A stretch of DNA of 64,000 nt. Origin: an uncultured Planctomycetales bacterium (GTDB taxonomy: Bacteria > Planctomycetota > MHYJ01 > JACPRB01). Positions 1 through 64,000 of the stretch are shown here, one piece after another. Positions within the stretch are counted from its first letter, which is position 1, and every line of letters begins with the position of its first letter. Both the position numbers and the translations under genes were made by a program. A model generated the notes under the pieces. That model searched no databases, was not told the DNA's origin, and saw only the letters and a program-made list of their open reading frames with translations. The stretch spans positions 5,945 through 69,944 of the forward strand of contig CAYXVY010000140.1 in assembly GCA_964468745.1 (NCBI GenBank), written 5' to 3'.

Positions 1-415
1 GGACGTCCTGCAGGAACGCCTTGATCTTCCCCCACCAGTTCGCGGGGAATGGGATCCCCTTCGCCTCCGCCGCCGCGCGGATCCCCGTGACGACGAACTC
101 GCGCACGACGATGATCACGATCACCCACGCCGGAATCAGCTGCGCGATCACCTCGATCCGCTGCGTCAGGATGAGCACGCCGCACACCGTGATCTTGTCC
201 ACCATCGGGTCGGCGATCCGGCCGATCTCCGAGATCTCGCCGTACCGCCGCGCCGCCCACCCGTCGAGCGCGTCACTGATCGCCACGACAAGGTAGAGCA
301 CGTAGCAGACGACGAGCAGCGTGTGCTTCTCCGGCCCGTCCACCGGCACCAGCAGCCCGAAGAGCACCAGCGACAGCAGGAAGCGGGCAAGAGTGATCTT
401 GTTTGCGAGCGTCAT
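1..415 (-). CDS. pgsA: CDP-diacylglycerol--glycerol-3-phosphate 3-phosphatidyltransferase (CDP-alcohol phosphatidyltransferase); 3' end of the gene lies outside the window
   Basis: Minus-strand translation from the ATG at 413-415 reads MTLANKITLARFLLSLVLFG...DALDGWAARRYGEISEIGRIADPMVDKI. This carries the CDP-alcohol phosphatidyltransferase D-G-x2-A-R-x8-G-x3-D-x3-D motif and multiple TM segments. The reading frame runs off the window start, so it is absent from the ORF track. Confidence 0.8.
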   Translation of the reverse strand, partial: MTLANKITLARFLLSLVLFGLLVPVDGPEKHTLLVVCYVLYLVVAISDALDGWAARRYGEISEIGRIADPMVDKITVCGVLILTQRIEVIAQLIPAWVIVIIVVREFVVTGIRAAAEAKGIPFPANWWGKIKAFLQDV

Positions 416-466
416 TCCCTGTTTTGAGTCATGAGTGTTGAGTTATGAGCCGCTACTCAGAACTCA

Positions 467-1843
467 TCACTCACAACCAATCAGATCGCCGACGAGATCA
501 TACTGACGGAATCCAGTCACACGTGCTCGTGCGATCGAACCCTCAGATACCGAGTTTCCATGGAGGGCGATCACGGGGTCAATTTCCGGCGCGTCCCCGT
601 ACGTCCGCCCCTCCCACGTCCGCGCGTTGATCTTCCGTTCGACGAGCACCGGCACCTCGCGTCCGACCCACGAGCGATTGTGCGCATAGGCGATCGTCTG
701 CTGGAGCCGCATCAGCTTGTCCATGCGGCGCAGCTTCTCCGGCTCGGCGATGTGCCCGTCGAGCCCGTCCGCATGCGACCCCGGCTCGCGCGAGAACGCG
801 AACGCCCCGAGCCGCTCGAACTTCATCACCTCGAGGTCGGCGAGCATCCCGTCGAAGTCCTCTTCCGTCTCGCCGGGGAAGCCGACGATGACCGTCGTGC
901 GCAACACGAGCCCGGGGATGCCCGCGCGGAGCTTCGAGATCAGCTCCTTCTGCTTCTCCTCCGTGATCCCGCGCCGCATCAACCGCAGCACGCGCTCCCG
1001 CGTGTGCTGGATCGGCATGTCCATGTACTTCACGACCTTCGGCAGCCGCGCGACGGTCTCGATCAGCCGGTCGGTCACGAACGTGGGATAACAATACAGG
1101 AGACGGAGCCAGTCGATCCCCTCCACGTCGCTCAGCTTCTCGAGCAGCTCGTCGAGGCACAGCTTGCGATAGAGGTCGAGCCCGTAGTTCGTCGTGTCCT
1201 GCGCGATGAGGTTGAGCTCGCGGCACCCGTCCTTCGCGAGTTCCTGCGCCTCGCCGAGAATCGCCTCGATCGGCTTTGAGCGGAACTTCCCGCGGATTTG
1301 CGGGATGACGCAGAACGAGCATGTGTGATTGCACCCCTCGGAGAGGCGCAGGTAGGCGGTGTGCCGCGCTGTCAGGCGGAAGCGGTCGCGGTCGATCTCG
1401 TACTTCGGGAGGTCCGACGAGACCAGGTTGACTTTGCGCTTGCCGACCTTCGCCAGGACGGTCTGGCACACGTCGGCAATCTTCTCTCGGTTGGTAATCC
1501 CAAGCACCGCGTCGACATCCGGGAGTCGCTTCTCGAATTCGGGGCCGTAGCGCTGCGGGAGGCAGCCGGCGACGACAACCGCGCGCAGCTTGCCGCGCTT
1601 CTTCAGATCGACCATCTTGTCGATCGTCTCCATCGACTCGCGCTCGCTCGCCTGCAGGAATCCGCACGTGTTGACGACGACGACGTCCGAGTCCTCGTAC
1701 CGCGAGCAGATCGTGAATCCCGACTGCGCGAGGTGCCCGAGCAGCACTTCGCTGTCGATCAGGTTCTTCGCGCAGCCGAGGCTGACGAAGGAAACCCGGG
1801 GACCTGTCCCGAGCGCAGTCGAGGGGGCCGTTTCGGTGGTCAA
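467..1843 (-). CDS. rimO: Ribosomal protein S12 methylthiotransferase RimO (radical SAM, MiaB-like, C-terminal TRAM domain)
   Basis: ORF 467..2044(-) contains RVSFVSLGCAKNLIDSEVLLGHL (RimO N-terminal UPF0004 signature), a radical-SAM CxxxCxxC (CNHTCSFCVIP) and a C-terminal TRAM-like domain. The first ~80 aa of the track ORF are low-complexity junk. The likely TTG start is near 1843, about 9 nt downstream of a minus-strand TATAAT at 1853-1858. Confidence 0.75.
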   Translation of the reverse strand: MTTETAPSTALGTGPRVSFVSLGCAKNLIDSEVLLGHLAQSGFTICSRYEDSDVVVVNTCGFLQASERESMETIDKMVDLKKRGKLRAVVVAGCLPQRYGPEFEKRLPDVDAVLGITNREKIADVCQTVLAKVGKRKVNLVSSDLPKYEIDRDRFRLTARHTAYLRLSEGCNHTCSFCVIPQIRGKFRSKPIEAILGEAQELAKDGCRELNLIAQDTTNYGLDLYRKLCLDELLEKLSDVEGIDWLRLLYCYPTFVTDRLIETVARLPKVVKYMDMPIQHTRERVLRLMRRGITEEKQKELISKLRAGIPGLVLRTTVIVGFPGETEEDFDGMLADLEVMKFERLGAFAFSREPGSHADGLDGHIAEPEKLRRMDKLMRLQQTIAYAHNRSWVGREVPVLVERKINARTWEGRTYGDAPEIDPVIALHGNSVSEGSIARARVTGFRQYDLVGDLIGCE

Positions 1844-1852
1844 GGGGGGACG

Positions 1853-1858
1853 ATTATA
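1853..1858 (-). promoter_or_regulatory. -10 box (CCTATAATC) with TTGCCC -35 18 nt upstream, driving a leaderless rimO transcript
   Basis: Minus-strand sequence reads cgcccCTATAATcgtcccccc-TTG, and a TTGCCC lies 18 nt upstream of the TATAAT. Confidence 0.5.
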
Positions 1859-1895
1859 GGGGCGATCGCACGGCGGGGGCAACAGGGATGCCCGA

Positions 1896-2495
1896 CTACG
1901 CCTTAAACGTGATCCAGCCGTCCTCCTCGACACGCCAGCCGAGATCCCCTGCGTGCTCCTTGAGGGTTGCAAGGAGACGTCGCGAGGCGGTGTTCTGTCC
2001 GGTCCCCACCCGGGCCCCCGTGATGCCGGGCGACCGCGCCGCATACGCGACGAAGTCCAGAAGCATCATCACCGACAAACCCTGGCCGACATGCGATTCA
2101 TCTACAGCAACCGAGAAGCCGTGCAGCTTCGTCGCGTGACGCTGAAAAAAGACATGCCCGAGGACGATGTCCCCCTTTGGGTATATGAAACCGTCGTACC
2201 CCCGCCACAGCATGACGCGCCAGAGCAGCGCTCCCGGCATCCAGCGCACCCACCGCGTCCGGGTATGGAATCGACCGCCCTCCATGGGATGTCGTATGCA
2301 CGACAGGATGTACTCGCGCACGATTTGAGTCGATCGGCTAACAGGGTCGCTGGCAAGCCACGGCGGCGGCACCTCAAGCGCATCCGTATCGCGCGCGATC
2401 ACCTGCCTCGCGAGCCAGCGCACGTCCGCCCGCCCGGGCCCGGCGCACGGGGATCCGGAAGCATCATCCGCTCGCACTTGGTCCCGCGCAGTCAA
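1896..2495 (-). CDS. Putative GNAT-family N-acetyltransferase (hypothetical)
   Basis: ORF 1896..2519(-). C-terminal half has GNAT-like HVGQGLS...LGW motifs. A minus-strand TATAAT (2503-2508) lies inside the first codons of the track ORF, so the real start is probably the TTG at 2493-2495, 7 nt after the -10 (leaderless). Confidence 0.4.
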   Translation of the reverse strand: MTARDQVRADDASGSPCAGPGRADVRWLARQVIARDTDALEVPPPWLASDPVSRSTQIVREYILSCIRHPMEGGRFHTRTRWVRWMPGALLWRVMLWRGYDGFIYPKGDIVLGHVFFQRHATKLHGFSVAVDESHVGQGLSVMMLLDFVAYAARSPGITGARVGTGQNTASRRLLATLKEHAGDLGWRVEEDGWITFKA

Positions 2496-2502
2496 GGGGC
2501 GG

Positions 2503-2508
2503 ATTATA
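2503..2508 (-). promoter_or_regulatory. -10 box (CCTATAATC) with TTGCTC -35; leaderless start of the GNAT-like gene
   Basis: Minus-strand sequence reads TTGCTC-n18-TATAAT-ccgcccc-TTG. It is the same CCTATAATC-GCCCC module seen at rimO, cysD and the FmdB-like gene. Confidence 0.5.
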
Positions 2509-2574
2509 GGCGCGCTCACAGCGAGGGAGCAAACCCGATTGCCCCCGAAGCCGCTCGCGACTATGCTCCTCGCG

Positions 2575-3351
2575 ATGAATGAGCGGTCACTGCTCTGCGT
2601 GGCGCATCCGGGACACGAGCTGCGCGTCTACGGCTGGCTGGCGCAAGCGCGTCCCATCGTGTGCGTCGTCACCGACGGTTCGGGACGCTCGGGGCGCTCG
2701 CGCATCGAGGCCACACGCGAGACGCTCCTCGAGACGGGGTGCGTCGTCGGGCCCGTTTTCGCGCCGCTCACCGATGCGGATGCCTATCGCGCCGTCACCA
2801 CGGCCGACGCCGCACCGTTCATCCGCATCATCGACGACCTGGTCCGTACGATCGTCGAATGTGACATTCGATGCCTCGTGGGGGACGCCGCCGAAGGATA
2901 CAACCCGGCCCACGACGTCTGCCGCCTCATCCTCAACGGCGCCGGAGAAGCGTGTCGGCGGAGGGGGCATGCGCTGCGAAACCTCGAATTTCCCCTGTTC
3001 GGCGATCCCGCCGCGTGCCCCGACGCGCTTCGCTCGCAGGCCGTCGAATTGCGCCTCAGCGAGGCAATGTTCGAGGCGAAGCTCAAGGCGGCGCGACGCG
3101 AGGCGGATCTCGGCGTCGATGTGGACCAGGCGCTGCGCGAGGCGGGCGCCGACGCTTTCCGCTGCGAAGTCCTGCGGCCCTGCCTCACCACGGGCCCGAC
3201 TGACGGACTCCCGGACGCACCGACCGTCTACGAGCGATACGGCGAGGGGAAGGTGGCGGAAGGCAAGTACGCGACGGTGATCCGGCGACGTGAGCACGTG
3301 CTTCCCTTGGCGGCCGCCCTATGGCGTCACGCGGAGAGCGCCGGCCCATGA
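2575..3351 (+). CDS. PIG-L / LmbE-family N-acetylglucosaminyl deacetylase-like protein
   Basis: ORF 2539..3351(+). LLCVAHPGHELRVYGW near the N-terminus resembles the AHPDDE motif of PIG-L/LmbE deacetylases. The start is uncertain (2539 or 2575). The stop overlaps the next start (ATGA at 3348-3351). Confidence 0.5.
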   Translation: MNERSLLCVAHPGHELRVYGWLAQARPIVCVVTDGSGRSGRSRIEATRETLLETGCVVGPVFAPLTDADAYRAVTTADAAPFIRIIDDLVRTIVECDIRCLVGDAAEGYNPAHDVCRLILNGAGEACRRRGHALRNLEFPLFGDPAACPDALRSQAVELRLSEAMFEAKLKAARREADLGVDVDQALREAGADAFRCEVLRPCLTTGPTDGLPDAPTVYERYGEGKVAEGKYATVIRRREHVLPLAAALWRHAESAGP

Positions 3352-5426
3352 GCCCGCTGCGCGTCCTCATCACCAACATCACCCTGGCCACGCGGACCGG
3401 CACCGAGTTCTTCGTCCGCGATCTGGCGCACGGCCTCAAGGAGGCCGGCCACCTCCCGATGGTCTACACGCCTGCGCCGGGCTCCGTCGCCGACGAGAGC
3501 CGCGCCGAGGGGATCGCGGTGACGGACGACCTCACACGGTTGCCGGAGCGCCCCGACATCATCCACGGCCACCATACCCTGCAGACCATGGAGGCCGTCG
3601 TGCGCTTTCCCGGGGTGCCGGCGATCTTCGTCGCCCACGACCGCCTCGTCTGGCACGACGCGCCGCCCCTGCACCCGCGCATCCGTCGCCATGTCGCCGT
3701 CGACTACAACTGCCTCGATCGGCTGACGATCGACGCGAAGATCGCGGCGGACCGCACGTGCGTGATTCAAAACGCCGTGGATCTCCGAAAATTCCGCCCG
3801 CGCGATCCCCTCCCCCCGCGCCCGCGGCGGGCCCTGCTCTTCAGCAATTACGCCACGGAGGAGGGTGTTGCGGGGGCCGTTCGCGACGCGTGCGCGCGAA
3901 GCGGCATCGCCCTCGACGTCGCGGGTCAACGGCTGGGAAGCGTTTGCGAGCACCCGGAGTCGGTGCTGGGCGGCTACGATCTCGTGTTCGGGAAGGCGCG
4001 TTGCGCGCTCGAGGCGCTCGCCGTCGGGTGCGCGGTCGTGGTCTGCGATTTCCGCGGAGTCGGAGGTCTCGTGACGCCGGTCGACTTCACGCGCATGCGT
4101 CGCCTCAACTTCGGCATGCGGTTGCTCGTCGAGCCCGTAAGCGCGGAGGTGATCGCGCGCGAGATCGGGCGCTACGATCCGGCGGCCTGCACCGAAGTAA
4201 GCGCCGCCGCGCGGCGCGACGCTTCCCTGGAGGGTCAGGTCGCGCAGTTCGTGCGGCTCTACCACGACGTTCTCGCGGAACCGGCGCCGACTGGGTCGGA
4301 AGCGGAGGCCGTCGGGCGTTACCTCGCTTCCCTTATGCCCGCCTGCACGGAAATCGCCGTGCGCGCCGGCGACGGGCTGGCGGGGAGCGTCATCCATCCG
4401 CGCGCCAACCCCGCGCCAGACGAACGTGCGGCCCTGGAGGCCCAGATTGACGCGATCCGCAACTCTGCCGCGATGCGTGTGCGGGATCGCCTGCTCTCGA
4501 TGCCCGGCGTCGGCCCCGTCGCGCTCTACCTCGCCCGCTGGCTCTCGGGAAAGCATGCAAGCACCGGGCTGCGCCATCCGATGCCCGTCATCGTTGGGGT
4601 CCCGCGCTCGGGGACAACGCTCCTGCGGTTCATGCTCGACGCGCACCCGCTGCTGGCGATCCCTCCCGAGACGGGCTGGCTGCCGGAGGTCGCGAAGATG
4701 AAGCCGACGGGCAACGGTCCCGAGGCGCTCCTGAAGACGATCGCCGATCCCCCCAACTGGTCCGACTTCAAGCTGACGCGAGGAGCGCTCGAGGCGGCGC
4801 TGCGGGCCGTGCGGCCGTTCACGATCAGCGACGGCGTGCGCGCCTTCTACCGGCTGTACGCGCTCCGCTTCGATAAGCCGCGCTGGGGCGAGAAGACGCC
4901 GGGATACGGCCTGCACATGCTCGGCATCGAACGCGTGCTCCCGGAGTCGCACTTCATCCACCTCATCCGCGATGGACGCGACGTGGCCGCGTCCGTGCGC
5001 GGGCTGCCGTTTGCGCCCGGAAATACGATGGAGTCGATCGCGAACGATTGGTGCCGTCGCATTCGCGAGACCCGCGCGCAGGCGCGCCGCTGTCGGCGCT
5101 ATCTCGAGATTCGGTACGAAGATTTGATCCTCAAGCCCGCCGAGACCGTCCAGAGCGTGTGCACATTCATCGATCTCGTCTACGATCCCGCCATGCTCGA
5201 GTACTACCGGCGAAGCCGGGGACGCCTGATGGAGCACGAGGCGGGCGTCGCCCCCGATGGCCGCCCGATCACCAAGCAGGAACGCATCGAGAATCAGCGC
5301 TTCACGATGCAGCCGCCCGATGCTGCTCGGATCGGTCGCTGGCGGCAGGCTCTGAGCGCCCAAGAGATCGCGGAGTTCGAACGGGTCGCGGGACCGCTGT
5401 TGCGCGAACTCGAATATGCCAGATAG
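3348..5426 (+). CDS. Bifunctional glycosyltransferase (GT4-like, N-terminal) fused to a PAPS-dependent sulfotransferase domain (C-terminal)
   Basis: ORF 3321..5426(+), probable start MSPLRVLITN at 3348 (translationally coupled ATGA). The N-terminal ~320 aa have GT-B/GT4 features. The C-terminal ~270 aa carry the sulfotransferase 5'-PSB motif (IVGVPRSGTTLLRFML), 3'-PB motif (IRDGRDVAASV) and the typical WCRRIRE...RYEDLI region. Confidence 0.75.
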   Translation: MSPLRVLITNITLATRTGTEFFVRDLAHGLKEAGHLPMVYTPAPGSVADESRAEGIAVTDDLTRLPERPDIIHGHHTLQTMEAVVRFPGVPAIFVAHDRLVWHDAPPLHPRIRRHVAVDYNCLDRLTIDAKIAADRTCVIQNAVDLRKFRPRDPLPPRPRRALLFSNYATEEGVAGAVRDACARSGIALDVAGQRLGSVCEHPESVLGGYDLVFGKARCALEALAVGCAVVVCDFRGVGGLVTPVDFTRMRRLNFGMRLLVEPVSAEVIAREIGRYDPAACTEVSAAARRDASLEGQVAQFVRLYHDVLAEPAPTGSEAEAVGRYLASLMPACTEIAVRAGDGLAGSVIHPRANPAPDERAALEAQIDAIRNSAAMRVRDRLLSMPGVGPVALYLARWLSGKHASTGLRHPMPVIVGVPRSGTTLLRFMLDAHPLLAIPPETGWLPEVAKMKPTGNGPEALLKTIADPPNWSDFKLTRGALEAALRAVRPFTISDGVRAFYRLYALRFDKPRWGEKTPGYGLHMLGIERVLPESHFIHLIRDGRDVAASVRGLPFAPGNTMESIANDWCRRIRETRAQARRCRRYLEIRYEDLILKPAETVQSVCTFIDLVYDPAMLEYYRRSRGRLMEHEAGVAPDGRPITKQERIENQRFTMQPPDAARIGRWRQALSAQEIAEFERVAGPLLRELEYAR

Positions 5427-5472
5427 GTGCTTCCCGAACGCCGCCGGTTCGCTTGATATACTCCGCTGCTGA

Positions 5473-6185
5473 ATGTCGTCTCCCCCGATCAGGATCTCCA
5501 TCGACGTCTCGCACACGTTGACCCACGGCGCCTCGACGGGGATCCAGCGCATCGTACGGAACGTCGCGCGATGGGCCGCGGAAGCAGGCGAGGACGCGGG
5601 GATCGAGGGCCGCCCCATCGTCGTGGACAACCGCAGATCCCGCCGCCCGCGGTGGCCGTACGCCCACGTCCCCTTCATTTCGGCGATAGTAGCCGGCACC
5701 CCGCTACCCCCGGCATCTGCCGAACGCCCAGGCCAGGGAACAAGAAGCGCGGGCACACGCGCCGCAAGCCGTGCGAATCCTGCAGGCAGTTTATGAACGT
5801 CACGAGTCCATTGCGCTGGCTGGGTACCCAGTGGACGCGGCTTAAAGAAGAAGGCTTGGCCGCACGAACCTTGGCGCTGGGCAAAAAACTTTTGAGACCC
5901 GTGCTGCGCGGCTGCTTCCGCTTTGCCGGTTCACGCCCGCGCCTGAAACGGGCAGGCGCACGGCTGGCAAGAAATTCCGGCCTGTATGGGCCTCTGCATT
6001 CGCTGTACCTGCGCTTATCCGGCAAGGCCCTTCCGGTCGCGATCCTGGATCACGAGCTGCTGTTCAATGACGATGCGGAGGAAACCTCGCCCGCCAGGAT
6101 GCCGGGGAAACTGACCCTCGACGAACTCCTTTCGCGCATTCGCGCGGAACTGGCAGACCCCAAGAAACAGGGACAGCCACGGTGA
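5473..6185 (+). pseudogene. Frameshifted, truncated N-terminal fragment of a GT4 glycosyltransferase; a paralog of the 50311..51639 gene
   Basis: Two ORFs in different frames (5473..5796 and 5793..6185) resemble the N-terminal domain of the GT at 50311..51639 (ISIDVSHTLTHGASTGIQRIVRNVARW vs LIECTASFTSGLNTGVQRVMRGLANN; LLRPVLRGCFRFAGSRPRLKRAG vs LRAVLPSGVARSVIRTLKRAE). No catalytic C-terminal domain follows. The AT-richer block begins near 5800. Confidence 0.4.
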
Positions 6186-7240
6186 CGCCACAAGGTTCCG
6201 CACAATACACTTCGCACCGTGACCCGCTTCGGGTTGCCGTCCTGACAGCCGGACCCTCCACCGGAGAGCAGGGTGGAGCCGAGCGTCTCTATCAAACGCT
6301 GCTCAAGGGTCTGCTCGAGATCGGGTGCAGGGCGGAATTGATCCCGGTATCCGCAGACGAGCGCTCATTCGAGCAGATCGTGAGGAACTACGACCAAGTC
6401 CAACGCATGGACCTCTCGGCGTTCGACGTGGTCATCTCGACAAAAGCCCCGACCTTTGCGGTGGAGCACCCGAACCATGTGATGTACCTCACGCACACGA
6501 TCCGGGTGTACGACGACATGTTCCACGATGCGTTTCCCAAGCCTCATCCCCGGCATTGGGTCGAGCGCGCCAAGTTGCATGCAAGAGACTTCCAGTGCAT
6601 GTCCCGCATCAAGGCGAAGTTCGCTCTAAGTCATGAAGTCGCGAGGCGGCTGTACCGCTGGCGCGGGATCAGGGCCGAGGTATTGCACCCGCCCCTTGGC
6701 GTCCAGGGCTTCCGGCAAGGCGAGACAGGGGACTACTTCTTCCTGCCCGGACGCCTGCATCCTTGGAAGCGTGTCGACCTGCTCATCGAGGCGGTTCGGC
6801 ATTCATCGATGCCGCTGCGTCTCATCATCGCCGGCACCGGCGAAGCGGAGGCAGACCTGAGGCGCCGGGCCGCAGGCGATCCGCGCATCCGATTGGCCGG
6901 GCACATCAGCGATGAGGAATTGTTCGTGTACTATTCCGGCGCGCTGGCCATACCGTTCGTGCCTTTGCGGGAAGACTACGGCTACGTAACGCTCGAAGCG
7001 TTCGCCAGCGGCAAGGCCGTCGTGACGTGCAGCGATTCCGGCGAACCGACCCATTTCGTGAAGCACGGAGAAACCGGCCTTGTCAGTGCCCCGGACGCGC
7101 ACAGCCTGTGCGAATCGCTGGAATGGCTCTTTACCCATCGTGATGACGCCCGGAACATGGGACAAAAACGGGAAGACGCTGCTCGATGGCATGGCCTGGT
7201 CCAAGGTTGCCTCCCGGCTTGTGGACGCCGCGCTGGACAA
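6182..7240 (+). CDS. Glycosyltransferase family 4; C-terminus requires a +1 shift at an A5 run (about 7161-7168) to read the typical GT4 end
   Basis: ORF 6182..7954(+). The first ~330 aa are a good GT4 (RVAVLTAGPSTGEQGGAERLY...EAFASGKAVVTCSDSGEPTHFVKHGETGL). After DDARNMGQ the track frame becomes Arg-rich junk, whereas the +1 frame gives NGKTLLDGMAWSKVASRLVDAAL, a typical GT4 C-terminus. The shift maps to ggacaaaaacggg. Confidence 0.6.
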
Positions 7241-9299
7241 GACGCCCGCAACTCCGCCCGCACCGACAAGAGTCACCGTGCTCGACATGCAACCCATCGA
7301 CCCACCGGTCGGCGGAGGACGGCTGCGCCTGCTCGGTGTCTACCACAACCTTGGCGACAGGGTGGATTGCACGTACGTAGGCTCCTACGACTGGCCGGGG
7401 GAACGGCACAGAAAACACCGGCTGAGCGCCTGCCTCGAAGAAATCGACGTTCCTCTCAGCGACGAACACCACGCCGCGGCGCGGGCTTGGAGCGCCCATG
7501 CGGGCGGCAAGACCGTCATCGACATTTCGTTCGGCAAGCTTGGGAAGCTGTCCACCGAATACCTGGACGCCGCCCGCCGAAATATTCGCGATGCCGACAT
7601 CGTGGTCTTCTCCCATCCCTGGGTCTACCCGCTGGTCGCAGGGGATCTCTCACCGCGTCAGATCGTCGTCTACGACTCCCAGAATGTCGAAGGCTACCTT
7701 CGCGCCCAGTTGCTCGACGAGAGCAACGGGGCCGAGGCCAAGCTGTTGCGGCAGGTGGTCGACGACGAATACCAGCTGGGCTGCCGCGCGGACCTGATTC
7801 TCGCGTGCTCGCACGAGGACCTGCTTCGCTTCCAGCGGATTTACGAGTTCCCGCCGGACAGGATACGGGTCGTGCCGAACGGAGTGATGGCGTTCGCACA
7901 TCCGGTGCCAAGCCGCGAAGACAAGTCGAAGGCAAAAGCCGGACTGAAGCTTGAGAAAGGCCGTCTGATAGCGGTCTTCATCGGCAGCGCCTACGGACCC
8001 AATATCGAGGCCGGAAAGTTCATCATGGAGCACCTGGCGGACACGCTGCCGGACGTCACCTTCGTGCTTGCGGGAGGCGTCGGAGCCGAAGTGCCGGGCC
8101 GCAAGCGCAACGTCATCGTCACCGGCGGCCTGAACGAACAAGAAAAGCTGCGGTGGCTCTCCGCAGCCGACATCGCCATCAATCCCATGTTTTCGGGCTC
8201 GGGCACCAACATCAAGATGTTCGACTTCATGGCGATGGCGTTGCCTACCGTGACCACGGCCACCGGCGCGCGCGGCATCGATACCGGTGGACGTGACGCA
8301 TTGATCATCGCGGAACCCAGCACAGCGGCGTTCACCGATGCCATTCAGCGGCTCCGCGACGAAGAGACGCGAAACCGGATGGGCCGCGAGGCGCGTGCAT
8401 GCGTCGAGGAAGGCTACGCCTGGGAACGCATTTCCGGCCTTACAGGCCGGATGCTCGTGGCCAGGCATGCGCTGGCCGGACAGCCGCGCCCCATGTTCTC
8501 CGTGGTGATCCCCAGTTACGAGCGCCACCCCAAGCTGGATACGTTGATGGTCAGCTTGCAGAAACAGGTGGAAAGGGACTTCGAGGTCATCATCGTGGAC
8601 CAGACCGCGTCGCGCTGGCCTGGCGCGGAGAAAGAGTACGGATTCCCGTGCCTCTACTACCCCTCTTCGGTCAAGGGCGCGGTCCGGGCGCGCAACACCG
8701 GCGCCATGCTGGCGCAGGGCAGCGTAATCGCGTTCACCGACGACGACTGCATGCCGACCGAGGGCTGGCTGGCCAATGCCCGCAAGTACTTCCGCAGCCG
8801 CCGCGTGGTGGGCGTCGAAGGCATGATCGTATCCGACCACCTGGGCGAGTCCGATTGGCGCCCCGTCACCAATGTCGGCTTCGAAGGCGCCGGGTTCATG
8901 ACCGCCAACCTGATGGTGCGCAGCGACGTCTTCCAGAAACTCGGCGGCTTCGACCTGCAGTTCGACCGCCCGCACTTTCGCGAAGACACCGACTTCGGCT
9001 GGCGCATGACGGGCGCCGGCTTGGTGCCGTACGCGAAGGACGTCACCGTTTTCCATCCGGCCCAGCCCCGCTCCCTGGAGCGGGAATCAGCGGGTACTCG
9101 CGCCCGTCTCTTCCAGAAAGACGCATTGCTGTACCGCAAGCATCCGGACTCTTACCGACGGCTGTTCATGAAAGAGCGCCATTACCGGATCACGCCGGGG
9201 TTCAGGGAAAACGTGCTTGCCGGATTCTGCGCAACGGGGGACAAGATGCCGGAATGGATGGAGAAGCTCATCGGGAATGAACCTGATCCCATGTGCTGA
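7080..9299 (+). CDS. Bifunctional glycosyltransferase: GT4 domain (N-terminal) + GT2 domain (C-terminal); true start uncertain (possibly the ATG at 7287, or fused to the upstream GT4 via frameshift)
   Basis: GT4-like region (RIRVVPNGV...FIGSAYGPNIEAGKF...INPMFSGSGTNIKMFDFMAMALPTVTT) is followed by a GT2 domain (MFSVVIPSYERHPKLDTLMVSLQKQ...FEVIIVDQTAS...FTDDDCMP). No stop separates it from the upstream GT4 in the shifted frame. Confidence 0.7.
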   Translation: MSVPRTRTACANRWNGSLPIVMTPGTWDKNGKTLLDGMAWSKVASRLVDAALDKTPATPPAPTRVTVLDMQPIDPPVGGGRLRLLGVYHNLGDRVDCTYVGSYDWPGERHRKHRLSACLEEIDVPLSDEHHAAARAWSAHAGGKTVIDISFGKLGKLSTEYLDAARRNIRDADIVVFSHPWVYPLVAGDLSPRQIVVYDSQNVEGYLRAQLLDESNGAEAKLLRQVVDDEYQLGCRADLILACSHEDLLRFQRIYEFPPDRIRVVPNGVMAFAHPVPSREDKSKAKAGLKLEKGRLIAVFIGSAYGPNIEAGKFIMEHLADTLPDVTFVLAGGVGAEVPGRKRNVIVTGGLNEQEKLRWLSAADIAINPMFSGSGTNIKMFDFMAMALPTVTTATGARGIDTGGRDALIIAEPSTAAFTDAIQRLRDEETRNRMGREARACVEEGYAWERISGLTGRMLVARHALAGQPRPMFSVVIPSYERHPKLDTLMVSLQKQVERDFEVIIVDQTASRWPGAEKEYGFPCLYYPSSVKGAVRARNTGAMLAQGSVIAFTDDDCMPTEGWLANARKYFRSRRVVGVEGMIVSDHLGESDWRPVTNVGFEGAGFMTANLMVRSDVFQKLGGFDLQFDRPHFREDTDFGWRMTGAGLVPYAKDVTVFHPAQPRSLERESAGTRARLFQKDALLYRKHPDSYRRLFMKERHYRITPGFRENVLAGFCATGDKMPEWMEKLIGNEPDPMC

Positions 9300-9453
9300 A
9301 CTTTTCAGGAAGACGCGTTCAACAAGCACACAAAAGCAATCATCGCCGGGCAGGGCGGCCCCTACTTGCGACGCGCGACGAGCGCCGATCACCGCGGGAG
9401 AGAGTCGATGAATCCGTCGACCCAGACGGCCCGAAGCGGTCCTCGCGACGCCG

Positions 9454-11361
9454 TCACAGCGGCTGCGGCGCCGCACGCGCGCGTGCGGGCGCTGGGTCGC
9501 GCGCGGAGCGACCCTCCTCGATCGAACGGACACGGTCACGGATCCGGCGCGCCGTGTGATCCCACGTGCGCTCAGCGAGCACCACGGCCGATGCGGCGCG
9601 TCCCTTCTCGCGCGCCTCGCCCGGATTCTCGGTGACATGCCGCATGAGGCGGCGTAGATCAGAGTAGGACGGCTCCGCCCAATTCGCGCCGGCATAGTAC
9701 GGACACTTCGCCCGCGCCGGAACGACCCCCGTGATCGGAAGCGGGTACGCGATGTCCGGCCCCAGGAAATCGCGGGGTCCGCTCCAGTCCGTGGCGATGA
9801 CGGGGAGTCCGCAGGCCATGGCCTCCAACACCGGCATCCCCCACCCCTCTCCCCGCGTCGGCAGGACGAAACAGTCCGACGAGCGGTAGAGTGCCCCCAT
9901 CTGGTACGTGGGCACCATGTCGTTCACGGAGAGGATCACGCGCCCGCCGCGCGCATCGAGGCGGAGCGCCGCGATCTGCGTGTCGATGTCCACGTCCGGA
10001 TCCCGGTTGAACGTTTTGCACAGCAGCGTCACCGGCTCACGTGCACGGAACTCCTCGTTGAACGCGCGCAGCAGCAGCTCCGGCGCCTTGCGCTCTCCCC
10101 ATTCAAAGACGGACACAAACGTGTACTCGTCCCGCACGGGATAGCGCGCGATCCCGGGATGAAAGTAGTCCGCATCCACTCCGAACGGGATGACATGGAT
10201 GGGTCTCGTCACCCCGCTTCCCTTGAATGTTCCAATGTTGAACGTCGACGGGACCCAGACTTCGTCCATCAGGTTGGCCTGTCGCACCCAGTCGTTCGGG
10301 ATCCGGTCCGTCTCGAGCATCGAAAACCCGATCCGGTACGAGCCTGTGTTGCGCGAAAAGACGCCGCCCTCCCCGTAGACGACCTCGATTCCTCCCGGGC
10401 GAATCCGACGGCCGCGGATGAGGCCGAGCCGACAGGAGGAGGCCTCGGCGGATTGCGGAGCGGGACCAGATGTTCCCTCGCCGTACACGTACTCGTACCG
10501 GACCTCGATGCCGAGGCGGTCGAGCGCGAGCACCATCGCGCGGGAGCTGATCGCGTATCCTGTTTCGGGTTCGAACAATGATCTCCAGCCAATCGTCGCG
10601 GAATGCCCGCTCTTCTCGAGCTTCTTCTGCCACTTGTCCTTGAAGATCCGCTGCGACTCCAGGAACATCGGACGGAAGTCCACGCCGTTGACGCGCGTGT
10701 TCATGTTCTCGTGATGCAGCACGGTGACCCGGCCGCAGCACACGGTGCGGTAGCCGTGCTCGCGCGCCCGCAGACAGTAGTCGGTGTCTTCGAAGTAGGA
10801 AAAGTAGTCGGTGTCGAGCAACCCGACCTTCACGATCGCCTCGCGCTTGATGTAGCTGCACGCGAAGACCACCCCTTCCACGTCGCGGGTGCCGGCGTAC
10901 TGGTTGATGTCCTTCTCGCCCCCGCCGATCTGCTGCCCCCACCAGCTGTCCAGCGGCATGAACGTTCCCGCATGCTGGAGCGTGCCGTCGGGGCGTGCGA
11001 TGCGGCACCCCACGACGCCGATGTCGGCGGACGCGTGCGCCGTCTCTTGCAGCAAGTTCAACCAGTCCGGTTGGTGGATCTCGGTGTAGTTGCTGAGCAG
11101 GACAATGTCGGACTCCGGATCCGCCGCCTGGATCCCCTGATTGCACCCGCGCGCAATGCCGACGTTCGTCGCGTTCAGGACGAGATGGATGTCGGGCATC
11201 GCTGTCAGATGGTCGACGGTTCCGTCCTTGCTGCCGTTATCGACAACGATGATGCGGACGGCCGGATGCACTGTGTTGCGGCGCAGCGTGTCGAGACAGC
11301 GGCGCGTGTACTCGAGGCCGTTCCACGTCAGGATGACGACGCTGACGGGGCGCGGCTTCAC
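9454..11361 (-). CDS. Bifunctional glycosyltransferase: GT2 domain (N-terminal) + GT4 domain (C-terminal)
   Basis: N-terminus VSVVILTWNGLEYTRRCLDTL...IIVVDNGSKDGT...DTDYCLRAREHGY is GT2. C-terminal half (...CFVLPTRGEGWGMPVLEAMACGLPVIATDWSGPRDFL) is GT4. Confidence 0.8.
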   Translation of the reverse strand: MKPRPVSVVILTWNGLEYTRRCLDTLRRNTVHPAVRIIVVDNGSKDGTVDHLTAMPDIHLVLNATNVGIARGCNQGIQAADPESDIVLLSNYTEIHQPDWLNLLQETAHASADIGVVGCRIARPDGTLQHAGTFMPLDSWWGQQIGGGEKDINQYAGTRDVEGVVFACSYIKREAIVKVGLLDTDYFSYFEDTDYCLRAREHGYRTVCCGRVTVLHHENMNTRVNGVDFRPMFLESQRIFKDKWQKKLEKSGHSATIGWRSLFEPETGYAISSRAMVLALDRLGIEVRYEYVYGEGTSGPAPQSAEASSCRLGLIRGRRIRPGGIEVVYGEGGVFSRNTGSYRIGFSMLETDRIPNDWVRQANLMDEVWVPSTFNIGTFKGSGVTRPIHVIPFGVDADYFHPGIARYPVRDEYTFVSVFEWGERKAPELLLRAFNEEFRAREPVTLLCKTFNRDPDVDIDTQIAALRLDARGGRVILSVNDMVPTYQMGALYRSSDCFVLPTRGEGWGMPVLEAMACGLPVIATDWSGPRDFLGPDIAYPLPITGVVPARAKCPYYAGANWAEPSYSDLRRLMRHVTENPGEAREKGRAASAVVLAERTWDHTARRIRDRVRSIEEGRSARDPAPARARAAPQPL

Positions 11362-11804
11362 GAGGGCGTGCCCGTGGATTCCCCGCCGGTCGGGGTGATC
11401 GGGCCCGCCGAAGCGCCGTCGAGCTGCTTACGCAGCGTCGTCACCTCCCGGCGAAGGTCGTCGTTGCAGGCGGCCAGCTCCCGGACTGCCTCGAGGAGGT
11501 TGAGGTTGACGCGGCGCTGATCGCGGAAGAGCAGTTCGAAAAGCCTGAGGAACCAGCCGCGGAGCACGCCGCTGCGGTTGAACGGAAACCGGTTCAGCTG
11601 GCGCGGCAGCTCGGTGCGAACACGCGCGCCATGCTCCGCCTGCGCAAGCAGGCCGAGGATCCGCCAGCGATCCGCGGGCAGCCGCAGCACGGCGGAGGAG
11701 GCGCCCGACGGCAGGTCTGCCTCGACGCGATGCGCCCGGGTCGCGTCCCGGATCGCCGACATCAGGTCCTCGACATCCCGTTGGTTGCCGGCAAGGCCGT
11801 TCAT
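11358..11804 (-). CDS. Hypothetical protein with a predicted C-terminal coiled coil, co-transcribed with the GT2+GT4 gene
   Basis: ORF 11358..11804(-). Stop overlaps the start of the downstream GT gene (ATGA). The C-terminus LLEAVRELAACNDDLRREVTTLRKQLD is heptad-like. No recognisable catalytic motif. Confidence 0.4.
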   Translation of the reverse strand: MNGLAGNQRDVEDLMSAIRDATRAHRVEADLPSGASSAVLRLPADRWRILGLLAQAEHGARVRTELPRQLNRFPFNRSGVLRGWFLRLFELLFRDQRRVNLNLLEAVRELAACNDDLRREVTTLRKQLDGASAGPITPTGGESTGTPS

Positions 11805-11967
11805 GGCGGAGATCTCGTGAAAAGAGGAACGCCTTATATCCGATCGCGCGCGCAGCTTCCAGCGGCGCCGGTTCCGCGCCCGTCACTGGGCGACACGGCG
11901 AACCCGGGGCGATTGCGCAACGGTGGCACGGGAACAAGGCGGCTTGCGAACGTGTTATAATGCGCTC

Positions 11968-12168
11968 ATGGCCGGACAGTGGAAAGAGCGCATGGAGCGC
12001 ATGGGCCGCGCGAACGAAGAGGCGCGCTTGGAGTACCTTCGATCGCTGACCCCTGAAGCGGCTGCGCGGGTGCTCGAAGGCATCCTTGCGCATCCCATCG
12101 CGCCGCCGCGTCCGCGCGCCGATCATCCGGTTTCTCTCTCCCGCCGCATGCGCTCACGGCACGCTTGA
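11968..12168 (+). CDS. Small hypothetical protein (66 aa), leaderless
   Basis: TATAAT at 11956-11961 sits 6 nt upstream of the ATG at 11968, in frame with track ORF 11923..12168. No SD sequence. Function unknown. Confidence 0.3.
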   Translation: MAGQWKERMERMGRANEEARLEYLRSLTPEAAARVLEGILAHPIAPPRPRADHPVSLSRRMRSRHA

Positions 12169-12382
12169 GGTGGCAGGGCAACCTTCGACGGGCGTAAGAG
12201 CGCCCCACAATGTTCTCTCTGTTTCCTCGGCTTCCTCGGTGTTTATCCCCGTCTCGTGTGGAGCGACCGAGATGCATCGGTCTTCCTGAGATCCCCTTGG
12301 CGTTCTTGGCGGCCCATCCCGAAGGTGCGTTGCCGGGTTGCGTCTCTGCGTCAATCGCCTCCACGGCGATCCGCGCTGCGCC

Positions 12383-14284
12383 CTACGTGGCCTGCTCCGC
12401 CTCCAGCCGCCGGAAGTGCGCCATGATCTGCGCGACGCACGCATCCACGTCCGCCTTGTCCGTGCGCACGACGAGATCAGCCTTCTCCGGCGCCTCGTAT
12501 GGCGCGTCGATCCCCGTCACCGACTTCACCTGCCCAGCCCGCGCCTTCTTGTAGATCCCCTTCGGATCGCGCTCCTCACAGACCGCGAGCGGGCAGTCGA
12601 CGAACACCTCGACGAACTCCCCCTGCCGCAGCCCGCCCCGCACGCGGTCGCGGTCCGCCTTCATCGGCGAAATTAGTGCGACAAGCACGATGAGGCCGGA
12701 GTCGCCGAACAGCTTCGCCACCTCGCCCACGCGACGCACGTTCTCCGCCCTGTCTTCCTCGCTGAACCCGAGGTTCGCATTGAGGCCGTGCCGCAGATTG
12801 TCTCCGTCGAGCAGGTACGTCTGGTATCCCGCGTCGAACAGCCGCCGCTCCAGCGCGACGGCGAGCGTGGACTTCCCCGACCCCGAGAGACCCGTGAACC
12901 AGAGGACGCGCCCATGATGGCCGGTGCGCCGCGCGCGCTCGTCCCGCGAGACCTGGCCCGACACGAACGAGATGTTATGGCTCTTGACGCCCGACAACTC
13001 CGAGCGCAGGTCCTTCGTCGCGGCCGTCGAGATGATCCCTCCCCCCTCGATCCGCGCCCCCGCGTGCAGCACGAAACGGCCGAGCTGCGGCACCCCGCCG
13101 AAGTCGTCGATCGCGATCGGCCGCTGCGTCTCGATCGTGACCTCCGCGATCTGGTTGCGCGCCACCGACTGCGCCTCGACGGCACCGAGCGTCGCAACGT
13201 CCACCACCTGGTGGATCTTCACGACGCGGCAGATGACTTCCTGCGACGTGATCTTCAGCAGGTACTCCTTGCCGGGCATGAGGTCCTGTTTCCCCAGCCA
13301 GAACAGGCGCGCGTCGAATCGGTCCGCCTCGACCGGCGCGTTCTCGAGATGCGACGCGATCTGCCCGCGCTCGACGAAGAGCTGCGCGTCGAGCGTGATC
13401 CCGACCGAGTCGCCCGCGTGCGCCTCCGTCACCGGCGGCGCGCTCCAGCGCTCGATCGTCTTGACGAAGCCGGTCTTGTTCCACGGCGAGAACACGAGCT
13501 GATCCCCGACGCGAAGCGTGCCGGACTCGATGCGGCCGGCGAAGATGCGCGTCGTTTCGTTCTGGCGGTAGACGTCCTGGATCGGGAAGCGCAGCGGGCC
13601 GTCGGTGATGGGGACGCGCGACTTGAAGCCGTGCATCGCCTCGGCCACCGTCGGGCCGGTGTACCACGGCATGTCCGTCGCGCGCGCGACGACGTTCGCG
13701 CCCGCCTTCGCGGAGATCGGAATGAACACCGATTTGCCCGCACCGGTTGCCTTCAGGTAGGCCCCGTATTCCTTCTCGATGTCGCGGAAGGTCTGCTCCG
13801 ACCACCCGACGAGATCCATCTTGTTGACGAGCACGGCGACCTGGTGGAGCCCGAGCAGGCGCAGCAGCAGCGCGTGACGGCGCGACTGCTCGCGGATCCC
13901 CTCGCGCGCGTCGACGAGGACGAGCGCGGCGTCGGCCGTCGAAGCCCCCGTGATCATGTTCTTCAGGAATTCTTCGTGCCCGGGCGCGTCGATGATGACG
14001 AACGGGCGTCCGTTGACGTGCATCCAGACGTGCGCGGCGTCGATCGTGATCCCCTGGTCGCGCTCGGCCTGCAGCGCGTCGAGGGCGAACGCGAACTCGA
14101 ATTCGAGACCGCGCTTCTCGGAGATCTTCCGGATCTGTTCGAGCTTCCCTTCCGGGAGCGAACCGGTGTCGTGCATGAGCCGGCCGACGAACGTCGACTT
14201 GCCGTGGTCGACATGGCCGAGCATCACCACGCGGACCGGTGCGGTCGTGGGGGTGACGGCCTTTTCTTTGGTAGTCACGGGCAT
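12383..14284 (-). CDS. cysNC: Bifunctional sulfate adenylyltransferase subunit 1 (GTPase, CysN) fused to adenylylsulfate (APS) kinase (CysC); NodQ-like
   Basis: N-terminal GTPase motifs ([23 protein letters not shown]) of CysN/EF-Tu-like. C-terminal APS kinase ([39 protein letters not shown]-loop kinase signature). 633 aa. Confidence 0.9.
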
Positions 14285-14290
14285 GATTCT

Positions 14291-14520
14291 TCCCGAAGAC
14301 CGCGGAGCTCGCGGAGTTGCCGCAGAGTCGCTTGGGGCGCGGAGAGCTTCCTTCGAGTCCGCCGGCCCGCGCGCAGCGCGGGCGCGGTCAGGCAGATGCC
14401 GGATCCGGAACGCTCGGCCCCTCTTCGCGAGCGTTCCGGATCCGGCATCTGCCTGACTGCTCGTGCGGGCAAAGCCCGCACGCCGGCGGACCTCTGCGCC
14501 CCGAACCCCTCTGCGGTTCC
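14291..14520. repeat. Copy 1 of a ~200-230-bp GC-rich palindromic structured repeat element; it lies in the intercistronic gap between cysD and cysNC
   Basis: Perfect 27-bp inverted repeat (caggcagatgccggatccggaacgctc / gagcgttccggatccggcatctgcctg, ~14389-14455) with loop ggcccctcttcgc. Flanking arms match the second copy at 35641-35845 in inverse orientation (e.g. ctccgcgccccaagcgact, gtgcgggc..gcccgcac). Confidence 0.75.
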
Positions 14521-14557
14521 TCCGCGCGCTCTGCGGTTTGTCTTCATCTTCTGCGGG

Positions 14558-15367
14558 TTACATGTATCCGGAGGTGCGAAGACGCTCGAACGCGTCCTCC
14601 GATTCCTGGTCCTGTGCTCGGCCCGATCTCTCGCTCGTCTTCGTGCGCCGCAGCTCCTCGACGATCTCCGCGACGCTCGTGGCGGTGGACTCGATCATGC
14701 CGGTGCACGGCGCGCATCCGAGGCTGCGGTAGCGGCGTCCGTCCTTCGCGTAGTAGAGGTCGATGATCGGGATCGACTCGCGCTGGATGTACTCCCACAC
14801 GTTGAGTTCGGTCCAGTGGAGCAGCGGATGAATGCGTATGTGCGTGCCGGCCGGGAATTCGGTCTGGTACTGGTCCCAGAATTCCGGGGGCGCGTCGCCG
14901 AAGTTCCACGTGAGGTTCTTGTCGCGCGGCGAGAAGTAGCGCTCCTTCGCGCGCGTGCTCTCCTCGTCGCGGCGGATGCCGAGGAGCAGGCCGTGATACC
15001 CCTTGAGTTCGAGGACCTGCTTGAGGCCCTCCGTCTTGAGCGAGGAGCAGCAGACGACGCGGCCGAGGGTGTGGTTCATCCCGCCGGCGAGGGCGGCGAC
15101 GTTCTTGCCGACCACGAGGTCGAGCCCCAGCTCCTTCGCGACGCGGTCGCGGTACTCGATCATCGACGGGATTTTGTAGGTCGTGTCGACGTGGATGACG
15201 GGGAACGGGACGGCGCCGAAGAATGCCTTGCGGATGAGCCAGAGCAGGACGGTCGAATCCTTGCCGATCGACCAGAGGCACCCGAGGTTTTTCAGCTTCG
15301 CGCGCGCCTCGCGGATGATGTAGACGCTCTGCGCTTCGAGGGCGTCCAAGGGGTCGCGGTGAGCCAT
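14558..15367 (-). CDS. cysD: Sulfate adenylyltransferase subunit 2 (CysD; PAPS reductase-like ATP sulfurylase small subunit)
   Basis: ORF 14558..15367(-). [12 protein letters not shown] (PP-loop), LGIRRDEE, and overall CysD architecture. The ATG is preceded by TTGAGA-n17-TATAAT-n11. Confidence 0.9.
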
Positions 15368-15378
15368 AAGAGGGGCAG

Positions 15379-15384
15379 ATTATA
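15379..15384 (-). promoter_or_regulatory. -10 box (CCCCTATAATC) with TTGAGA -35 for cysD
   Basis: Minus-strand sequence reads TTGAGAccgcgcgcgcctgcccCTATAATctgcccctctt-ATG(15367). Confidence 0.55.
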
Positions 15385-15486
15385 GGGGCAGGCGCGCGCG
15401 GTCTCAATGGCTGCGCGCGCGTGGGACGTGTGAGGTTGGAGCTTTGAAGGGCGGAACGCGGAACGGTGACCCACCCTTCCAACGAC

Positions 15487-15918
15487 CTACTCGCCGCGCC
15501 ACGCGAGTTCGGTGATGCGATCCGCGTTCAGAATGCGCACGTCGAATCGATCGAACACGTCCGCCCTGCCCAGGAGCAGGGGCGCTTGATCCGTCTGCGC
15601 CCACCCGATGTCCGCGTAGAAGCGATGGCGCCCGATCTTGAACTCGGCTCGACGCTTCACAACCCAGATCCAGCCGCCGATGCCCCCGGCTCGGAATACC
15701 CTGTCATGGGATTCCTTGCGAAATCCGAGCAGCTCGCCCACGCTCTTTGGAACCAGCGTGAAGTCCGATCCGGAGTCTACGAGCATCACGTGGGGCAACC
15801 AGTTGTTGCGCTGCGAGCGGATAAACACCATCGCCGAGGGACGATGGATCGGTCCATAAAGCTCCGACGTCCCGATCATGTAGGGAAATCGGATGGGCGG
15901 CCGCGTTGCCGAGTTCAT
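15487..15918 (-). CDS. Retropepsin-like (clan AA) aspartic protease
   Basis: MLVDSGSDFTLVP contains the D-S/T-G active-site triad of retroviral-type aspartyl proteases. Length is ~143 aa. Confidence 0.6.
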   Translation of the reverse strand: MNSATRPPIRFPYMIGTSELYGPIHRPSAMVFIRSQRNNWLPHVMLVDSGSDFTLVPKSVGELLGFRKESHDRVFRAGGIGGWIWVVKRRAEFKIGRHRFYADIGWAQTDQAPLLLGRADVFDRFDVRILNADRITELAWRGE

Positions 15919-15924
15919 TTCCGC

Positions 15925-16137
15925 CTAGACGATCAGGATGTCCTCGGTCGGCACCTTCAACAGGACCGGCTGGCGGCGCGGATGCCGCTTACGCGCTCGC
16001 TCGACGACCGTGCGCGCATTCTTTCCGGACGCCGCAACGCGGCAGTCGACGATGGCGACGTACAACCCCCGATATCGACTGAGGTCCGTACGCGACAGCC
16101 ACTCCATCGTCGGGTCCATTTTTCTCGCGGCTCCCAT
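15925..16137 (-). CDS. Small protein partner of the retropepsin-like protease (DUF-type, ~70 aa)
   Basis: Track ORF 15925..16230(-). A TAGAAT -10 at 16145-16150 sits 7 nt upstream of the internal ATG at 16137 (MGAARKMD...GLYVAIVDCRVAASGKNARTVVERARKRHPRRQPVLLKVPTEDILIV). It is immediately upstream of, and co-oriented with, the protease gene. Confidence 0.4.
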   Translation of the reverse strand: MGAARKMDPTMEWLSRTDLSRYRGLYVAIVDCRVAASGKNARTVVERARKRHPRRQPVLLKVPTEDILIV

Positions 16138-16202
16138 CGGCGTTATTCTACTGCGCCGCTTTATGGCGGGGTAGCGGATTCCATTCGGGGTAAGGAACGG
16201 TG

Positions 16203-16872
16203 ATCCGCACCTTCCACCTTCCAACCTCAAACCTCAAACTCCTGCCCCAGTCCCCACCCCGCCTCCGCTCCGCGCCCCACGTCACTCCGCGCTTCCTTGG
16301 CGCGCTCCGCGTTTTCTTCGGGAAGTCCCGGGATGAAGTCACCCGCGGGGTATCCGTTCGCCGCAGACCTTCCGGATTCAACGCAGAGGTCGCTGAAGGA
16401 TTTGGATGGGGGCGAAGTTTTTCCTCCACCATTCCAATGTCCTCTCGGTTACCTCGGCTGCCTCGGTGTTGTCGGAGGGGTGGGGCAGCAGGCGGAAACC
16501 TCGTGGATGACACTGGGCAATCCGAGCAAACAGAGAAGCCCATCCATGCGAGGGCGTTCCCTGCTCCTCCCCTGCGCGCTCCGCGCTTTCTTCGGATAGT
16601 CCCGGGATGAAGTCGCACGCGGAGTATCAATCCGCCTCAGAATGACCCGCACCTTCCAACTTCCAACTTCCAACTTCAAACCTCAAACGCCTCCCCCACT
16701 CCCCATCCCGCCTCCGCTCCGCGCCCCCAGCCACTCTTGTCCTCCTCAGCGGGCTCCGCGTTTTCTTCGGATAGTCCCAGGATGAAGTCGCACGCGGGGT
16801 ATCCGTTCGCCTCAGAATGACCCACACCTTCCAACTTCCAACTTCCAACCTCAAACCTTAGACTCGTCCCCC
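16203..16872. repeat. Tandem array of a ~173-bp repeat (3 full or partial copies plus a fourth partial copy running into the wzm start codon); copy 2 is interrupted by a ~185-bp insert
   Basis: Unit landmarks ccgcaccttccaac(ttccaac)n ctcaaac...ccgcctccgctccgcgcccc...gcgctccgcgttttcttcggatagtcccgggatgaagtcgcacgcggggtatccgttcgcctcagaatgacc recur at ~16203, 16563 (tail only), 16647 and 16820. Each unit has internal heptad microrepeats TTCCAAC x2-3 and CTCAAAC x2. Confidence 0.85.
16859..16864 (+). promoter_or_regulatory. TAGACT -10-like box 8 nt upstream of the wzm ATG (leaderless-type)
   Basis: ccttAGACTcgtccccc-ATG(16873) with no SD. The same TAGACT-n8/9-start arrangement occurs at fcl (47400) and gmd (about 48417). 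Confidence 0.4.
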
Positions 16873-17628
16873 ATGCCCTCCTGGTTCGAGCTCCTGCGCG
16901 CGCTCGTCGCGAAGGACTTCAAGGTCCGCTACAAGAGCACGGCGCTGGGGTTCGTGTGGTCGATCGCGAACCCGGTCATGTTCGGCCTGACGTTCTACGT
17001 GGTCTTCGAGAACGTCTTCCGCGGCGGGCAGAAGAACTTCCTCGTCTTCCTGCTCGCGGGGATGTTCCCGTGGCAGTGGTTTGCGAGCACCGTGGGCGGC
17101 GCGCCCGGCACGTTCGTCGGCAACGCGGGCCTGATCAAGAAGGTCCGGTTCCCGTGGATGCTGCTCCCGACGGCGGCCCTTGTCAGCAACCTCCTGCACT
17201 TCCTGCTGGCGCTGGCGGTGGCCGTCCCGCTCCTCGGGATGAAGGGGATCTGGCCGACACCGGTCTGGCTGATCGGCATTCCGGCCCTGCTCCTCATCCA
17301 GGGGGCGCTGACACTGGGAGTCGCGCTGCTGATCGCATCGATCAACGTCATCTTCCGCGACCTCGAGTACATCACGCAGATCGTGCTGCAGTTGGTATTC
17401 TTCCTCACGCCGATCTTCTACTCGGCAACGGCGCTGCCGGAGGGGACGCGGTCGATCCTGCGCTGGAATCCGATGTGCTACGTGATTCCGGCGTGGCAGG
17501 AGCTGGTGCTGGAGGGCCGCATGCCCTGGCAGACGGCGGGGATCGGCGCGGCGATCGCGGCGGCGACGTTGCTGATCGGCTACGGAGTCTATCGACGGAT
17601 GGAGTGGCGGCTGGCGGAGTCGCTATAG
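16873..17628 (+). CDS. wzm: ABC-2 type polysaccharide export permease (Wzm/TagG/KpsM-like)
   Basis: 251 aa, 6 predicted TM segments, ABC-2 family signature region (FVWSIANPVMFGLTFYVVF...). Confidence 0.8.
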   Translation: MPSWFELLRALVAKDFKVRYKSTALGFVWSIANPVMFGLTFYVVFENVFRGGQKNFLVFLLAGMFPWQWFASTVGGAPGTFVGNAGLIKKVRFPWMLLPTAALVSNLLHFLLALAVAVPLLGMKGIWPTPVWLIGIPALLLIQGALTLGVALLIASINVIFRDLEYITQIVLQLVFFLTPIFYSATALPEGTRSILRWNPMCYVIPAWQELVLEGRMPWQTAGIGAAIAAATLLIGYGVYRRMEWRLAESL

Positions 17629-17765
17629 AGACACATGGGTTTTCTAACGCAGAGATCGCTGATTTGTTTTGAGAGCCGGAGAGGCCCATCTCAAAGAGTT
17701 AGTCTGCGGTCTCTCCTTGTCCTCTTCTGCGCCCTCGGCGTTATTCGGGAAGATTGGGCGCGATC

Positions 17766-18527
17766 ATGAGTATCACGGCTGACCCCGCGGTTGAATTCCA
17801 CGACGTCGTCAAACGCTTCCACCGCGTCCACGCCCCGATGGGATTGAAGTACGCGATGCTGCATCCCGCGGAGTTCGTCCGCGTGTGGCGCTCGGCCCCG
17901 ACCTTCACGGCGCTCGACGGGGTGTCCTTCACGGTGAAGCGCGGAGAGTCGCTGGGGATCTGCGGCCGAAACGGCAGCGGGAAGAGCACGACGATGACGT
18001 TGATGGCGGGCGTAATGCGTCCGACGAGCGGCCGCGTGGTCGTGCGCGGGAGGATCGCGCCGCTGCTGGCGCTCGGCGCCGGTTTTCATCCGGACTTGAG
18101 CGGGTCGGACAACATCACGCTGAACGGGCTGCTCCTCGGCCTGTCCCGGCGGGAGATCGCGGAGCGTCGCGAGGCGATCATCGAGTTCGCCGGGCTGCGC
18201 GAGTTCATCAACGAGCCGATGCGCACATACTCCTCCGGCATGTTCATGAGGCTGGGGTTCGCGGTGGCGGCGCATACCGATCCCGAGGTCCTGCTGGTGG
18301 ACGAGCTGTTGTCGGTCGGCGACTTCGAGTTCCAGGCGAAGTGCAAGGCGAAGATGCACGAGTTCCGGAAGTCCGGCGTCACGATCGTCTTCGTGAGTCA
18401 CACGGTGGCGGAGATGGAAGCGATGTGCGATCGCGCGATCTGGCTCGACGGCGGGAAGGCGCGCATGGACGGCACGCCGGTCGAGGTGGACAAGGCTTAT
18501 CGCGGCGCGCTGGGGGCGGCGTCGTAG
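17766..18527 (+). CDS. wzt: ABC transporter ATP-binding protein for polysaccharide export (Wzt/TagH/KpsT-like); no C-terminal carbohydrate-binding extension
   Basis: Walker A GRNGSGKST, ABC signature YSSGMFMRLGFA, Walker B LLVDELLSVGD, H-loop. Track ORF starts at 17754 (TTG); the ATG at 17766 (MSITADPAVEFHDV) is preferred. Confidence 0.85.
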   Translation: MSITADPAVEFHDVVKRFHRVHAPMGLKYAMLHPAEFVRVWRSAPTFTALDGVSFTVKRGESLGICGRNGSGKSTTMTLMAGVMRPTSGRVVVRGRIAPLLALGAGFHPDLSGSDNITLNGLLLGLSRREIAERREAIIEFAGLREFINEPMRTYSSGMFMRLGFAVAAHTDPEVLLVDELLSVGDFEFQAKCKAKMHEFRKSGVTIVFVSHTVAEMEAMCDRAIWLDGGKARMDGTPVEVDKAYRGALGAAS

Positions 18528-19549
18528 AGCCGCCGAAGATCGACCCCCTTGCGGCGCAGCGAGAGCGGCCCTTCGAGGTCGCGGTGCAGGTACGAGCAGA
18601 CGACCCCCGCGGCGGCGACAGCCAAGCGCACGGCGGAGGCCGGCGTGTGGAAGACGCCGAGGAACGAGCGACGAGCGTCGGCCCAGCGGCGCTGGACGAG
18701 CAGGTGTCGGCCGATCGTGAGGCGCACGGCCGCCCAGTAGCGGTCCCAGCGATGGGCGACGAGAGCGGGGTCGGGCTTGGGTTCGGGGAGGACGTCGTGG
18801 TGACGGCGCGCGAAGTCGACGGCAAAGCGGGCGTCGGCGCGGAGCATCGACTCAAGTTCGTCGGACGAGTTCGCTCCCGCGGGGTGTCGCCGCCAGAAGC
18901 CAAGCACTTCCGGGACGAAGTGGAATTTCCCGTGGAGGGCGAGCGTGAGGCAGGTCGCGTAGTCGACGGCGTGGCCGTCGTCCACGGACTGCAGGCCGCC
19001 GATGGCCTCGAGGGCGGAGCGCCGGATGAGGGTCGCGGGGGGATAGGTGAAGACCCCTTCGTCGGCGGAGAGCATGACGTGCGCGGCCGAGCCGACGGGA
19101 TTGTTCGATAGGATGCCGCCTGATCCCCGAGCCAGGAGCTGCGCGGTCGGGGTGGTCGCGTCGATCAGGGCGCCCGCGACGTCGACATGCTGGGTGATGC
19201 CGTAGGCGAGGACGACGGCCGGGTCGCGAAGGGGCGGGAGGAGCGATTCGAGGAAGTTGGGGGCCCAGTAGTCGTCCCCTTCGAGGAGGGCGATGAAGGG
19301 GCCGCGGGCATTTTCGAGGGCGCGGGCGTAGGTGTCCTTGAGGGCGTGTCGGCCCTGGCGGGGCTGGCAGATGATCTGGATGCGGGGGTCGCGGCGTGCG
19401 GCGATGAGTTCGACGGTGCGGTCCGTCGAGCCGTCATCGACAACGATCATGTGCCAGTCCTGGACGGTCTGGTTGAGGACGGAGTCGAGCATGCGGTCGA
19501 TGAACCGCTCGTGGTTGCAGGTCGGGGTGAGGATGGAGATCAGCGGCAT
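18497..19549 (-). CDS. Glycosyltransferase family 2
   Basis: ISILTPTCNHERFIDRMLDSVLNQT...MIVVDDGSTDRT is the GT2 N-terminal signature, followed by a DxD-type region. Confidence 0.75.
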   Translation of the reverse strand: MPLISILTPTCNHERFIDRMLDSVLNQTVQDWHMIVVDDGSTDRTVELIAARRDPRIQIICQPRQGRHALKDTYARALENARGPFIALLEGDDYWAPNFLESLLPPLRDPAVVLAYGITQHVDVAGALIDATTPTAQLLARGSGGILSNNPVGSAAHVMLSADEGVFTYPPATLIRRSALEAIGGLQSVDDGHAVDYATCLTLALHGKFHFVPEVLGFWRRHPAGANSSDELESMLRADARFAVDFARRHHDVLPEPKPDPALVAHRWDRYWAAVRLTIGRHLLVQRRWADARRSFLGVFHTPASAVRLAVAAAGVVCSYLHRDLEGPLSLRRKGVDLRRLYDAAPSAPR

Positions 19550-19642
19550 GCGAACTTATTGTTACGATTTGCGGGCGGTTGGGACACGGAATATTTCGGT
19601 CGCGCGACGGGGTCAGATCGAGACAGCCGGGATCGTGCATGA

Positions 19643-22015
19643 TTGAGCAACACGTCCAAGAACTCTGCATTGCGTGGGCACCAAGCTGCGGCTACCTTTT
19701 GGGGCTCACTGCTTCAACGTCTCACACGGTCACTGCTGTCCGCCTGGCGATGGAAGCCACATCAGATCCGGTTCAAACCGGTTCGTGATCTGCGCGCCTT
19801 CGGCTCGACCTATGCCAGCACGGAAGACCCGCAGGGGTTCGCGCTTTCCACGAGCGAAAGCTCGCTGCCCAATGGCTGGGCCCGAGTCACCCTGTTGTAC
19901 GCAACAAGTGATCTGCCCGTAGAGCCCATTCTTTACTTCGATACGGGGACGGGCTTCTCGGAGCAAAACAGGATCGTGCTTCCGAGAGGCCTCCGCGGCC
20001 GCGCAGCTGTTCTGGTCAAACTGCCCGATCACGTCGCTGCTTTGCGTCTCTACCCGCTGCGCACCGTGGATCGAATGGACCAACTCCAAGTCGAGATCGT
20101 CGAGATGGGCTGGCTGCAGGTGAGCGTACTGATGGCATGCGAGATCTTACGCAGCGTGGCACATCGCCAGGAGTCGCTCCACGCACTCGCCGTCGACGCC
20201 TGGAACGCATTCCGCCGGGGCGGCTGGAGTCACTTCATGCACTGGTACATCCGTGCGTACACCGGCGACCGCTCCAATCAGTCCGCATACCGCGTTTGGG
20301 TCCAATCCTACGACACGCTCGACGAGTCAGCACGCGCCTCCATCCGACGGCGCATCGATTCCTTCGCCCGCAAACCGGTCATCTCCGTCATCATGGCAAC
20401 GCGCAACTCGAACCTGGATCATCTTTGCGCCGCCATCGACTCTGTACGCGGGCAGCTCTATCCAGCTTGGGAACTGTGCATCGCCGACGACGCATCGAGC
20501 AGCCCGGCGATCCTCGACCTCCTGCGCTCGTGCGCGGCAAAGGATTCGCGAATCAAACTCGCATTTTGCGATGCGCCCGGGCAAGTAGCCGAGGCATCGA
20601 ACACGGCGCTTTCCCTCGCCTCGGGCGAATTCGCGACGTTCTTCGACGACGATGATCTGCTGGCAGAAGATGCGCTGTTTCACGTCGCGCTCGAGTCCGA
20701 ACGCTTTCCCGATGCCGACCTCTTTTATAGCGACGATGACAAGCTCGATCTGGATGGCGCCCGCTGCGAGCCGAATTTCAAGCCCGACTGGAATCCAGAT
20801 CTGCTGCTCGGTCAGAACTACTTGCACCGTCTCGCTGTCTACCGCATGAGACTGCTGCATGAACTGAATGGGCTTCGCTCCGGATTCGACGGCAGTCAAG
20901 ATTGGGATGTCGCCCTTCGGGCCATTGAGCGGCTCGACGCTTCGCGTATCCGCCACATTCCCCGCGTCCTGTATCACTGGCGAGTCTCCCCGGGCTCAAT
21001 GTCTCTGGGACAGGGTGACGCGCCTCACGTCCGGGAATCGCAACGCCATGTGCTGGCCGACCACCTGCAGAGGCGCGGCATCGCGGCGATCGTCGAGCCG
21101 AACGGCGCTAATTGGCGCATACGCCGCGCGCTTCCGTCCTTGCGGCCGCGAGTGAGCGTCATCGTTCCCACGCGGGACCATGCCGATCTTCTGCGCGCCT
21201 GCATCGAGAGCATCCGGTCGCGCAGCACATATGGGCCCGTCGAACTCGTTATCGTGGACAACGGATCGAAAGAGCCGGCGACGCTGGCTTATCTCTCAGA
21301 ACTTGCCGCAACCGCCGGTGCGCGCGTGATCCGCGACGACCGACCGTTCAATTACGCCGCCCTGATGAATCGCGCGGTCGCGCATGCAAGCGGAGAGATC
21401 GTCGCGCTCGTGAACAATGACATCGAAGTACTCTCGCCCGACTGGCTGGAGGAAATGGTTTCGCACGCGCTGCGGTCCGAAGTGGGCGCCGTGGGCTGCA
21501 TGCTTTACTATCCGAATTGGAAGATCCAACATGGCGGCATGATCGTCGGTGCGACCGGCGTCGCTCGCCATGCGTACGTGTGGCGGTCGCGCGGCGACGA
21601 GGGCTACAGCGGTCGTGGACGCTTAGTACAGAATCTCTCGGCGGTCACGGGCGCATGCATCGTCATCCGTCGTGATGTCTATCGCGAAGTCGGGGGTATG
21701 GACGAGGAGCACGTCGGGGTTGCCTTCAACGACATCGATTTCTGCCTGCGCCTTCGTGCGGCAGGATATCGGATCGTGTGGACGCCGCATGCAGAGCTCA
21801 TTCATCACGAATCTGCCAGCCGTGGTTCCGACGAGACGCCTGAGCGTGTGGGTCGATTCCGGCGTGAATTGGAATGGATGCGCGAGCGGTGGGAACCTGA
21901 GTTGCGGAACGACCCTGCGTACAATCCCAATCTCGCAGTCGACTGCGAGCCGTTCGAGCTCGCATTTCCGCCGCGCACGCCGCGCGGACGTTCTTGCGTC
22001 AATGAGCGACGATAG
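19643..22015 (+). CDS. Large glycosyltransferase with two tandem GT2 domains and a ~230-aa N-terminal region of unknown function
   Basis: First GT2 domain ISVIMATRNSNLDHLCAAIDSV...CIADDASS...FFDDDDLL. Second GT2 domain VSVIVPTRDHADLLRACIESI...VIVDNGS...NNDIEVLSPDWL. Confidence 0.75.
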   Translation: MSNTSKNSALRGHQAAATFWGSLLQRLTRSLLSAWRWKPHQIRFKPVRDLRAFGSTYASTEDPQGFALSTSESSLPNGWARVTLLYATSDLPVEPILYFDTGTGFSEQNRIVLPRGLRGRAAVLVKLPDHVAALRLYPLRTVDRMDQLQVEIVEMGWLQVSVLMACEILRSVAHRQESLHALAVDAWNAFRRGGWSHFMHWYIRAYTGDRSNQSAYRVWVQSYDTLDESARASIRRRIDSFARKPVISVIMATRNSNLDHLCAAIDSVRGQLYPAWELCIADDASSSPAILDLLRSCAAKDSRIKLAFCDAPGQVAEASNTALSLASGEFATFFDDDDLLAEDALFHVALESERFPDADLFYSDDDKLDLDGARCEPNFKPDWNPDLLLGQNYLHRLAVYRMRLLHELNGLRSGFDGSQDWDVALRAIERLDASRIRHIPRVLYHWRVSPGSMSLGQGDAPHVRESQRHVLADHLQRRGIAAIVEPNGANWRIRRALPSLRPRVSVIVPTRDHADLLRACIESIRSRSTYGPVELVIVDNGSKEPATLAYLSELAATAGARVIRDDRPFNYAALMNRAVAHASGEIVALVNNDIEVLSPDWLEEMVSHALRSEVGAVGCMLYYPNWKIQHGGMIVGATGVARHAYVWRSRGDEGYSGRGRLVQNLSAVTGACIVIRRDVYREVGGMDEEHVGVAFNDIDFCLRLRAAGYRIVWTPHAELIHHESASRGSDETPERVGRFRRELEWMRERWEPELRNDPAYNPNLAVDCEPFELAFPPRTPRGRSCVNERR

Positions 22016-22106
22016 TCGCCGCATGCGCGCTTGAACGCTTCTGAAGCAGCGCTCGAACAGAAGTGCTTGACTCTGTTCCGGCACCCTCGTATCACGCACC
22101 GACCGG

Positions 22107-24749
22107 ATGGCGAACGAACAGTTGGGACGCGGCACCGCTGCCTGCACTATCATCGCGAAGAACTACCTCGCCCAAGCGCGCGTGCTCGCGCGTTCATTCA
22201 AGCGCGAACACCCGGACTCCGGAATGTTCGTCCTCGTCATTGACGACATTGAGGGCTTCGTCGACGCTTCGCAGGAACCGTTCGAGACGCTCACGTTAGG
22301 CGAGCTTGCGATCCCCGACGTGCAGTCGCTCTGTTTCAAATACACGGTAATGGAGCTGGCAACGGCGGTGAAGCCGTTCCTGCTGCAATTCCTGCTGGAT
22401 CGACGGGGTGTTCAACGGCTGCTGTACCTGGATCCCGACATCCAGGTGACCAGCGACCTCTCGCAGCTCTTCGAGCGGCTACTGCAGAAGTCGATCATGC
22501 TGACCCCTCACATTACACGCGCGATCGATGACGGGTCGTTCGCGAGCGAGGTCCGCATTATGCAGTCGGGGACGTACAATCTCGGTTTCATCGGGATCTC
22601 GGACACGCCGACGACGCGAGAGATGCTCGCGTGGTGGCAGAAGCGATGCCACGACCACTGCGTGAGCCGTCCAGAGCAGGGCCTGTTCGTCGACCAGAAG
22701 TGGATCGACCTCGTTCCGGGTCTCTTCGGGGATGTGGACGTGATCCGAGAGCCCGGCTACAACGTCGCGTACTGGAACCTCCATGAGCGCGAGGTCACGA
22801 TCAACTCGCCTCCCCTGGTAAACGGCCAGACGCTGCGCTTTTTTCACTTCAGCGGGTATGACCCCGACAAGCCGCACATCGTTTCGAAGCACCAGACCCG
22901 CTTCAACATGAACGAGGTGGGGGACGCGGAGCGCCTCTTCGGAGAGTACGGGCGGCGGCTCGGCGAGGAGGGATATCACGAGAGCATCCGCTGGCCCTAC
23001 TCGTTTGACGCGTTTGACAATGGCGTGCGGATCCTGCCGTTGATGCGCGACCTCTATTATCGCCTGGGCAGCCAGCGGGAGGCGTTTGGCGACCCCTTCG
23101 TAACGAGGGGCGACAACACGTTCTCTCGCTGGATGAATGCGCCTGCGCCGGGCGAGCCGCAATCTCCTCCTTATGTCTCGCACCTGGCAGCGCACTGTTG
23201 GGAGATCCGCGAGGATCTGAGACAAACGTTCCCGGAGTATCGCGGCGCGCAGCGCGCCAGTTTCCTTCGGTGGTTCGCGTCGGACGGCATCGCGTATTTC
23301 GGATTGGATTCCGTGACGGCGGAAGAGATCCGGCGTCAGGCGTCGGGCAACAGGATTCCCGAGCAAGCCATCGCTCCTCGAGCGACGGCCATTTCCAATT
23401 CGGCGCACTGCCGGGTTTGTGCGGTTCAGGCGATACTCGATCGCTGGCGCTTGCGCGCCCCGGCAAAGGAATTGGTGCTGGGGCATGGTGCGCCGAGCCC
23501 GTTGCTGCGGCTGCTGCGCTGGCTGGGAAGGCGCGGAGTGATGACCAACCTCCGGAAGAGTCTCCGTCCCTGTGCCAAACATGAGCTTCTGGTAAAGCGG
23601 CTGGGGGCGGATCTATCGGCTTCGCGCGAGAAGCGAACCTGCGTTGGGCCGTTCGGACTGAACGCGGCAGGGTATTACACGACCGAGAGCGGCATCGGCG
23701 AAGCGGCGCGGCTCATGGCGCGGAGCTTCGAGAGCGTGGAATTGCCGCACGTCCTCATCAACTTCGACCGCAGTTACGGGTTGCGACGCGACGATCGGAC
23801 GTACACGAAATTCTCGACCTCGAACCCGTACGCGATCAATCTGGTGCAGGTGAACGCGGACGAGGTTCCCGCCTTTGTCACCTTCGTGGGTGAGCAGTAC
23901 TTCGAAGGAAAGTACAACATTGGATCGTGGCTCTGGGAGTTGCCGGACTTTCCACTGGATTGGGCGGATCGGTTCGACCGTTTCGACGAGATCTGGGCGT
24001 CGAGCTGTTTCACGGCGGCGGCGCTGCGCAAGGCAACATCGCTTCCCGTCACGGTCGTGCCGTATCCGTTGGCCGCGCCTGCGCCTGTTGTTCATGGTCG
24101 CGACCACTTTGGCATCGCAGAGGACGCTTTCGTCTTCCTCTTCATATTCGATTTCATGAGCGTTTTCGAGCGCAAGAATCCGTTGGCGACGATCGAGGCC
24201 TTCCTGCGTGCGTTTCCCGGGCGCCGCGACGTAAGGCTCGTGATCAAGTGCTCGAATTCGCGGATCGACCCCGAGAATGCAGCTCGCCTCAGACAGGCGG
24301 CGGAGCGCGGACTTGTGCAGATCATTGACGGGTATCTGTCGCGCACCGAAGTAAACGATCTGGTTGCCTGCTGCGACGCCTACGTCTCGCTCCATCGTTC
24401 CGAGGGATTCGGCCTGACGCTCGCGGAGGCGATGACGCGCGGGAAGCCAGTCATTGGCACGGATTTCTCCGGCAACACGGACTTCATGAACGCCTCGAAC
24501 AGCTTTCCAGTGCGCTGCAAGGTCATCGAGCTAACGCGGGACGTGGGACCTTACCGCCGAGGCTCCCGCTGGGCGGAGGCAGACGTCGACCATGCGGCAG
24601 ACCGGATGCGCAACGTGTTGGACGATCGCGAAAGTTCCGCCGCCATCGGCACCGCGGCCGCTGCATATATGGCCGAACACCATAGCCCTACGGCGGTGGG
24701 TGCCACTATCGACGTCCGACTTAGGGCGATCCAAAAGCACATGAGATGA
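22107..24749 (+). CDS. Two-domain glycosyltransferase: N-terminal GT-A-like nucleotide-sugar transferase domain (DxD: YLDPDIQV) + C-terminal GT4 domain
   Basis: N-terminus TIIAKNYLAQARVLARSFK...YLDPDIQV is GT-A-like. C-terminus ...VSLHRSEGFGLTLAEAMTRGKPVIGTDFSGNTDFM is GT4. Confidence 0.7.
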   Translation: MANEQLGRGTAACTIIAKNYLAQARVLARSFKREHPDSGMFVLVIDDIEGFVDASQEPFETLTLGELAIPDVQSLCFKYTVMELATAVKPFLLQFLLDRRGVQRLLYLDPDIQVTSDLSQLFERLLQKSIMLTPHITRAIDDGSFASEVRIMQSGTYNLGFIGISDTPTTREMLAWWQKRCHDHCVSRPEQGLFVDQKWIDLVPGLFGDVDVIREPGYNVAYWNLHEREVTINSPPLVNGQTLRFFHFSGYDPDKPHIVSKHQTRFNMNEVGDAERLFGEYGRRLGEEGYHESIRWPYSFDAFDNGVRILPLMRDLYYRLGSQREAFGDPFVTRGDNTFSRWMNAPAPGEPQSPPYVSHLAAHCWEIREDLRQTFPEYRGAQRASFLRWFASDGIAYFGLDSVTAEEIRRQASGNRIPEQAIAPRATAISNSAHCRVCAVQAILDRWRLRAPAKELVLGHGAPSPLLRLLRWLGRRGVMTNLRKSLRPCAKHELLVKRLGADLSASREKRTCVGPFGLNAAGYYTTESGIGEAARLMARSFESVELPHVLINFDRSYGLRRDDRTYTKFSTSNPYAINLVQVNADEVPAFVTFVGEQYFEGKYNIGSWLWELPDFPLDWADRFDRFDEIWASSCFTAAALRKATSLPVTVVPYPLAAPAPVVHGRDHFGIAEDAFVFLFIFDFMSVFERKNPLATIEAFLRAFPGRRDVRLVIKCSNSRIDPENAARLRQAAERGLVQIIDGYLSRTEVNDLVACCDAYVSLHRSEGFGLTLAEAMTRGKPVIGTDFSGNTDFMNASNSFPVRCKVIELTRDVGPYRRGSRWAEADVDHAADRMRNVLDDRESSAAIGTAAAAYMAEHHSPTAVGATIDVRLRAIQKHMR

Positions 24750-24778
24750 ACCGGCGCGATGTCTGAGCCTGCCGGCGA

Positions 24779-25945
24779 CTACCGTCTGAGCCGCAGCAGA
24801 GCTCGCGTTGTTTCCCCCTCATGGACTGCTTCGCTGAGGATCTCCATGCGGAGTCCAATCGACGCTCCGAGTTTCTTGAAGGCATTCAGATTCCACTCGA
24901 CAAGTGCGCGCGTTCCGCGGGTTTCAGAGACATCCTTCGCACAAAATATATCGGCGAGAATGCGACCTCCATCTCCCATGCACCTCGTGGCGTCAGTTAG
25001 GAGTCCGCGAGACTCATGCGGATAGGTGTGCGTTAGGACGCTCATGAAGAGCACAAAATCGAAGGGTCCTCCAACAATTTCGAGTGGCAGACTGGCGTCC
25101 ATATTCCGCGTGAAGGAAAATGTGGAGCGACTGTAGCGCTGTCTGCAGAAAGCCACAGGCTTTTCCGCGATATCTGTACCGCAGTAGCGCCCCGTCGAAT
25201 CCAAGAAGCTGTGTAGTGGTCGTGTTAACAGCCCTGTTCCGCAACCCACATCGAGTACGCGGGAATTGCGCGCCAATCCAAATTCCATCAACATGCGCAA
25301 CTTGTCGTCGCCCAGTGTGACGAACTGTTCCTCGGACGGAACTCCGACGACCGACCAGTAGTCGCGAGTAAAGTCGGCGTTTTCCCAGACAGTGGCATAT
25401 TCGCCAAAATCGCCAGGCCGCGCTCCAGCGATTTCAACTGTGATCGGTGAGACTCTTGAGCCCCGATCCTTGAACCAGGTAATGTTTTCGTGAACTAAGT
25501 CAAATTCGAGCGTACACAGACTTGGAGTGGCAGGCGCCTGAACTGTCGCGCGAACTAAGACCTCTGCGCCGGAATCAATATCGGTTGGAAAATCGGTCCG
25601 AATCCCGTCATAGACAAGTACTTTCCCGTCTTGTCGCAGCCAATGGTATGCCAGCCGAACGGCATTTGGTTTGTTTCCAGCAGGCCACCGATGGGGAGTA
25701 GCGTTACGAACGCGCACGGGCACTTGAACAATCTCTCCTTCGTGCAGCTTGGCAGGTGCCTCTAGTACGTGGATTTGGGCGCGGTATGCCACGCTGGGCA
25801 TGCTGTCCAGTGGCAAGGTGGGGTCGCCCAACTGCAGTTCTCCTTTTTCTGAGTCCGACTTAGTATCTGAGTTTTGCAGCAGATGCAAGAAGCGATTCGC
25901 CGAGAGCCTTCGAATCTCGCGAGCTATTTCTTCGCCGGTTGACAT
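24779..25945 (-). CDS. Class I SAM-dependent methyltransferase (C-terminal) with a ~190-aa N-terminal domain of unknown function
   Basis: VLDVGCGTGLL (SAM-binding motif I) and downstream motifs (FDFVLFMSVLTH). Noticeably AT-richer than the background. Confidence 0.7.
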   Translation of the reverse strand: MSTGEEIAREIRRLSANRFLHLLQNSDTKSDSEKGELQLGDPTLPLDSMPSVAYRAQIHVLEAPAKLHEGEIVQVPVRVRNATPHRWPAGNKPNAVRLAYHWLRQDGKVLVYDGIRTDFPTDIDSGAEVLVRATVQAPATPSLCTLEFDLVHENITWFKDRGSRVSPITVEIAGARPGDFGEYATVWENADFTRDYWSVVGVPSEEQFVTLGDDKLRMLMEFGLARNSRVLDVGCGTGLLTRPLHSFLDSTGRYCGTDIAEKPVAFCRQRYSRSTFSFTRNMDASLPLEIVGGPFDFVLFMSVLTHTYPHESRGLLTDATRCMGDGGRILADIFCAKDVSETRGTRALVEWNLNAFKKLGASIGLRMEILSEAVHEGETTRALLRLRR

Positions 25946-25982
25946 AGGATCGACGCGCCCGATAAGCTCCGCTGGCGAACGA

Positions 25983-27293
25983 ATGGATAACCACTTGCAT
26001 CGCGTTGAGATTCAGCACGTTGCCCCGACCACCGTTGATCCCTTGGTGCTCTGGGGGGCAGGGCTGAACTCGCCCACGCTTGGTACGAGCGGCAGTTACT
26101 CAATTGGAATTGCAGGTTGGGTATTACCGCGCGCGGGACAAAGGGCTAAAGTCCAGTTCACTTGTGGACGCCGAATCCTCAGTGAACTAGAAATTGACCG
26201 GTGGCGACCTGACGTGCTGAAGCACTTCCCCGATATTCCCGGTGCCGAGCATTGCGGATTCTACGGGTCGCTACGGACGGTAGAACTCCCTAGTCAGTTC
26301 GATATCCAGATCTCCATCAAGTTGGAAGGCCACGGATTGCTTCCCATGACGACCATTCGCGGCTGTCGCAATTCCATCGTTCCTGCGCCGGTGGAATCAC
26401 TGCGTCCAATCTTTATTACATCGTTAGGGCGCTGCGGCTCGACCTATCTCGCCCTGCTGCTAAAAAACCATCCCGAGATAGTAGTTGCTGGCCCCTTCCC
26501 GTACGAAAACCACGTACTCCCTTACTGGGTTTCAGTTTTCGAGACCCTCTCAGCTCCACAGTCTTTCTTAAAGCAGCTCGCCTCGCCCCTGCGTGGACAC
26601 TATTGGTGGCTGGGCGATGCGCGCGACTCAGTAGAGACCTACCTTGAGCGCTTTCCCAACGTAGATCTCGTTGGTGGCGACGCGGTTGACGCAGCCGCAA
26701 CGTTCTGTCGTGCTCGCGTTTACGCGTACGATGCACAACTTGCAGCACGCGTCGGCAAGCCGAAGGCTGTTTATTTCGCCGAGAAGTTACCTCCGTCCGG
26801 CCCCAACCCCCTCGCGGAACAACTGTTCCCCACGACGCGTGAAATCGTACTTCTTCGCGATCCCCGAGACATTATCGCGTCCGTGCTCGCGTTCAATCGA
26901 AAGCGGGGTTTCGCATCGTTTAGCCGCGAACTCGTTCAGAGCGATCTAGAGTATGTGGCTTCCATTCGACATCAGTGGCTCGCGCTGGCCGTCGGATGGC
27001 GGAACCGAAAGACAAATGCGATAGTTGTACGTTACGAAGATCTCATGGAGAAACGTGACGAGACCGTCCGAAGCGTCTTTGGTGCATTGAATCTGTCAGC
27101 TTCTGATGACGTGCTTCGACACGTGGTGGAAGCCTCCGCACAGGAAGATGTCGCTCTTCAAGAAGCTCATATGACATCAACAAGCACTGAAAGTTCGATT
27201 GGCAGATGGAAGCGGGAGCTTCCAAGTGAGCTCCAGAAAGCCTGCAGGGACACCCTAGGTGACGCGCTGGAGGAGTTCGGTTACGCAGTGTAA
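25983..27293 (+). CDS. Sulfotransferase family protein (PAPS-dependent)
   Basis: 5'-PSB motif ITSLGRCGSTYLALLL and 3'-PB motif LLRDPRDIIASV. Track ORF 25749..27293 overlaps the convergent methyltransferase gene by ~200 bp. Starting at the internal Met (MDNHLH..., 25983) removes the overlap and the low-complexity N-terminus. Confidence 0.75.
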   Translation: MDNHLHRVEIQHVAPTTVDPLVLWGAGLNSPTLGTSGSYSIGIAGWVLPRAGQRAKVQFTCGRRILSELEIDRWRPDVLKHFPDIPGAEHCGFYGSLRTVELPSQFDIQISIKLEGHGLLPMTTIRGCRNSIVPAPVESLRPIFITSLGRCGSTYLALLLKNHPEIVVAGPFPYENHVLPYWVSVFETLSAPQSFLKQLASPLRGHYWWLGDARDSVETYLERFPNVDLVGGDAVDAAATFCRARVYAYDAQLAARVGKPKAVYFAEKLPPSGPNPLAEQLFPTTREIVLLRDPRDIIASVLAFNRKRGFASFSRELVQSDLEYVASIRHQWLALAVGWRNRKTNAIVVRYEDLMEKRDETVRSVFGALNLSASDDVLRHVVEASAQEDVALQEAHMTSTSTESSIGRWKRELPSELQKACRDTLGDALEEFGYAV

Positions 27294-27412
27294 CCGCGCT
27301 TACCACGCTTTACTGGCATATCGAAAGTCAACGCCTCCGGACTTCGACGCGCGTACGCGCACCATTTCCTGATTCTGTCTCCGGTCTCCTGAATTCTGTA
27401 TCCTCTCCGCAC

Positions 27413-28150
27413 ATGCGCCACCGGTCCGAAGTCGCCTACTTCCAGCCCACCAGCTGGACTGTCGTCGAAGAAGCGCAGGACAAGGCCGGACCCGCGGCGC
27501 GTGCCGCCTACGAACGGCTCGCCGCCGGCTACTGGAAACCCACCTTCTTCTTCCTCCGCAAGCGCGGGCTCCGGCGCGAGAACGCCGAAGACGCCACCCA
27601 GGACTTCTTCGCCTACTTCTTCGACCGCGACTTCATCCAGAACGCCGACCCCGCCAAGGGGAAGTTCCGCACCTTCATCATCGCCCACCTCGAAAACTTC
27701 CTCGCCAACCAGCGGCGTAACGCCCACACCGTGCGACGCGGCAAAGGCACCCACACCATCAGCGCCGACTTCGGCGATGCCGAGCAGGAACTCTCCGGCA
27801 TGCCCGCCTCCATCGAAACCGCCGACGCCGTCTTCCTCCGCTCGTGGGCCCTCGAAACGATGGCCAAGGCGTGGGAGCTGCTCCGCCTCAAGATGATCGA
27901 GAGCGGCGAAGGCCACTACTTCGGCCCCCTCCACACCTTCTTCAACAACGTGAAGGACCGGCCCACCCGCGCCCAGCTCGAGGAACAGCTCGGCCTGTCC
28001 TACAAACAAGTCGACCACCTCATCGACGGGACGCGCAAGCAGTTCAAGGATCAGCTCCGCCTCGTCGTCCGTCCCACGGTCGAAAACGAGAGCGAAGTGA
28101 AGGCGGAAATCGTCGCACTCTTCGACGCCCTGGGCGCGACTCAGCCGTAA
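27413..28150 (+). CDS. ECF-type RNA polymerase sigma factor (sigma-70 regions 2 and 4)
   Basis: Region 2 (ENAEDATQDFFAYFF...FRTFIIAHLENFLANQRR) and a region 4 HTH (RAQLEEQLGLSYKQVDHLIDGTRKQFKDQL). 245 aa. Confidence 0.8.
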   Translation: MRHRSEVAYFQPTSWTVVEEAQDKAGPAARAAYERLAAGYWKPTFFFLRKRGLRRENAEDATQDFFAYFFDRDFIQNADPAKGKFRTFIIAHLENFLANQRRNAHTVRRGKGTHTISADFGDAEQELSGMPASIETADAVFLRSWALETMAKAWELLRLKMIESGEGHYFGPLHTFFNNVKDRPTRAQLEEQLGLSYKQVDHLIDGTRKQFKDQLRLVVRPTVENESEVKAEIVALFDALGATQP

Positions 28151-28273
28151 CCGGCCACCCGTCGCGGCACACCCGCGCCCGCACGCGCGTACCCCGATCA
28201 GACAATCCGCACTTTCCGCGCGCGGATTCGCACTTTCGTCCGGGAAGTCGCCCCAAACCTTACCTAAGGGAGT

Positions 28274-28774
28274 ATGAACGCAAACGTAAACAAGAAGGAC
28301 GGGGGCGAAACGACGCCGAAGGGCGTCCTGCCGCGGCAGGACGATGCACCGGCTTCCCAGCGCACCACCGTGGCGCGGCACGACGCTGCACCGGAATCCC
28401 AGCGCGCCTCCGTGGCGGGGCACGGCATTGCACCGGCTTCCCAGCGCACCACCGTGACGCGGCACGACAGCACATCGGCTTCCCAGCGCACTTCCGTGCC
28501 GAGTCACGACACTGCATCGGCATCTCGACGCACCTCCATGGCGGGGCATGGCACTGCATCGGCAACCCGGCGCACTAGCGTGGCGGGGCACGGCGCTGCA
28601 CTGGCCACCCGGCGCACTTCCGTGCCGCGGCACGACACTGCACCGGCATCCCGATGCACCTCCGTGACGCGGCAGGACGTCGGGATCGCGATCCTCACCC
28701 ACTTCGATCGAGGACCTCCTGTGCATCCATCGCTCTCACGCAGTAACGCGACGGGGAGTGTTTCCCCGTCGTGA
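28274..28774 (+). CDS. Repetitive Ser/Thr/Arg/His-rich protein (8 x 14-aa repeats) encoded directly downstream of the ECF sigma factor; strand assignment tentative
   Basis: AGGGAG-like SD before the ATG at 28274. Body is 8 near-identical 14-residue units (APASQRTTVARHDA...). The complementary strand is also open (PRHGGALGSRC... repeats), so strand is not certain. Confidence 0.35.
   Translation: MNANVNKKDGGETTPKGVLPRQDDAPASQRTTVARHDAAPESQRASVAGHGIAPASQRTTVTRHDSTSASQRTSVPSHDTASASRRTSMAGHGTASATRRTSVAGHGAALATRRTSVPRHDTAPASRCTSVTRQDVGIAILTHFDRGPPVHPSLSRSNATGSVSPS
28346..28681. repeat. 42-bp tandem repeat x8
   Basis: Units gcaccggcttcccagcgcaccaccgtggcgcggcacgacgct and variants are repeated 8 times head-to-tail (28346, 28388, ... 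28640). Confidence 0.9.
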
Positions 28775-28831
28775 CGGTTCGACGAAATCGAACCCGGTTT
28801 TCAATAACAAAACAGATTAGGAGATCTAACC

Positions 28832-29554
28832 ATGTTCATTCCGCAAAACCACAACGCCAGCCAGCGGCTGGTGGATACGTTCGGTACCTATCTCGCGTCC
28901 CGCCTGAAGGCGAACGCCGAGACCCGCAGTCTGTACGAGACCTTCCAGAAGGCGCAGGAGACGCTCGACGCCTCCAATGCCCTTCAGCGGAAGTCCCGGC
29001 GCGGGATGTTGGAGGCTCAGTCCGCGCGTGATCACGCCGCGTTCCTGATGGGGCGCGTGATCGCCAAGTTCCAGCTCGCCGTGCTCGCGCACGTCGAGAA
29101 GGTCCGGACGAGCCCGCTGTACGGCCGTTACTTCAAGGACGGGATGGAAGCGATCGCGCTCGTCCCGCCGCATCGCCTGGTCGAGAACGTGAAGACGTTC
29201 GAACGCGACCTGGCGATGTCCGCGGACGCCGAAGCTCTGCGGTCCTGGGTCCCGGTGCTCGTTGAAGGCCGGATGACCCTGGAGAAGTCCATGGTCGAGT
29301 ACTCCGACGCTCGGATCGTGTACACCAACGCGGTGAACGCCGAGGAGACGGAGCGGCTCCACTGGGTGGAGGCTTACCGCACCGTCGCCGGCGACCTCGT
29401 CGGGATCTACCCGGCCGATCGTCGGAAGATCGAGAGCTTCTTCCGGAAGGGTCGCAAGCCGCGCGGCGGCACGACCCCGACGGAAGCGGCCACCTCCGAC
29501 GAGACGAAGGTGATCGGTCCGCCGACGGCGGGGGAGACCCGAATCGCCATGTAG
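28832..29554 (+). CDS. Hypothetical protein (240 aa)
   Basis: Good SD (ttAGGAGatctaacc-ATG). No recognisable motifs. Lies between the sigma factor/repeat-protein genes and the Ser/Thr kinase. Confidence 0.5.
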   Translation: MFIPQNHNASQRLVDTFGTYLASRLKANAETRSLYETFQKAQETLDASNALQRKSRRGMLEAQSARDHAAFLMGRVIAKFQLAVLAHVEKVRTSPLYGRYFKDGMEAIALVPPHRLVENVKTFERDLAMSADAEALRSWVPVLVEGRMTLEKSMVEYSDARIVYTNAVNAEETERLHWVEAYRTVAGDLVGIYPADRRKIESFFRKGRKPRGGTTPTEAATSDETKVIGPPTAGETRIAM

Positions 29555-29745
29555 ACACCGCACAGTCGCGAGAACGGGGAAGCGGGAAGCGAGAATCGAC
29601 CCGCGACTCGATCGAAGGGCGATGGGAGACGTCAGGTTGCACGCACCCTCCATCCGCGCGATCGAACGTTGAGGTCGTGACTCGCTTCCCCTTCCCCGGA
29701 TCTCCACACCGTTCCCTTTTTCAAACAATTTGATACTCTTCCGAG

Positions 29746-29811
29746 CGGCCTTGCGGCCTCGCTCACCATGAACGGATTCGACTCGGCCTTGCGGCCTCGC
29801 TCACCATGAAC
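29746..29811 (+). repeat. 28-bp direct duplication (cggccttgcggcctcgctcaccatgaac x2) spanning the kinase start codon; the upstream copy creates a 13-codon uORF overlapping the kinase ATG
   Basis: Copies at 29746-29773 and 29784-29811. uORF atg(29768)...tga(29807-29809) = MNGFDSALRPRSP*. Its stop overlaps ATG 29806 (ccATGAac). Confidence 0.8.
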
Positions 29812-31326
29812 TGCCCCGAGTGTAATGCCCCCGACGTCGCCGGCATCTGCTACGCCTGCGTGATGGGCAAGCCAAAGGAAATGTCCTCTGGCCCGGCTTC
29901 GTCGCAGCCGGCGCCCGTCGATCCCGCGAAGGATCTCCCCGCCCTCAAGCGCGGCGACAAGATCGGCGGCTGGTATATCCTCTCACTGATCGCTTCGGGC
30001 GGTCACGCCGTCGTTTACAAAGTCGAAGCCGCCGGCGTCATCGTCGCGACCAAGATGCTGCGACCGTCGATGGCGAAGCGCCCTGAAGTCCTCGCGCGCC
30101 TCCAGCGCGAGAAGGAACTGTTGCAGTCCTTCGACCATCCCAACATCGTAAAGGTCCTCGACAGCGGCAAGGGTCCGCCGCCGTGGTACGCGATGACGCT
30201 CGTCAATGGCAAGTCGCTGCGGCAACGGCTCGATGAGGGGCGCGTACCGGCGACCGAAGCGACGCGCATCGGCGACGCAGTCTGCTCCGTCGTCGAGTAC
30301 GTCCATTCGAAGGACGTCGTGCATCGCGACCTCAAGCCCGCGAACATCATCCTCGACACGCAGGGCCACGTGTGGCTCGTGGACTTCGGCGTCGCGAAGC
30401 ACAAGTCGGACCTCCCCCCGAAGAACGGCCCGACGGGCGCCGACACGCCGGATCAGCAGACCGAGGACGGGCAGTTCGTCGGGACGCGCGACTACGCGTC
30501 GCCGGAGCAGCTCGCGAACTCTCACCTGGCGGACCAGCGGTCGGACATCTACTCGCTCGCCCTCATCCTGTACGAGATGCACACGGGGATCCGGCCGCCG
30601 ACGATCGGCAAGGACGGGCGTCCGGTGCTCACGCAAACGGCGGCGGGGGGGACGCCGCCCGGGGTGCGCAAACTGAGCGCGCCGTCGAAGGATGCGCCCG
30701 TGACGCGGGAGTTCGACGACGCGGTGCTGGAGTCGCTCCTCGTGGATCCCGATCTCCGCCCGCAGTCCGTGGCGGAGTTGAGGGCGGCGCTCAAGGAGGC
30801 GGCGAAGTGGATCTCCTATAAGACGGTCATGGACGAGAAGAAACTCCAGGCGTGGCAGATCGATCAGGCGCGGGAGTGTCATCCGGTCAAGACCCGCATG
30901 TACCGGGGCCGGCTGTTCCTGGATCGAGCCGGTTTCGAGTATGCGCTCCGCGCGTGGCGGCACAAGGGGTCGCAGCCGGACGCGCAGGGGTCGCAGACGG
31001 CGGCGCTAACGACCCTGCTGGCGATCTTCGCGTGCGGCTTCCTGCTGGCGGGGCACGCCGCGTGGGACGATCGGGGGTTGAGCGCGGGTCTGTTCGTGTT
31101 CGGCCTGGGGCTCGGGATCGCGACGTTCCTATTCCACGCGAAGGCGGACAAGGAGATCCGGGAGTCGCAAGGCGGGCTGACGGGGATGGGGTGGGTATGG
31201 TTTGGGACGCTGCTGGCGTCGCTCGCGTTGACGGTTGCGCTGCTGTCGGCGATGACGCGGGAAAAGCCGAAGGTGAAGACGCCGGGGCCGGCGACGTCAG
31301 GCGAAGACGTCCGGCGCGTGCGATGA
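29806..31326 (+). CDS. Serine/threonine protein kinase with N-terminal zinc-ribbon (CxxC...CxxC) and C-terminal transmembrane segments
   Basis: CPECNAPDVAGICYAC; kinase subdomains (VATKML, HRDLKPANIIL, DFGVAKH, GTRDYASPEQ). C-terminal hydrophobic segments (ALTTLLAIFACGFLLAG..., LFVFGLGLGIATFLF, WVWFGTLLASLALTVALL). Confidence 0.85.
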   Translation: MNCPECNAPDVAGICYACVMGKPKEMSSGPASSQPAPVDPAKDLPALKRGDKIGGWYILSLIASGGHAVVYKVEAAGVIVATKMLRPSMAKRPEVLARLQREKELLQSFDHPNIVKVLDSGKGPPPWYAMTLVNGKSLRQRLDEGRVPATEATRIGDAVCSVVEYVHSKDVVHRDLKPANIILDTQGHVWLVDFGVAKHKSDLPPKNGPTGADTPDQQTEDGQFVGTRDYASPEQLANSHLADQRSDIYSLALILYEMHTGIRPPTIGKDGRPVLTQTAAGGTPPGVRKLSAPSKDAPVTREFDDAVLESLLVDPDLRPQSVAELRAALKEAAKWISYKTVMDEKKLQAWQIDQARECHPVKTRMYRGRLFLDRAGFEYALRAWRHKGSQPDAQGSQTAALTTLLAIFACGFLLAGHAAWDDRGLSAGLFVFGLGLGIATFLFHAKADKEIRESQGGLTGMGWVWFGTLLASLALTVALLSAMTREKPKVKTPGPATSGEDVRRVR

Positions 31327-31387
31327 CGGTTCAGGACTTCACCCTGCCACCCTCCGGCACTCGTCGAGTTGCCGGTGGTGCGCCTCA

Positions 31388-31690
31388 TCATCTGAGCTTG
31401 GGGCCGATCCCGCGCACGGCGCTCCACACCGCCAAGACGACGACGCTATCCTTGTGGATCTTGTAGTAGACGTGATAGCGGCTCGACCGTAGCAGGACTC
31501 TGCGAATTCCGGCGACCGTCGGATGCGGATAGGGTCTCCCAGCCCGGGGCGCACCGCTCAGGAGTGAGAAGGCTGCCGCCAGTTCCTCGGCAAACAGATT
31601 GGGGGCAGCGGTCCTTTCGCGACGCCACCAAACATCGATTGTCCGAACCTGCGTTTCGGCCTCGGGAGCAACGAACACCCGCAGGGTCAT
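31388..31690 (-). CDS. parE: ParE/RelE-family type II toxin
   Basis: MTLRVFVAPEAETQVRTIDVWW...GIRRVLLRSSRYHVYYKI...VVLAVWSAVRG is the ParE-like pattern. Start overlaps the antitoxin stop (ATGA). Confidence 0.65.
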   Translation of the reverse strand: MTLRVFVAPEAETQVRTIDVWWRRERTAAPNLFAEELAAAFSLLSGAPRAGRPYPHPTVAGIRRVLLRSSRYHVYYKIHKDSVVVLAVWSAVRGIGPKLR

Positions 31691-31917
31691 CGACCGAAGC
31701 GGAGATCGTTGATCAGGTGGTGCGCGGGGCGAAGTTTGCCCTTCCTGGCCGAGGCCCACGCCCTCTCAATGGCCCGATCGAGAACCATGCGCTCCCGCTG
31801 CGTCAGATCGTCGCCTTCATCGTCCAGGACGAGGTCCAGCGTCGTTCCATCCGGCAGACTCGTCGGCTCATCAAGATGCAAGCGCCCGTTCTTGACGCGT
31901 GCGCGAAGGCTGCCCAT
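31687..31917 (-). CDS. Type II antitoxin (ParD/Phd-like), upstream partner of the ParE-like toxin
   Basis: 76-aa acidic protein (MGSLRARVKNGRLHLDEPTSLPDGTTLDLVLDDEGDD...). Minus-strand TATACT -10 at 31924-31929 sits 6 nt upstream of the ATG at 31917. Confidence 0.55.
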   Translation of the reverse strand: MGSLRARVKNGRLHLDEPTSLPDGTTLDLVLDDEGDDLTQRERMVLDRAIERAWASARKGKLRPAHHLINDLRFGR

Positions 31918-32266
31918 GTCCACAGTATATCAGGGGCGCTCCACGGTTCCAGTTGCGGGACCCGCCCGGGGCCGGTGACCTCCGGCGCGGACGCTAACTC
32001 GCTCGCATGCGGGGTCCTGCCTGATACTCTGCCGTGCCGGCCGGAGTTGCGTCCCGGGGCGCCGGCCTCCCCCATCGTCGTGGGTCTCCATGCTCTTCAG
32101 CGAGCCGTTCTTCCTCTTCCTGCCCCTCCCTCTCACCCTCGCCGCCGCCGGTGCTGAGCCCGGCGTCAGGCCGCTGACGGTCCATCCCCGCCGCACGCGC
32201 GTCGGATCGCCATTCGCCGTCGCTCCGATGAAACGCGAAGCGCGGCGGCGGCAATCGGACGCGCGA

Positions 32267-34501
32267 CTACTCCCGTTCGGTGAGCGTGAAGTCGGCCACC
32301 CGGAACACCAACTCACGGAGGTCCGCCGGACTCTCCAGCCTCGCGGCGTCGCAGAAGAAGCGCAGCGTGTGCCGGCCAGGGGGGACGGTCATCTTCAACA
32401 CGAGCGGCTTGAGCCGCCCGTCGATCTCGAGCTCCTCCGTGATCATGTCGCCTGTCACTCGCAGCCGCGCCGGCGCGGGCCGTCCGGTCGCGCACAGCAT
32501 CGCGAGCTCCACCCCCTTGGGTCGCACGGATGAGTTGATCACGATCAGCTTTCCCTGCGCGCCGCACCAGCGCCAGCTCTCGACAGCGGGCTCCGTTCGC
32601 GGAGCGGAGGCATCCGCGGGAGCCCGTTCCTGCGAATGGAATCCGCTGCGCCAGAGGATCAGCGGCATGTGTAGCGCCGCCTCTCGTCTTCGATTCCACT
32701 CCTCTTCGGTGAACTGCGCCCTGTACTCCGCGCCGAACCTCTCCAGGTCGAAGAACGCCAATCGACCGTTGTCGCTGACCATCGGTTCGAGCCGCAGCAT
32801 CTTCGAAAGACCGGCCTCGAGGTCCCTAGCCTTGTCCGCGAAGGCGGCACGATCGAGGGTGACGCCGGCAAATCCGGCCAGCGTCACCGTTTTCACCCAC
32901 GCGTCCATCGGCTGCGCGGCCACGGTCTCGTGCCAGAGGTCGCCTTCCCTGCCGCGCATCGCGCCGTAGCTCCATCGCAGCGCCCGGGAGTGCATGTAGC
33001 CGCGAAGGAGGTCGTAGTCGAGCATGCCGTTCACGGGACTGGATTCCGGGAACGCGTGGTACGGCAGCTGGTAGATCATCGAACCCTTCGGCACGCGCCC
33101 TTCGATCCGTCGAACGAAGTCCGCGTCACCGGCATACGCCCGTGCGGTCGCGACGTAGGAGGGTATGCACGACGGCGGCGTCATATCGAGGAGGCCCGCG
33201 ATCAACACCAGGGCCAACCCGGCGTGGACGATGCGGCGACTTCGCGTTCCCGTGCCGTACCGCCGGCACGCTTCCTGCATCAGCCACACGAGCGCCAGGA
33301 GCGCGAAGAACGCGATGAACACGCTGATGCGGTTGTACCCGCGGATGTCCGGAGAAATGTAATACGAGAAGACCGCGCCGAGTCCGCCGATGGTGCCGAG
33401 GAGGACGGACGCGATATTCAAAATGCCCAGGGAGTCCAGGAGATCCCCCGCGCCCTCGGGTTTCCGCCGCGCCAGCAGGCGCCCGACCAGGAACAGGAAG
33501 CCGCAGCTTCCAAACAGGCCCAGGGCAGCCATGCGGTTCTCCGTGACCAGGGGCGTGCCGGGTTTGTTGTATCGCGCGCTCAGGGAGGCGAGCCGCGGCA
33601 CCCTGTGGCCCTGGACGGGGACCAGGAGTTGAATGACTTTCAACCCGTAGATCTCAGCCCCCTCAGGGCTGCGCTGAACCGCCTCCGTGTTGGCGCCGTG
33701 CCGCAGGCGGTAGACCAGGTTCGGACCGATGTTCACCAGGACGCCCACGGAGATCACCCCGACAAGAATCGACGCGATGACCAGCGGACGCCATCGCCCG
33801 TGCCAAAGCCGCGCAGAGACTCCCGCGACGAGCAGCAGAAAGCAGCCGAAAAACGCGTAATAGACCGATGCAGAGGACACGAGGATGCAGGTGACGATGG
33901 TGACGACGACTTCGAAGGTTCGCAGATCCCTTGTGGACCACCGGGTGCCGTCGCGGGGAGAGAACTTGTCGAGATGCACCCAGACGATCACCAGGACCAT
34001 CAGGGGGACGTGACCATACGCGCCCACGTAGAGATGTGCGATGCTTCGGGCGAAATGGAACGGGAGGAATGCGTAGAGCAGGCTTCCGACGAGAGATGGG
34101 CCGGCTCCGAATCCGAGCCGCCGGCAGACAAACAGGGCCACCAGCGTGGTCAACGGGTACGTGAGCAGGTAGAAGACGTTGCACACGAGCGCGGGGTCTG
34201 AACAGAAGATGGAGATGAGCTTGATGACCAGGTGCCAGAGGTTATGGGCCGCCGGATAGTCGTGCGAGTCCTGGCCGAAAGGCGCCCCGAGGAAGTCGTT
34301 GTGCAGATACCAGCCGTTGTCGATCGCGCCCTTGATCGCTGCAACGACCGCCATGCTGTCGCCCCCGGCGTACGACAGCGGGACGTGAAGATCCGCACGC
34401 CACAGTTCCATCACGCAGGTGAGGGCCACCAGGGTGATGAGAAGGGCGCCGCCATACAGGGCGGCCGTTCGAGCGATCTGTTCCCGCGGCGGACATTGCA
34501 T
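32267..34501 (-). CDS. Large polytopic membrane protein (~744 aa; ~13 TM + C-terminal soluble domain), YfhO/GT-C-like; candidate polysaccharide glycosyltransferase or polymerase
   Basis: Track ORF 32267..35689(-). Only the part after MQCPPREQ... (ATG ~34501) looks coding; the rest is antisense to the GT2 gene. Many hydrophobic helices. Conserved-looking periplasmic loop YAGGDSMAVVAAIKGAIDNGWYLHNDFLGAPFGQDSHDYP. Confidence 0.45.
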   Translation of the reverse strand: MQCPPREQIARTAALYGGALLITLVALTCVMELWRADLHVPLSYAGGDSMAVVAAIKGAIDNGWYLHNDFLGAPFGQDSHDYPAAHNLWHLVIKLISIFCSDPALVCNVFYLLTYPLTTLVALFVCRRLGFGAGPSLVGSLLYAFLPFHFARSIAHLYVGAYGHVPLMVLVIVWVHLDKFSPRDGTRWSTRDLRTFEVVVTIVTCILVSSASVYYAFFGCFLLLVAGVSARLWHGRWRPLVIASILVGVISVGVLVNIGPNLVYRLRHGANTEAVQRSPEGAEIYGLKVIQLLVPVQGHRVPRLASLSARYNKPGTPLVTENRMAALGLFGSCGFLFLVGRLLARRKPEGAGDLLDSLGILNIASVLLGTIGGLGAVFSYYISPDIRGYNRISVFIAFFALLALVWLMQEACRRYGTGTRSRRIVHAGLALVLIAGLLDMTPPSCIPSYVATARAYAGDADFVRRIEGRVPKGSMIYQLPYHAFPESSPVNGMLDYDLLRGYMHSRALRWSYGAMRGREGDLWHETVAAQPMDAWVKTVTLAGFAGVTLDRAAFADKARDLEAGLSKMLRLEPMVSDNGRLAFFDLERFGAEYRAQFTEEEWNRRREAALHMPLILWRSGFHSQERAPADASAPRTEPAVESWRWCGAQGKLIVINSSVRPKGVELAMLCATGRPAPARLRVTGDMITEELEIDGRLKPLVLKMTVPPGRHTLRFFCDAARLESPADLRELVFRVADFTLTERE

Positions 34502-34540
34502 GGCTGAATCGGGCATCCTATCACCGTCGCGCACGAGCCG

Positions 34541-35512
34541 ATGCGACTCGATCGCAGCCCCCGCCGCGCGTCGAAGGTCTTGACACCCCGCACGGGCACG
34601 GTTACCGTCACCCCCGCGCACGTGGGGAATGGAATAGTGAATCGGCCGTCGGTCGCCGTCGTTCTCACCTCCTACAACGGCAAAGACGACACGCTGGAGT
34701 GCCTGCGCTCCCTGGCTGCCCTCACCTACCCGAACTACTCCGTCATCGTCATGGACGACGCCTCCGGCGACCGCACCGCCGACACCGTCGCGCGCGACTT
34801 CCCCAGCGTCCGCGTCGTCCACAACCCGAAGAATCTCGGCTATATCCGCAACCTCAACCGCGGCGTCATGCTGTCGATGGACGCCGACTACATTCTCATC
34901 CTCAACAACGACCTGACGGTCGCGCCTGACCTGATCGACCGACTCGTCGACGTCGCGGAACGCGACCCCAGGATCGCGCTCTGTGGTCCGGAAATGTATC
35001 GCTATCACGAACCCGACACGCTGTGGGCCGCGGGCGGCGACGTTTCGCCTTGGACCGGGCGTTCCTACCATCACGAGACGAACGGTCTCGCGGGACCCGC
35101 CGATGTGGGCTACATCCCGGGCGCGGCCATGCTCGTCCGGCGCGATGCCTTCGAGCAGATCGGTTTCTTCGAAGCCGCGTACCATGCGTACTTCGAGGAA
35201 GTGGACTTCGCGTTCCGTCTGCGCCGCAGGGGCCACCGCGTCGTCTGCGTCCCGGACGCGCGCATCTGGCACAAGGTCAGCGCGACGATGACGCGCGTGC
35301 TCTCCCCCGAGCAGCGCAAGTTCTACGGCGTGCGCAATCGCCGCTGGGTGCTGCGCAGCCATGCGTCCCCCTGGAAACGCCCGCTGCTCCACGCCATCGA
35401 CGCCGTCGCGAGCGCCTTCCACTTCGCGTACACCATGGCGCGCTCCCCCGGCGAGGCCGGCGCCGTCTTCCGCGGCTACTGCGCCGGGTGGCGGCCAGTC
35501 ACACCCAGCTGA
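34541..35512 (+). CDS. Glycosyltransferase family 2 (real start probably the GTG near 34637)
   Basis: VAVVLTSYNGKDDTLECLRSL...VIVMDDASGDRT...FEEVDFAFRLRRRGHRV. Confidence 0.75.
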   Translation: MRLDRSPRRASKVLTPRTGTVTVTPAHVGNGIVNRPSVAVVLTSYNGKDDTLECLRSLAALTYPNYSVIVMDDASGDRTADTVARDFPSVRVVHNPKNLGYIRNLNRGVMLSMDADYILILNNDLTVAPDLIDRLVDVAERDPRIALCGPEMYRYHEPDTLWAAGGDVSPWTGRSYHHETNGLAGPADVGYIPGAAMLVRRDAFEQIGFFEAAYHAYFEEVDFAFRLRRRGHRVVCVPDARIWHKVSATMTRVLSPEQRKFYGVRNRRWVLRSHASPWKRPLLHAIDAVASAFHFAYTMARSPGEAGAVFRGYCAGWRPVTPS

Positions 35513-35640
35513 TCTCTCAGGCCCTTTTAACGCCGAGAGCGCAGACGCGCTGCAGAAGAGAGCGCAGGTTTGTGGTGGAACGTGGGGCGTGGTCCTTCCG
35601 GAACTTCCGGACAACCGCTGAGCGCGCAGGGGCAAGCAGA

Positions 35641-35845
35641 GGGGTTCCGGGCGCTGAGGTGTCCGCCGCCGTGCGGGCAACGCCCGCACGAGCGGCCACG
35701 CAGAAGCCGTTTCCGAAACGCCCAGCCCTTCTTCGGGAGCGTTTCGGAAACGGCTTCTGCGTGGCCGCGCCCGCGCTACGCGCGGGCCGGCGGACCCGAA
35801 AGAAGCTCTCCGCGCCCCAAGCGACTCCTGTCCTCCTCTGCGTTC
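35641..35845. repeat. Copy 2 of the ~200-bp palindromic structured repeat element; lies between the convergent GT2 and GT2-GT-C genes
   Basis: Perfect 22-bp inverted repeat (gcagaagccgtttccgaaacgc / gcgtttcggaaacggcttctgc, ~35700-35760), loop ccagcccttcttcggga. Arms ggggttccgggcgctgaggtgtccgccgccgtgcgggcaacgcccgcac and gcgcgggccggcggacccgaaagaagctctccgcgccccaagcgact match copy 1 (inverted). Confidence 0.75.
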
Positions 35846-35893
35846 TCTGCGGTTGTCCGGCAGGCGAGCGGAGATTTGATGCCCCGCGTGTCT

Positions 35894-37990
35894 CTAGTTC
35901 GCCTTGAACACGGACACCCCCTCGAACCGCGCGACCCGTTGCCCGATCTTCTCGAGCTCCTCGAGCGCACCCGGCGCCTCTTTGCGCAGATCTTTCTCCA
36001 CCACGATCGCGTACTCCCCATCGCGCAGCTCCACTCGTCGACCCGGCAGGATCGGCTCCGACCGCCGACCGACGTACCACTCCACCCGCTGCGTGTTCGA
36101 CCACAGGCCCGACGGCGACTGCGCCTTCACCCACAGCGCCGCTTCCTTCACCGGCCGATCCTCAGTTCGACGCGGCCGCGCGCTCGCCACCACCATCCCC
36201 GTCAGCGCGACGCCGATCGCGATCGACGACGCGACACGCACGAGCTTGGCGCGGGCCCGCGACGCCAGCCAGTCGATGAACGCCACCGCCGCCGCCGCCG
36301 CGAGGGGCAGTACGAAGAGCACCGGCAGCAAGACCTGTCGCTGGCTCACCATGTATCCGCTCGCCGCCGCGAGGATCGGCCCCAGCATCGCCCCCGCGCT
36401 CAGGCAGAGCAGGAACGCCAAGCCGAGCGGACGCACCCGACCGCGCAGAAACCAGATCCCCAGCGCCAGCGGCGGAAGCACGAGCCACGCGAGACTCTTG
36501 AGCTTCGACGCGTAGCGCGCGAACGCGGCCCCCCACCCCGACTCCAGCGGCGCGTGTGGCCCCATCGGGGGAAGCTCGGGCCGCTTGCCGAGCGACTGCA
36601 TCGCCGCCTGCACGCCTCCGCGCCACGTGATCTTCCACTCCCCGGTGAGCTCCCTCCAGAAGTTGAGCAGCGGCATCGCCGCGGCCACGAACACCGCCGC
36701 ACCAGCCACTGCCGACCCCGCGACTCCCCAACGAAACGGACGGCGCATCAGAGCGATGCCCACCAGCGCGATCGGCACGTAAATCCCCTCGGGTCGGACA
36801 TAGTACGCCAGCGCGCCGACAAGCCCCGACGCGATCGTGAGCCCCGCGCTCCCCCGCATGACCCCGAACCACGCGAGCGAAATCGCGCTGATGAAGAACA
36901 GGTGGAACAGTCCCTCCGTCATCACGTCCGCGTGCGCCTGCGCGTAGTACGGCGCGCACGCGAAGAGCAGCGCCGCCAGCATGCCCGCCCGCCGGCCCGT
37001 CACGTCCATCGCCAGCGCGAGGAACGGCGCGACGGCCAGCGCCCCCGCCAGCGCCGAGACGAGATACCCCGCGCGCTCCCAGTCTCCGATCAGCGAATGC
37101 GCGGCCGCGATCGCGACCGGATATCCCGGATGAATTCCGTGCCCCATCCACGTCTTCCAAGTCCCCTGCGTCAAATCCTGCGCGGCGAAGAGATAGGAGG
37201 ACGCATCGGTCGTCAGCACTTCCGTGAGCGACGCCTGCACCATGCGCAGCGCGAACGCGAGGAGCACGATGCCGATCGGCGCCGCCATCGCCACCGCGTA
37301 CCACTTGAGGTAGTGCGGCAGCCACTTCAGGATTCTGAAGCGGCTCTCGCCCGCGGTGCGGTCCTCCCACGTGCTCGGCACTTCAGCGACGTTCCATCCG
37401 CGCACGTGCGCCTTCACCGTCATCTCGAGGCCGAGCTCGAACCCCGCCTCGCTCTGCACCGGCACCTTCGACAGGAACTCGCGACTGTACGCGCGGAAGT
37501 TGTTCGTAGCGTCGTGGGTCGCGACGCCGGCGAGCCAGTGGAGCGACAGGCCGGCCGCGCGCGAGCCGAGCCGTTTCAGGAGCGGTCCTCCCTTTTGCGA
37601 CCCACCCGGCATGTACCGCGAGCCGCTGACGACGTGCGCCCCCTCGTCGCGGATCTTCCGCGCCATCGCACGGATGATCTCCGGCGGATCGGAGAGGTCT
37701 GCCATCGTGACGACGACGACGTCCCCTGTCGCCGCCGCCATGCCGGCCCGGATCGCGAACGCGGGACCGCGTCCGAGGTCGTTCTTCACGAGCCGGACGC
37801 TCGGCGGCTTGTCGGGCATCGCGGCGATTGCGGCGAGCGTGCGGTCCTCGTCGAAGTCGTAGCAGACGAGGAGCTCGTGATCCTCCGAGGCCAGAGCGTG
37901 TGCCAGTCGCCGCAGGCACTCGGCGATGTTTCGGTCTTCGTTGTAGACCGGGATGACGACGCTGACGCGGCGAGCAATCAGAGGGGGCAT
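35894..37990 (-). CDS. Fusion protein: polyprenyl-phosphate glycosyltransferase (GT2, DPM1/GtrB/ArnC-like) + large C-terminal polytopic membrane domain (GT-C-like)
   Basis: N-terminus RVSVVIPVYNEDRNIAECLRRL...DFDEDRT...LVKNDLGRGPAFAIRAGM is the Dpm1/GtrB-type GT2. It is followed by >400 aa of TM helices. Track start TTG 38011; preferred ATG 37990 (MPPLIARR), 10 nt after a TATAAC -10. Confidence 0.6.
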   Translation of the reverse strand: MPPLIARRVSVVIPVYNEDRNIAECLRRLAHALASEDHELLVCYDFDEDRTLAAIAAMPDKPPSVRLVKNDLGRGPAFAIRAGMAAATGDVVVVTMADLSDPPEIIRAMARKIRDEGAHVVSGSRYMPGGSQKGGPLLKRLGSRAAGLSLHWLAGVATHDATNNFRAYSREFLSKVPVQSEAGFELGLEMTVKAHVRGWNVAEVPSTWEDRTAGESRFRILKWLPHYLKWYAVAMAAPIGIVLLAFALRMVQASLTEVLTTDASSYLFAAQDLTQGTWKTWMGHGIHPGYPVAIAAAHSLIGDWERAGYLVSALAGALAVAPFLALAMDVTGRRAGMLAALLFACAPYYAQAHADVMTEGLFHLFFISAISLAWFGVMRGSAGLTIASGLVGALAYYVRPEGIYVPIALVGIALMRRPFRWGVAGSAVAGAAVFVAAAMPLLNFWRELTGEWKITWRGGVQAAMQSLGKRPELPPMGPHAPLESGWGAAFARYASKLKSLAWLVLPPLALGIWFLRGRVRPLGLAFLLCLSAGAMLGPILAAASGYMVSQRQVLLPVLFVLPLAAAAAVAFIDWLASRARAKLVRVASSIAIGVALTGMVVASARPRRTEDRPVKEAALWVKAQSPSGLWSNTQRVEWYVGRRSEPILPGRRVELRDGEYAIVVEKDLRKEAPGALEELEKIGQRVARFEGVSVFKAN

Positions 37991-38374
37991 GAGTTCATGA
38001 GTTATAACCAAGCTCCACTGCCGACACCGTCTTGCCCGATCAACACAGAGGAATCCGAGGACACCGAGAAGATTGGGATGGGGTAGTTACGCCCGCTTGG
38101 AGGATACCTCCGGGCTGCGATATTGCGCGCTGCAATGGGATCATCGGACGCGACACCGAGATATCGGAGGGAACCGAGAAGAGGCCGTGGGGGGATCGCA
38201 GACCGCCTCGGTCGCCACGGTGACACGAAGATCTGCCGGCTCCCACGACGAGGAGTGAATGTCCCCTCCAAAAGCCTTCTCGGTTGACTCGGATGACTCG
38301 GTGTTCATCCGCGTCCTGCCGCGCTCATACTCACGTTCTCTGATTTCCGGTCTTCGCATCGGTATAGTGTCTCG

Positions 38375-39463
38375 GTGCCCCGCATCGGGATCAACGCAAC
38401 CTTCATCCACGACCCGCCGACCGGCATCGCCACATATTCCATCCAGGTCGCGCGCCGGCTGCTGCGCAGTCCCGACTATGCGGCGTTCGTATCGTTGCCG
38501 GGTCAGATCGGCCCGGAGAACGACTCCCGCATCCTCGGGACCTACCCGCGCTTCGCCCCCAACGGCCGCGCCTTGACGCATCTGAAGCGGCTCTTCTGGG
38601 AGCAGTTCAGTCTTCCGCGCCTGTCGCGAAAGCACGGACTCGCCCTGATCTATTCCCTGGCGGCGGAGGCGTCCCTGGTGGACTCCATGCCGACGGTGAT
38701 CACGCTCTATGACGTGGTGCAACTCGCGCGGCCCAACTTCTTCCCGAAGCACCGGATCTATCACAGGCGCGTGGTCCCGCGCATCGCGCGCCGCGCGGCC
38801 GCCGTCATCACGATTTCGGAATTCAGCAAGGGGGAGATCGCGCACTACTGCGACGTGCCGCCGGAGCGCATCCACGTTGCCCCGTGCGCCGTGGACCTCG
38901 ACCGGTTTCGGCCGCGTCCGCCGGGGACGCCGCGCGCGCGCTACGGGCGCTTCGTGCTCATGGTTGGCGCGCAGCACCCGCACAAGAACGTGGCGAGAGG
39001 TCTGCGTGCCTTCGATCGGTTGAGCGACGACGATCTCAAGCTCGTGTTGATCGGGGCGCACGACGGCATGGGGATGGAGGAGTCGATCGACGGTCTGCGC
39101 CATCCGGAGCGGATCGTCGCCGCTGGACGCGTGAGCACCGACGAACTCGTCCAGTACTACGCGGATGCGGCGGCATTTCTGTTCCCGTCGCTCTACGAGG
39201 GGTTCGGGTTGCCCCCTCTCGAGGCGATGGCCTGCGGCACGCCCGTGGCGGCGGCGCGTGCGACGGCGCTTCCCGGCACGTGCGGCGACGCGGCGCGGCT
39301 GTTCGATCCGGGTTCCGAGGAGGATATGGCCGAGGCGCTGCGGGAGGTGATCGCCCATCCGCAGCCTTACCGCGAGCGCGGACTGGCGCGTGCGGCCGCG
39401 TTCTCGTGGGACCGTACCGCGCAGACGATAGACGCGGTGCTGCGCGCCGTGACCAACGATTGA
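38375..39463 (+). CDS. Glycosyltransferase family 4
   Basis: GT4 C-terminal signature FLFPSLYEGFGLPPLEAMACGTPVAAARATALPGTCGDAARLFDP. Confidence 0.8.
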   Translation: MPRIGINATFIHDPPTGIATYSIQVARRLLRSPDYAAFVSLPGQIGPENDSRILGTYPRFAPNGRALTHLKRLFWEQFSLPRLSRKHGLALIYSLAAEASLVDSMPTVITLYDVVQLARPNFFPKHRIYHRRVVPRIARRAAAVITISEFSKGEIAHYCDVPPERIHVAPCAVDLDRFRPRPPGTPRARYGRFVLMVGAQHPHKNVARGLRAFDRLSDDDLKLVLIGAHDGMGMEESIDGLRHPERIVAAGRVSTDELVQYYADAAAFLFPSLYEGFGLPPLEAMACGTPVAAARATALPGTCGDAARLFDPGSEEDMAEALREVIAHPQPYRERGLARAAAFSWDRTAQTIDAVLRAVTND

Positions 39464-39494
39464 TTCGCGGCGACGCATCGGGTAACACACTTCC

Positions 39495-40940
39495 GTGACC
39501 GAAGTTCAATCGGCAACCACGTCGCTGCCGCAGGCGGCACACGCGACCGAGCGCCCGCGGTCACGGTACCTGGCACGCGTACTGGCGGAAGCCACGTGCA
39601 CGGTCGCGCTTGCGGTGAGCGACCTGGCCGGCGCGTGCCTGTCGGTGGCCGTCGCGTACGGCATACATCGTCTGCTCACGACGTGGCTCACGTTGAAACC
39701 GCTCAGCCTGGCGCACGGCCTCGGGAACGCGATCTGGCTCGCGATCCCGCTTCTCGCGGTCTCGCTGCTGCGCGGCACGTATACCCGCAAAGTGCCGTTC
39801 TGGGAGGCGGCGCGGCTCCTGCTGGGGTCGGTGGTCGTCGCGATCGTCGTTTCCTTTATCGGCCTCTATCTGACGCGCTTGGCGCCCGAGATGTCGCGCT
39901 CGCTGTTCGTCCTGTCGGGCGTGGCGATGGTCGCGATCGTGCCGCTGCTGCGATTGAGCTGCGTCGCGCTGCTGTACCGGCTGAAGCTTTGGGGACAGGA
40001 GGTCGCGGTGGTCGGGCATGCCACGCACGTCCACACGGTGGCGGCGAACCTCGAGCGCGACCACATGCTCGGCTATCACGTGGTGCAGACGATCGAGGTG
40101 ACAGGAGACGAAAAGGAGCTGATGCCGAGGACAAACGCGGCGATCGTCGTCATGGAAGGGCTCGCGCCCGAGGCGGCCTCGCGCCTCGTCTCCGCGCTGC
40201 ACGCCGTCATCCGACGCGTGACCATCATGCCGGTGCTCACGGAGCTGCCGTACGCCTGGACCACACCCCATTTCCTGCTCGACCGCCGCTACATGCTGCT
40301 GACCACGGACAACCGGCTGAAGGAGCCGGTGAATCTGCTGCTCAAACGCGTGTTCGATTTCGTCCTGGCGGCGCTGATGACGGTGCTCCTCGCGCCGTTC
40401 TTCCTATTGATGGCGCTGGCGATCCGCCTGGAGTCGAGCGGTCCGGCGTTTTTCGCCCACAAGCGCATCGGCAGGCGCGGCCGCACGTTCCCGTGCCTCA
40501 AGTTCCGCACGATGTACGCCGACGCCCAGCAGCGCCTGCAGTCGATCCTCGATGCCGACCCCGCAAAGCAGGCGGAATGGGACGCGACGTACAAGCTCAA
40601 GGACGATCCGCGCATCACGGGCGTGGGGAGATTCCTGCGCAAGACGAGTCTCGACGAGTTTCCACAGCTCTTCAATGTGCTCGCCGGGCAGATGAGCCTG
40701 GTCGGCCCGCGGCCGATCGTCGAGGGGGAGATCGCGAAGTACGGCGACGGCTATGCGGTCTACAGCGAGGTGACGCCCGGGATCACAGGGCTCTGGCAGG
40801 TGTCGGGGCGCACGGAGACGAGCTACGCGGAGCGCGTGGCGATCGACGTGTGCTACGTTTGCAACTGGTCGCTGTGGCTCGATCTCGTTGTCTTGTTGCG
40901 GACGATTCCCGCCGTCCTTTCGAAGCGCGGCGCGTATTGA
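39495..40940 (+). CDS. Polyprenyl-phosphate sugar phosphotransferase (WbaP/WcaJ-type initiating glycosylphosphotransferase)
   Basis: N-terminal TM segments. C-terminal bacterial sugar transferase domain (KRVFDFVLAALMTVLLAPFF...PCLKFRTMY...DEFPQLFNVLAGQMSLVGPRP). Confidence 0.85.
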   Translation: MTEVQSATTSLPQAAHATERPRSRYLARVLAEATCTVALAVSDLAGACLSVAVAYGIHRLLTTWLTLKPLSLAHGLGNAIWLAIPLLAVSLLRGTYTRKVPFWEAARLLLGSVVVAIVVSFIGLYLTRLAPEMSRSLFVLSGVAMVAIVPLLRLSCVALLYRLKLWGQEVAVVGHATHVHTVAANLERDHMLGYHVVQTIEVTGDEKELMPRTNAAIVVMEGLAPEAASRLVSALHAVIRRVTIMPVLTELPYAWTTPHFLLDRRYMLLTTDNRLKEPVNLLLKRVFDFVLAALMTVLLAPFFLLMALAIRLESSGPAFFAHKRIGRRGRTFPCLKFRTMYADAQQRLQSILDADPAKQAEWDATYKLKDDPRITGVGRFLRKTSLDEFPQLFNVLAGQMSLVGPRPIVEGEIAKYGDGYAVYSEVTPGITGLWQVSGRTETSYAERVAIDVCYVCNWSLWLDLVVLLRTIPAVLSKRGAY

Positions 40941-40948
40941 CGGGGGCC

Positions 40949-42040
40949 ATGGCGCGCATACTCCACGTCAGCAAGCTCTACGCCCCGTGGATCGGCGGGG
41001 TGGAGCGCGCGGTCCAGGACATGGCCGAGGGGTTGCGCCTCGAGCACGAGGTGCGGGTGCTCGTGTGCAATCACCACCGGCGGTACGTCCGCGAGACGAT
41101 CAATCATGTACCCGTCGTGCGCGCGCGCACCCCGAAGATCGCGTTCTCGATGCCGCTCTCGCTGCAGTTTCCGTCGTTGCTGGCGCACTATGCGCGGCGG
41201 GCCGATCTCGTGCACTTTCACAGCCCGTTTCCGCTGGGCGATCTCGCGGGCGTGCTCGACGGGTGCGAGGGCAGGCCGGTCATCGTCTCGTACCACTTTC
41301 ACGTCGTGCGGCAGTGGTGGGCGATGCCGTTCTACGGCCCGGTGCTTCGCGCGCTGCTGCGGCGGGCGGACCGCGTGATCGTTTCGGGCGCGCGGATGCG
41401 CGACAGTTCGCGCGCGCTCATGGAGGTTGCGGAGAAGTGCCGCATCGTTCCGTACGGCGTTCGCGACGAAGCCGCCGCCCCGCGGGAAAGCTTCGCGCTT
41501 CCGGCGCGCGACTTCGTCCTCTTCGTCGGCCGCCTGGTGCCGTACAAGGGGTGCGAGGTCCTCATCCGGGCGATGCCGCAGGTCGACGCACCGCTGGTGA
41601 TCGTTGGGCAGGGTCCGCTGCGCGGGGCGCTCGAACGGCTTGCGCGGGAGTTGGGAGTCGCCTCCCGGGTGCACTTTCTCGGCGCGCTTTCCACGCCGCG
41701 CATCCGCCACTGCTATGCCGAGTCGCGCGTCTTCGCGTTCCCGTCCGTCATCAACACGGAGGCGTTCGGGATCGTGCAGCTCGAGGCGATGTCGTTCGGC
41801 AAGCCGGTGGTCAACACGGACCTGCCGACGAGCGTGCCCGAGGTGGGGCCGCACGACGTGACGGGGCTCACGGTGCCGCCGCGCGACGCGACTGCGCTGG
41901 CCGGGGCGCTCAACGCGATCCTGCGTGAGCCCGAGCGCTATGAACGCTACAGCCGGGCGGCGCGCGCGCGGGCGGGCGAGCTTTCCACCGCACGATTTCT
42001 CGACGGCGTTCGCGCAGTCTATCGCGAGGTGCTGTCGTGA
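40949..42040 (+). CDS. Glycosyltransferase family 4
   Basis: Starts MARILHVSKLYAPWIGGVERAV. Has GT4 EX7E region (FAFPSVINTEAFGIVQLEAMSFGKPVVNTD). Embedded in a longer out-of-frame track ORF (39596..42040). Confidence 0.8.
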   Translation: MARILHVSKLYAPWIGGVERAVQDMAEGLRLEHEVRVLVCNHHRRYVRETINHVPVVRARTPKIAFSMPLSLQFPSLLAHYARRADLVHFHSPFPLGDLAGVLDGCEGRPVIVSYHFHVVRQWWAMPFYGPVLRALLRRADRVIVSGARMRDSSRALMEVAEKCRIVPYGVRDEAAAPRESFALPARDFVLFVGRLVPYKGCEVLIRAMPQVDAPLVIVGQGPLRGALERLARELGVASRVHFLGALSTPRIRHCYAESRVFAFPSVINTEAFGIVQLEAMSFGKPVVNTDLPTSVPEVGPHDVTGLTVPPRDATALAGALNAILREPERYERYSRAARARAGELSTARFLDGVRAVYREVLS

Positions 42041-43569
42041 GCGAAGTTGCGGCCGGGGAGCGCGGCGCGGAGCGCGACCGTCGTGCGCGCCTGGGCTTCC
42101 TGCTGGCCAACGCCTATCGCGTGGTGCGCCTCGGGCTCGGGCTCATGAGCGTGCCGCTGGCGATCACGTATTTCGAGCGCGAGCAGTACGGGTTCTGGCT
42201 GGTCGGTTTGAGCGTGGTCGCCTATCTCTCGCTCAGCCATTTCGGGGTCGGCAACAGCCTGTTGAATACGGTCGCGCGCCAGCGGGGCGCCGCCGGGCCG
42301 GACGACCAGAAGCGCGCCGTCTCCAGCGCCTTCTTTCCGTTCCTGGTCGCCGCGCTCGTCATCGGTGTCGTCGGCTTCATTCTCGTCCGGATCCTTCCGA
42401 TCGACCGCCTCTTCGGACTGTCCAGCAAGGTTCGCGAAGCTCCCGCGGTCCTTACGGTTCTCATGGCATGGGCGCTGATCGATCTCGTGCTGCGAATCCC
42501 GCTGGCGGCGCAGCAGGGGCACCAGGAGGACTACCGCGCCCATGCGTGGAACATCGTCGGGGCCATCGCCGCATTCAGCGGGCTGGTGGCGGTCACGCGC
42601 CTCGACGGCGGGCTTCTGGGGTGGGCCTACGTGTCGCTCGTGGCGAACATGGGTGTCGAGGCGATCAACCTCGTACTTTTCCTTCGCGAGCACCCCGAAT
42701 GCCGGCCGTCGCTGCGGTTCTTCGACTGGGGAGAGGCGAAGCTCCTGTTCACGCGCGGGTTCCTGTTCTGGTGCCTTCAGATCTGCTCGCTGCTCATCGT
42801 CAGCACGGACAACGTGGTCATCGCGCGACTGATGGGCGCGACCGAGGTGGCGACCTACGGCGTGGTCTTCCAGCTCGTCATGTTCGGCACGACGGTGATT
42901 CACGCGCTCAGCGCGTCACACTGGGGCGCGTACGCGGAGGCGGCCGGGCGCGGCGATTGGGATTGGATCGGCCGCTCGTTCTCACACATCATTCAGCTCT
43001 CGGTGTGGCTCGCGGCGGCGGCGGGCCTGTGCGTGGCTGCCTGGGGGCAGGATCTCCTGCGCGTGTGGCTGCGCGGCGAGATCACGGCGTCGGCGACGCT
43101 CCTGGCGGTGATGGGCGCGTATCTCGCGATCAACGTCTGGTACAACGCGTACAGCGTGCTGCTGGGGGCGCTCGACCGCGTCGGTCGGCAGGTTATCGCA
43201 TTTGGCTTGGAAGCGGCGGTGCATCTCACACTCTCGCTGATTCTCGTGACGAAGATGGGAATCGAAGGGGCGGCGTGGGCCACGATCGTTCCGGCAGTCG
43301 CCATCACGGCATGGCTGCTGCCGGTCCTCGCACGCCGGGCACTGGGAGGGCATGCGCCGCGCGTGCTGTTCAATCTCCTGCGCGGAGTCGCGATCCCGGC
43401 GGCGCTCGCGCTGGGCGCTACGGTCCTGCTCCGTCGCTGGCTCGGCGAGAGCGCTCCGCTCATCCGCTTGCTGGTGGGTTCGGCGGGCACGCTGGCGGTG
43501 TTCGGCGTCTCCTCGCTCGTGCTGATGGGGCGCGAGAGGGCGATGCTGGCGCTCAGGAAGATCACGTAG
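42037..43569 (+). CDS. Polysaccharide biosynthesis/flippase protein (Wzx-like, MOP superfamily), ~14 TM
   Basis: 510 aa, hydrophobic throughout, with Wzx-like N-terminal (LANAYRVVRLGLGLMSVPLAITYF). GTG start overlaps the upstream stop. Confidence 0.65.
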   Translation: MSEVAAGERGAERDRRARLGFLLANAYRVVRLGLGLMSVPLAITYFEREQYGFWLVGLSVVAYLSLSHFGVGNSLLNTVARQRGAAGPDDQKRAVSSAFFPFLVAALVIGVVGFILVRILPIDRLFGLSSKVREAPAVLTVLMAWALIDLVLRIPLAAQQGHQEDYRAHAWNIVGAIAAFSGLVAVTRLDGGLLGWAYVSLVANMGVEAINLVLFLREHPECRPSLRFFDWGEAKLLFTRGFLFWCLQICSLLIVSTDNVVIARLMGATEVATYGVVFQLVMFGTTVIHALSASHWGAYAEAAGRGDWDWIGRSFSHIIQLSVWLAAAAGLCVAAWGQDLLRVWLRGEITASATLLAVMGAYLAINVWYNAYSVLLGALDRVGRQVIAFGLEAAVHLTLSLILVTKMGIEGAAWATIVPAVAITAWLLPVLARRALGGHAPRVLFNLLRGVAIPAALALGATVLLRRWLGESAPLIRLLVGSAGTLAVFGVSSLVLMGRERAMLALRKIT

Positions 43570-43599
43570 CAAGGAACGCGAAAACCCGTCCTTATTGCC

Positions 43600-44505
43600 T
43601 CAGGCGAGATCTCCCAAGCGACACGTGGCGTGACTGATCACGTCGACGACAGGGAGATGCGCGATGAGCCGCAGTCGATCCGAACCCGATACGAATGTGA
43701 GCTTGCCCGATTGATCTCGCGATTCCCGATATCGGCTCTCGACATACGCTTCGGCAGCGGTCAGCCGCCTGAATGAAGCCGCAAGATCCACTCGAACGAA
43801 GAACGCGTTCAGTCCCGCACTCGTACAGCCCACCAGCTGGTATCCTTTTGCCTTAGCCGCATGGCAAAGGGCCGGGAGCGAGGCGCCCCAATACAGATTC
43901 GATTCATGCGCGCGAGTTCGGTGGAATTCAGCCTCATACGGAATCGTAACCGAGTGAACCTTGCCGAAGATGCTGTTGTATTCGCAAACGACGATCCGGG
44001 GTTGGATGACGGTAATCGCCTGCCAGACCCAATAGTCGTTCCCGTCGATGTCGATGCTCAGGAGCCCGATGTCCCCGGAGAAGCCTGCCGCTTGGATTGT
44101 GGTATTGATGTTCTCCCGGGTGATAAAGGAACGGATCGCCTTGAGCTGATGCCTCCAGTAGATCGGATCCTGCTTGATGTACTCGATGTGATTTCCGTCG
44201 CAGTCGATGACGAGGCCTTGCCAGTTATTGTGACGCACCAAGAACCGCGTGTTGGACTCCAAGTAGTCCTCAACGCCGATCTCCACGAAGACCTGATTCT
44301 CTAGCAGAACGCGTTGTATGAGATGCTGGATGATGCCGTCCTCGCCATATTGCGAATAGACTCGGAACTCAAGCTCTGAAAGTCGTGAAAAGGATTGGAT
44401 CCGTCCGACCCGCTCTGCTTGCTGTTGGCCCAGCAGCATCAGTGCAGCATCGTCACGCGTCATGAATCTGCGAATCTTCGCCAGAAGACCCTTCACGAGT
44501 TTCAC
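43600..44505 (-). CDS. FkbM-family methyltransferase (putative sugar O-methyltransferase); markedly AT-richer than surroundings
   Basis: GLLSIDIDGNDYWVWQAI...PRIVVCEYN matches the FkbM-type l.iDvEG.E..vl.....P.i..E.h region. Confidence 0.55.
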   Translation of the reverse strand: MKLVKGLLAKIRRFMTRDDAALMLLGQQQAERVGRIQSFSRLSELEFRVYSQYGEDGIIQHLIQRVLLENQVFVEIGVEDYLESNTRFLVRHNNWQGLVIDCDGNHIEYIKQDPIYWRHQLKAIRSFITRENINTTIQAAGFSGDIGLLSIDIDGNDYWVWQAITVIQPRIVVCEYNSIFGKVHSVTIPYEAEFHRTRAHESNLYWGASLPALCHAAKAKGYQLVGCTSAGLNAFFVRVDLAASFRRLTAAEAYVESRYRESRDQSGKLTFVSGSDRLRLIAHLPVVDVISHATCRLGDLA

Positions 44506-44615
44506 GTGCGATCAGCCCTTATGCACACGTTTCACCGGATTTCCGTCGTCTTCAGCATAGCAAGGCGCGGCCGGCGTGAGGCGCGATATACTGTCGTTCC
44601 TCCTCGAGGATCACC

Positions 44616-46496
44616 GTGCTCGCGTTGCTCCCCGGCCTCACGTTCCTGGCGCTGCTGGCCGTCCTGCGCACCCGGGCGCCGCACGCGGACTGGAGGGACA
44701 GCTATCTGGCGGCCGCTGTACTGATCGGCGTCTACCTCACCGCCGCCACCGAAGTCCTGAGTGTCCTCCACGCCTTGCATGCGACGGCGCTGGTCTGCGT
44801 CTGGACCCTGCCGTGCGCCCTGCTCACCGTCTGGCTGATTCGCAAGCGCACCGATTGGTCGACTTCACTGCTGCCGCGGGGTTGCCGACGGGCTGAGTCG
44901 ATGATCGTTCTTACGATTGTCGGTATCGTCGGCCTGATCGCAATGATCGCACCGCCGAACAACTGGGATTCGATGACCTACCACATGGCGCGAGTGGCGC
45001 ACTGGAAGCAGAACGCGACAGTCGCCTTCTATCCCACGCACATCATGCGACAGCTGCATCCGCCGCCGGGATCGGAATACGCCCTGGCGCACGTCTTCAT
45101 CCTCGGCGGGGATCGGTTTGTGAATTTGGTCCAGGGGTTCGCGTTCGCAGCCGCAGCTGTGGCGGCCAGTCGACTCGCCGACCATCTCGGCGCCCCTGCT
45201 CCTGCGCAGTGGCTCGCCGCGATGCTGGTGCTCACCACGCCGATGGCGATTCTGCAGGGATCGAGCACGCAGAATGACCTCGTGGCAGCCATGTGGGTGG
45301 CGATTTTCGTCACCTTCGGGACCCGGTGGCTGAGCGATCGCAGGTTCGTGTCCCTCATGCTTGGCGCCGGAGCGCTCGGATTGGCGCTGCTGACGAAGGG
45401 CACGTCGTACGTCTTCGCGGCGCCGTTCGTGATCGGATTCGGAGCGGCGATCATCAGACATCGCGGGCTCCGGGCTTGGCGACCCCTTGTGGCCACTGTC
45501 GCGATCGTCGTGGCACTGAACGCAGGCCACTACGCGCGGAACGCCGGACTCTATGGTCATCCCCTCGGTCCGGCCACCGGCAGAGACGCGGACGAGAAAG
45601 TGAAGTACACGAACGACATCGTGACGCCACTGTCCGTGGCTTCGACCATCGTCCGCAACGTCGCGAGCCATTTCATGTCGACCCCCCTCCGGCCCGTGAA
45701 TCGGCTCGCCCACGCTGTCACCGTCGCGCTTCATGAACGCACAGGGTGCGACGTCAGCGACCCCCGCACGACCTTCGGTCTCCCCTTCGCGATCCCCCGC
45801 TCGTGGAGGCACGAGGATTCGATCGGAAATCCACTGCATCTGTTGATCGGCGCCGTGGCGCTCGCCCTGTTCATCCGCCGGCGCCGGGAGATTCCCAACG
45901 CGCGAAATCTGGCCGCGTTCGTCGCGGCGTGCGCCGCGGCCGCGCTCCTGTTCTGCGTGCTGTTCCGATGGCAGATGTGGAGCACGCGCCTTCACCTCCC
46001 GCTATTCGTCCTGGGAAGCGCGTTCGCCGCCTCGGCGCTTCCGCCGGGCGCCACGCGCCTGCGCTTCGCGGTGCTGGCCGTCGTTCTCGTCGGAGCCGTG
46101 CCGTGCCTTGTTTACAACAAGAGCCGGCCCATCGTCGGCGAGGGTAGCATTCTCACGACCCCGCGGACGGAGCTCTATTTCAGCAATCGCCGTGACCTGT
46201 ATGCCCCCTATCAAGACGCCGCCGCCCGAGTCCGCGCCGCGGGGGTGACGGAGATCGGTCTCATCGCCGGATCGGACGACTGGGCGTATCCGCTGTTCGC
46301 GCTGCTCGGCCCGGGGGTGCGCATCGTGCACGTCGATGTGGAGAACGCCTCGCGCACGCTGCCGGGGGCGCGCCTTCACGGTTCGCTCGACGTGATCGCA
46401 TGTCTGGATCCCGCACGCACGTCCCAGCTCAGCACTGATCGCGACTACGCGCTCTGGGCCGCATTCGACCGCATATCGCTGTTCCGGAGGCGATGA
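44616..46496 (+). CDS. Polytopic membrane protein (~11 TM + ~200-aa C-terminal domain), GT-C/PMT-ArnT-like; candidate glycosyltransferase or polymerase
   Basis: 626 aa. Loop with NNWDSMTYHMARVAHW after TM1-2. Repeated hydrophobic helices, then a soluble C-terminal domain. Confidence 0.4.
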   Translation: MLALLPGLTFLALLAVLRTRAPHADWRDSYLAAAVLIGVYLTAATEVLSVLHALHATALVCVWTLPCALLTVWLIRKRTDWSTSLLPRGCRRAESMIVLTIVGIVGLIAMIAPPNNWDSMTYHMARVAHWKQNATVAFYPTHIMRQLHPPPGSEYALAHVFILGGDRFVNLVQGFAFAAAAVAASRLADHLGAPAPAQWLAAMLVLTTPMAILQGSSTQNDLVAAMWVAIFVTFGTRWLSDRRFVSLMLGAGALGLALLTKGTSYVFAAPFVIGFGAAIIRHRGLRAWRPLVATVAIVVALNAGHYARNAGLYGHPLGPATGRDADEKVKYTNDIVTPLSVASTIVRNVASHFMSTPLRPVNRLAHAVTVALHERTGCDVSDPRTTFGLPFAIPRSWRHEDSIGNPLHLLIGAVALALFIRRRREIPNARNLAAFVAACAAAALLFCVLFRWQMWSTRLHLPLFVLGSAFAASALPPGATRLRFAVLAVVLVGAVPCLVYNKSRPIVGEGSILTTPRTELYFSNRRDLYAPYQDAAARVRAAGVTEIGLIAGSDDWAYPLFALLGPGVRIVHVDVENASRTLPGARLHGSLDVIACLDPARTSQLSTDRDYALWAAFDRISLFRRR

Positions 46497-46504
46497 GCCG
46501 CGAA

Positions 46505-47335
46505 TCAGAGTTCGCTCTTCACGGCGTCGATCATGTCCGCGAGGGTGGCGCGCAGATCGTGCCGAGGACGCCAGCCGGTCGCCCGGCGCAGCCGGGTCGC
46601 ATCCCCCACCTGGACGTCCGCCGGCCGCAGACGACGGGGATCCTGGACGACCCGCACGCTCCTGCCGGAGAGCCGGATGAGCGTGTCGAGAAGGTCGCCG
46701 ATCCTCCAGCCGCGCCCGGAGGCGATGTTATACGTTTCGCCCCGCCGGCCGCGCTCGATGAGCAGCCGGTAGGCGGCAACGACGTCGCGCACGTCGAGGA
46801 AATCGCGAACCGAGTCGAGCTGGCCGACGCGCACGACGGGCCCGGTCACGACCTGCCGGGCGAACGACCCACACACGAACGATTCCTTCTGGCCCGGGCC
46901 GGTGTGGTTGAAGGGACGCGCGATCACCACATCGAGACGATCCTGGGCGCGCGCGACCGCCTCCGCCATCACCTTGCTCCACGCGTACGGATTGCGAGGG
47001 TCGAGGGGATCCGTCTCGCGGATCGGGCGGCCGACGAGCCGGTAGATCTCGGCCGAGCTCACGATGAGGACGCGTCCGCCGAACCCCTCGAGCGCCTCCA
47101 GAAGACGCGCCGTGCCGAGCGTGTTGATCTCGAACGTCTCGTCCGGACTCAGGCGCGACTGACCGGGGTGCGACTTTGCGGCCAGATGGAAGACAGCGTC
47201 GCCCCGGAAGCCGCGCGCCCTGCGCGGATCGCGGATATCGCCCTGAAGGAGGGTGACGCGCGAGCCCGCCTCGCGCAAGGCCGCGACGAGATGGCGTCCC
47301 ACGAAGCCGTTGCCCCCCGTCACCAGCGCATGCAT
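46505..47335 (-). CDS. NAD(P)-dependent epimerase/dehydratase-family reductase, short form (Rmd-like GDP-4-keto-6-deoxy-D-mannose reductase candidate)
   Basis: MHALVTGGNGFVGRHL (Rossmann GxxGxxG), YAWSK (YxxxK), 276 aa. Divergent from fcl and next to gmd. Confidence 0.55.
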   Translation of the reverse strand: MHALVTGGNGFVGRHLVAALREAGSRVTLLQGDIRDPRRARGFRGDAVFHLAAKSHPGQSRLSPDETFEINTLGTARLLEALEGFGGRVLIVSSAEIYRLVGRPIRETDPLDPRNPYAWSKVMAEAVARAQDRLDVVIARPFNHTGPGQKESFVCGSFARQVVTGPVVRVGQLDSVRDFLDVRDVVAAYRLLIERGRRGETYNIASGRGWRIGDLLDTLIRLSGRSVRVVQDPRRLRPADVQVGDATRLRRATGWRPRHDLRATLADMIDAVKSEL

Positions 47336-47414
47336 GCGAAGCGGAACTGTAGCACACGCGGGCCGACAGTGTTCGCTTCAACCCGTGCACCTCGCGGGAT
47401 AGACTGACTGCCCC

Positions 47415-48395
47415 ATGGCCGAGATTCTGAAATTCGATGCGCGCATCTTCGTAACGGGACACTTGGGTCTCGTCGGCTCCGCCATCCTGCGCCGGCTGCA
47501 GCGCGAGGGGTTTTCGAATCTCCTGACCGCCACGCGGAAGGAGCTCGATCTTCGTGATCAGCACGCAACCGAGACATGGTTCCGCAAGAACCGTCCGGAG
47601 TACGTCTTCCTCGTCGCCGGAACGGTCGGCGGCATTCACGCGAACTCGACGCGCCCCGCGACCTTCCTTTATGACAATCTGATGATTCACGCGACCGTCG
47701 TGCACGCCGCGCACCTGACGGACGTGAAAAAGCTCCTCTATCTCGGCAGCTCGTGCATCTATCCGCGCAACGCGCCGCAGCCGATGCGCGAGGAGTATCT
47801 TCTGACCGGCCCCCTCGAGCCGACGAACGAGGGGTATGCCGTGGCCAAGATCGCCGGCATCAAGATGTGCCAGTTCTACCGCCAGCAGTACGGCCGCAAC
47901 TTCATCTCCGCGATGCCGACGAACGTCTACGGACAGTTCGACAACTTCGACCTGCAGGACGCCCACGTCCTGCCCGCGCTGATCCGCAAGTTTCACGAGG
48001 CCGCGCGCGACACGTCGGGCCAGGTGACGATCTGGGGGTCCGGAACGCCGCGCCGCGAGTTCCTGCATGCCGATGACCTCGCCGAGGCATGCCTCTTTCT
48101 CATGCGCACGTATGAAGACGCCTCCCACGTGAACGTGGGGACCGGGATCGATCTGACAATCCGCGAGCTGGCGGAGACAATCCGTCGCATCGTGTCGCCG
48201 AACGTAAAGCTGGTCTTCGACAGCACCAAGCCCGACGGCATGCCGCGCAAGCTGCTCGACGTCGGCCGCCTGCAAAAACTCGGATGGAGCGCGCGCATCG
48301 GGCTCGAGGACGGCGTCCGCGACACGTACGCGTGGTTCGCAAAGAACTACGACGCGGCGGTGGCGCGCCGGCGATCGCACGCCGCCGTTCCGTAG
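47415..48395 (+). CDS. fcl: GDP-L-fucose synthase (GDP-4-keto-6-deoxy-D-mannose 3,5-epimerase/4-reductase)
   Basis: IFVTGHLGLVGSAILRRL, YAVAKIAG, LTGPLEPTNEGYAVAK, and the overall WcaG/Fcl pattern, ~326 aa. TAGACT -10 sits 9 nt upstream of the ATG. Confidence 0.85.
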   Translation: MAEILKFDARIFVTGHLGLVGSAILRRLQREGFSNLLTATRKELDLRDQHATETWFRKNRPEYVFLVAGTVGGIHANSTRPATFLYDNLMIHATVVHAAHLTDVKKLLYLGSSCIYPRNAPQPMREEYLLTGPLEPTNEGYAVAKIAGIKMCQFYRQQYGRNFISAMPTNVYGQFDNFDLQDAHVLPALIRKFHEAARDTSGQVTIWGSGTPRREFLHADDLAEACLFLMRTYEDASHVNVGTGIDLTIRELAETIRRIVSPNVKLVFDSTKPDGMPRKLLDVGRLQKLGWSARIGLEDGVRDTYAWFAKNYDAAVARRRSHAAVP

Positions 48396-48430
48396 CGGAA
48401 CTCGCGCGCGGGTGTTAGACTTCGCCCCTC

Positions 48431-49396
48431 GTGAAACGGGCGCTGATCACCGGCATCACCGGTCAGGACGGGTCGCACCTCGCCGACCTTCTCCTCGAGA
48501 AGGGGTACGAAGTGCACGGCATGGTGCGCCGCTCCAGCACGGAGAACTTCGAGCGCATCGCGCATCTCACGCACCGGGTGACGCTGCACCAGGCCGACCT
48601 TCTCGACCAGCTCTCGATCATCGACATGATCCAGACTGTCCGGCCGAAGGAGGTGTACAACCTCGCCGCGCAGTCGTTCGTTCCGATCTCGTGGGTCCAG
48701 CCGGTCCTCACCGCCGAGTACACGGCGCTGGGCGCCACCCGGGTCCTCGAGGCAATCCGTCTGGTCGATCCCAAGATCCGCTTTTACCAGGCGTCGTCGA
48801 GCGAGATGTTCGGGAAAGTCCTCGAGACCCCGCAGAAGGAGTCGACGCCGTTCTATCCGCGCAGCCCGTACGGCGTCGCCAAGTGCTACGCGCACTTCCT
48901 CACGGTGAACTACCGCGAGAGCTACAACCTGTTCGCGTGTTCGGGAATCCTGTTCAACCACGAAGGTCCGCGGCGCGGCCGCGAGTTCGTCACCCGGAAG
49001 ATCACACACGCGGTCGCCGAAATCAAGCTGGGCCGCCGCAAGAACCTGGCGCTCGGAAACCTCGATGCGCGCCGCGACTGGGGATTCGCGGGGGACTACG
49101 TCCGCGCCATGTGGCTGATGCTCCAGCTGAAGAAGCCCGACGATTTCGTCATCGCCACGGGACGGTCCCACACCGTCCGCGAGTTCTGCGACATCGCCTT
49201 TGCGCACGCCGGGCTCGACTGGCGGAAGCACGTCGTCGTGGACCGCAAGCTCTACCGTCCCGCGGAGGTGCACACGCTCTGCGGCGACGCGTCCAAGGCG
49301 CGACGCAAGCTGGGCTGGAAGCCAGCGGTGGGGTTCGAAGCGCTCGTGCACATGATGGTGGACGCGGATCTCGAGAGGCTGGGCCGCACGTCCTGA
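48431..49396 (+). CDS. gmd: GDP-mannose 4,6-dehydratase
   Basis: [33 protein letters not shown]...[37 protein letters not shown] is the Gmd signature. GTG start. Confidence 0.9.
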
Positions 49397-50314
49397 TCAC
49401 GGGGCGGACGGCGTCCCGGAGAACGATCGCCGCAGGCCGAGGGCGGCGAGCACGCGTCGCGACGCGCGCAGAAAGCTGCTGCGGACGAGCTCCAGCGCGC
49501 GCAGCGCGAGGTGCGCTACGGCGTGGAACATGTGGCGCGGCGGGCAGTAGCGCACGAAGGCGGCCACGACGGGCCGCCAGTAGTAGGGGGAGCGCTTGTG
49601 AAAGAGGAGGTCGTAGAGCCGGCGCACGTTTGTCGAGCTGGTCGTGTCGTTCCACACGACGGCATCGAGATTCACGCACGCGTCGTATCCATGCTTGCGC
49701 GCGCGCAGGACGAGCTCGGAATCGGCGTGGTACTGGGGGAAGTTGACGGCGTCGTACACTCCGATGCGACGGTAGCAGCGCGCCGGAACGAGCGTGCCGC
49801 ACCCGGTGAGGATGTCCGTCGGAACCTCGCGGGCCGGGGAGGGCGCGGCGCCGTCGGAATGGGGCGTGGCGCGCATCTGGAAGATGTTTCCGTTGCGCCA
49901 GTCCATCCGGCCGCCGATCGTCCAGATCTGCTCCGGGTCGTCCATATAGTGGATACGGCTCCCCACGATCGTGCGGCTGCGGCGCTCGGCCGTACCAACG
50001 AGGTGATCGAGGAAGTCGGGGCGCACGACGGAATCGTTGTTGATGGTCAGCACGTAGTCGAATCCGTTGCGAAGGGCGAAACGGACGCCGACGTTGGTGC
50101 CGCCGGCCCACCAGAGGTTGCCGCTCCCCGGAAGCACGGTTGCCTCCGGGAACTCCTTTCCCAGGATCTCGCGGGTGCCGTCGCTGGAGCGGTCGTCGAC
50201 GATCACGATCCGGTAGTTGGAATAGCGAACGTTGCGGAACGATTCGAGGAAGCGCCGCGTCAGCCGGATCTTGTTGAAGACAGGGACGACGACGGCCACC
50301 GTGGGGGCGCTCAT
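49397..50314 (-). CDS. Glycosyltransferase family 2
   Basis: Starts at the internal Met (MSAPTVAVVVPVFNKIRLTRRFLESF...IVIVDDRSSDGT), whose ATG 50314 overlaps the upstream stop (ATGA). The longer track ORF N-terminus is junk. Confidence 0.75.
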   Translation of the reverse strand: MSAPTVAVVVPVFNKIRLTRRFLESFRNVRYSNYRIVIVDDRSSDGTREILGKEFPEATVLPGSGNLWWAGGTNVGVRFALRNGFDYVLTINNDSVVRPDFLDHLVGTAERRSRTIVGSRIHYMDDPEQIWTIGGRMDWRNGNIFQMRATPHSDGAAPSPAREVPTDILTGCGTLVPARCYRRIGVYDAVNFPQYHADSELVLRARKHGYDACVNLDAVVWNDTTSSTNVRRLYDLLFHKRSPYYWRPVVAAFVRYCPPRHMFHAVAHLALRALELVRSSFLRASRRVLAALGLRRSFSGTPSAP

Positions 50315-51639
50315 GGCGACGCTCCGCCGGCGGGCGGCACCAGGCTCAGGGCCGTGCGCAGGAAGTCCTCGCAGGATTCCTGCCAGGTGCACTGCCGGAA
50401 GGACGCGCCGCTGCCACGCTCCGCGGCTGGCGCCAAGAGCAAGTCGGCCAGCGTGGACGCCGAATCGAGCGGGAAATACGTGCACGCCTCGCCCCCCACC
50501 TCGCGATGCACGGGCGTGTCGCTCGCGAGGACGCGCAGTCCGCGTCCCAGCGCCTCGGCGATCGGGAGTCCGTACCCTTCATGCGTGGACGGGAAGACGA
50601 GCCCGCGGGCATTCCCGTACGCGTAGGTCAGCTCGTCGTCGGTCGCATCGTTGATCATGAACAACCGGTGGCCCAGCTCGCCGTGTCGCTGGATGCGATC
50701 CACGGTTTTCTGCGACAGCGGGTTGATCCGTCCCAGGATGCACAGTCGCGCGTCGCCGCCCTGCTTCCAGAGGGCGTCGAACGCGTCGAGAAGAAAGGCG
50801 TGATTCTTCCTCGGCTCGATGCTGCCGACGGCGATCCAAGGCTGCGGCGAGCTCTCGAAGACTTGGCGCAAGTCGGCACGGACGGCGGACGCCGACGCCG
50901 GATCCGCACGATCGAGGGTCGCGGCGAGTCGAAAGGCCTCGGCGCGGAGCGGCCTCGCGTCTCCCTGCGACTGCTCGCGGAGCCAGGCCCGAAGGTCGTC
51001 GCGCGTCCAGCGCGAGATCGTCAGGCAGAAATCGACGTTCGGCATGACGGCGTCGAACCACTGGCGGTAGTCGGCGACGATGCCGGCGGGCAGCAGTTCC
51101 GGGGCGCGCAGCGGGATGAGATCGTAGAGGACGCATCCGACTGTCGCGCGCGAGGCGCGTAACGTGTCGAAGACGCTGTCGAAGGGGAGGTGCCACGAAA
51201 TGTCGGCGAGAATGACGATGTCCTGCTGCGTCAGCACGAGCGTCGACTCGCGGTCCCCCGACCGGCTTCGCGTTTCGGCGCGCTTCAACGTGCGGATGAC
51301 GGATCGCGCGACCCCGGAGGGCAGGACGGCGCGCAGCGTTCGTCCCGCGATCTCGCGCAGCCGCTGGCGCTTCGAGAGCGAGGGGGACGAAAGCGAAAGT
51401 CCGTCGATCGCGTGAAACGCGCCGTCGGAGAAGACGACGGGGCGGCAGTCGATCCCGAGCGAGCGGCCCACCTCGACGCAGTTGTTCGCGAGGCCGCGCA
51501 TGACGCGCTGCACGCCCGTGTTCAATCCTGACGTGAAGCTGGCCGTGCACTCGATGAGGACGCGCCGCACGGACGGGGTCGCACCGGGGCGGAGCTGCAT
51601 GGGCAGTCGCTTATACACCGAGACTCGCCGCGGGGACAA
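50311..51639 (-). CDS. Glycosyltransferase family 4 (WbdA/mannosyltransferase-like, with an N-terminal ...TG.QRV... domain)
   Basis: N-terminus VLIECTASFTSGLNTGVQRVMRGLANN. C-terminus VFPSTHEGYGLPIAEALGRGLRVLASD. Confidence 0.8.
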   Translation of the reverse strand: MSPRRVSVYKRLPMQLRPGATPSVRRVLIECTASFTSGLNTGVQRVMRGLANNCVEVGRSLGIDCRPVVFSDGAFHAIDGLSLSSPSLSKRQRLREIAGRTLRAVLPSGVARSVIRTLKRAETRSRSGDRESTLVLTQQDIVILADISWHLPFDSVFDTLRASRATVGCVLYDLIPLRAPELLPAGIVADYRQWFDAVMPNVDFCLTISRWTRDDLRAWLREQSQGDARPLRAEAFRLAATLDRADPASASAVRADLRQVFESSPQPWIAVGSIEPRKNHAFLLDAFDALWKQGGDARLCILGRINPLSQKTVDRIQRHGELGHRLFMINDATDDELTYAYGNARGLVFPSTHEGYGLPIAEALGRGLRVLASDTPVHREVGGEACTYFPLDSASTLADLLLAPAAERGSGASFRQCTWQESCEDFLRTALSLVPPAGGASP

Positions 51640-51719
51640 GTCGGGGCGGGTCGCGCGGAAGCCGCCGGTCGGAAGTCTTGCCGCACGTCCGTCGCGTCCC
51701 TATAATCGCCCCCGACGAC

Positions 51720-52073
51720 ATGCCCACATACGACTACGGGTGTGCCGCGTGCGGGCACGTCTTCGAGGTGTTTGAGAAGATCAACGATGGAGGAACGAAG
51801 GCCTGTCTGAAGTGCGGCAAGAGGCGCGCCAAGCGGCGCATCGGCGCCGGCGCGGGCGTGATCTTCAAGGGAAGCGGCTTCTACGCCACCGACTCCAAGG
51901 AGTCCTCGAAGGCCCCCTCCACCGGCGGGGACAAGAAGAAGACGACGCGAAAGACGACCGAGACCAAGACCGAAACAAAGACCGAGACTAAGCCCGAGAC
52001 GAAGACCGAGGCCAAGTCCGAGGCAAAGACCGAGTCGAAACCCGAGAAAACAGAAAAGACGGAGAAACGATGA
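51720..52073 (+). CDS. FmdB-family zinc-ribbon protein with Lys/Thr/Glu-rich repetitive C-terminal tail
   Basis: MPTYDYGCAACGHVFEV...CLKCG (CxxC...CxxC), then KKKTTRKTTETKTETKTETKPETKTEAKSEAKTESKPEKTEKTEKR. TATAAT at 51701-51706 sits 13 nt upstream of the ATG (CCCTATAATCGCCCCC module) with TTGCCG -35. Confidence 0.6.
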   Translation: MPTYDYGCAACGHVFEVFEKINDGGTKACLKCGKRRAKRRIGAGAGVIFKGSGFYATDSKESSKAPSTGGDKKKTTRKTTETKTETKTETKPETKTEAKSEAKTESKPEKTEKTEKR

Positions 52074-53503
52074 GAGACCTGAAAGGGGACTGGCGCGATC
52101 TCTTCAATGGGTTCATGCTGGCGCTCGACCTGCGCAAGATGTTCCTAGGACTTTGCGCGATCCTCTTCACCGTTTTCGGCCCGCTCGGGTTTACATGCTG
52201 GATCGCCAACAAGATCGACGCCGGCGCCGTGAACGCCCCGCAGACGTTCGTCCTCGGCGAGATCTGGGGGACGATTTGCCAGTCGTGGCACGTCATCTAC
52301 AGCGGCACGTCCGGTCATCCCGCGGACTGGAAGCTCTACATCCCCTATAGCCTCCTGTTTGTCACGTCGGTGCTTGCGATCTGGGCCTATTTCGGCGGCG
52401 CGATCGCGCGCAACGCGGCGTACGAGATCGGACGCGACGGCGAGCGCATCGAGACGGCCCGCGCGCTCGGATTCGCCGGTAAGAAGTTCTGGTCCTTCTT
52501 CATGTCGCCGTGGATCTGCGTCATCGGCGCCCTCTTCTTCTTCCTCTGCAACTTCGCGGGGGGCGCGCTCGGCCGGGTCCTGGACCTGGCGTGGATCGGC
52601 GGTCCCATCGTGGCGCTGCTCCTGCCGCTGGCGCTCCTCTCCGGATTCATCATGACGCTCATCTCCGTGGGCACCGTCGCGGGATTCCCGCTCTTCGCCC
52701 CCGCGGTGGCGGCCGAGGGAACCGACGCGTTCGACGCCGTGAGCCGCGGCTTCAGCTACGTGTACTCGCGGCCGTGGCACTATCTGTGGTACCAGGTCGC
52801 GGGGTCGCTGTACGGAGTCGTCTGCTCATCGTTCGTCATCCTCTTCGCGATCCTGATGTGCCATTTCGGACTGCAGGCGGGGGCGGCGGGCTTCGACACC
52901 TTTGCCGTCGAGGAAACGCCCCAAGCTCCGGCGAGTCCGGCGGACAACGCGACGCCGGCGGAGCGCGACAAGTTCAAGCAGGCGATGGACGCCTGGCACA
53001 AGCGCCGCATCGAGCAGCCAAAGGACTTCGAGGAGAAGAACGACCGGTTCCAGGACATCGCGAACACGGCGTGGGCGAAGATCCTCAGTCGCGAACACGC
53101 CACGCAGCAGTACGGATGGTGCCCGTCGGATCTTGCGAACAATCTCGACCCGTACGGCCGCCTGATGAACCTCGCGAATTGCATCGTGAAGCCGAACCAC
53201 ATGATGCACGTGGACGCGCTCAACACGAAATTCCACAAGGTCGCGGCGTGGCTCGTCATGGCGTGGCTCGTGATCACGCTCGGGCTCGCGCTGGGCTACA
53301 TCCCCAGCTACGTGATCTCCCACCAGACGATCATCTACTTCCTGCTGCGCAAGAAGGTGGACGGGATCGAGATGAACGAAGTCTACGAGGAGCCGGAGGA
53401 GGGCCGGGGCGGAGAGCCCGTTGCCGCGTCCGACAAGCCCGCGCCGCCGCCCGCAGCCGACGCGAAACCGGCGCCGCCGCCGGAGCAGAAACCGCCTGCG
53501 TAG
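52070..53503 (+). CDS. Hypothetical integral membrane protein (translationally coupled to the FmdB-like gene)
   Basis: 477 aa with several TM helices and a Pro/Ala/Lys-rich C-terminus. ATGA overlap with the upstream stop. Confidence 0.5.
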   Translation: MRDLKGDWRDLFNGFMLALDLRKMFLGLCAILFTVFGPLGFTCWIANKIDAGAVNAPQTFVLGEIWGTICQSWHVIYSGTSGHPADWKLYIPYSLLFVTSVLAIWAYFGGAIARNAAYEIGRDGERIETARALGFAGKKFWSFFMSPWICVIGALFFFLCNFAGGALGRVLDLAWIGGPIVALLLPLALLSGFIMTLISVGTVAGFPLFAPAVAAEGTDAFDAVSRGFSYVYSRPWHYLWYQVAGSLYGVVCSSFVILFAILMCHFGLQAGAAGFDTFAVEETPQAPASPADNATPAERDKFKQAMDAWHKRRIEQPKDFEEKNDRFQDIANTAWAKILSREHATQQYGWCPSDLANNLDPYGRLMNLANCIVKPNHMMHVDALNTKFHKVAAWLVMAWLVITLGLALGYIPSYVISHQTIIYFLLRKKVDGIEMNEVYEEPEEGRGGEPVAASDKPAPPPAADAKPAPPPEQKPPA

Positions 53504-53765
53504 TCCCTGGTCCCTGGTAGTTGGTTCTTAGTCGCGTTGCGCGCGACCCGCTCGCGTCCACAGAGACCGAGGCGCACGTACGACTCCGTGCACATTTCCG
53601 ACGATCGAAGTGCGATGCGGTCGTGAGGGTCGGTCGTCATACGCGTAGCCGGGGGACAGGACGATGGAAGCAACCATCGATCGCGCTCTCGGTACCTTCG
53701 TCGAGGCCGCCCGCAGCTTCGCCAGCAAACGTGCGAAAGCGTCGCGTCGATCCTAGAATGCGCCC

Positions 53766-55025
53766 GTGCACTGGCTCACTTTTCTCAAGGTGACCGTCGT
53801 TTTCATCGCGGTCGTCTATGCGATGAAGAAGAAGGTCCCGATGGGCCTCGCCCTGTCGGGGGGCGGACTCGCGATCGCGCTTCTGATGGGCTTCGGCCCT
53901 CGCTGGATCCTCGACCAGCTCGCCGGAGGGGACGCGATCCTCTTCTCGACGCACACCTGCGAGTTCGTGGCCGTGATGGGCCTGACCGTGTCGCTCTCGT
54001 TCGTTCTCGAGCGGTCACGGCAGATCGAACGGCTCACCAACGCGTTCCGCACGAGCTTCTCGAATCCGCGCGTGACGCTGGCGACGCTCCCCGCGATCAT
54101 CGGGCTGCTGCCGATGCCCGGCGGCGCGCTCTTCTCCGCGCCGATGGTCGAGGCGGCGGCGACCGGCACCGGCCTCGACGGCGAGGAAAAGGCCCTCATC
54201 AATTACTGGTACCGCCACGTCTGGGAGTACGCGTGGCCGCTCTACCCCGGCATCATTTACTCCGCGCAGCTCATGCACCGCGAGATGCGCGAGGTCGCGC
54301 TCGCCCAGTTTCCACTGTGCATCGTGGCGATCGTCGGCGGTTTCCTATTCCTGCGTCGCGCCACCGCTCCTCCCGTCCCTCGCGAAAGCGCCCCGCGCCG
54401 TCAGGCGGCGCTCGACATCTTCATCGCGCTTCTCCCGTTCGCGATCATCACCGTCACGCACCTCGTCGCGAAGCTGAACATCGTCGCCTCCGTCGGCCTG
54501 GGATTCGGTGTCGCGAGCCTCTGGCTTCTCGGCACGCGCGCGATCGGATTTCGCACGCTCCTCAAGACCGTCTTCGCGAACTGGGGCGTGCTCGAGATGA
54601 TGCTCATGGGGTACGGCGCGAAGATCTTCGGCGACCTCATGATGCGCGCGGGGGCGATCGACGGCATCTCGGCGCTGCTGCAATCGATGAACCTGCCCGT
54701 CATCCTGCTCGCGATCGCGCTCCCGTATGCCGTCGGCTTCTTCGCGGGGATGACAATCGTCTACGTCATGACGGCGCTGCCGGTGCTGCTCACCTTCCCG
54801 GAGGTCTCCGCGAATCCGCTGCCGTTCTTCGTCCTCGCGTTCGCGGCCGGGTACTGCGGCACGCTGATGTCCCCCATCCACGCGTGCCTTGTGCTCTCGG
54901 CGAAGTACTTCAAGAGCGACCTGCTGCGGCCGATCTATCGCATGGCGCTGCCGTGCCTGGCGCTCGTCCTCACCGGCCTCGCGCTCTTCTTCGTCTACCG
55001 GCGATTCCCCATTACCCTTTCGTAG
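53766..55025 (+). CDS. Polytopic membrane protein (DUF401-like putative permease)
   Basis: 419 aa, ~10-12 TM. GTG start 6 nt after a TAGAAT -10 (53754-53759). Confidence 0.45.
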   Translation: MHWLTFLKVTVVFIAVVYAMKKKVPMGLALSGGGLAIALLMGFGPRWILDQLAGGDAILFSTHTCEFVAVMGLTVSLSFVLERSRQIERLTNAFRTSFSNPRVTLATLPAIIGLLPMPGGALFSAPMVEAAATGTGLDGEEKALINYWYRHVWEYAWPLYPGIIYSAQLMHREMREVALAQFPLCIVAIVGGFLFLRRATAPPVPRESAPRRQAALDIFIALLPFAIITVTHLVAKLNIVASVGLGFGVASLWLLGTRAIGFRTLLKTVFANWGVLEMMLMGYGAKIFGDLMMRAGAIDGISALLQSMNLPVILLAIALPYAVGFFAGMTIVYVMTALPVLLTFPEVSANPLPFFVLAFAAGYCGTLMSPIHACLVLSAKYFKSDLLRPIYRMALPCLALVLTGLALFFVYRRFPITLS

Positions 55026-55938
55026 CGAAGAAGATGTCTTCCTTCCACGTCGCGATCGTGTTGTCCTTGTTCACCTGTTTCGCGCGCAGAACGTTGAGCC
55101 GCCATGCCCCCGCATAGTCCTTGAACGCACTCGCCGCATACCGATCCTTCAGCGACTTCGGAAACGCGTCGGTCGCCACAGTGACGTTCGATGCCCCATG
55201 CGGCTTCGCCACGTTGATGCGCTTCAGGCTGTCGTTCGACGACTCGAAATCGAAGTCCGTCTTCGTAAACACGTAGAGGTTCACGTCGAACACGCCCTGC
55301 CGCGACGAGAAGCGCAGCGGGTAGTACGGCTTGTCGCTCTTGAACGAGAGGTGCAGCGGGGGCACGCCGCTCGCCTTCTCGACCGCCTTCTGTCCCTGCT
55401 CCGGCACGATCTTCATGCAGAGGAAGGTGAACTTCTTGTCGACGAAGTACGCCATATGATTTTCATCTTCCGTCGGGAAGCCGTTCTTCTTGAGCCATTC
55501 GTTGAGGCCGGCGAGCGCCTCGCGGCCGAGTGCGCGCACCGGCTGGATCTCGTATGGCCCGACTTTTACGGCCTTGCCGAATTCGAGGCCTTCCCCGAGA
55601 TCGCCTTTCGCGGGACCGCGTCCTTTCAAGTCGGGCGGATTGACCTGCGATTCGGCCCACGAGAAGACCTCCTCGAAGAGCTTCGCGTCGCCCACGGCGT
55701 ACGCGTCCGGCTCGTTCGGAACCGTCACGATCCACGCGAAGCGGTCCGGCATCTTGTCGCCGGTGATCTGGTAATTGATTTTCAATATTAGTTCCTCGCG
55801 GCCGTCGGCGTGGAACATCACCGCTTCCTGCGCCGACTGGCTGATCGTCCCCTTGTAGTCCGCCGGCACCATGCAGCACGGTTCGGCGACGGCGCCCGCG
55901 ACGAGAAGAAGAACGACGAATGCGACGGTAGTTTTCAT
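55012..55938 (-). CDS. Secreted hypothetical protein (signal peptide)
   Basis: MKTTVAFVVLLLVAGAVAEP signal peptide. No recognisable motifs. Confidence 0.5.
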   Translation of the reverse strand: MKTTVAFVVLLLVAGAVAEPCCMVPADYKGTISQSAQEAVMFHADGREELILKINYQITGDKMPDRFAWIVTVPNEPDAYAVGDAKLFEEVFSWAESQVNPPDLKGRGPAKGDLGEGLEFGKAVKVGPYEIQPVRALGREALAGLNEWLKKNGFPTEDENHMAYFVDKKFTFLCMKIVPEQGQKAVEKASGVPPLHLSFKSDKPYYPLRFSSRQGVFDVNLYVFTKTDFDFESSNDSLKRINVAKPHGASNVTVATDAFPKSLKDRYAASAFKDYAGAWRLNVLRAKQVNKDNTIATWKEDIFFATKG

Positions 55939-56005
55939 GGCTCCTCCGTTGACATACTGTACGTCCGAACCCGCACCGTAGGCTCGTCGCTATAATTCGC
56001 TGCCA

Positions 56006-58588
56006 ATGCGTCGATCGAAGCTCGCCCGCCGGAGCCTCCTCGCCCTCCTCTATATAGTGTGGGGCGCGGCGGTCGCCTGGTTCTCGATCCTCCCCGCCGC
56101 CCTGCGCGCCGGCTTCCTGCACGCGACGATCGAAAGGAAGGTGGGCGAAGCCCTCGGTTGCGCCGTGCGCCTTGGGCAGATCGACTTTCCGAATGGGCGG
56201 GAGCTGACGGTCCGAGGAACCACGATCACGCCATCCATGCCGGGGCTCGGCGCCGTCGAAATCGAATCGGTCCGCGTCTCCTTTGCAGGGCTCGCCCCGC
56301 TGTCGGAGCTGAGCGAGATCGCGATCGACGGCGTGAAGGCGCGCGTCGATCTGGCCGTCGATCACCTCAAACCGACGGCCGCGCCGCCGGGCGCCCCGCC
56401 TTCCACCCCCATCCGGCTTGCCGTGCCGCGAACGCTGCCGACGATCCGCGCAACGCGCGTGTCGATCGACGGCACCGTCGGGGGCGAGGCCGTCTCCCTG
56501 CGGGAGCTCGACGTGCGGCTCGAGCGCGACGGCTCATTCGCCGGCACCGGCAGGCTCGCGACGTCGTCCGATCCCGAAATCGACGTCCGCGGTTCGATCA
56601 CGGATGGGCGAGTGCGGTTCGACCGCCTGAAGATAGGCACGCTCTCCGCGAAGGCCGGCCTCGCAACGCCCGGGGACAAGGACATGACGGGCAACTTCGC
56701 TATAGACTCGTTCAAAATACCGCGCGCGCTGCAGTCCGTCCTCGAAGGCGTCACGGGAGTGAAGGCGCGCGGCCTGGTGACGACGAGTCTCGCATTTACG
56801 CTGGACGGCACGCGCCTCGCATCGCTCGAGTTCGAAGGCGAGCTCGTGAACTACGAGGTCGAGAAGTCTGGCGTGCGCGTGGCGCACAAGAAGGACCGCA
56901 CACGCGTGAAGCTCTCGGTGACAACGCACCCCGCGGGAGGCTGGGCGGCGACGGGCACGCTCAGCGACGTCGAGGTGCAGCTCGGCGGCGGGTTCGTCCT
57001 GCACTTCCCGCAGGCTGCATACGATGCGCACATCGACGGCGGCCGATCCGCCGGCACGATCCGCTTCGCCGACGCCTTCTGCTCGCAGGGCGAGTTCGAG
57101 TCGAGCCGCACGGAAGGGGACCTCGCGTTCGACGTGACGCGCGACGCCGAGAATCGGGTCTTCACCGGATCGACGCGCCTGACGCTGCGTCACGCGGAGA
57201 TGCTCAGGGGCGAGATCTACCAGGAAGTGGACAAGGATCACGTGCTCGAGCTGCTCCTTGCGGGCCGTTTCGACATCGAGGCCGGCAACTACGAATTCAG
57301 GGGGACCGGCGCGTCGCTCGGAGGCGTCGGGAAGATCTCGCTGGACGGAAGCGTGCGCCGCGGCGGGAACGGATTCGTCTACGACGTCGGTATCGAGACC
57401 GATGACCTGTCCGCGAAGGAGCTCGCCGCGCGTCTCGCCGCGATGTACTCGATCGAGGATATCACGATGGCAGGGCGCATCCGAGCGAAGGCGCGCCTGA
57501 CGGGGGAGGCGGGGGAGTACGCGCTCGACGGTCGCGCGACGCTCATCGACGTCGCGATCCGGAAGGGCCCGCTCGCGATTGCGAAGCTCGAGGGGGAGAT
57601 CCCGCTGATGATCTCGAAGCGTCGCGATTTCGACCGCACGGAGCGGGGCTGGATCTCGTTCGAGGACCTCGTGCCGATGAAGGGGATCTCGCTCGGCAAG
57701 CGCCGGCTCGAGGCGGTCGCGCGCACGAATTCGCTGCGGTTCCCCGACACGATATCGTTCGATCTTTTCGGCGGGCGCGCCACGCTCGGTGAGATTGCGA
57801 TCTGGGACATCGCGAACAGCCCGCACTACGACTTGAAGTGCGGCGCGACGGACATCGACCTGACCCTCCTCGTCAAGTCGTTCGGAAGCGACCGCCGCTT
57901 GAAGGGGAGCGCCTCCATCGAACACGGCCCGGTCCTGATCTCGATGCAGCAGGTCACGATCCTGAAGCCCCTGAGGTTGTCGATTTTCGAGGGGATGGCC
58001 GAGTTCCAGCACATCCGCGTCCTCAAGCCGGCGGACCCGGTGCACCGCGCGTACCAGATGGGATTCGTGGCGGGCGGGCTGCGGCTGCGCGACATCTGCC
58101 GCACGATGACGGAGTTCGGCGCCATCGACGGCGTTGCGGACGCGCAGGGGATGATCGAGCTGCACACGAGCGGCCTACCAAACTGGTTCCAGATCCAGAT
58201 GCGCACGGTAAAACGCGACGGCGTGGAGCAGATGTGCGACCTGAAGGCGATCCGGGCGCTCGCGCGGGTCATGAGCGGGGAGGACATCGCGGCGCGGCTG
58301 CAGGAGCTGCGGACCGACAAGCTGTACTACGACAAGTTCGGGTTCTTCGCGGCGATGGACGTGGACTTCTCGCTCTACCTGCGCGGCTTCTGGTGGCAGC
58401 CGCGGGGATCGAGCACCTTCACGGAGGTCCCGATCGAGGATCTGAAAGTGGGCAAGCGGCCGAAGACGCCGGGGCTCGAGTTCCTCATGGTGGGCACGGG
58501 GCGTCAGCAGGTAAACATGAACATCGCGAACCCGGGCGTCGGGATCGACTTCAACGATCTGCTCGACAGATTCAAGAAAGTTAAATGA
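56006..58588 (+). CDS. Large AsmA-family / YdbH-like envelope protein with N-terminal membrane anchor
   Basis: 860 aa. N-terminal TM (LLALLYIVWGAAVAWFSIL), then a long beta-rich periplasmic region. Followed by a YdbL-like gene, as in the ydbH-ynbE-ydbL arrangement. Confidence 0.5.
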   Translation: MRRSKLARRSLLALLYIVWGAAVAWFSILPAALRAGFLHATIERKVGEALGCAVRLGQIDFPNGRELTVRGTTITPSMPGLGAVEIESVRVSFAGLAPLSELSEIAIDGVKARVDLAVDHLKPTAAPPGAPPSTPIRLAVPRTLPTIRATRVSIDGTVGGEAVSLRELDVRLERDGSFAGTGRLATSSDPEIDVRGSITDGRVRFDRLKIGTLSAKAGLATPGDKDMTGNFAIDSFKIPRALQSVLEGVTGVKARGLVTTSLAFTLDGTRLASLEFEGELVNYEVEKSGVRVAHKKDRTRVKLSVTTHPAGGWAATGTLSDVEVQLGGGFVLHFPQAAYDAHIDGGRSAGTIRFADAFCSQGEFESSRTEGDLAFDVTRDAENRVFTGSTRLTLRHAEMLRGEIYQEVDKDHVLELLLAGRFDIEAGNYEFRGTGASLGGVGKISLDGSVRRGGNGFVYDVGIETDDLSAKELAARLAAMYSIEDITMAGRIRAKARLTGEAGEYALDGRATLIDVAIRKGPLAIAKLEGEIPLMISKRRDFDRTERGWISFEDLVPMKGISLGKRRLEAVARTNSLRFPDTISFDLFGGRATLGEIAIWDIANSPHYDLKCGATDIDLTLLVKSFGSDRRLKGSASIEHGPVLISMQQVTILKPLRLSIFEGMAEFQHIRVLKPADPVHRAYQMGFVAGGLRLRDICRTMTEFGAIDGVADAQGMIELHTSGLPNWFQIQMRTVKRDGVEQMCDLKAIRALARVMSGEDIAARLQELRTDKLYYDKFGFFAAMDVDFSLYLRGFWWQPRGSSTFTEVPIEDLKVGKRPKTPGLEFLMVGTGRQQVNMNIANPGVGIDFNDLLDRFKKVK

Positions 58589-58700
58589 TGAGTTCTGGGT
58601 TTTGAGTCGTGAGTCGGACCGGCCTCTGATCACTCATAACTCAAAACTCATAACTCGCTGCGTCGTGTATACTCAGACCCCACTTATCTAGGAGAGCGTC

Positions 58701-59303
58701 ATGTTGCGTAGCCTTGCGTTGTCCGCTGCGATCGCTTTTGGCGCAGCCTGTATTCCCGTGACCGTCAACCTCACGTTCGCCTTCCCGCCCAAGGAGATGG
58801 AGCAGAAGCTCATCGACATGGAGAAGAAGGTGCGCGAGGTGGAGGACAAGCCGAAGAGCCCCGCGGCCGCGTTCGATCCCGTGGCGGATCAAGACCAGGG
58901 GGTAAACATCACCGTCGAGACCCCTGCCATCAAGGAGATCAACGAGCGTCGCAAGAAGCGCGCGGGCGAACTCAAGGGACACTTCGAGGCCGGGCGCGTC
59001 GGCGAAGGGAACGACGCCCGAGTCACCGAGCGCGAGACGGGCGATCTCGCCGGCAAGGACAAGGCCGCGTTCAAGAAGCTCGTGAATGCGGAGAACGACG
59101 ACCGCGAGAATCTCGTCAAGGAGATCCTGAAGGCCAACAAGCTCGCCGACGATCAGCTTGGCAACGTTCGCGGTATCTATGCCCGGGCACTGCGCAAGGT
59201 CGCCGCGGTCGGCTGGTGGTTCCAGACGGCCAAAGGGACCTGGCTCAAGAAAACCGCGGAGCACCAGAAAAAACTCGAGAAAGATGAGGAAATCGACCAG
59301 TAA
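58701..59303 (+). CDS. YdbL-like (DUF1318) periplasmic protein, possibly with an N-terminal YnbE-like lipoprotein segment
   Basis: C-terminal half GRVGEGNDARVTERE...LVNAENDDRENLVKEILKAN...GIYARALRKVAAVGWWFQTAKGTWLKK matches the YdbL pattern (G.VGE...N..R...Y...A...G.W.Q...G.W.K). N-terminus has a signal/lipobox-like GAAC and IPVTVNLTF. Good SD (AGGAGA). Confidence 0.5.
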   Translation: MLRSLALSAAIAFGAACIPVTVNLTFAFPPKEMEQKLIDMEKKVREVEDKPKSPAAAFDPVADQDQGVNITVETPAIKEINERRKKRAGELKGHFEAGRVGEGNDARVTERETGDLAGKDKAAFKKLVNAENDDRENLVKEILKANKLADDQLGNVRGIYARALRKVAAVGWWFQTAKGTWLKKTAEHQKKLEKDEEIDQ

Positions 59304-59348
59304 CCGTCGTTCAATAGAGCGGAGGACGGTTTACCCAAGGGAGATCTC

Positions 59349-60080
59349 ATGAGGGCTCTGGCTGTCGGTCTGGCTCTCGCGCTCGCCCTTCCCGCATTCG
59401 CGGACGAGGTCGTTCTCCGAAACGGTTCGCGCTTTGAAGGCAAGGTCAAGGAGAACGGCGACCAGGTCGTGGTCGTCATGGACTTCGGCGAGATCGCCTT
59501 CAACCGCAGCGATGTGGTGAAGATCATTCCGGGGAAGTCGTCGATCCAGGAATTCGACAGCAAGGTTACGGAGCTCAAGAGCGACGAGATCGAGGGGCGC
59601 CTCAAGCTCGCGATGTGGGCGAAGAATCGCGACTTGAACAACCGCGCGAAGGCGCTCCTGGAGGAGATTCTCGTCATCAATCCGGATCATGCGGGCGCGC
59701 GCGCCGAGCTCGGGTACACGAAGGTTGAGGGTCGCTGGCTCACGGCGGACGAAGCGAAGGCCGCGCAGGGGCTCGTCAAGTTCCGCGGCGCGTGGGTGAA
59801 GCAGTCGGAGGCCGAGGCGGTGCTCCAGCGCGAGGCCGACCGTTCGGTGGAGGCGGCGCGCGACATGGAACTCGTCACGGCGCAGCGCAGGTTGCTCGAG
59901 GCCGAGGCGGACTACGTCAAGGCGAAGGCCGAAGGCGAGCGCGTGCGCACCGAGATCGAACGCGTGAAGCAGGAGTCGGCGCGGCGCTGGGTTCCGATCA
60001 TGGTCTGGTACGTCAACGACGCGCGTATTCCCGCGGCGCACCACGGCTGCGCGAGCAAGACACCCGTACTGAAGAAATAG
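59349..60080 (+). CDS. Secreted hypothetical protein
   Basis: Signal peptide MRALAVGLALALALPAFA, then a coiled-coil-rich C-terminus. Confidence 0.45.
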   Translation: MRALAVGLALALALPAFADEVVLRNGSRFEGKVKENGDQVVVVMDFGEIAFNRSDVVKIIPGKSSIQEFDSKVTELKSDEIEGRLKLAMWAKNRDLNNRAKALLEEILVINPDHAGARAELGYTKVEGRWLTADEAKAAQGLVKFRGAWVKQSEAEAVLQREADRSVEAARDMELVTAQRRLLEAEADYVKAKAEGERVRTEIERVKQESARRWVPIMVWYVNDARIPAAHHGCASKTPVLKK

Positions 60081-60122
60081 CGGATTGTGTTCTGGGGGCG
60101 GTTTTTGTCAGGAGGCGGACTC

Positions 60123-60989
60123 ATGCGGACTCTGGCAGCAATAGTGGCGCTGACGCTCGGCGGCGCGGCGCTCGCGCAAGACAAGCCCGACGAAGCCAAG
60201 AAGCAGGCGGAGAAGGATGCCGAGACGAAGGCCAAGGCCACGCTCGACAATTTCAGAAACGCGACCAAGAAGGCCAAGGTGAGCGACGATTTCATCGCCG
60301 CCCTCAACGGCCTCGGCGACGAGCCGCATGCCCTCATCCTCGCGGAGCTCAAGATCTGGCTGGGCAAGCCCGCACCGGAGGTCCGCCAGGAGGCCGCCGA
60401 CGAGATCGGCAAGTTCAAGGGGGACGAGAAGGCCGCCCAGACCCTCATCAACTGCGCGAAGGGCGATAAGATGCTCGACGTGCAGGTGAAGTGCCTGCTC
60501 GAGGTCGGCAAGATCGGCTGCCGTAAGATCGCGAAGGACCTGCACGGGTTCTGGCAGCACAAGGAGCTCGACATCGCGCGCGAGGCGCTCGACTCCACCG
60601 GCGCCTGCAAGGCGAAGGACTCGATCGAGCCGCTCATCCGCTTCCTCGAGGAGAAGGAGGCGGAGAAGGCTCAGCTCGCTCAGCAACAGCAACAGCAGCA
60701 GTCCGGTGGCAGCGGCGGCGGCAGCAGCAGCGGCGGCGGCAGCTACGGACCGACGACCCCGGGTCCCGTCACCACGAACCAGAACAACGACCTCGCCGAC
60801 AAGATCAAGCGCGTGGACGAGCTCATCCCGCGCGCGGTGCAGGCCCTGCAGGACATCAGCGGCGAGAAGTTCAAGATGGCCAAGGAGTGGAAGAAGTGGT
60901 GGGGCAAGAGCAAGCAGTTCTTCAAGGAAGAGGGCGAAGAACCCAAGAAGGAAGAAAAGAAAGAAGAGAAAAAGGAAGATAAGAAATAG
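60123..60989 (+). CDS. Secreted HEAT/ARM-like repeat protein with Gln/Gly/Ser linker and Lys/Glu-rich C-terminal tail (paralog A of a tandem family)
   Basis: SD AGGAGG 7 nt before ATG 60123. Signal peptide. Conserved ...DDFIAALNGLGDEPHALILAELKIWLGKP...EEIGKFKGDEKAA.... Tail ...KKEEKKEEKKEDKK. Confidence 0.6.
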   Translation: MRTLAAIVALTLGGAALAQDKPDEAKKQAEKDAETKAKATLDNFRNATKKAKVSDDFIAALNGLGDEPHALILAELKIWLGKPAPEVRQEAADEIGKFKGDEKAAQTLINCAKGDKMLDVQVKCLLEVGKIGCRKIAKDLHGFWQHKELDIAREALDSTGACKAKDSIEPLIRFLEEKEAEKAQLAQQQQQQQSGGSGGGSSSGGGSYGPTTPGPVTTNQNNDLADKIKRVDELIPRAVQALQDISGEKFKMAKEWKKWWGKSKQFFKEEGEEPKKEEKKEEKKEDKK

Positions 60990-61010
60990 GCGGGATCTCT
61001 GGGGAGGACT

Positions 61011-61856
61011 ATGACGATGCGGATGCTTGTGGCGCTGCTGCTTCTGAGCGGGCTGACCTACGCGCAGGATGACCCGAAGAAGCAGGCCGAGAAGGAAGCC
61101 GAGGCGAAGGCCAAGGAGAAGATCGACGCCTTCAAGGCGACGGTCAAGAAGGCCAAGACGAACGACGACTTCATCGGGGCCATCGACGGCCTCGGCGACA
61201 TGCAGCACCCCCTCATCCTGGCGGAGCTGAAGGCCTGGCTCGGCAAGCCCACGCCGGAGATCCGGCAGGCCGCGGCCGAGGAGATCGGCAAGTTCAAGGG
61301 GGACGAGAAGGCCGCCTCCGCGCTCTGCATGATGGCCAAGAACGACAAGATCCCCGACGTCGCGATCAAGTGCCTCCTCGAGATGGGCAAGATCGCATGC
61401 AAGAAGACCGCCAGGGAGCTCGTCGGCTTCTTCGCGCGCAAGGAGTGGGAGGTCGCCCGCGAGGCGGTCGACTCCTGCGCCGCGATCAAGAGCAAGACGG
61501 TCATCTCGCCCCTGATCACCTTCCTCGAGGACCTCGAGACGGAGAAGGAGCGCGTCAAGCAGGCCCAGAATTCGCAGCAGGCGGGCGGCCAGGGAGGCCA
61601 GCTGCCGGGCGGCGGCGGGCAGCTCCCCGGCGGCCAGGCCGGCGGCACGAACTCGCAGACCGACCTGCAGGACCGCCAGAAGCGCGTCGACGAGCTCATC
61701 CCGCGCGTCGTTCAGGCTCTCAAGGACATCACCGATGAGAAGCTGAACACCGCCAAGGAATGGCGCAAGTACGAGATGAAGAACCGCGGGTTCTTCAAGG
61801 ACGACGAGGAGAAGAAGGACGACAAGAAGGAAGAAAAGAAGGACGAGAAGAAGTAG
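61011..61856 (+). CDS. Paralog B of the secreted Lys/Glu-tailed family
   Basis: About 55-60% identical by eye to paralog A (DDFIGAIDGLGDMQHPLILAELKAWLGKP...). Tail KKDDKKEEKKDEKK. Confidence 0.6.
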   Translation: MTMRMLVALLLLSGLTYAQDDPKKQAEKEAEAKAKEKIDAFKATVKKAKTNDDFIGAIDGLGDMQHPLILAELKAWLGKPTPEIRQAAAEEIGKFKGDEKAASALCMMAKNDKIPDVAIKCLLEMGKIACKKTARELVGFFARKEWEVAREAVDSCAAIKSKTVISPLITFLEDLETEKERVKQAQNSQQAGGQGGQLPGGGGQLPGGQAGGTNSQTDLQDRQKRVDELIPRVVQALKDITDEKLNTAKEWRKYEMKNRGFFKDDEEKKDDKKEEKKDEKK

Positions 61857-62098
61857 TCGAAACGGAGATCAACACGCCCCCGGTTCCACCGAGCCGGGGG
61901 CTTTTTTGTTGGCCGAGCAAACAGAGAAGTAGGAAAACACCGAGAAAGCCGAGTCATCCGAGAGGCGATCTTGGATGGGACGGGAGAACTCCCCAAGTCC
62001 TCTCGGTTTTCTCGGATCTCTCGGTGTTGATCCGCTCGGGTTCCTCTTTCTCCCTCTATTCTCTCACGCCGCAGTTTACAGCCTCTCGGAGGTGCCTC

Positions 62099-62881
62099 AT
62101 GCGGCGAGTCTGGATCGTGGTCGCCACGGTGTGCGTCGCATCGAGCGCCTGGGCGCAACAGGACGCGAAGGCCGAGGAGAAGGCGGCCGAGGAACGCGCG
62201 AAGGCGCGCCTCGTCGAGTTCCGCAAGAGCCTTCGCAAGTGTCAGGAAACCGACCACTTCGTCGACGCGCTCGCCGGACTCGCCAACGAGCCGCACGCCC
62301 TCATCCTCGCCGAGCTCAAGCTCTGGCTCGCCAAGCCGCAGTATGAAATCCGGCTCAAGGCGGCCGAGGAGATCTCGAAGTTCACCGGCGACGGCAAGGC
62401 TTCCGCAACGCTCATCGCCGCCGCCGTCACGGAAAAGGAGACCGGCGTCGCCACCGCCTATCTTGACCGCCTCCTCGAGATCCGCCATCGCGCGTCCGTA
62501 CGGAATCTCGCGCCCCTCTTCAACCACAGGGAGAAGATCGTCGCCCAGAAGGCGACCGAGATCGCAGGCGCGTTCCGAACGAAGGACGCCGTCGAGCTTC
62601 TCATCGGCCAGCTGTTCAAGCTCGAGGGGGACCGCAAGAAGCACACCACGCAGGACTCCAGCGGCATCAACAACGGACCGGACTTCGGCACTTCGGCCTA
62701 CGGCCAGCAGGCGGGCGCCATGGAGTCAGCGGCCAAGCGCATCGAGGACATGATCACGTGCACGCGCCAGGCGCTGCTCACCCTCACGAAGCAGCCGTAC
62801 ATGAGCTCGATGCAATACAAGGAATGGTGGGCGAAGGCCAAGACGACGTGGAAGGAACCTGATCCGGAGGATGAAGACTAA
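62099..62881 (+). CDS. Paralog C of the secreted family (no poly-Lys tail)
   Basis: Signal peptide, HFVDALAGLANEPHALILAELKLWLAKP. Ends ...KEPDPEDED. Confidence 0.55.
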   Translation: MRRVWIVVATVCVASSAWAQQDAKAEEKAAEERAKARLVEFRKSLRKCQETDHFVDALAGLANEPHALILAELKLWLAKPQYEIRLKAAEEISKFTGDGKASATLIAAAVTEKETGVATAYLDRLLEIRHRASVRNLAPLFNHREKIVAQKATEIAGAFRTKDAVELLIGQLFKLEGDRKKHTTQDSSGINNGPDFGTSAYGQQAGAMESAAKRIEDMITCTRQALLTLTKQPYMSSMQYKEWWAKAKTTWKEPDPEDED

Positions 62882-63076
62882 ATGAAACTTTCACTTGCGA
62901 TTGCAGTAGCGCTCTTCGTCGGCCTCGCGCAGGTCGACGCCCACGGTCAGTGATGCGGCAGTTCGGGCGGGGGCGGATCCGCTCCCGCGGCGCCGACCGG
63001 CGGCGGCAGCCCGACCGGCGGGGGCGGCGGCGAGAAGAGCGGGGGCTCCAAGTCCAGCGGCAGCTCCGGCGGGCAG

Positions 63077-63712
63077 ATGTACGACGCGCTCATCGTCCCG
63101 GAGGAGTGCATCACGCTCCGGTACTACCCGGGCGAGATCGACGTCGCGGTCGTCAAGCCCGCGCTCCAGCGCATCAAGAACGTCGCCAAGGTAGACGTCG
63201 ACGCGTCGCTGCGGCTGATCCTCGTCACCTGGAAGGGCAAGTGCAAGGGGATCCACCAGCTCGAGAGCGCGGCAGCCGCCGCGGGCGTGCCGGCGTACCT
63301 CCTCAACCACGCGCATGTCACCGCGACGCTCAAGACGAATCGCGGCTCGAACCTCAACACCCTCTGGTACGGACTGAATGACGTCGCGGGCGTGAAGGGG
63401 TCGATCATCACAGGCGCGCAAGTCGAGATCCACTGCGACCTGCAGGATCTCTCGATCACGGGCATCCGCAAGGCGGCAAAGGAAGCCAACGTGGAAGTCG
63501 AATTCACGTCGCATCATTGGATCGAGCCCACGCTCTCCGGCGGCGACGTCGAACGCGCCTGTCGCGAGGTCGGACAGCTGAAAGGCGTGGTCCTCGCACG
63601 GGTGACGAACGAGAAGCTCGGCTTCTGGGCAATCAAGTCCGTGAAGGACGATCAGCTCAAGGCCGCCGTCGAGCGCTCCGGCTCAACCTGCACCGCGCTC
63701 GAGCGGAAGTAG
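63077..63712 (+). CDS. Hypothetical protein with three ~60-aa internal repeats; possibly the mature part of a secreted protein whose signal peptide (62882-62950) is separated by an in-frame TGA
   Basis: Track ORF 63077..63712. Upstream in the same frame reads MKLSLAIAVALFVGLAQVDAHGQ-TGA-CGSSGGGGSAPAAPTGGGSPTGGGGGEKSGGSKSSGSSGGQ-MYDAL..., with no other stop. Confidence 0.4.
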   Translation: MYDALIVPEECITLRYYPGEIDVAVVKPALQRIKNVAKVDVDASLRLILVTWKGKCKGIHQLESAAAAAGVPAYLLNHAHVTATLKTNRGSNLNTLWYGLNDVAGVKGSIITGAQVEIHCDLQDLSITGIRKAAKEANVEVEFTSHHWIEPTLSGGDVERACREVGQLKGVVLARVTNEKLGFWAIKSVKDDQLKAAVERSGSTCTALERK

Positions 63713-63777
63713 TCGTTCTGCGCACCGATTCCCGCCCAAGCGGTGTCATAGTATAAAGCGGGTTTCGGAGGGGTGCA

Positions 63778-64000
63778 TGGCACGGATCGGGTGTATCGTC
63801 TCTCTTCTTCTGTGCGCGTCGACGGCTTATGCGCAGTCGCCGGAGGAGAAGGCGGCCGAGGAGAAAGCCAAGGCGCGTATCGCCGAGTTCAAGAAGTCGC
63901 TCGGCAAGTGCCGCGCGGCCGAAGATTACGTCGCCGCGCTCGACGGCCTGGGCAGCGAGCCGCACCCCTTGATCCTCAAGGAGTTGCTGATCTGGCTCGC
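63778..64000 (+). CDS. Paralog D of the secreted family (5' part; continues beyond the window)
   Basis: MARIGCIVSLLLCASTAYAQSPEEKAAEEKAKARIAEFKKSLGKC...YVAALDGLGSEPHPLILKELLIWL. Confidence 0.55.

Follow-up and report, generated by a model that had tools for sequence, protein, structure and literature searches.

A probable recent frameshift in a GT4-GT4-GT2 polymerase gene within a polysaccharide locus of a planctomycete MAG

Results

Genes and features of the locus

The window, meaning the whole 64-kb stretch of DNA that was analysed, contains genes for Wzm and Wzt (16873-18527), Gmd, an Rmd-like protein and many glycosyltransferases (GTs). RimO places the host, a MAG, in Planctomycetota, and Shine-Dalgarno sites are rare in its genome. 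The polysaccharide island also carries sulfation genes (sulfotransferases). The features identified at 5473-9299 are listed in Table 1.

Table 1. Features of the region carrying the GT4 stub, the terminator tail and the polymerase gene
Feature	Coordinates	Strand	Basis and remarks
N-terminal GT4 stub, ~55 codons	5473..5640	+	Homology; resident WbpX/WbdA-module-like GT4 gene
C-terminal tail of a WbdD-type terminator	5793..6185	+	130-codon ORF; homology to tails
Module 1 (GT4, GT-B fold)	6182..7166	+	Residues 1-328, frame 2, up to the frameshift; Glycos_transf_1
AAAAA run	7164..7168	+	One-base insertion site relative to the family; putative ancestral CAA AAC (A4)
Out-of-frame tail	7169..7954	+	262 codons, frame 2, expected ribosomal reading after the shift; stop codon 7952-7954
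Module 1 end and linker	7167..7271	+	Frame 0, residues 329-363; orthologue alignment and model
Module 2 (second GT4)	7272..8471	+	Begins VTVLDMQPIDPPVGGGRLR; Pfam Glyco_transf_4, Glyco_trans_1_4, Glycos_transf_1
Module 3 (GT2, GT-A type)	8490..9299	+	DDD motif AFTDDDC, then stop codon; Pfam Glycos_transf_2

The left edge (5473..6185) had been described in the first-pass annotation as one GT4 fragment paralogous to the gene at 50311. The paralogy was borne out for 5491-5631, of which the 47 aa share 36% identity with the N-terminus of the paralogue 50311-51639(-) (E 4e-10/1e-8), but GT4 similarity within 5473-5796 was limited to ~47-69 N-terminal residues, and 5793-6185 is a WbdD-type tail instead. 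The stub matches residues 5-70 of GT4 proteins of 392-448 aa (the 390-450-aa class), with a host-gene-like GC3 of 0.89. Its ORF extends to a stop codon at 5794-5796, while coding signal and homology fade near 5640. No Pfam match to Glycos_transf_1 was found after the stub, leaving the GT-B fold incomplete.

The ATG of the tail ORF overlaps the TGA of the stub ORF (ATGA), and its own TGA overlaps the GTG of the polymerase gene (GTGA). Homologues of the tail form the last ~130 aa of methyltransferase/coiled-coil proteins whose genes lie directly upstream of the polymerase gene at three related loci, L005, L004 and L002 (E 7e-10 to 3e-7); the tail also matches residues 313-385 of WbdD from E. coli IAI1 O8 (33%, E 1e-9). 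Neither Pfam nor NCBIfam domains were matched in this ORF, with no methyltransferase/kinase or coiled-coil part found, and no residual terminator similarity was detected upstream of ~5790 in any frame. At 32-37%, the tail is as divergent as intact tails are from one another at equal polymerase distance. As this divergence is not excessive, the cassette may have been functional in its truncated form, and the term 'decaying relic' would be too strong. On its own, the tail cannot terminate chains or measure chain length.

A single gene interrupted at an A-run

The GTG ORF starting at 6182 (590 aa, frame 2) matches Pfam Glycos_transf_1 up to residue 327 and leaves the homologous frame at the AAAAA of 7164-7168, within GGACAAAAACGGG (7160-7172), which confirmed an earlier observation. 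Frame 0 is uninterrupted from 7080 to 9299 and encodes GT4 and GT2. Deletion of one A in silico produced a single ORF of 1038 codons (6182-9299) with the modules GT4-GT4-GT2. The restored junction (...ARNMGQ followed by NGKTLLDGMAWSKVASRLVDAAL...) was aligned without gaps to orthologues, for example AARMGQNGAALLSNMSWPKVASRLVNAAL, with homology in frame 2 up to residue 328 and in frame 0 from residue 329; the frame change thus does restore the GT4 C-terminus and runs on into the GT4-GT2 part, as first proposed. The third-position GC signal moves from frame 2 to frame 0 between ~7100 and 7200. A stop and a start codon separating two genes had been envisaged as well, and no such pair was found between the parts in the homologous frame; nor was there a stop codon at or just after the A-run. 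The frame-2 translation of 7169..7954 is Arg/Pro/Ala-rich nonsense without similarity to orthologues, and in this segment the GC-rich codon position corresponds to third positions in frame 0 rather than in frame 2.

The Pfam match of module 1 covers residues 181-327 (6.4e-19), and residues 1-328 are 63-72% identical to orthologues, keeping 63 of the 64 invariant columns. The segment 7167..7271 comprises the remainder of the penultimate helix, the last helix with the invariant W339 and L346, and a Pro/Thr-rich linker. Module 3 was recognised at 9.3e-14 and keeps the invariant D853-D855. In the restored protein as a whole, 220 of 222 invariant residues are kept, on both sides of the break, as are 166 of the 174 columns conserved at ≥90%. 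The structural model used was the AlphaFold model of P0002, an orthologue with 71% identity (pLDDT 87.7), in which helices 320-334 and 339-351 are followed by a lower-confidence linker (~352-361) and by strand 362-367, which opens module 2. Residue 328 falls within helix 320-334, ahead of the final helix and the linker.

Fused and split relatives

More than 100 database proteins (1015-1053 aa) are 58-71% identical to the restored ORF over 96-99% of its length, and a single uninterrupted ORF was present at 17 related genome loci (49-71% identity). Judged from these sequences, the family normally has the fused three-module protein, so that the three-domain protein of ~1000 aa suggested initially is correct for the family, and the comparison of orthologous loci that had been proposed gave fused ORFs and a gap-free junction. 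The window copy falls in the fused clade, with 71% identity to L002, and after removal of one A it shows collinear full-length homology, the three catalytic modules and the invariant residues. Clade members at ≥53% identity have a single ORF; because of one extra base, with the frame change at 7164-7168, the window copy does not.

In about 40 more distant relatives, module 1 and modules 2-3 are naturally encoded by two adjacent genes, often in different frames. The natural split lies at residues 347-364, beyond the final helix of module 1, and is marked by a stop codon and a closely coupled start, and the start region of gene 2 coincides with the start of module 2 in the window. In contrast, the break in the window copy lies at residues 328/329.

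The codons found at the site in orthologues were, for example, GGC AAG AAC GGA and GGC CAG AAC GGG, and the A-run was absent from every orthologue whose codons could be read there. The window contains nine A5/A6 runs and more than 130 G/C runs of ≥5 nt. Across its 64 kb, the only same-strand frame break observed was the one at 7164-7168.

The site in a second assembly

The MAG and Logan contig L001 (SRR9952630, 3385 nt) are two assemblies of the same reads made by different assemblers. L001 corresponds to 6334-9718 of the window with 0 mismatches, AAAAA included, and continues across the site unbroken. Logan contigs of the source organism are short (3.4 kb versus 79.9 kb for the MAG contig). 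A scan of JGI metagenome contigs found neither A4 nor A5 alleles. Several frame breaks per gene were observed in Nanopore-type MAG loci of the polymerase family.

Composition and origin of the block

An AT-richer, acquired segment had been proposed from about 5800 to 9300. Bulk GC content is 0.630 at 5800-9299 and 0.650 ± 0.024 over the full set of 3.5-kb windows, 15% of which are as low or lower, and the dip is statistically unremarkable. The block appears GC-low mainly because its left neighbour (3000-5000) reaches 0.70. Third-position values do support the proposal: GC3 is 0.69 in the tail ORF, 0.75 in module 1 and 0.81 in modules 2-3, compared with a median of 0.87 (43 genes), which places the block in the lower tail of the gene distribution. 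The named close relatives of the polymerase are all from Proteobacteria. A Planctomycetota label was absent from all 80 related genome loci. Given the low GC3 and the non-planctomycete relatives in a Planctomycetota host, it is plausible that the polymerase gene and the terminator tail are a foreign cassette; the idea of acquisition stands on these grounds and not on bulk GC.

Discussion

Our favoured reading is that 6182-9299 is one GT4-GT4-GT2 polymerase gene which was inactivated or crippled by a recent A4 to A5 insertion, and we regard this as probable. With one extra A and close relatives that have a single gene of ~1030 residues, an ordinary recent knock-out is the most likely explanation, without any recoding device. 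The lesion would be very recent, as the rest of the gene shows no decay.

The role of the intact enzyme was deduced from its family, its context and the published polymerase-terminator model. It would act in an ABC-transporter-dependent route, as one polypeptide with one GT module per linkage type, assembling a polymer of repeat units, carried on undecaprenyl diphosphate, at the inner side of the membrane. The adjacent WbdD-type terminator would anchor to the membrane through its C-terminal tail and recruit the polymerase. The Gmd and Rmd-like context suggests that the donors are probably GDP-mannose or GDP-6-deoxyhexose, and, judging by the GT families, two of the linkages should be retaining (alpha) and one inverting (beta). 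At its left junction, the cassette would have cut the resident GT4 gene; of the terminator gene, only the 3' end would have been retained. Translation from GTG 6182 is expected to go out of frame once Gln328 has been added, midway through the penultimate module 1 helix, so that the product would lose the last helix with W339 and L346, would gain 262 nonsense residues and would end at 7954, while modules 2-3 would be left without a coupled start site. Polymerase function would then be lost or severely reduced. A split as such is tolerated, given the ~40 relatives with separate polypeptides, and with in-frame starts available and Shine-Dalgarno use rare, modules 2-3 could still be produced in some quantity.

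The main competing explanation, which we consider unlikely, is a consensus error: the organism would have four A's and an intact gene of 1038 aa, and the fifth A would be a sequencing or assembly artefact. An artefact would look much like this, a lesion within a homopolymer in an otherwise perfect gene (220/222 invariant residues), and family members in other MAGs do show frame breaks of the error type. The sequence comes from a MAG, with short Logan contigs and Gmd recorded from NCBI only, a hint of modest coverage, and two assemblies of the same reads could share a mistake. However, two assemblers gave AAAAA with full identity over 3385 nt, and a homopolymer-prone chemistry should also break genes at the >130 G/C runs, so that the absence of another same-strand break counts against an error. 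A run of five A's is short for an Illumina indel error. Pseudogenising mutation and indel error, both named in the first-pass annotation, are thus both still live; the five A's in the second assembly and the isolation of the break favour a real mutation, and the extra base appears to be present in the organism and not merely in the consensus, with loss of polymerase function as the likely result.

A functional split, or fission in progress, is improbable. Module 1 and modules 2-3 would be made separately, the latter from one of the ATG/GTG codons in frame at 7143, 7191, 7278 or 7287, as adjacent genes do at ~40 loci with 39-50% identity. Such starts are present in a genome mostly without Shine-Dalgarno sites, and a 718-aa product from ATG 7143 was annotated by the gene caller. 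The position of the break argues against it, as natural boundaries at 347-364 have a coupled start, whereas this one is inside a helix, deprives module 1 of two invariant residues and burdens it with the nonsense extension. The frame-2 stop lies ~670-810 nt beyond the candidate restart codons, which excludes termination-reinitiation coupling, and the copy belongs to the fused clade. A variant with quite a small chance of being right is that A5 is a fixed, tolerated state, in which the fused polymerase is breaking up into separately translated pieces, as the ~40 distant relatives have already done, modules 2-3 are internally initiated, the tail-only WbdD remnant serves as a scaffold, and chain ends are set by the sulfotransferases of the island instead of a methyltransferase.

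A regulated frame change, by phase variation, transcriptional slippage or a programmed shift (+1, or -2 on AAAAA) yielding a short or a full-length enzyme, is very improbable, and this part of the first-pass annotation was not sustained. Glycosyltransferases of surface glycans are classic phase-variable genes, and tRNA-Lys could formally re-pair at -2 on A AAA A, which would restore frame 0. Useful slippage rates, however, need tracts of ~7-9 nt or more, well above the 5 nt present here, which is one of nine such short runs in the window. The site is not conserved, since orthologues read through it in one frame with other codons, stop codons are lacking both there and immediately downstream, and the Logan contig passes it unbroken. 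The remaining reading, two ordinary genes (GT4 and GT4-GT2) with nothing broken, is suggested by the long overlapping ORFs 6182-7954 and 7080-9299 and is practically untenable, as it was refuted by the junction alignment: module 1 has its homologous end in the other frame, frame 0 has no stop between that end and module 2, and the final 262 codons of ORF 6182-7954 lack both homology and frame-2 third-position GC enrichment.

For annotation, 6182-9299 should be recorded as one frameshifted gene and not as proteins of 590 aa and 718/739 aa, and 5793-6185 as a WbdD-type terminator remnant and not as GT4. The event itself is ordinary, as surface-glycan glycosyltransferases are frequently knocked out. 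What may be of more use is a polymerase family with one fused clade and another in which the split falls at a fixed module boundary, a clean natural experiment on how modules fuse and separate in ABC-transporter-dependent glycan assembly, together with the apparent transfer of a cassette into a planctomycete polysaccharide island carrying sulfation genes.

Comparison with known systems

The GT4-GT4-GT2 family of ~1030 aa is widespread yet uncharacterised. No member reached an NCBIfam equivalog cutoff, and the closest solved structures were those of generic GT4 enzymes, MshA and PimB' among them. WbdA-type multi-module polymerases have one module per linkage type (PMC7685785, PMC11231755), and the C-terminal region of WbdD provides the membrane anchor and the site for polymerase recruitment (PMC11231755). 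The window polymerase may work in the same multi-module way by analogy. WbdA of E. coli O8 and K. pneumoniae O5 is a three-module mannan polymerase and that of O9a has two modules; in E. coli IAI1, WbdA(O8) is encoded right after the wbdD terminator gene in a manCB-wzm-wzt locus, and the window likewise keeps a terminator tail beside the polymerase gene and has wzm/wzt. Orthology to WbdA(O8) was rejected, as the similarity (27% identity over 115 aa, E 0.002) is at the level of fold only; WbdA(O8) has 1213 aa and three GT4-type modules without GT2, unlike the window polymerase, which has a GT2. No DNA-level match to the window polymerase was found in 5,426 E. coli genomes.

The tail at 5793..6185 resembles WbdD-type terminators in its homologous C-terminal region and in a stop/start overlap of the same length, 4 nt, with the polymerase gene, and differs from them in lacking the catalytic domain and the coiled coil. 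A multi-module GT beside a coiled-coil terminator in a wzm/wzt locus was seen in L002, L004 and L005, the gene order in Serratia (L004) being manC-manB-wzm-wzt-methyltransferase(tail)-polymerase-gmd-rmd-GT4-GT4; the window and most related loci contain Gmd and Rmd-like genes. Relatives of the split type (cyanobacteria, Inquilinus, Xanthobacter, Pseudochelatococcus and others) have like modules and also conserve the module 2 start VLDMQPIDPP, but they are only 39-50% identical to the window copy, and their third module is sometimes exchanged. The closest counterparts are the ~1030-aa family members, for example the Methylococcales MAG proteins P0001/P0003 and those of Atlantibacter hermannii (P0019), Citrobacter (P0034/P0039) and Serratia inhibens (L004, 9956-13057). 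They share with the window the same three Pfam modules, a polymerase gene directly downstream of, and overlapping, the coding end of the terminator tail, and wzm/wzt and gmd/rmd in the locus. The window copy differs from them in its one extra base, in an upstream terminator gene reduced to its tail, and in its planctomycete host.

A frameshift in the polymerase gene

The region 6182-9299 is a polysaccharide polymerase gene of three modules (GT4-GT4-GT2), fused in its normal state and broken here by an ordinary frameshift of one base. It is read as two overlapping ORFs: in the first, the Glycos_transf_1 domain reached residue 327 only, and the second carried Glyco_transf_4/Glyco_trans_1_4 and Glycos_transf_2 (Pfam). 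Removal of one A from the AAAAA tract gave one ORF of 1038 codons. The codon-position GC was an independent signal for the frame switch, the GC-rich third position lying in frame 2 at ~6300-7100 and in frame 0 at ~7200-9100, and this was the sole site in the 64 kb where two same-strand coding frames abutted with no gene boundary. The loss of frame at the A-run, as reported in the first-pass annotation, was thus borne out.

Coordinates of the features discussed
Feature	Position	Strand	Remarks
GT4 N-terminal-like domain and sulfotransferase fusion, 701 aa	3321-5426	+	Sulfotransfer_3, 4e-29
Tail ORF, 130 codons	5793-6185	+	Homologous to last ~130 residues of upstream terminators
ORF 1	6182..7954	+	GTG start, 590 aa, frame 2 (ORF map)
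ORF 2	7080..9299	+	Overlaps ORF 1; 739 aa, frame 0 (ORF map)
Frame changeover	7160-7172	+	GGACAAAAACGGG, includes AAAAA 7164-7168
CysNC (sulfate adenylyltransferase/APS kinase), CysD	12383-14284, 14558-15367	-	
Wzm	16873-17628		
Wzt	17754-18527		
GT2 gene	34541-35512	+	Occupies remainder of over-extended 32267-35689 (-)
Gmd, Rmd-like reductase, epimerase	46505-49396		

In a MAFFT alignment of the window with eleven fused orthologues, the restored junction (ARNMGQ|NGKTLLDGM-AWSKVASRLVDAAL; AARMGQNGAALLSNM-SWPKVASRLVNAAL in the database orthologue P0002) was gap-free, and the unrestored frame-2 continuation (KREDAARWHGLVQGCLPACGRR...) matched none of the eleven; on this alignment, the lesion is an insertion of exactly one base. 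The change of frame restored the GT4 C-terminus and ran on into the GT4+GT2 ORF, also as first described. An A-run was not found at the site in any orthologue with readable codons (e.g. GGC AAG AAC GGA, GGC CAG AAC GGG), so AAAAA is a lineage-specific CAA AAC plus one A, and not a conserved slippery site.

Fused and split forms of the family

Database matches to the restored protein numbered more than 100, each 1015-1053 aa long and covering 96-99% of its length at 58-71% identity, with named sources including Methylococcales MAGs, Atlantibacter, Citrobacter, Paraburkholderia, Orrella, Microbulbifer and Salinisphaera. A 718-aa entry with 100% identity was the downstream piece as called on the 79,874-nt contig of the host genome itself. 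Eighty genome loci were fetched, and the match regions were inspected for frame changes and internal stops. A single tblastn HSP was rejected as proof of fusion; the HSP of the cyanobacterial locus L027 held a same-frame stop, and the loci were therefore re-scored by a stop check. The gene was an uninterrupted single ORF at 17 loci (49-71% identity) and two adjacent genes, which may or may not share a frame, at approximately 40 (39-50%). In the two-gene loci the boundary always fell at query residues 347-364, gene 1 stopping just past the final module 1 helix and gene 2 starting a few codons ahead of the conserved VLDMQPIDPP of module 2. The window copy was 71% identical to a fused Methylococcales gene and broke at residue 328/329, which places it in the fused clade and not among the natural two-gene forms. 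A three-domain protein of ~1000 aa, one of the readings initially offered, is the normal state of this family, and the comparison of orthologous loci that had been proposed as a check revealed a fused clade with a single ORF, from which the window departs by one inserted A.

The pattern across loci L002-L066 reads as module-level fusion, fission and swapping. The third module was exchanged in some cyanobacteria, gene 2 of L027 encoding 790 aa with a last module that did not align with the query GT2. This fused-versus-split family is a more interesting by-product than the frameshift itself, which is of low interest. Four loci from MFD-labelled MAGs were broken at several places other than this boundary; two to four frame breaks within the polymerase gene were noted for the MFD-labelled L049, L051, L052, L053 and L058, in contrast to the single break of the window. 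These MAGs were taken to be long-read assemblies, and their multiple breaks look like homopolymer-type assembly error. In L058 the match had a ~0.9-kb gap between query residues 295 and 325.

Age and reality of the lesion

The restored protein retained 220 of the 222 invariant columns in an alignment of 47 orthologues (the two changes being F to L and S to T), and 166 of the 174 columns conserved at 90% or above, on either side of the break. As there was no other decay in the gene, the frameshift must have arisen very recently, unless it is not real. A Logan contig of 3385 nt (run SRR9952630), the product of an independent assembler, was identical to window positions 6334-9718, the five A's included, at zero mismatches; exact-protein look-ups gave this contig only. 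The junction with four or five A's had no match in JGI metagenome contigs. Across the 64-kb window, which contains more than 130 runs of at least five G or C, no further same-strand frame break was detected, and this argues against homopolymer-prone data. A real mutation was considered clearly more probable than a consensus error, and the five-A form probably arose recently in the host planctomycete population, as a null or hypomorphic allele.

Consequence for the protein

P0002 is 71% identical to the restored protein with the same numbering at the site, and three modules can be seen in its AlphaFold model (mean pLDDT 87.7, pTM 0.89). At the end of module 1 are helices 306-318, 320-334 and 339-351, followed by a lower-confidence linker (~352-361) and strand 362-367, which opens module 2; helix 320-334 is thus interrupted by the shift, which follows Gln328. 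On this model, the shift removes the final module 1 helix with the invariant W339 and L346. It appends 262 nonsense residues before the stop at 7952-7954. Since the C-terminal helix of a GT-B fold folds back against the N-terminal half, the loss of the final helix should destabilise module 1. Modules 2-3 would be obtainable only through internal initiation, for which in-frame starts exist at 7143, 7191, 7278 and 7287. None of the four had an SD-like motif, which is not decisive since most genes in the window also lack one; such motifs were present at few genes. With the frame-2 stop hundreds of nucleotides downstream, the termination-reinitiation coupling of the natural two-gene forms is lacking here.

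ALTERNATIVES

A tolerated split, in which both pieces of the polymerase are used, would have a parallel in the relatives that function as two polypeptides, but is unlikely given the nonsense tail and the position of the break (328/329 versus the natural 347-364). Phase variation and programmed frameshifting, which the first-pass annotation had also put forward, were both rejected on their defining tests, as the tract is only 5 nt long, is absent from the readable orthologues and is not adjoined by a stop codon.

A probable acquired cassette and its left edge

The block had been described as AT-richer and acquired. Its bulk GC (0.630 for 5800-9299, versus 0.650 +/- 0.024) was equalled or undercut by 15% of windows, and was rejected as a sign of acquisition because the deviation was not significant. 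Other observations do fit a foreign origin. The GC3 values of the tail ORF (0.69), module 1 (0.75) and modules 2-3 (0.81) lay in the lower tail of 43 genes (median 0.87). RimO shared 75-81% identity with named planctomycete proteins, the host being a Planctomycetota MAG, whereas the named close relatives of the polymerase were all proteobacterial, and no Planctomycetota occurred among the 80 related loci. The low GC3 and this mismatch between host and relatives make ~5790-9300 a likely foreign cassette, horizontally acquired and consisting of the polymerase and a terminator tail. No IS, direct repeats or mobile-element traces were found at the cassette edges, and repeats, promoter-like and terminator-like sites in 5000-9600 were not above chance.

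The lowest-GC stretch of the window was 23900-27400 (0.569), a far stronger compositional outlier than 5800-9299, with a GC3 of 0.57 for each of the genes 24779-25945 (-) and 25749-27293 (+). A second sulfotransferase is encoded there, along with a class I methyltransferase whose N-terminal domain is unassigned; these are candidates for recently acquired chain-modifying or terminating enzymes.

The left edge had been read as a truncated GT4 paralogous to the gene at 50311. This held for 5491-5631 only, which matched 47 residues at the very N-terminal end of the paralogue 50311-51639 (-); a full HMMER scan added matches to the N-terminus of GT4 proteins of 390-450 aa; the GC3 of this stub (5473-~5640) was host-like (0.89). 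The ORF 5793-6185 is instead a WbdD-type tail. Its homologues are methyltransferase/coiled-coil proteins directly upstream of the polymerase in L002, L004 (Serratia inhibens) and L005, and a further homologue is E. coli O8 WbdD, over residues 313-385 (E 1e-9). The C-terminal region of WbdD is a membrane anchor and polymerase recruitment site (PMC11231755). The methyltransferase and coiled coil of the terminator were absent from the window in every frame. The left junction would have cut short two genes, the GT4 gene already in place and the terminator gene brought in with the cassette. The tail was no more diverged from intact tails (32-37%) than these were from each other at equal polymerase distance (29%), so it may remain in use, or may have been truncated only recently. 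Overlaps of 4 nt chain 5473-5796, 5793-6185 and the gene starting at 6182 (ATGA 5793-5796, GTGA 6182-6185), though the first is a gene stub; the GTGA overlap corresponds to the terminator-polymerase coupling also seen in L002, L004 and L005.

A 148-aa ORF at 11358-11804 (-), with its stop overlapping the start of the GT2-GT4 gene 9454-11361 (-), shared 35-42% identity with the first ~130 residues of cyanobacterial terminators such as L027 8248-9996, which consists of an N-terminal region, a long coiled coil and a C-terminal methyltransferase. The ORF has neither coiled-coil repeats nor methyltransferase and, with 5793-6185, makes two 'anchor-only' terminator-like pieces in the island. Perfect tandem repeats occurred in the terminator coiled coils (~14 copies of LQTVDTQLQTTHEH in L027 8248-9996; a QWLQNEWD.AK motif four or five times over in L002 8397-9953). 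If terminators act as molecular rulers, variation in the number of repeats should reset the length of the polysaccharide chain. L027 contains a masked run of N at 7347-7838.

The polysaccharide island

The window is a large polysaccharide island with more than a dozen GT genes, CysNC, CysD, two sulfotransferases, a Bac_transf initiating transferase and a Wzx-like protein. The GT4-sulfotransferase fusion lies just left of the region 5473-9299, and CysNC and CysD lie a few kb to the right of that region; together they suggest a sulfated polysaccharide. No homologue of the fusion was found among the 80 related loci. This sulfation-rich island is likewise a more interesting by-product than the frameshift. 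Host proteins, even Gmd and CysNC, were singleton clusters at 90% identity, and scans found no tRNA or Rfam families in the 64-kb window. The mechanically called minus-strand ORF 32267-35689 (1140 aa) is over-extended, the minus-strand coding signal ending near 34500, and exemplifies the long spurious ORFs of high-GC sequence in the window.

Comparison with known polymerases

Literature searching found no characterised D-rhamnan polymerase of GT4-GT4-GT2 type, and NCBIfam had no equivalog for the polymerase, nor any near cutoff. PDB searches by sequence and by fold gave generic GT4 enzymes only and no close solved structure. The Serratia orthologue had no match in 5,426 E. coli genomes (blastn). 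In Serratia inhibens the gene order is manC-manB-wzm-wzt-methyltransferase-[1033-aa GT]-gmd-rmd-GT4-GT4, the arrangement of an O-polysaccharide locus that depends on an ABC transporter and has a polymerase-terminator pair.

The WbdA of E. coli O8 has been described as a three-module mannan polymerase (PMC7685785; PMC11231755). WbdA(O8) of E. coli IAI1 has 1213 aa and three GT4 modules, whereas the window family is GT4-GT4-GT2, and the two proteins shared 27% identity over 115 aa (E 0.002), a similarity at the level of the fold only. Identity of the polymerase with WbdA(O8) was rejected, as there was no homology past the GT4 fold. The family may thus be regarded as a functional analogue, which would work like WbdA, yet is not WbdA.

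Follow-up and report, generated by a model that had tools for sequence, protein, structure and literature searches.

APS synthesis requires CysD and CysN together, and operons of the NodP/NodQ type encode CysN and the APS kinase domain (CysC) as one fused protein. Such operons, which serve sulfation and are known from rhizobial Nod factor and from mycobacterial CysDNC, carry cysD followed by the gene for the CysN-APS kinase fusion on one strand, among sulfotransferase and glycan genes. Several families of extragenic palindromic repeats are likewise pertinent to the locus described here. REPINs are REP doublets that form hairpins and are mobilised by RAYT (Y1 HUH) transposases. A REP unit is defined as a palindrome of 20-40 bp with GTAG or CGTC at its end (PMC3733652), and intercistronic REP/BIME of enterobacterial operons, such as those of malE-malF and hisJ-hisQ, protect the mRNA upstream of them and lead to differential expression (PMC3184786 and references therein). 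For REPINs, a second, 'clover' fold has been described in which the arms carry small hairpins (PMC3116915). The Correia (CREE/NEMIS) elements of Neisseria and the ERIC elements of enterobacteria are MITEs of 100-150 bp whose hairpins are targets for binding or cleavage by RNase III in the case of Correia and by RNase E in that of ERIC, with changes in adjacent expression (PMC2649163, PMC3184786). The intervening sequences (IVS) of 23S rRNA are selfish inserts with an RNase III-excised stem, and short tandem heptamers are present in the Coxiella IVS (PMC4990558). Some IVS also carry an S23p (PF05635) ORF.

The window, that is, the whole 64-kb stretch of DNA analysed here, comes from an uncultured Planctomycetota bacterium and contains a glycan locus between 2.5 and 51.6 kb with more than ten glycosyltransferase genes, an ABC-2 exporter pair, an initiating sugar transferase, a flippase-like gene and GDP-mannose dehydratase/epimerase genes. 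The sulfate-activation, sulfotransferase and export genes are:

14558-15367, minus strand: cysD, ATP sulfurylase small subunit (269 aa; PF01507, 3.2e-40; NF003587)
12383-14284, minus strand: cysNC, CysN GTPase subunit fused to APS kinase (633 aa)
3321-5426, plus strand: GT4 and sulfotransferase fusion gene (Sulfotransfer_3, 4e-29)
25749-27293, plus strand: second sulfotransferase-domain gene (Sulfotransfer_3, 1.6e-16; Sulfotransfer_1, 2e-8)
16873-18527, plus strand: ABC-2 permease and ATPase pair of the polysaccharide export type, divergent from cysD and syntenic with the relative L003

CysD reached 347 bits against the NCBIfam model NF003587 (cut-off 195) and is 75-79% identical to the CysD proteins of the relatives L003 and L005. 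CysNC is encoded by a single ORF with a GC3 of 0.92 and contains a GTP_EFTU domain (8.9e-44, residues 18-199) as well as an APS_kinase domain (1.5e-67, residues 458-607); it scored above the cut-offs of the CysN model TIGR02034 (370 bits vs 336) and the APS kinase model NF003013 (283 bits vs 163), and just below that of the bifunctional model NF004035 (657 bits, cut-off 715). Gene calls, domain and family scores and the sulfotransferases nearby thus bear out the sequence-only reading of this DNA, which had described cysD and a fused cysN-cysC lying co-stranded in a glycosyltransferase cluster in the NodP/NodQ manner. The two genes are a genuine NodP/NodQ-type PAPS-synthesis pair within a sulfated-glycan locus, and the sulfotransferases, glycosyltransferases and ABC-2 exporter around them lend good support to a PAPS supply dedicated to the sulfation of glycans. 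The product of 3321-5426 shares 57% identity with an L003 protein (tblastn), its gene being the ortholog of the one immediately downstream of cysNC in L003, and this GT4-sulfotransferase is a likely consumer of PAPS.

The pair departs from other NodP/NodQ-type operons in that its genes are parted by a structured insertion of 273 nt instead of overlapping or abutting. This gap was measured correctly in the sequence-only reading, as it spans exactly 273 nt (91 codons), and the same 273 nt, together with both flanking genes, were recovered at 100% identity in an independent Logan assembly of run SRR9952630 (contig L001). Upstream of the gap, the 3' end of cysD reads ...GGATACATGTAA and includes the 8-nt palindrome TACATGTA. 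The gap and its parts are:

14285-14557, minus strand: palindromic element copy 1, filling the whole cysD-cysNC gap (RNA fold, z = -13.0)
14482-14537, minus strand: 5' outer arm on the mRNA strand, with CGCRGAG four times (14492, 14509, 14520 and 14529)
14463-14481, minus strand: small hairpin A, GTGCGGGC-TTT-GCCCGCAC
14387-14457, minus strand: central hairpin of 30 perfect bp with an 11-nt loop (arms 14387-14416 and 14428-14457)
14365-14385, minus strand: small hairpin B, GCGCCCGCGC-TGC-GCGCGGGC
14299-14366, minus strand: 3' outer arm, with CCTCYGCG four times (14301, 14310, 14321 and 14338)

Folding of the gap RNA revealed an extreme structure of -201.1 kcal/mol, compared with -128.9 +/- 5.6 kcal/mol in 200 dinucleotide shuffles, of which 0/200 were as stable (z = -13.0). 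The opposite strand reached -209.1 kcal/mol as RNA, and the single-stranded DNA -121.3 kcal/mol (z = -11.6). In the RNA fold the 5' outer arm base-pairs with the 3' outer arm, and these inverted arms close a four-way junction composed of the two small GC hairpins and the 30-bp perfect hairpin, so that the insert is closed off by a long stem made of the element's terminal inverted repeats. The element had been described from the sequence as perfectly paired, which is true of the central hairpin, whereas the outer arms of ~55 nt are imperfect and the self-complementarity of the element amounts to 69% over 255 nt (blastn). The CGCRGAG motif occurs eight times in 250 nt, against ~0.3 expected from its window-wide density, with a spacing of 9-17 nt within each arm; the count of four motifs per arm rests on a motif search, since TRF detected no tandem repeats inside the arms. 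When the flanks were included in the fold, the helix base (GUCUUC) ended 10 nt ahead of the cysNC AUG, and the UAA of cysD lay 12 nt before it, whereby the stop of cysD and the start of cysNC are juxtaposed across the helix base.

A second copy of the element is indeed present, as had been noted from the sequence, and further relatives of its arms, as well as a DUF5678 cassette, lie upstream of cysD:

~35604-35868, plus strand: element copy 2 (77-83% identity to copy 1; core covariance model, 146 bits)
16258-16345, plus strand: solo arm 1, relative of the element's 3' arm, CTCCGCGCCCC...CTCCGCGTTTTCTTCGGGAAG
16707-16794, plus strand: solo arm 2, relative of an element arm
16545-16620, plus strand: solo arm 3, partial, relative of an element arm
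15425-16239: DUF5678 cassette upstream of cysD

Copy 2 lies 21 kb from copy 1 in the opposite orientation, its plus strand corresponding to the minus strand of copy 1, and adopts the same fold (-194.1 kcal/mol, z = -12.2). It is located between the stop codons of two convergent genes, 34541-35512 (plus strand, GT2) and 35894-38011 (minus strand, GT2/PMT_2), a context with no link to sulfate activation or sulfur metabolism. The two full copies and the three solo arms of the 64 kb are all extragenic, and all known copies, full or partial, fall within this one window. Neither copy carries an evident target-site duplication; by inspection no convincing target-site direct repeat was found at either, the ends being impossible to fix from two diverged copies.

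Comparison of the two copies showed that every stem is kept. Among the 56 core pairs, 48 are identical, seven show compensatory changes, one has gone from G-U to G-C and none is broken (7-8 compensatory changes), while the loops differ almost entirely: 17/23 unpaired columns differ between the copies, against 15/112 paired ones. Six of the compensatory pair changes are found in the central hairpin, again with none broken, and in hairpin A all 9/9 pairs are identical while 3/3 loop bases differ. Strong conservation of all stems with loops saturated by changes would be equally compatible with selection, at the level of the host, for a functional hairpin. The covariance model gave 143-146 bits on the forward and 98-102 bits on the reverse strand; with filters off, the model of the 135-nt core found the two known copies and no others in the window, the next best score being 18 bits. 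Equal folding on both strands and unconserved unpaired positions are the signature of a palindromic repeat, and not that of a leader sensing a ligand or factor.

The cysD-cysNC-sulfotransferase neighbourhood was found again in L003, L112, L113 and L114, with the order GT2, ABC ATPase, ABC-2 permease, cysD, cysNC and GT4-sulfotransferase in L003, but the element was absent from the cysD-cysNC junction in 7/7 relatives. The spacing at this junction is -38, -38, -38, +7, +40 and +52 nt in six of them, the 38-nt overlap being that of L003 and L005 (CysNC 70% identical) and of L114 (59%). In the seventh, L112, a different stem-bounded insertion occupies the same junction, with 49-nt arms built of heptamers and a PF05635 (S23p) ORF. 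The covariance model of the 135-nt core had no match in ~118 kb from relatives; a weak match in L005 was rejected (62% identity, unstructured, z = +0.55), as was one in L120 (20 bits), an ordinary gene-end hairpin. These comparisons do not support the element as a conserved part of the cysD-cysNC operon; the relatives are distant, the closest having ~70% CysNC and 82% RimO identity, and leave the insertion event neither dated nor bracketed. Ancestrally, cysD and cysNC would have overlapped or nearly abutted and were hence, presumably, translationally coupled.

The repeat family, which comes from a poorly sampled Planctomycetota lineage, appears to be so far unrecorded. At gathering thresholds, Rfam 15 had no match in the whole window. 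No match was returned when the element was compared with 72,556 plasmids by blastn, when a 1077-aa concatenate of all frames (six per copy) was run against 5.8 billion proteins, or when a profile of the sole frame that is open in each copy was run against 1.84 billion representatives. The 3' core pattern GCGGGCCGGCGGAC-N8-14-CTCYGCGCCCC was not found in JGI metagenomes, and a looser arm pattern had 0 matches in viral contigs. Several candidates were discarded along the way: relaxed Rfam thresholds returned generic miRNA-precursor hairpins only (47 bits vs a gathering score of 168), the single match of the 3' core pattern in 185,579 species genomes lay in a Phaeovulum coding sequence and was a chance hit, and 105 metagenome loci matching the looser arm pattern showed no blastn resemblance to the element or to the repeats at 16.2-16.9 kb. 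The possibilities of a retron ncRNA, an integron attC or a CRISPR array were also dropped, as neither copy has an RT, integrase or cas gene beside it and unique spacers are absent.

In our judgement, the gap is probably a lineage-specific insertion of a ~250-bp non-coding palindromic repeat that represents a new REP/REPIN/MITE-like family, its effects on the RNA being by-products that are tolerated or co-opted and not a conserved regulatory design. In the manner of a MITE, the element has paired terminal arms, a length of ~250 bp and no coding homologue, and it shows dispersal in two copies and solo arms together with absence from the orthologous junction of the seven relatives, distant as these are (<=70% CysNC). 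It shares with REP/BIME a GC-rich extragenic palindrome between cistrons of one operon, nested palindromes in a larger mosaic and an occurrence between convergent genes as well, but it measures ~250 nt against 20-40 nt per REP and has no sequence similarity to them; GTAG, CGTC and GACG are missing from both copies, a lone CTAC being present in the hairpin B loop of copy 2. As in REPINs, in whose hairpins compensatory changes are frequent (PMC3116915), a long hairpin is formed from inverted arms around a variable spacer. However, hairpins A and B do not represent a single REP in two inverted copies and, on reading their sequences, are not reverse complements of each other; the element is also 2-3 times longer, and no RAYT gene or transposase domain was detected in the window ORFs scanned. 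Correia and ERIC are likewise hairpin-forming inverted-repeat MITEs that are often co-transcribed with their neighbours, but the present element is unrelated to them in sequence and host phylum, had no recognisable outward promoter or IHF site and no evident TA target duplication, and forms a four-way junction rather than a simple hairpin. With the 23S rRNA IVS it has in common the terminal inverted repeats whose long stem closes off the insert. This likeness is architectural only, as the element has no ORF, resides in an mRNA operon and not at 23S rRNA helix 25 or 45, and is unrelated in sequence to the L112 cassette, the PF05635 cassette found at the same junction in that relative.

How the insertion might be accommodated depends on transcription. 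One putative promoter precedes cysD:

15379-15407, minus strand: sigma-70-like promoter, TTGAGA-17-TATAAT (11/12 consensus matches; 0.1 expected in shuffles)

Its -10 hexamer ends 11 nt upstream of the cysD ATG, and the cysD mRNA would be nearly leaderless if this promoter is used. No promoter was found inside the 3' arm or between the element and cysNC, either by a scan restricted to the sigma-70-type consensus or by eye. As the sole sigma-70-like promoter found lies upstream of cysD, the element is very probably carried on a cysD-cysNC transcript. Transcription from the cysD promoter within the operon mRNA is also what the intact cysNC would suggest, since no promoter of its own was found and CysD is useless without CysN. 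With the cysD stop and the cysNC start so close to the helix base, the insertion would be topologically 'closed' in the folded RNA, and the coupling of cysD and cysNC might be partly retained. Perfect duplexes of 30 bp are classic targets of RNase III, and cleavage by this enzyme would release separate cysD and cysNC RNAs; the stem array would block 3' exonucleases and protect the 3' end of the cysD mRNA, and with some loss of read-through in addition, the CysD:CysNC ratio would be altered. RNA effects of these kinds (processing, 3' protection, partial termination) are likely, and there are precedents: intercistronic REPs influence mRNA stability (PMC3184786), and Correia elements, which are co-transcribed, undergo binding or cleavage by RNase III and affect how neighbouring genes are expressed (PMC2649163). 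No terminator-like site was detected on the minus strand between 14100 and 15700 or at copy 2, there being no U-tract after the hairpin on the relevant strand at either copy.

The sequence-only reading had gone further and suggested that the element could be an attenuator, processing site or stabiliser by which APS is tuned against PAPS synthesis. Its own counter-test, a search for numerous selfish copies, was run on the 64 kb and gave two full copies and three solo arms. A hairpin element with a second copy, very probably on the operon transcript, survives from this proposal, while its regulatory role sits poorly with an element missing from all seven relatives' junctions and with a copy 2 that has no link to sulfate activation. 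The differential tuning itself must be given up: the element parts the two ATP-sulfurylase subunits and not two reactions, and since APS synthesis needs CysD and CysN, and CysC is fused to CysN, the two syntheses are inseparable at this junction. Along the lines of that proposal, a cis-regulatory RNA dedicated to sensing sulfur or PAPS status and to controlling cysNC accordingly, be it a riboswitch, an attenuator or a protein-binding leader, is in our view very improbable. Its location between both genes on the presumed transcript and an elaborate multi-helix junction whose structure is kept between the copies would suit such a device, yet the junction and loop nucleotides are the least conserved ones, the reverse of ligand-binding RNAs, the antisense strand folds equally well, and Rfam was negative apart from the sub-threshold hairpins already mentioned. 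Nearer to our own reading is the idea that the host has selected the element as a 3'-end module, serving to terminate in both directions or to stabilise mRNA, that would end two convergent transcripts at copy 2 and act as an internal attenuator at copy 1, resulting in more cysD than cysNC message. It shares its mechanism with the insertion reading and differs solely in whether the effect is selected. The placement of copy 2 exactly between two convergent stop codons speaks for it, as do the compensatory changes that preserve the stems and the strong hairpins lying within a few to 80 nt after other genes of the window (29570-29704, z = -5.1; 58590-58656, z = -4.9; 61936-62028, z = -3.9). We still regard it as unlikely, because the U-tract is lacking at both copies, relatives do without a hairpin at the junction, and strong attenuation between cysD and cysNC would bring no obvious benefit to an ATP sulfurylase that needs both proteins together.

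A broader proposal would unite copies 1 and 2, the DUF5678 cassette and the L112 S23p cassette into one undescribed class of stem-bounded mobile insertions in Planctomycetota, 'intervening sequences' of mRNA operons with arms of short tandem motifs that insert at gene junctions. Such insertions would be tolerated as the terminal stem rejoins the flanks, with coupling kept or with removal by RNase III as in rRNA IVS, and the one studied here would have been co-opted to set the CysD:CysNC stoichiometry; we offer this as a speculation that is quite unlikely to hold. There is a slim chance that the element exerts its effect as DNA, through a cruciform or through an array of sites for a putative binding protein, with four phased 7-mers in each arm, for instance as a recombination or inversion pair around 14.5-35.6 kb (21 kb) or a BIME-like nucleoid or gyrase site. 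The inverted placement of the copies 21 kb apart, the phased CGCRGAG motifs 9-17 nt apart in each arm and the extreme folding of the ssDNA (-121 kcal/mol, z = -11.6) would be in keeping with this, but no recombinase, integrase or transposase domain was detected in the ~45 window ORFs scanned, copies of 77-83% identity are too diverged for homologous inversion, and an inversion would part cysD from cysNC. Finally, long palindromes can misassemble and the contig is metagenome-assembled, but an artefact or chimeric join at the palindrome deserves next to no credence, as the separately built Logan contig L001 is identical throughout the 273 nt and both flanking genes, these genes are both intact and follow one another as expected, and a diverged second copy with compensatory changes cannot come from misassembly.

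Planctomycetota are better known as degraders of sulfated glycans, and the PAPS operon marks the locus of ~50 kb described here as a pathway for sulfated polysaccharide that has a PAPS supply of its own; the operon itself is ordinary, and its value lies in this annotation. The insertion is of wider interest as a natural example of a very large palindromic repeat that parts two genes which are normally coupled in translation and whose products have to come together in one enzyme. How such insertions are tolerated can be tested on it, be it by a closed stem that rejoins stop and start, by RNase III processing or by read-through, and the conservation of stems alone is unusually clear in it. For genome scans, the lesson is that a spectacular hairpin in an operon need not be a regulator.

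The cysD-cysNC operon is genuine, and the gene coordinates of the sequence-only reading proved exact, with a gap of 273 nt at 14285-14557 between the following ORFs:

14558-15367, minus strand, CysD, 269 aa (PF01507, 3e-40; NCBIfam NF003587, 347 bits with a cut-off of 195)
12383-14284, minus strand, CysN GTPase-APS kinase fusion (cysNC), 633 aa (GTP_EFTU, 9e-44; APS_kinase, 1.5e-67)

The cysNC ORF, which also scored 370 bits against TIGR02034 (cut-off 336) and 283 bits against NF003013 (cut-off 163), is intact and has a GC3 of 0.92 (G+C of the window, 65%), and its closest relative in a search among 5.8 billion proteins is 70% identical. The CysD and CysN-APS kinase domains, together with the glycosyltransferases and sulfotransferases around them, support the earlier proposal of a PAPS operon within a glycan locus. 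This locus spans the surrounding 2.5-51.6 kb and holds more than ten glycosyltransferase genes, a methyltransferase, an initiating sugar transferase, a flippase-like gene and GDP-mannose dehydratase/epimerase genes, as well as:

3321-5426, GT4-sulfotransferase fusion
25749-27293, second sulfotransferase
16873-18527, ABC-2 permease/ATPase pair

A Ser/Thr protein kinase gene (29806-31326; Pkinase, 3e-37) also lies in the middle of the glycan locus. Since the top named matches of a nearby RimO gene (at most 81% identity) come only from Planctomycetota MAGs, the host is assigned to the uncultured planctomycetes.

That a hairpin fills the gap was confirmed by folding of the gap RNA on the mRNA strand, which yielded -201.1 kcal/mol compared with -128.9 +/- 5.6 kcal/mol for shuffled sequences (z = -13.0), and -226.6 kcal/mol when the flanks were included. 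Four parts make up this element:

about 55 nt per arm, outer stem
14463-14481, small hairpin A
14387-14457, central hairpin, 30-bp perfect
14365-14385, small hairpin B

The motif CGCRGAG recurs four times on each outer arm, 9, 11 and 17 nt apart; eight were thus observed in 250 nt, compared with about 0.3 expected from the window-wide density. The opposite strand folds equally or more strongly (-209.1 kcal/mol), and single-stranded DNA gives the same fold (-121.3 kcal/mol, z = -11.6), which indicates that the palindromy resides in the DNA itself and is not tied to one RNA strand. Besides, cysD and cysNC share one reading frame, in which the element (273 nt, 91 codons) contains no stop, and read-through of the cysD TAA would yield a CysD-linker-CysNC fusion. 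This stop-free frame across 14285-14569 is probably coincidental, the chance expectation being roughly 0.1 at this G+C.

A second copy, 77-83% identical and in inverted orientation, is located at about 35604-35868 and shares the four-part fold of the first (-194.1 kcal/mol, z = -12.2). RNAalifold analysis of both whole copies gave 86 pairs, 8 of which changed on both sides with pairing kept. Within the 135-nt core, 48 of the 56 pairs are identical, 7 are compensatory, one changed from G-U to G-C and none is broken, and the copies differ in 17 of 23 unpaired columns versus 15 of 112 paired ones. By our calculation, the chance that six changes per arm of the 29-pair stem would match as correct partners is about 3e-9, so the pairing has been maintained, while the loop sequence has not; the stems of the element are conserved. 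The surroundings of the second copy are unrelated to sulfate activation, as it occupies a 381-nt gap between the stops of two convergent glycosyltransferase genes (34541-35512, plus strand; 35894-38011, minus strand). The 64 kb hold these two full copies and three solo arms related to the 3' arm of the element, all three in a repeat-rich region upstream of cysD:

16258-16345, solo arm
16707-16794, solo arm
16545-16620, solo arm

We compared the operon with seven loci encoding the nearest CysNC relatives, for which the CysNC identity and the cysD-cysNC spacing are as follows:

L003, 70%, -38 nt (overlap)
L005, 70%, -38 nt (overlap)
L114, 59%, -38 nt (overlap)
L115, 63%, +7 nt
L113, 63%, +40 nt
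L116, 57%, +52 nt
L112, 63%, +481 nt (a different insertion)

L003 shares with the window the gene order GT2, ABC ATPase, ABC-2 permease, cysD, cysNC, GT4-sulfotransferase. The CysD C-terminus (…SGYM*) is identical in the window, L003 and L005, and in the latter two the conserved CysN core starts directly after the cysD stop. A covariance model of the core found no match in about 118 kb of the relatives' DNA, and no perfect inverted repeats of at least 14 bp were detected in their loci except for a small one in L119, a further relative's locus. As a palindromic repeat, the element is non-coding and specific to this lineage.

Several features of the junction were recorded alongside. The 8-nt palindrome TACATGTA closes cysD (14561-14568) in the window and in three relatives (L003, L005 and L112), and two independent stem-bounded insertions, in the window and in L112, start directly after it; TACATGTA may be an insertion hotspot or merely reflect the conserved C-terminal Tyr-Met. 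The ancestral cysNC start in L003 and L005 lies inside the cysD sequence GATGCC, and the window has GACGCG at this place. The 3' flank of the first copy (14276-14284) is ATGCCCGTG, made up of the start codon and two further codons of cysNC, and that of the second copy (35873-35884) is ATGCCCCGCGTG. The flank of the element may have supplied the cysNC start codon, the flank match being too short to exclude chance.

The hairpin had been proposed to act as an attenuator, processing site or stabiliser that tunes APS against PAPS synthesis. In the best explanation it is no regulator devoted to PAPS. Four points argue against a dedicated attenuator or riboswitch, namely the lack of conservation of the element in the operon, the copy in an unrelated context, the absence of conserved single-stranded nucleotides and the strand symmetry. 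Tuning of APS versus PAPS also misfits the enzymology: APS is the joint product of CysD and CysN, and CysC forms one polypeptide with CysN, so that the junction separates subunits of one enzyme rather than two steps.

Processing and stabilisation are retained here as effects that an inserted repeat might exert on the transcript. The only sigma-70-like promoter found, TTGAGA-17-TATAAT at 15407-15379, matches the consensus at 11 of 12 positions and ends 11 nt upstream of the cysD ATG, so that the cysD mRNA would be leaderless or nearly so. We detected neither a sigma-70-like promoter between the element and cysNC nor a U-tract terminator on the mRNA strand. ATP sulfurylase requires CysD and CysN together. 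As cysNC is intact and neither a promoter of its own nor a terminator was found, read-through would have to occur, and we infer that the element is co-transcribed with cysNC from the cysD promoter. When the flanks are folded along with the element, 12 nt separate the cysD UAA from the helix base GAAGAC/GUCUUC and 10 nt separate this base from the cysNC AUG, which would juxtapose the cysD stop and the cysNC start despite the intervening 273 nt. A ribosome terminating on cysD could then open the stem base beside the weak Shine-Dalgarno-like sequence GGGAAG, a route by which the ancestral coupling of cysD and cysNC might persist. Perfect duplexes of 30 bp are canonical substrates of RNase III, and 3' exonucleases are impeded by stem arrays. 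From the precedents of REP/BIME, Correia and ERIC elements and of rRNA intervening sequences (PMC3184786, PMC2649163, PMC4990558), we would expect the transcript to be cut into two RNAs, its cysD part to be protected at the 3' end, and some polarity to arise.

Other stem-bounded and repetitive sequences occur in the window and in the relatives. In L112 (4520-4995; ENA ERZ28533575), a gene for a 125-aa PF05635 protein (23S rRNA IVS protein, S23p; 51 bits with a cut-off of 33.8) lies exactly between the cysD stop and the cysNC start, bounded by 49-nt inverted arms of CTCAATC heptamers (86% complementary). This cassette has the architecture of rRNA intervening sequences, but occupies an mRNA operon, in which it lies at the junction that holds the element in the window, and its heptamer arms parallel the tandem heptamers described in the Coxiella IVS (PMC4990558). 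A two-gene cassette at 15425-16239, between cysD and the ABC-2 gene, where L003 has just 121 nt, is likewise enclosed by inverted heptamer arms (15425-15450 versus 16210-16239; CTTCCAA/CTCAAAC, 83% complementary):

15925-16230, minus strand, DUF5678 gene (5e-12)
15487-15918, minus strand, 143-aa ORF with a weak retropepsin-like match (E = 0.005)

The repeat-rich region at 16200-16880, within a 954-nt divergent intergenic region, contains units of 160-175 nt at 85-88% identity, in each of which an array of CTTCCAA heptamers is combined with one solo arm of the element and with the conserved tail TTTCTTCGG(G/A)(A/T)AGTCCCGGGATGAAGTC:

16208-16367 with 16657-16816, repeat units
16565-16703 with 16740-16878, repeat units

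Hairpins with arms of 7-9-nt tandem motifs were observed at gene ends at 29570-29704, 38153-38304, 58590-58656 and 61936-62028 (motifs CCGAG with a 9-nt period, GGGAAGC and ACTCAWAA) and in a further relative's locus (L120:11919-12008; CGTTCA), and three of them have fold z-scores between -3.9 and -5.1. On one side only, a related motif (three CTCGG) is present downstream of cysNC at 12207-12244 and at 16434-16471. The L112 cassette, the DUF5678 cassette and the gene-end hairpins hint at a wider group of stem-bounded insertions in this lineage, a reading that we rate as rather unlikely. A tandem array at 28332-28678 (8.3 copies of a partly palindromic 42-nt unit, 78% matches), in a 681-nt gap between two ORFs without family match (27413-28150 and 28832-29554), is no CRISPR, as it has no unique spacers. 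Moreover, paralogous HEAT-repeat genes with 60-76% DNA identity lie in a row (60087-60989, 61011-61856, 61760-62881; also 63843-64000), their Lys/Glu/Asp-rich C-terminal tails being encoded by 12-24-nt tandem repeats.

By analogy, the element may behave as REP/BIME units between cistrons or co-transcribed MITEs do. It lacks, however, the GTAG or CGTC tag of REPs and far exceeds a REP unit in size (PMC3733652), and hairpins A and B do not make up an inverted pair of one REP, the arrangement of a REPIN. It resembles MITEs in its terminal inverted repeats, size, non-coding nature and presence/absence polymorphism, but no target duplication is evident. These partial misfits point to a new family of a known kind. 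Rfam gave no match at gathering thresholds, and relaxed thresholds returned generic miRNA-precursor hairpins only, far below threshold. Scans for sequence patterns in 185,579 genomes, in JGI metagenomes and in viral contigs yielded chance matches only, BLAST against plasmids gave no match, and two protein-space searches found no spurious ORFs over other copies. With all outside searches negative, the family is seen only in this organism, and the hairpin is best explained as an inserted palindromic repeat with probable post-transcriptional side-effects.

What the first reader, a model, noticed from the sequence alone, without database searches (positions are those of the whole stretch)
14291..14520. 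Palindromic ~200-bp repeat element with a perfectly paired but sequence-divergent central stem (copy 1 of 2)
Two copies (14291-14520 and 35641-35845) share conserved GC-rich arms. Shared arm sequences include ggggttcgggcgc.gaggt.cgcc.gcgtgcgggc..gcccgcacgagc and gcgcgggccggcggac.cgaa.gaagctctccgcgccccaagcgact. The central stems are completely different between copies (27 bp: caggcagatgccggatccggaacgctc; 22 bp: gcagaagccgtttccgaaacgc), yet each is a perfect inverted repeat around a similar loop (gcccctcttcg / gcccttcttcgg). Perfect pairing despite sequence divergence indicates selection on secondary structure (RNA hairpin or DNA cruciform). The arms occur in inverse orientation, and the whole element is itself a rough palindrome, as in MITE/REP-like elements. 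Both copies lie in intergenic DNA (cysD/cysNC gap; convergent gene ends).
Basis: seen in the sequence. Interest (0 to 1): 0.7.

Follow-up and report, generated by a model that had tools for sequence, protein, structure and literature searches.

The report
Palindromic intergenic repeat with flipped hairpin loop
Two inverted copies of a roughly 265-bp, non-coding, self-complementary repeat sit between genes of a polysaccharide gene cluster, and it looks like an ordinary kind of bacterial "junk" repeat (MITE/REP-like) whose perfect central hairpin is probably kept perfect by DNA copying between its two arms, not by selection on an RNA.

Summary
The repeat is real and larger than reported. Copy 1 is about 14285-14557 and fills the whole cysD/cysNC gap. 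Copy 2 is about 35604-35863, between convergent glycosyltransferase genes. The copies are inverted, 84% identical and gapless across the centre. Each folds into an imperfect outer stem, an 8-bp junction stem, two small GC hairpins and a 30-bp perfect central hairpin (z = -14 and -12).

The central stems are homologous and the same length, 21 of 27 pairs identical. The six differing pairs are all changed on both sides, with no mismatch and no G-U pair. The 11-nt central loop is inverted relative to the flanks (13/17 identity flipped, 3/17 direct). Both strands fold equally well, and the central stem diverges as fast as the outer arms (22% against 16-24%). These features favour DNA-level arm-to-arm copying (template switching) over RNA-level selection.

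The junction and small-hairpin stems are invariant. The roughly 55-nt arm module also occurs alone at least three times. More distant relatives have cysD and cysNC abutting. A 92%-identical relative carries a different palindrome at that site.

There is no Rfam match, no transposase in the window and no further copies in public scans. Verdict: a new family of a known kind (MITE/REPIN/BIME-like).

The parts
14285..14557 (-). Element copy 1. It fills the entire 273-nt gap between the cysD stop codon and the cysNC start codon. The orientation is given for the asymmetric flanks and matches copy 2 on +.
   Evidence: Fold -201.1 kcal/mol, z = -14.5.
35604..35863 (+). Element copy 2, between the 3' ends of two convergent glycosyltransferase genes.
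   Evidence: Fold -194.1 kcal/mol, z = -12.2.
14384..14460 (.). Copy 1 central hairpin. The 27-bp aligned core of the arms is 14387-14413 and 14431-14457; the loop region is 14414-14430 (GCCCCTCTTCG on +).
   Evidence: I4. No mismatch and no G-U in the 27-bp core.
35692..35768 (.). Copy 2 central hairpin. The arms are 35695-35721 and 35739-35765; the loop region is 35722-35738 (GCCCTTCTTCG on +). This is the same absolute orientation as in copy 1, so the loop is flipped relative to the flanks.
   Evidence: I8; (loop identity 3/17 direct, 13/17 flipped).
14462..14482 (.). Copy 1 small hairpin 'hpL' (C GTGCGGGC nnn GCCCGCAC G). The stem is invariant between copies.
   Evidence: helix 4: 9 pairs, none vary.
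35670..35690 (.). Copy 2 small hairpin 'hpL'. The triloop is AAC against TTT in the same frame of reference (flipped GTT gives 2/3 matches, direct 0/3).
14365..14383 (.). Copy 1 small hairpin 'hpR' (GCCCGCGC nnn GCGCGGGC). The stem is invariant.
   Evidence: helix 6: 8 pairs, none vary.
35769..35787 (.). Copy 2 small hairpin 'hpR'.
14357..14364 (.). Copy 1 junction stem, one half (GTCCGCCG on +). It pairs with 14484-14491 (CGGCGGAC) and closes the four-way junction.
   Evidence: helix 3: 8 pairs, none vary.
14484..14491 (.). Copy 1 junction stem, other half.
35661..35668 (.). Copy 2 junction stem, one half (GTCCGCCG). It pairs with 35788-35795.
35788..35795 (.). Copy 2 junction stem, other half (CGGCGGAC).
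14298..14356 (-). Copy 1 outer arm module 'R' (CTCCGCGCCCCAAGCGACTC...CTCCGCGGTCTTCGGGAAG). It ends 4 nt before the cysNC ATG and contains the 26-nt block that is identical in both copies.
14492..14537 (-). Copy 1 outer arm 'L', an imperfect inverted copy of arm R (three CGCAGAG/CGCGGAG motifs).
35614..35660 (+). Copy 2 outer arm 'L'.
35796..35854 (+). Copy 2 outer arm 'R'.
16268..16335 (+). Solo arm module (no core) inside the mosaic repeat region 16204-16872.
   Evidence: D10; (nhmmer E = 0.001).
16717..16781 (+). Solo arm module. An orthologous fragment is present in the relative L112 (640-686).
   Evidence: D10; (E = 1.3e-5).
17700..17753 (+). Degenerate solo arm module just upstream of the ABC-transporter ATPase gene.
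   Evidence: E = 0.054, weak; read by eye.
14558..15367 (-). cysD (sulfate adenylyltransferase subunit 2), the gene upstream of copy 1.
   Evidence: PAPS_reduct, 3e-40.
12383..14284 (-). cysNC (GTPase subunit fused to APS kinase), the gene downstream of copy 1.

Best explanation
The element is a member of a lineage-restricted family of non-coding, mosaic palindromic intergenic repeats. It belongs to the same general kind as bacterial MITEs, REPINs and BIMEs.

Anatomy (shown):
- Two imperfect, roughly 55-nt inverted arm modules. Each carries three CTCYGCG motifs.
- An invariant 8-bp junction stem (GTCCGCCG/CGGCGGAC).
- Two invariant small GC hairpins with 3-nt loops.
- A variable 30-bp perfect central hairpin.

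Mechanism (inferred):
1. The element, or its modules, spread or were exchanged at the DNA level. Copy 1 was inserted between cysD and cysNC, which abut or overlap in more distant relatives.
2. The invariant junction and small hairpins are the sequence-specific part. They are probably the recognition site of whatever protein moves or binds the element.
3. The central hairpin behaves like a REPIN spacer: only self-complementarity and length are kept. Its perfection is maintained by intra-element copying of one arm from the other (replication template switching or hairpin-templated repair). That process turns each single substitution into a double one or erases it, and it occasionally flips the loop. 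Base-pair-by-base-pair selection on an RNA is not required.
4. Where it is co-transcribed (copy 1, inside the cysD-cysNC operon), the RNA would fold so that the first bases after the cysD stop codon pair with the bases just upstream of the cysNC start. The 273-nt insert then keeps stop and start close together. A ribosome terminating on cysD would melt the base helix and free the cysNC initiation region. The 30-bp perfect duplex would also be a plausible RNase III substrate or a barrier to exonucleases.
For: Real, repeated and structured:
- (84% identity; z = -14 and -12).

Non-coding:
- A six-frame translation of both copies found no homologue among 5.8 billion proteins.
- No Rfam family reaches its threshold; only generic long-hairpin miRNA models match, far below gathering.

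Insertion or turnover at the cysD/cysNC site:
- In relatives with cysD 78-82% identical at the DNA level, the conserved CysN sequence starts 5 nt after the cysD stop and the called genes overlap by 38 nt.
- In a relative with cysD 92.7% identical, homology to the window stops exactly at the cysD stop codon. An unrelated, AT-richer hairpin follows (z = -4.3).

Mosaic, modular nature:
- The arm module occurs 4 times in the two elements and at least 3 more times alone (D10, 58, 67, 68).
- A second palindromic family with CCGAG x3 arms lies at 61936-62028, with solo arms at 12207, 16434 and 38269 (D11).

DNA-level maintenance of the central stem:
- 6 of 6 differing pairs are changed on both sides, with none broken and no G-U.
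- The loop is inverted relative to the flanks: 13/17 identity flipped against 3/17 direct. The hpL triloop is also better explained flipped.
- Both strands fold equally: -209.7 and -201.1 kcal/mol for copy 1, -194.1 and -193.8 for copy 2, with 1-5 G-U among about 104 pairs.
- The central arms diverge 22%, the same as the imperfect outer arms at 16-24%.
- Template switching is documented to give multiple compensatory changes and loop inversion in one event (PMC8794818).

Conserved core:
- There are 0 substitutions in 16 junction-stem positions and 34 small-hairpin stem positions. At about 20% divergence, roughly 10 would be expected.

Base helix joining the cysD stop to the cysNC start:
- Seen in the minimum-free-energy structure.
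Against: - Only two full copies are known, both inside one 64-kb gene cluster, so genome-wide copy number is unknown.
- No target-site duplication is visible and the element ends are blurred.
- None of about 40 window proteins scanned with Pfam is a transposase, RAYT, integrase or reverse transcriptase.
- Exact-word scans of 185,579 species genomes, JGI/ENA metagenomes and IMG/VR gave only chance hits. The host genome itself is absent from those collections, so this says little about copy number.
- With two sequences, the rate comparison and the 'invariant core' rest on small numbers.
- Recent gene conversion between the two copies could also explain the invariant blocks.
- The coupling and RNase III roles are inference from a predicted fold only.
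Confidence: 0.55

Rival explanations
1. The element is a functional structured RNA, and selection on RNA secondary structure keeps the pairs. Possible roles are an intercistronic processing or stabilising element, a U-tract-less terminator, or an sRNA.
For: - All 88 predicted pairs form in both copies, and 6 central pairs covary.
- Folding energies are extreme.
- Copy 1 is almost certainly co-transcribed within cysD-cysNC.
- Copy 2 lies where a bidirectional terminator would be expected.
- Co-transcribed palindromic repeats such as Correia elements are known to bind RNase III and alter expression of neighbouring genes (PMC2649163).
Against: - There is no strand asymmetry and essentially no G-U pairs.
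- The loop is inverted between copies.
- The small hairpins have 3-nt loops on perfect palindromes. From my own knowledge, this looks more like DNA palindromes than selected RNA hairpins.
- The stem evolves as fast as the unconstrained arms.
- No U-tract follows the hairpins on the transcribed strand and there is no sigma-70 promoter.
- No Rfam family matches.
- The two copies have unrelated contexts.
- More distant relatives lack any gap at this site, and a close relative has an unrelated hairpin there.
Confidence: 0.2
2. The element is a DNA-level regulatory or architectural site specific to this polysaccharide gene cluster. The invariant small palindromes (GTGCGGGC-N3-GCCCGCAC and GCCCGCGC-N3-GCGCGGGC) would be operators for a dimeric protein, or cruciform-forming sites.
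For: - The small palindromes and the junction are invariant while the rest diverges about 20%.
- Both full copies lie in one sulfated-polysaccharide cluster.
- The arms carry three similar heptamers.
Against: - One copy lies between convergent 3' ends, where no promoter is expected.
- The element is 265 bp with a 30-bp variable hairpin, which is far more than an operator needs.
- Solo arms and a second palindromic family elsewhere in the window point to general repeat families.
- No regulator gene is adjacent.
Confidence: 0.1
3. The two copies are the inverted ends of a 21-kb composite mobile or invertible segment (14.5-35.9 kb).
For: - The two copies are in inverted orientation 21 kb apart.
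- G+C is lower (58-62%) in part of the enclosed segment.
Against: - cysD lies inside the segment and cysNC outside it. Yet the order ABC transporter / cysD / cysNC is the same in distant relatives that lack the element.
- No recombinase was found among the Pfam-scanned proteins of the segment.
- At 84% identity the copies are poor substrates for homologous recombination.
Confidence: 0.03
4. The match is chance similarity, or the two central palindromes are unrelated to each other.
For: None beyond the GC-rich background.
Against: - BLAST E = 2.5e-50 between the copies.
- The alignment is gapless through the centre.
- A 26-nt identical block has 0 expected chance matches.
Confidence: 0.01

Closest known systems
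REPINs (REP doublets forming hairpins) mobilised by RAYT transposases; Pseudomonas, E. coli (PMC3116915)
   Same: - Short, non-coding and extragenic.
- Highly conserved small GC-rich palindromes flank a less conserved spacer.
- In that spacer only length and hairpin-forming capacity are kept, and compensatory changes are common.
- An alternative 'clover' fold exists in which each small palindrome forms its own hairpin.
- Solo remnants occur.
- No target-site duplication.
   Different: - This element is about three times longer (265 bp against about 70-110).
- It has additional 55-nt outer arm modules and an 8-bp junction stem.
- The two small hairpins are not inverted copies of each other. hpR is hpL with its arms swapped, so they cannot pair with each other in a nested fold.
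- No conserved GTAG-type 5' motif.
- No RAYT was seen in the window. The rest of the genome could not be tested.
Bacterial MITEs that fold into long hairpins when co-transcribed: Correia/CREE of Neisseria (PMC2649163), ERIC/IRU of enterobacteria (own knowledge), reviewed in PMC2229807 and PMC3184786
   Same: - 100-300 bp and non-coding.
- Terminal inverted repeats around a conserved core.
- Inserted in intergenic DNA, including inside operons.
- Insertion polymorphism between related genomes.
- The RNA hairpin can be bound or cut by RNase III and change expression of neighbouring genes.
   Different: - No target-site duplication was found here (CREE has TA).
- The ends are blurred.
- The internal structure is a four-way junction with three hairpins, not a single imperfect hairpin.
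- There is no sequence similarity to any of these families.
Mosaic repeat clusters: BIMEs of E. coli, RIMEs of rhizobia (own knowledge)
   Same: - Built from a few short modules (here arm, junction, small palindromes, central hairpin).
- The modules recur in different combinations and orientations. Examples are the solo arms at 16268, 16717 and 17700, and the mosaic region 16204-16872.
   Different: - The module sequences are unrelated.
- Module order is fixed in the two full copies.
- Binding of IHF, gyrase or Pol I, as known for BIMEs, was not tested.
Template-switch mutations in hairpins (PMC8794818, PMC5453318); from own knowledge, recurrent hairpin-loop inversions in chloroplast spacers
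   Same: - Several 'compensatory' changes appear with no intermediates.
- The loop sequence is inverted between homologous hairpins.
- The stems are perfect Watson-Crick.
   Different: - This is a mutational process, not an element family. It explains how the central stem stays perfect, not what the element is.
- The 11-nt loop and 30-bp stem are longer than most documented cases.

Membership tests
MITE (miniature inverted-repeat transposable element) | Small (<~500 bp), with no coding capacity | tested here: met
   The element is about 265 bp. A six-frame translation has no homologue. There is no Pfam-bearing ORF, and the flanking genes are accounted for.
MITE (miniature inverted-repeat transposable element) | Terminal inverted repeats | tested here: met
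   The outer arms of about 50 nt are imperfect inverted copies. Self reverse-complement identity is 68% over 255-280 nt, and the arm alignment is A4.
MITE (miniature inverted-repeat transposable element) | Target-site duplication flanking each copy | tested here: not met
   No direct repeat is seen at either copy's borders (read by eye). The flanking bases continue the palindrome instead.
MITE (miniature inverted-repeat transposable element) | Multiple dispersed copies in the genome, with presence/absence polymorphism | tested here: inconclusive
   There are two full copies and at least 3 solo arms in 64 kb. The site is empty in more distant relatives and differently filled in a 92.7% relative. 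The rest of the host genome is not available.
MITE (miniature inverted-repeat transposable element) | A parent insertion sequence with the same ends, encoding a transposase | not testable with these tools
   None of about 40 window proteins scanned has a transposase domain.
REPIN / REP | Two REP palindromes in inverted orientation that pair with each other across a spacer | tested here: not met
   hpL is GTGCGGGC-N3-GCCCGCAC and hpR is GCCCGCGC-N3-GCGCGGGC. The arms are swapped, not reverse complements, so the two cannot pair in a nested fold (read from sequence).
REPIN / REP | Conserved ends with a variable, self-complementary spacer that shows compensatory changes | tested here: met
   The small-hairpin and junction stems have 0 changes. 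The central stem has 6 pairs changed on both sides. Compare PMC3116915.
REPIN / REP | An associated RAYT (Y1 transposase) gene in the genome | not testable with these tools
   None found in the window. The genome is not available.
Known structured RNA family (Rfam) | A match at or above a family's gathering score | tested here: not met
   There are 0 matches at gathering over the whole window. At E <= 10 only miRNA-precursor and other long-hairpin models match, far below threshold and on both strands.
Intrinsic (Rho-independent) terminator | A GC-rich hairpin followed by a U-tract on the transcribed strand | tested here: not met
   No terminator-like site coincides with the main hairpins. The only two hits are small, lie on the + strand near copy 1, and are not on the cysD-cysNC (-) strand.
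Retron msr/msd | A structured non-coding region with a long msd hairpin immediately next to a reverse-transcriptase gene | tested here: not met
   The neighbours are cysD, cysNC and glycosyltransferases. No RT domain was found among the scanned window proteins.
Integron attC site | An imperfect palindrome of 57-141 bp bounded by RYYYAAC / GTTRRRY core sites, in a cassette array near intI | tested here: not met
   The element is 265 bp. Its ends (…GACAACCGC / GCGGTTGTC…) do not fit the core sites. There is no integrase and no cassette array.

The most novel reading that the evidence does not exclude
The element belongs to an undescribed class of mobile or self-propagating DNA. Its active form would be a folded single strand or an extruded cruciform with a conserved four-way junction. 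An unknown structure-specific enzyme (a Y1/HUH-type or junction-resolving protein) would recognise the invariant junction stem and the two small hairpins. The central hairpin would be re-synthesised arm-from-arm during each round, as in flip/flop hairpin transfer. That would explain the always-perfect stems, the neutral-rate divergence and the inverted loops.
Probability: 0.1. Interest if true: 0.65.

Novelty: new member of a known kind. Interest (0 to 1): 0.3.

Why it matters
- It is a clean small example of a general caution. Fully compensated stems between repeat copies are not by themselves evidence of selection on RNA structure. A flipped loop, a lack of G-U pairs and strand symmetry point to DNA-level arm-to-arm copying instead.
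- It adds a repeat family from a poorly sampled, GC-rich lineage. The nearest CysD outside the 92.7% relative is only 79% identical.
- It shows a palindromic insert splitting a normally overlapping, translationally coupled gene pair (cysD/cysNC). The insert's self-pairing may keep the stop and start codons functionally adjacent.
- If the invariant four-way-junction core proves to be a recognition site for a dedicated enzyme, it could lead to a new mobilisation system. Nothing seen here requires that.

Tried and rejected
Searches for more copies:
1. An exact 20-mer from the most conserved block was scanned against one genome per species (GTDB). It gave 2 hits, both chance, inside unrelated sequence.
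2. An 18-mer was scanned against metagenome contigs. It gave 108 loci. BLAST and nhmmer with the whole element found no true homologue among them.
3. Two patterns were scanned against IMG/VR. One gave a chance hairpin and the other gave nothing.
4. Both copies were translated in six frames and searched for spurious ORFs called on other copies. Nothing was found.
5. A homologue search with the GT2 gene next to copy 2 looked for an orthologous empty or filled site. No homologue is closer than 45% identity, so copy 2's site could not be compared.
6. Logan contigs were used to try to extend beyond the window. One gene start was not on record, and the other gained only about 500 bp.

Identity of the host:
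- The run, assembly and sample accessions tried (SRR9952630, SRR9952632, JBFOMR, GCA_040960765, 3300019487) were not found in any paper. The lineage remains unknown.

Families considered and rejected:
- Rfam families, intrinsic terminator, retron, attC, riboswitch upstream of cysNC, and the ends of a composite or invertible 21-kb segment. Reasons are given in the membership table and under the rival explanations.

Not done:
- No covariance model was built. With two near-identical sequences it would add nothing beyond nhmmer and BLAST.
Full report
**1. The observation**

Both stretches exist and are related.
- The repeat finder reports them as the two longest inverted-repeat pairs of the window: 14289-14415 with 35737-35863 (127 nt, 81%), and 14431-14502 with 35650-35721 (72 nt, 78%).
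- MAFFT of copy 1 (reverse complement) against copy 2 gives 84% mean column identity. There is no gap from the left small hairpin through the centre to the right arm.
- BLASTN gives E = 2.5e-50 between the copies, and nhmmer gives E about 1e-85 to 1e-88.
- A 26-nt block (GAAGCTCTCCGCGCCCCAAGCGACTC) is identical in both copies, with 0 matches expected by chance.

**2. Anatomy**

Each copy, on either strand, folds into the same multibranched structure:
- a long imperfect outer stem made of two roughly 55-nt arms;
- an 8-bp junction stem (GTCCGCCG/CGGCGGAC);
- a small hairpin, GTGCGGGC-N3-GCCCGCAC;
- a roughly 30-bp perfect central hairpin with an 11-nt loop;
- a second small hairpin, GCCCGCGC-N3-GCGCGGGC.

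Energies are -201.1 kcal/mol (copy 1, - strand) and -194.1 kcal/mol (copy 2, + strand). Shuffle means are about -128 and -131, giving z = -14.5 and -12.2. The opposite strands fold as well (-209.7 and -193.8), and only 1-5 of about 104 pairs are G-U. The element is therefore a DNA-level palindrome with no strand asymmetry.

**3.

The central stems are not 'completely different', and they are not 27 against 22 bp.
- They are homologous, equal in length, and identical at 21 of the 27 aligned pairs.
- The six differing pairs (U-A/C-G, G-C/C-G, U-A/A-U, G-C/U-A, A-U/U-A, G-C/A-U) are all changed on both sides. None is broken and none is G-U.
- Sliding the 3' partners by 1-3 columns drops pairing from 100% to 34-51%.
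- The loops look alike on the + strand of both copies although the flanks are inverted. Relative to the flanks, the 17-column loop region is 3/17 identical direct and 13/17 identical flipped.
- The triloop of the left small hairpin (TTT against AAC) also matches better flipped (GTT, 2/3) than direct (0/3).

**4. Divergence pattern**

| Region | Differences |
|---|---|
| Outer arms | 16% and 24% |
| Each central-stem arm | 22% |
| Junction stems | 0 of 16 |
| Small-hairpin stems | 0 of 34 (all differences are in their loops) |

The central stem changes as fast as the least constrained part of the element, yet it never shows a mismatch. The junction and small hairpins are conserved in sequence. 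At about 20% divergence, roughly 10 changes would be expected in those 50 positions.

**5. Context**

- cysD is at 14558-15367(-) and cysNC at 12383-14284(-). Copy 1 fills the whole 273-nt gap between them.
- GT2 (34541-35512, +) converges on GT2-PMT_2 (35894-38011, -). Copy 2 lies between their 3' ends.
- The window is one large cluster for a sulfated polysaccharide. It holds many glycosyltransferases, three sulfotransferase-domain proteins, an ABC-2 exporter, GDP-mannose dehydratase and epimerases, a priming sugar transferase and a flippase-like protein.
- None of about 40 proteins scanned has a transposase, RAYT, integrase or reverse-transcriptase domain.
- There is no sigma-70-like promoter, and no hairpin-plus-U-tract terminator coincides with the main hairpins.
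- No Rfam family matches at gathering. At E <= 10 only miRNA-precursor-type long-hairpin models match, on both strands and far below threshold.

**6. Relatives**

The exact CysD is on record only from an NCBI contig of 79,874 bp and from Logan assemblies of SRR9952630. The Logan contig is identical through copy 1.
- The nearest other genome is NCBI GCA_040960765.1, contig JBFOMR010082213.1 (locus L112). Its cysD is 92.7% identical at the DNA level.
- Homology to the window stops exactly at the cysD stop codon.
- What follows in L112 is an unrelated, AT-richer sequence that itself forms a long hairpin (z = -4.3). The contig ends 140 nt later.
- In the next relatives (cysD 78-82% DNA identity; L113-L117), the conserved CysN sequence [10 protein letters not shown] begins 5 nt after the cysD stop, and the called genes overlap by 38 nt.
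- In the window, about 315 nt separate the same two landmarks, and the first 14 codons of cysNC are not alignable with those of the relatives.
- The gap is therefore derived, and its content differs between two genomes about 92% identical. That argues for insertion or turnover of palindromic DNA at this site.
- No close homologue of the GT2 gene next to copy 2 exists in the database, so that site could not be compared.

**7. Modules**

- The roughly 55-nt arm (CTCYGCGCCCC...CTCYGCG...CTCYGCGGTT..CGGGAAG) occurs four times in the two elements. It occurs alone at 16268, 16717 and, degenerate, at 16561 and 17700 (D10, 58, 67, 68).
- Fragments of the arm lie at the orthologous place in L112.
- The gap 16204-16872 is a mosaic of these arms and other repeats (D6/D8, 8).
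- A second palindromic family, with arms made of three CCGAG motifs, lies at 61936-62028, with solo arms at 12207, 16434 and 38269 (D11, 35, 51).
- A third palindrome lies at 58590-58656.
- The genome is thus rich in modular intergenic palindromes, in the manner of BIMEs and RIMEs.

**8. Interpretation**

The element is best read as a new family of the known kind 'non-coding palindromic intergenic repeat' (MITE/REPIN/BIME-like).

The closest described behaviour is that of REPINs. They have conserved small palindromes around a less conserved spacer. [quoted passage not shown] They also describe an alternative clover fold (PMC3116915).

Membership is not established:
- The two small hairpins are arm-swapped versions of each other, not inverted copies.
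- There is no GTAG-type motif.
- No RAYT could be looked for outside the window.
- For MITE membership, the inverted ends, small size and lack of coding capacity are met. No target-site duplication is seen, and copy number is unknown.

**9. How the perfect stem is kept**

The rival is a mutational mechanism. Template switching between the two arms of a hairpin during replication produces several 'compensatory' changes in one event and inverts the loop when the copied stretch spans it. A compensatory change together with a loop inversion was proposed as the strongest signature of that process (PMC8794818).

Here there are six fully compensated pairs, an inverted 11-nt loop, probably an inverted triloop, no G-U pairs, strand symmetry, and a stem diverging at the same rate as the imperfect arms. 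Together these are what arm-to-arm copying predicts. Each new substitution is either erased or doubled, so pairs change at about the neutral per-site rate. This is not what slow, two-step compensatory evolution of an RNA predicts. I therefore favour DNA-level maintenance, with the caveat that two sequences cannot settle it.

**10. Likely consequence where transcribed (inference)**

In the predicted fold of the cysD-cysNC transcript, the bases right after the cysD stop (UAA-CCCG-C-AGA) pair with those just before the cysNC start (UCU-U-CGGG-AAGAAUC-AUG).
- A self-pairing insert thus keeps stop and start close.
- A ribosome terminating on cysD would open this helix and free the cysNC initiation region. 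This may be why a 273-nt palindrome is tolerated between genes that overlap in relatives.
- A 30-bp perfect RNA duplex is also a plausible RNase III substrate, as shown for Correia elements (PMC2649163).

None of this was tested.

**11. Limits**

- Public scans for more copies gave only chance hits: a 20-mer against one genome per species, an 18-mer against metagenomes, and two patterns against viral contigs.
- The host genome is not in those collections, so copy number and distribution remain unknown.
- A six-frame protein search found nothing.
- The host lineage could not be named.

**12. Verdict**

The finding is real but ordinary in kind. The inference of selection on structure is not required. 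The most instructive detail is the flipped loop combined with fully compensated stems. Interest is 0.3, and the novelty class is a new member of a known kind.

Noticed in passing
window 16204-16872: A 670-nt gap upstream of the ABC-2 permease gene is a mosaic of repeats. It holds three copies of a roughly 175-nt unit (16208-16367, 16565-16703 and 16740-16878 overlap as families D6/D8), CCTTCCAACTTCCAAC-type low-complexity runs, solo arm modules, and one arm of the CCGAG family. Two of the units carry a conserved 12-codon mini-ORF at the same place: MKSHAEYQSASE* at 16607 and MKSHAGYPFASE* at 16782.
   Followed up: partly
window 61936-62028; solo arms at 12207-12244, 16434-16471, 38269-38306: A second palindromic repeat family. 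Its arms consist of three CCGAG/CTCGG motifs spaced 9-11 nt apart (AACACCGAGAAAGCCGAGTCATCCGAGAGG / CCTCTCGGTTTTCTCGGATCTCTCGGTGTT). It has the same architecture as the arms of the studied element but a different motif.
   Followed up: partly
window 58590-58656: An AT-richer 25-bp inverted repeat (GAGTTCTGGGTTTTGAGTCGTGAGT / ACTCATAACTCAAAACTCATAACTC) lies in the 112-nt gap between an 860-aa protein gene and a DUF1318 gene.
   Followed up: no
window 28332-28678: A tandem array of 8.3 copies of a 42-nt unit (78% matches; higher-order period 126) lies in a 681-nt gap between two + strand genes. An ORF on the - strand spans it (27281-28726) but has no Pfam match. It has no spacers, so it is not CRISPR-like.
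   Followed up: partly
L112 2377-2516 (NCBI GCA_040960765.1, JBFOMR010082213.1): In a relative with cysD 92.7% identical, the DNA after the cysD stop is a different, AT-rich long hairpin (CATTGAGTCATT...AATGACTCAATG core, z = -4.3). The contig ends inside the gap, as expected if a repeat broke the assembly.
   Followed up: partly
window 14243-14284 (first 14 codons of cysNC): The N-terminus of CysNC ([14 protein letters not shown]) is not alignable with that of the relatives (MPSNVSAPAATCSA). In the relatives that stretch is encoded inside the 3' end of cysD. The start of the gene seems to have been rebuilt when the gap arose.
   Followed up: partly
window 60087-64000: At least four tandem paralogous genes share 62-76% identical stretches of 158-300 nt. 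The one scanned (60087-60989) has HEAT repeats. The first two end in lysine/glutamate-rich tails (repeat families D2, D3, D5, D13).
   Followed up: no
window 51678-52073: A small protein has a zinc-ribbon-like N-terminus (CxxC...CxxC) and a C-terminal tail of TETK/TEAK repeats encoded by a 12-nt periodic repeat (51929-52059).
   Followed up: no
window 24000-28000: G+C drops to 58-59%, against about 65-68% elsewhere. This region of the cluster encodes a methyltransferase and a sulfotransferase, and may have been acquired separately.
   Followed up: no
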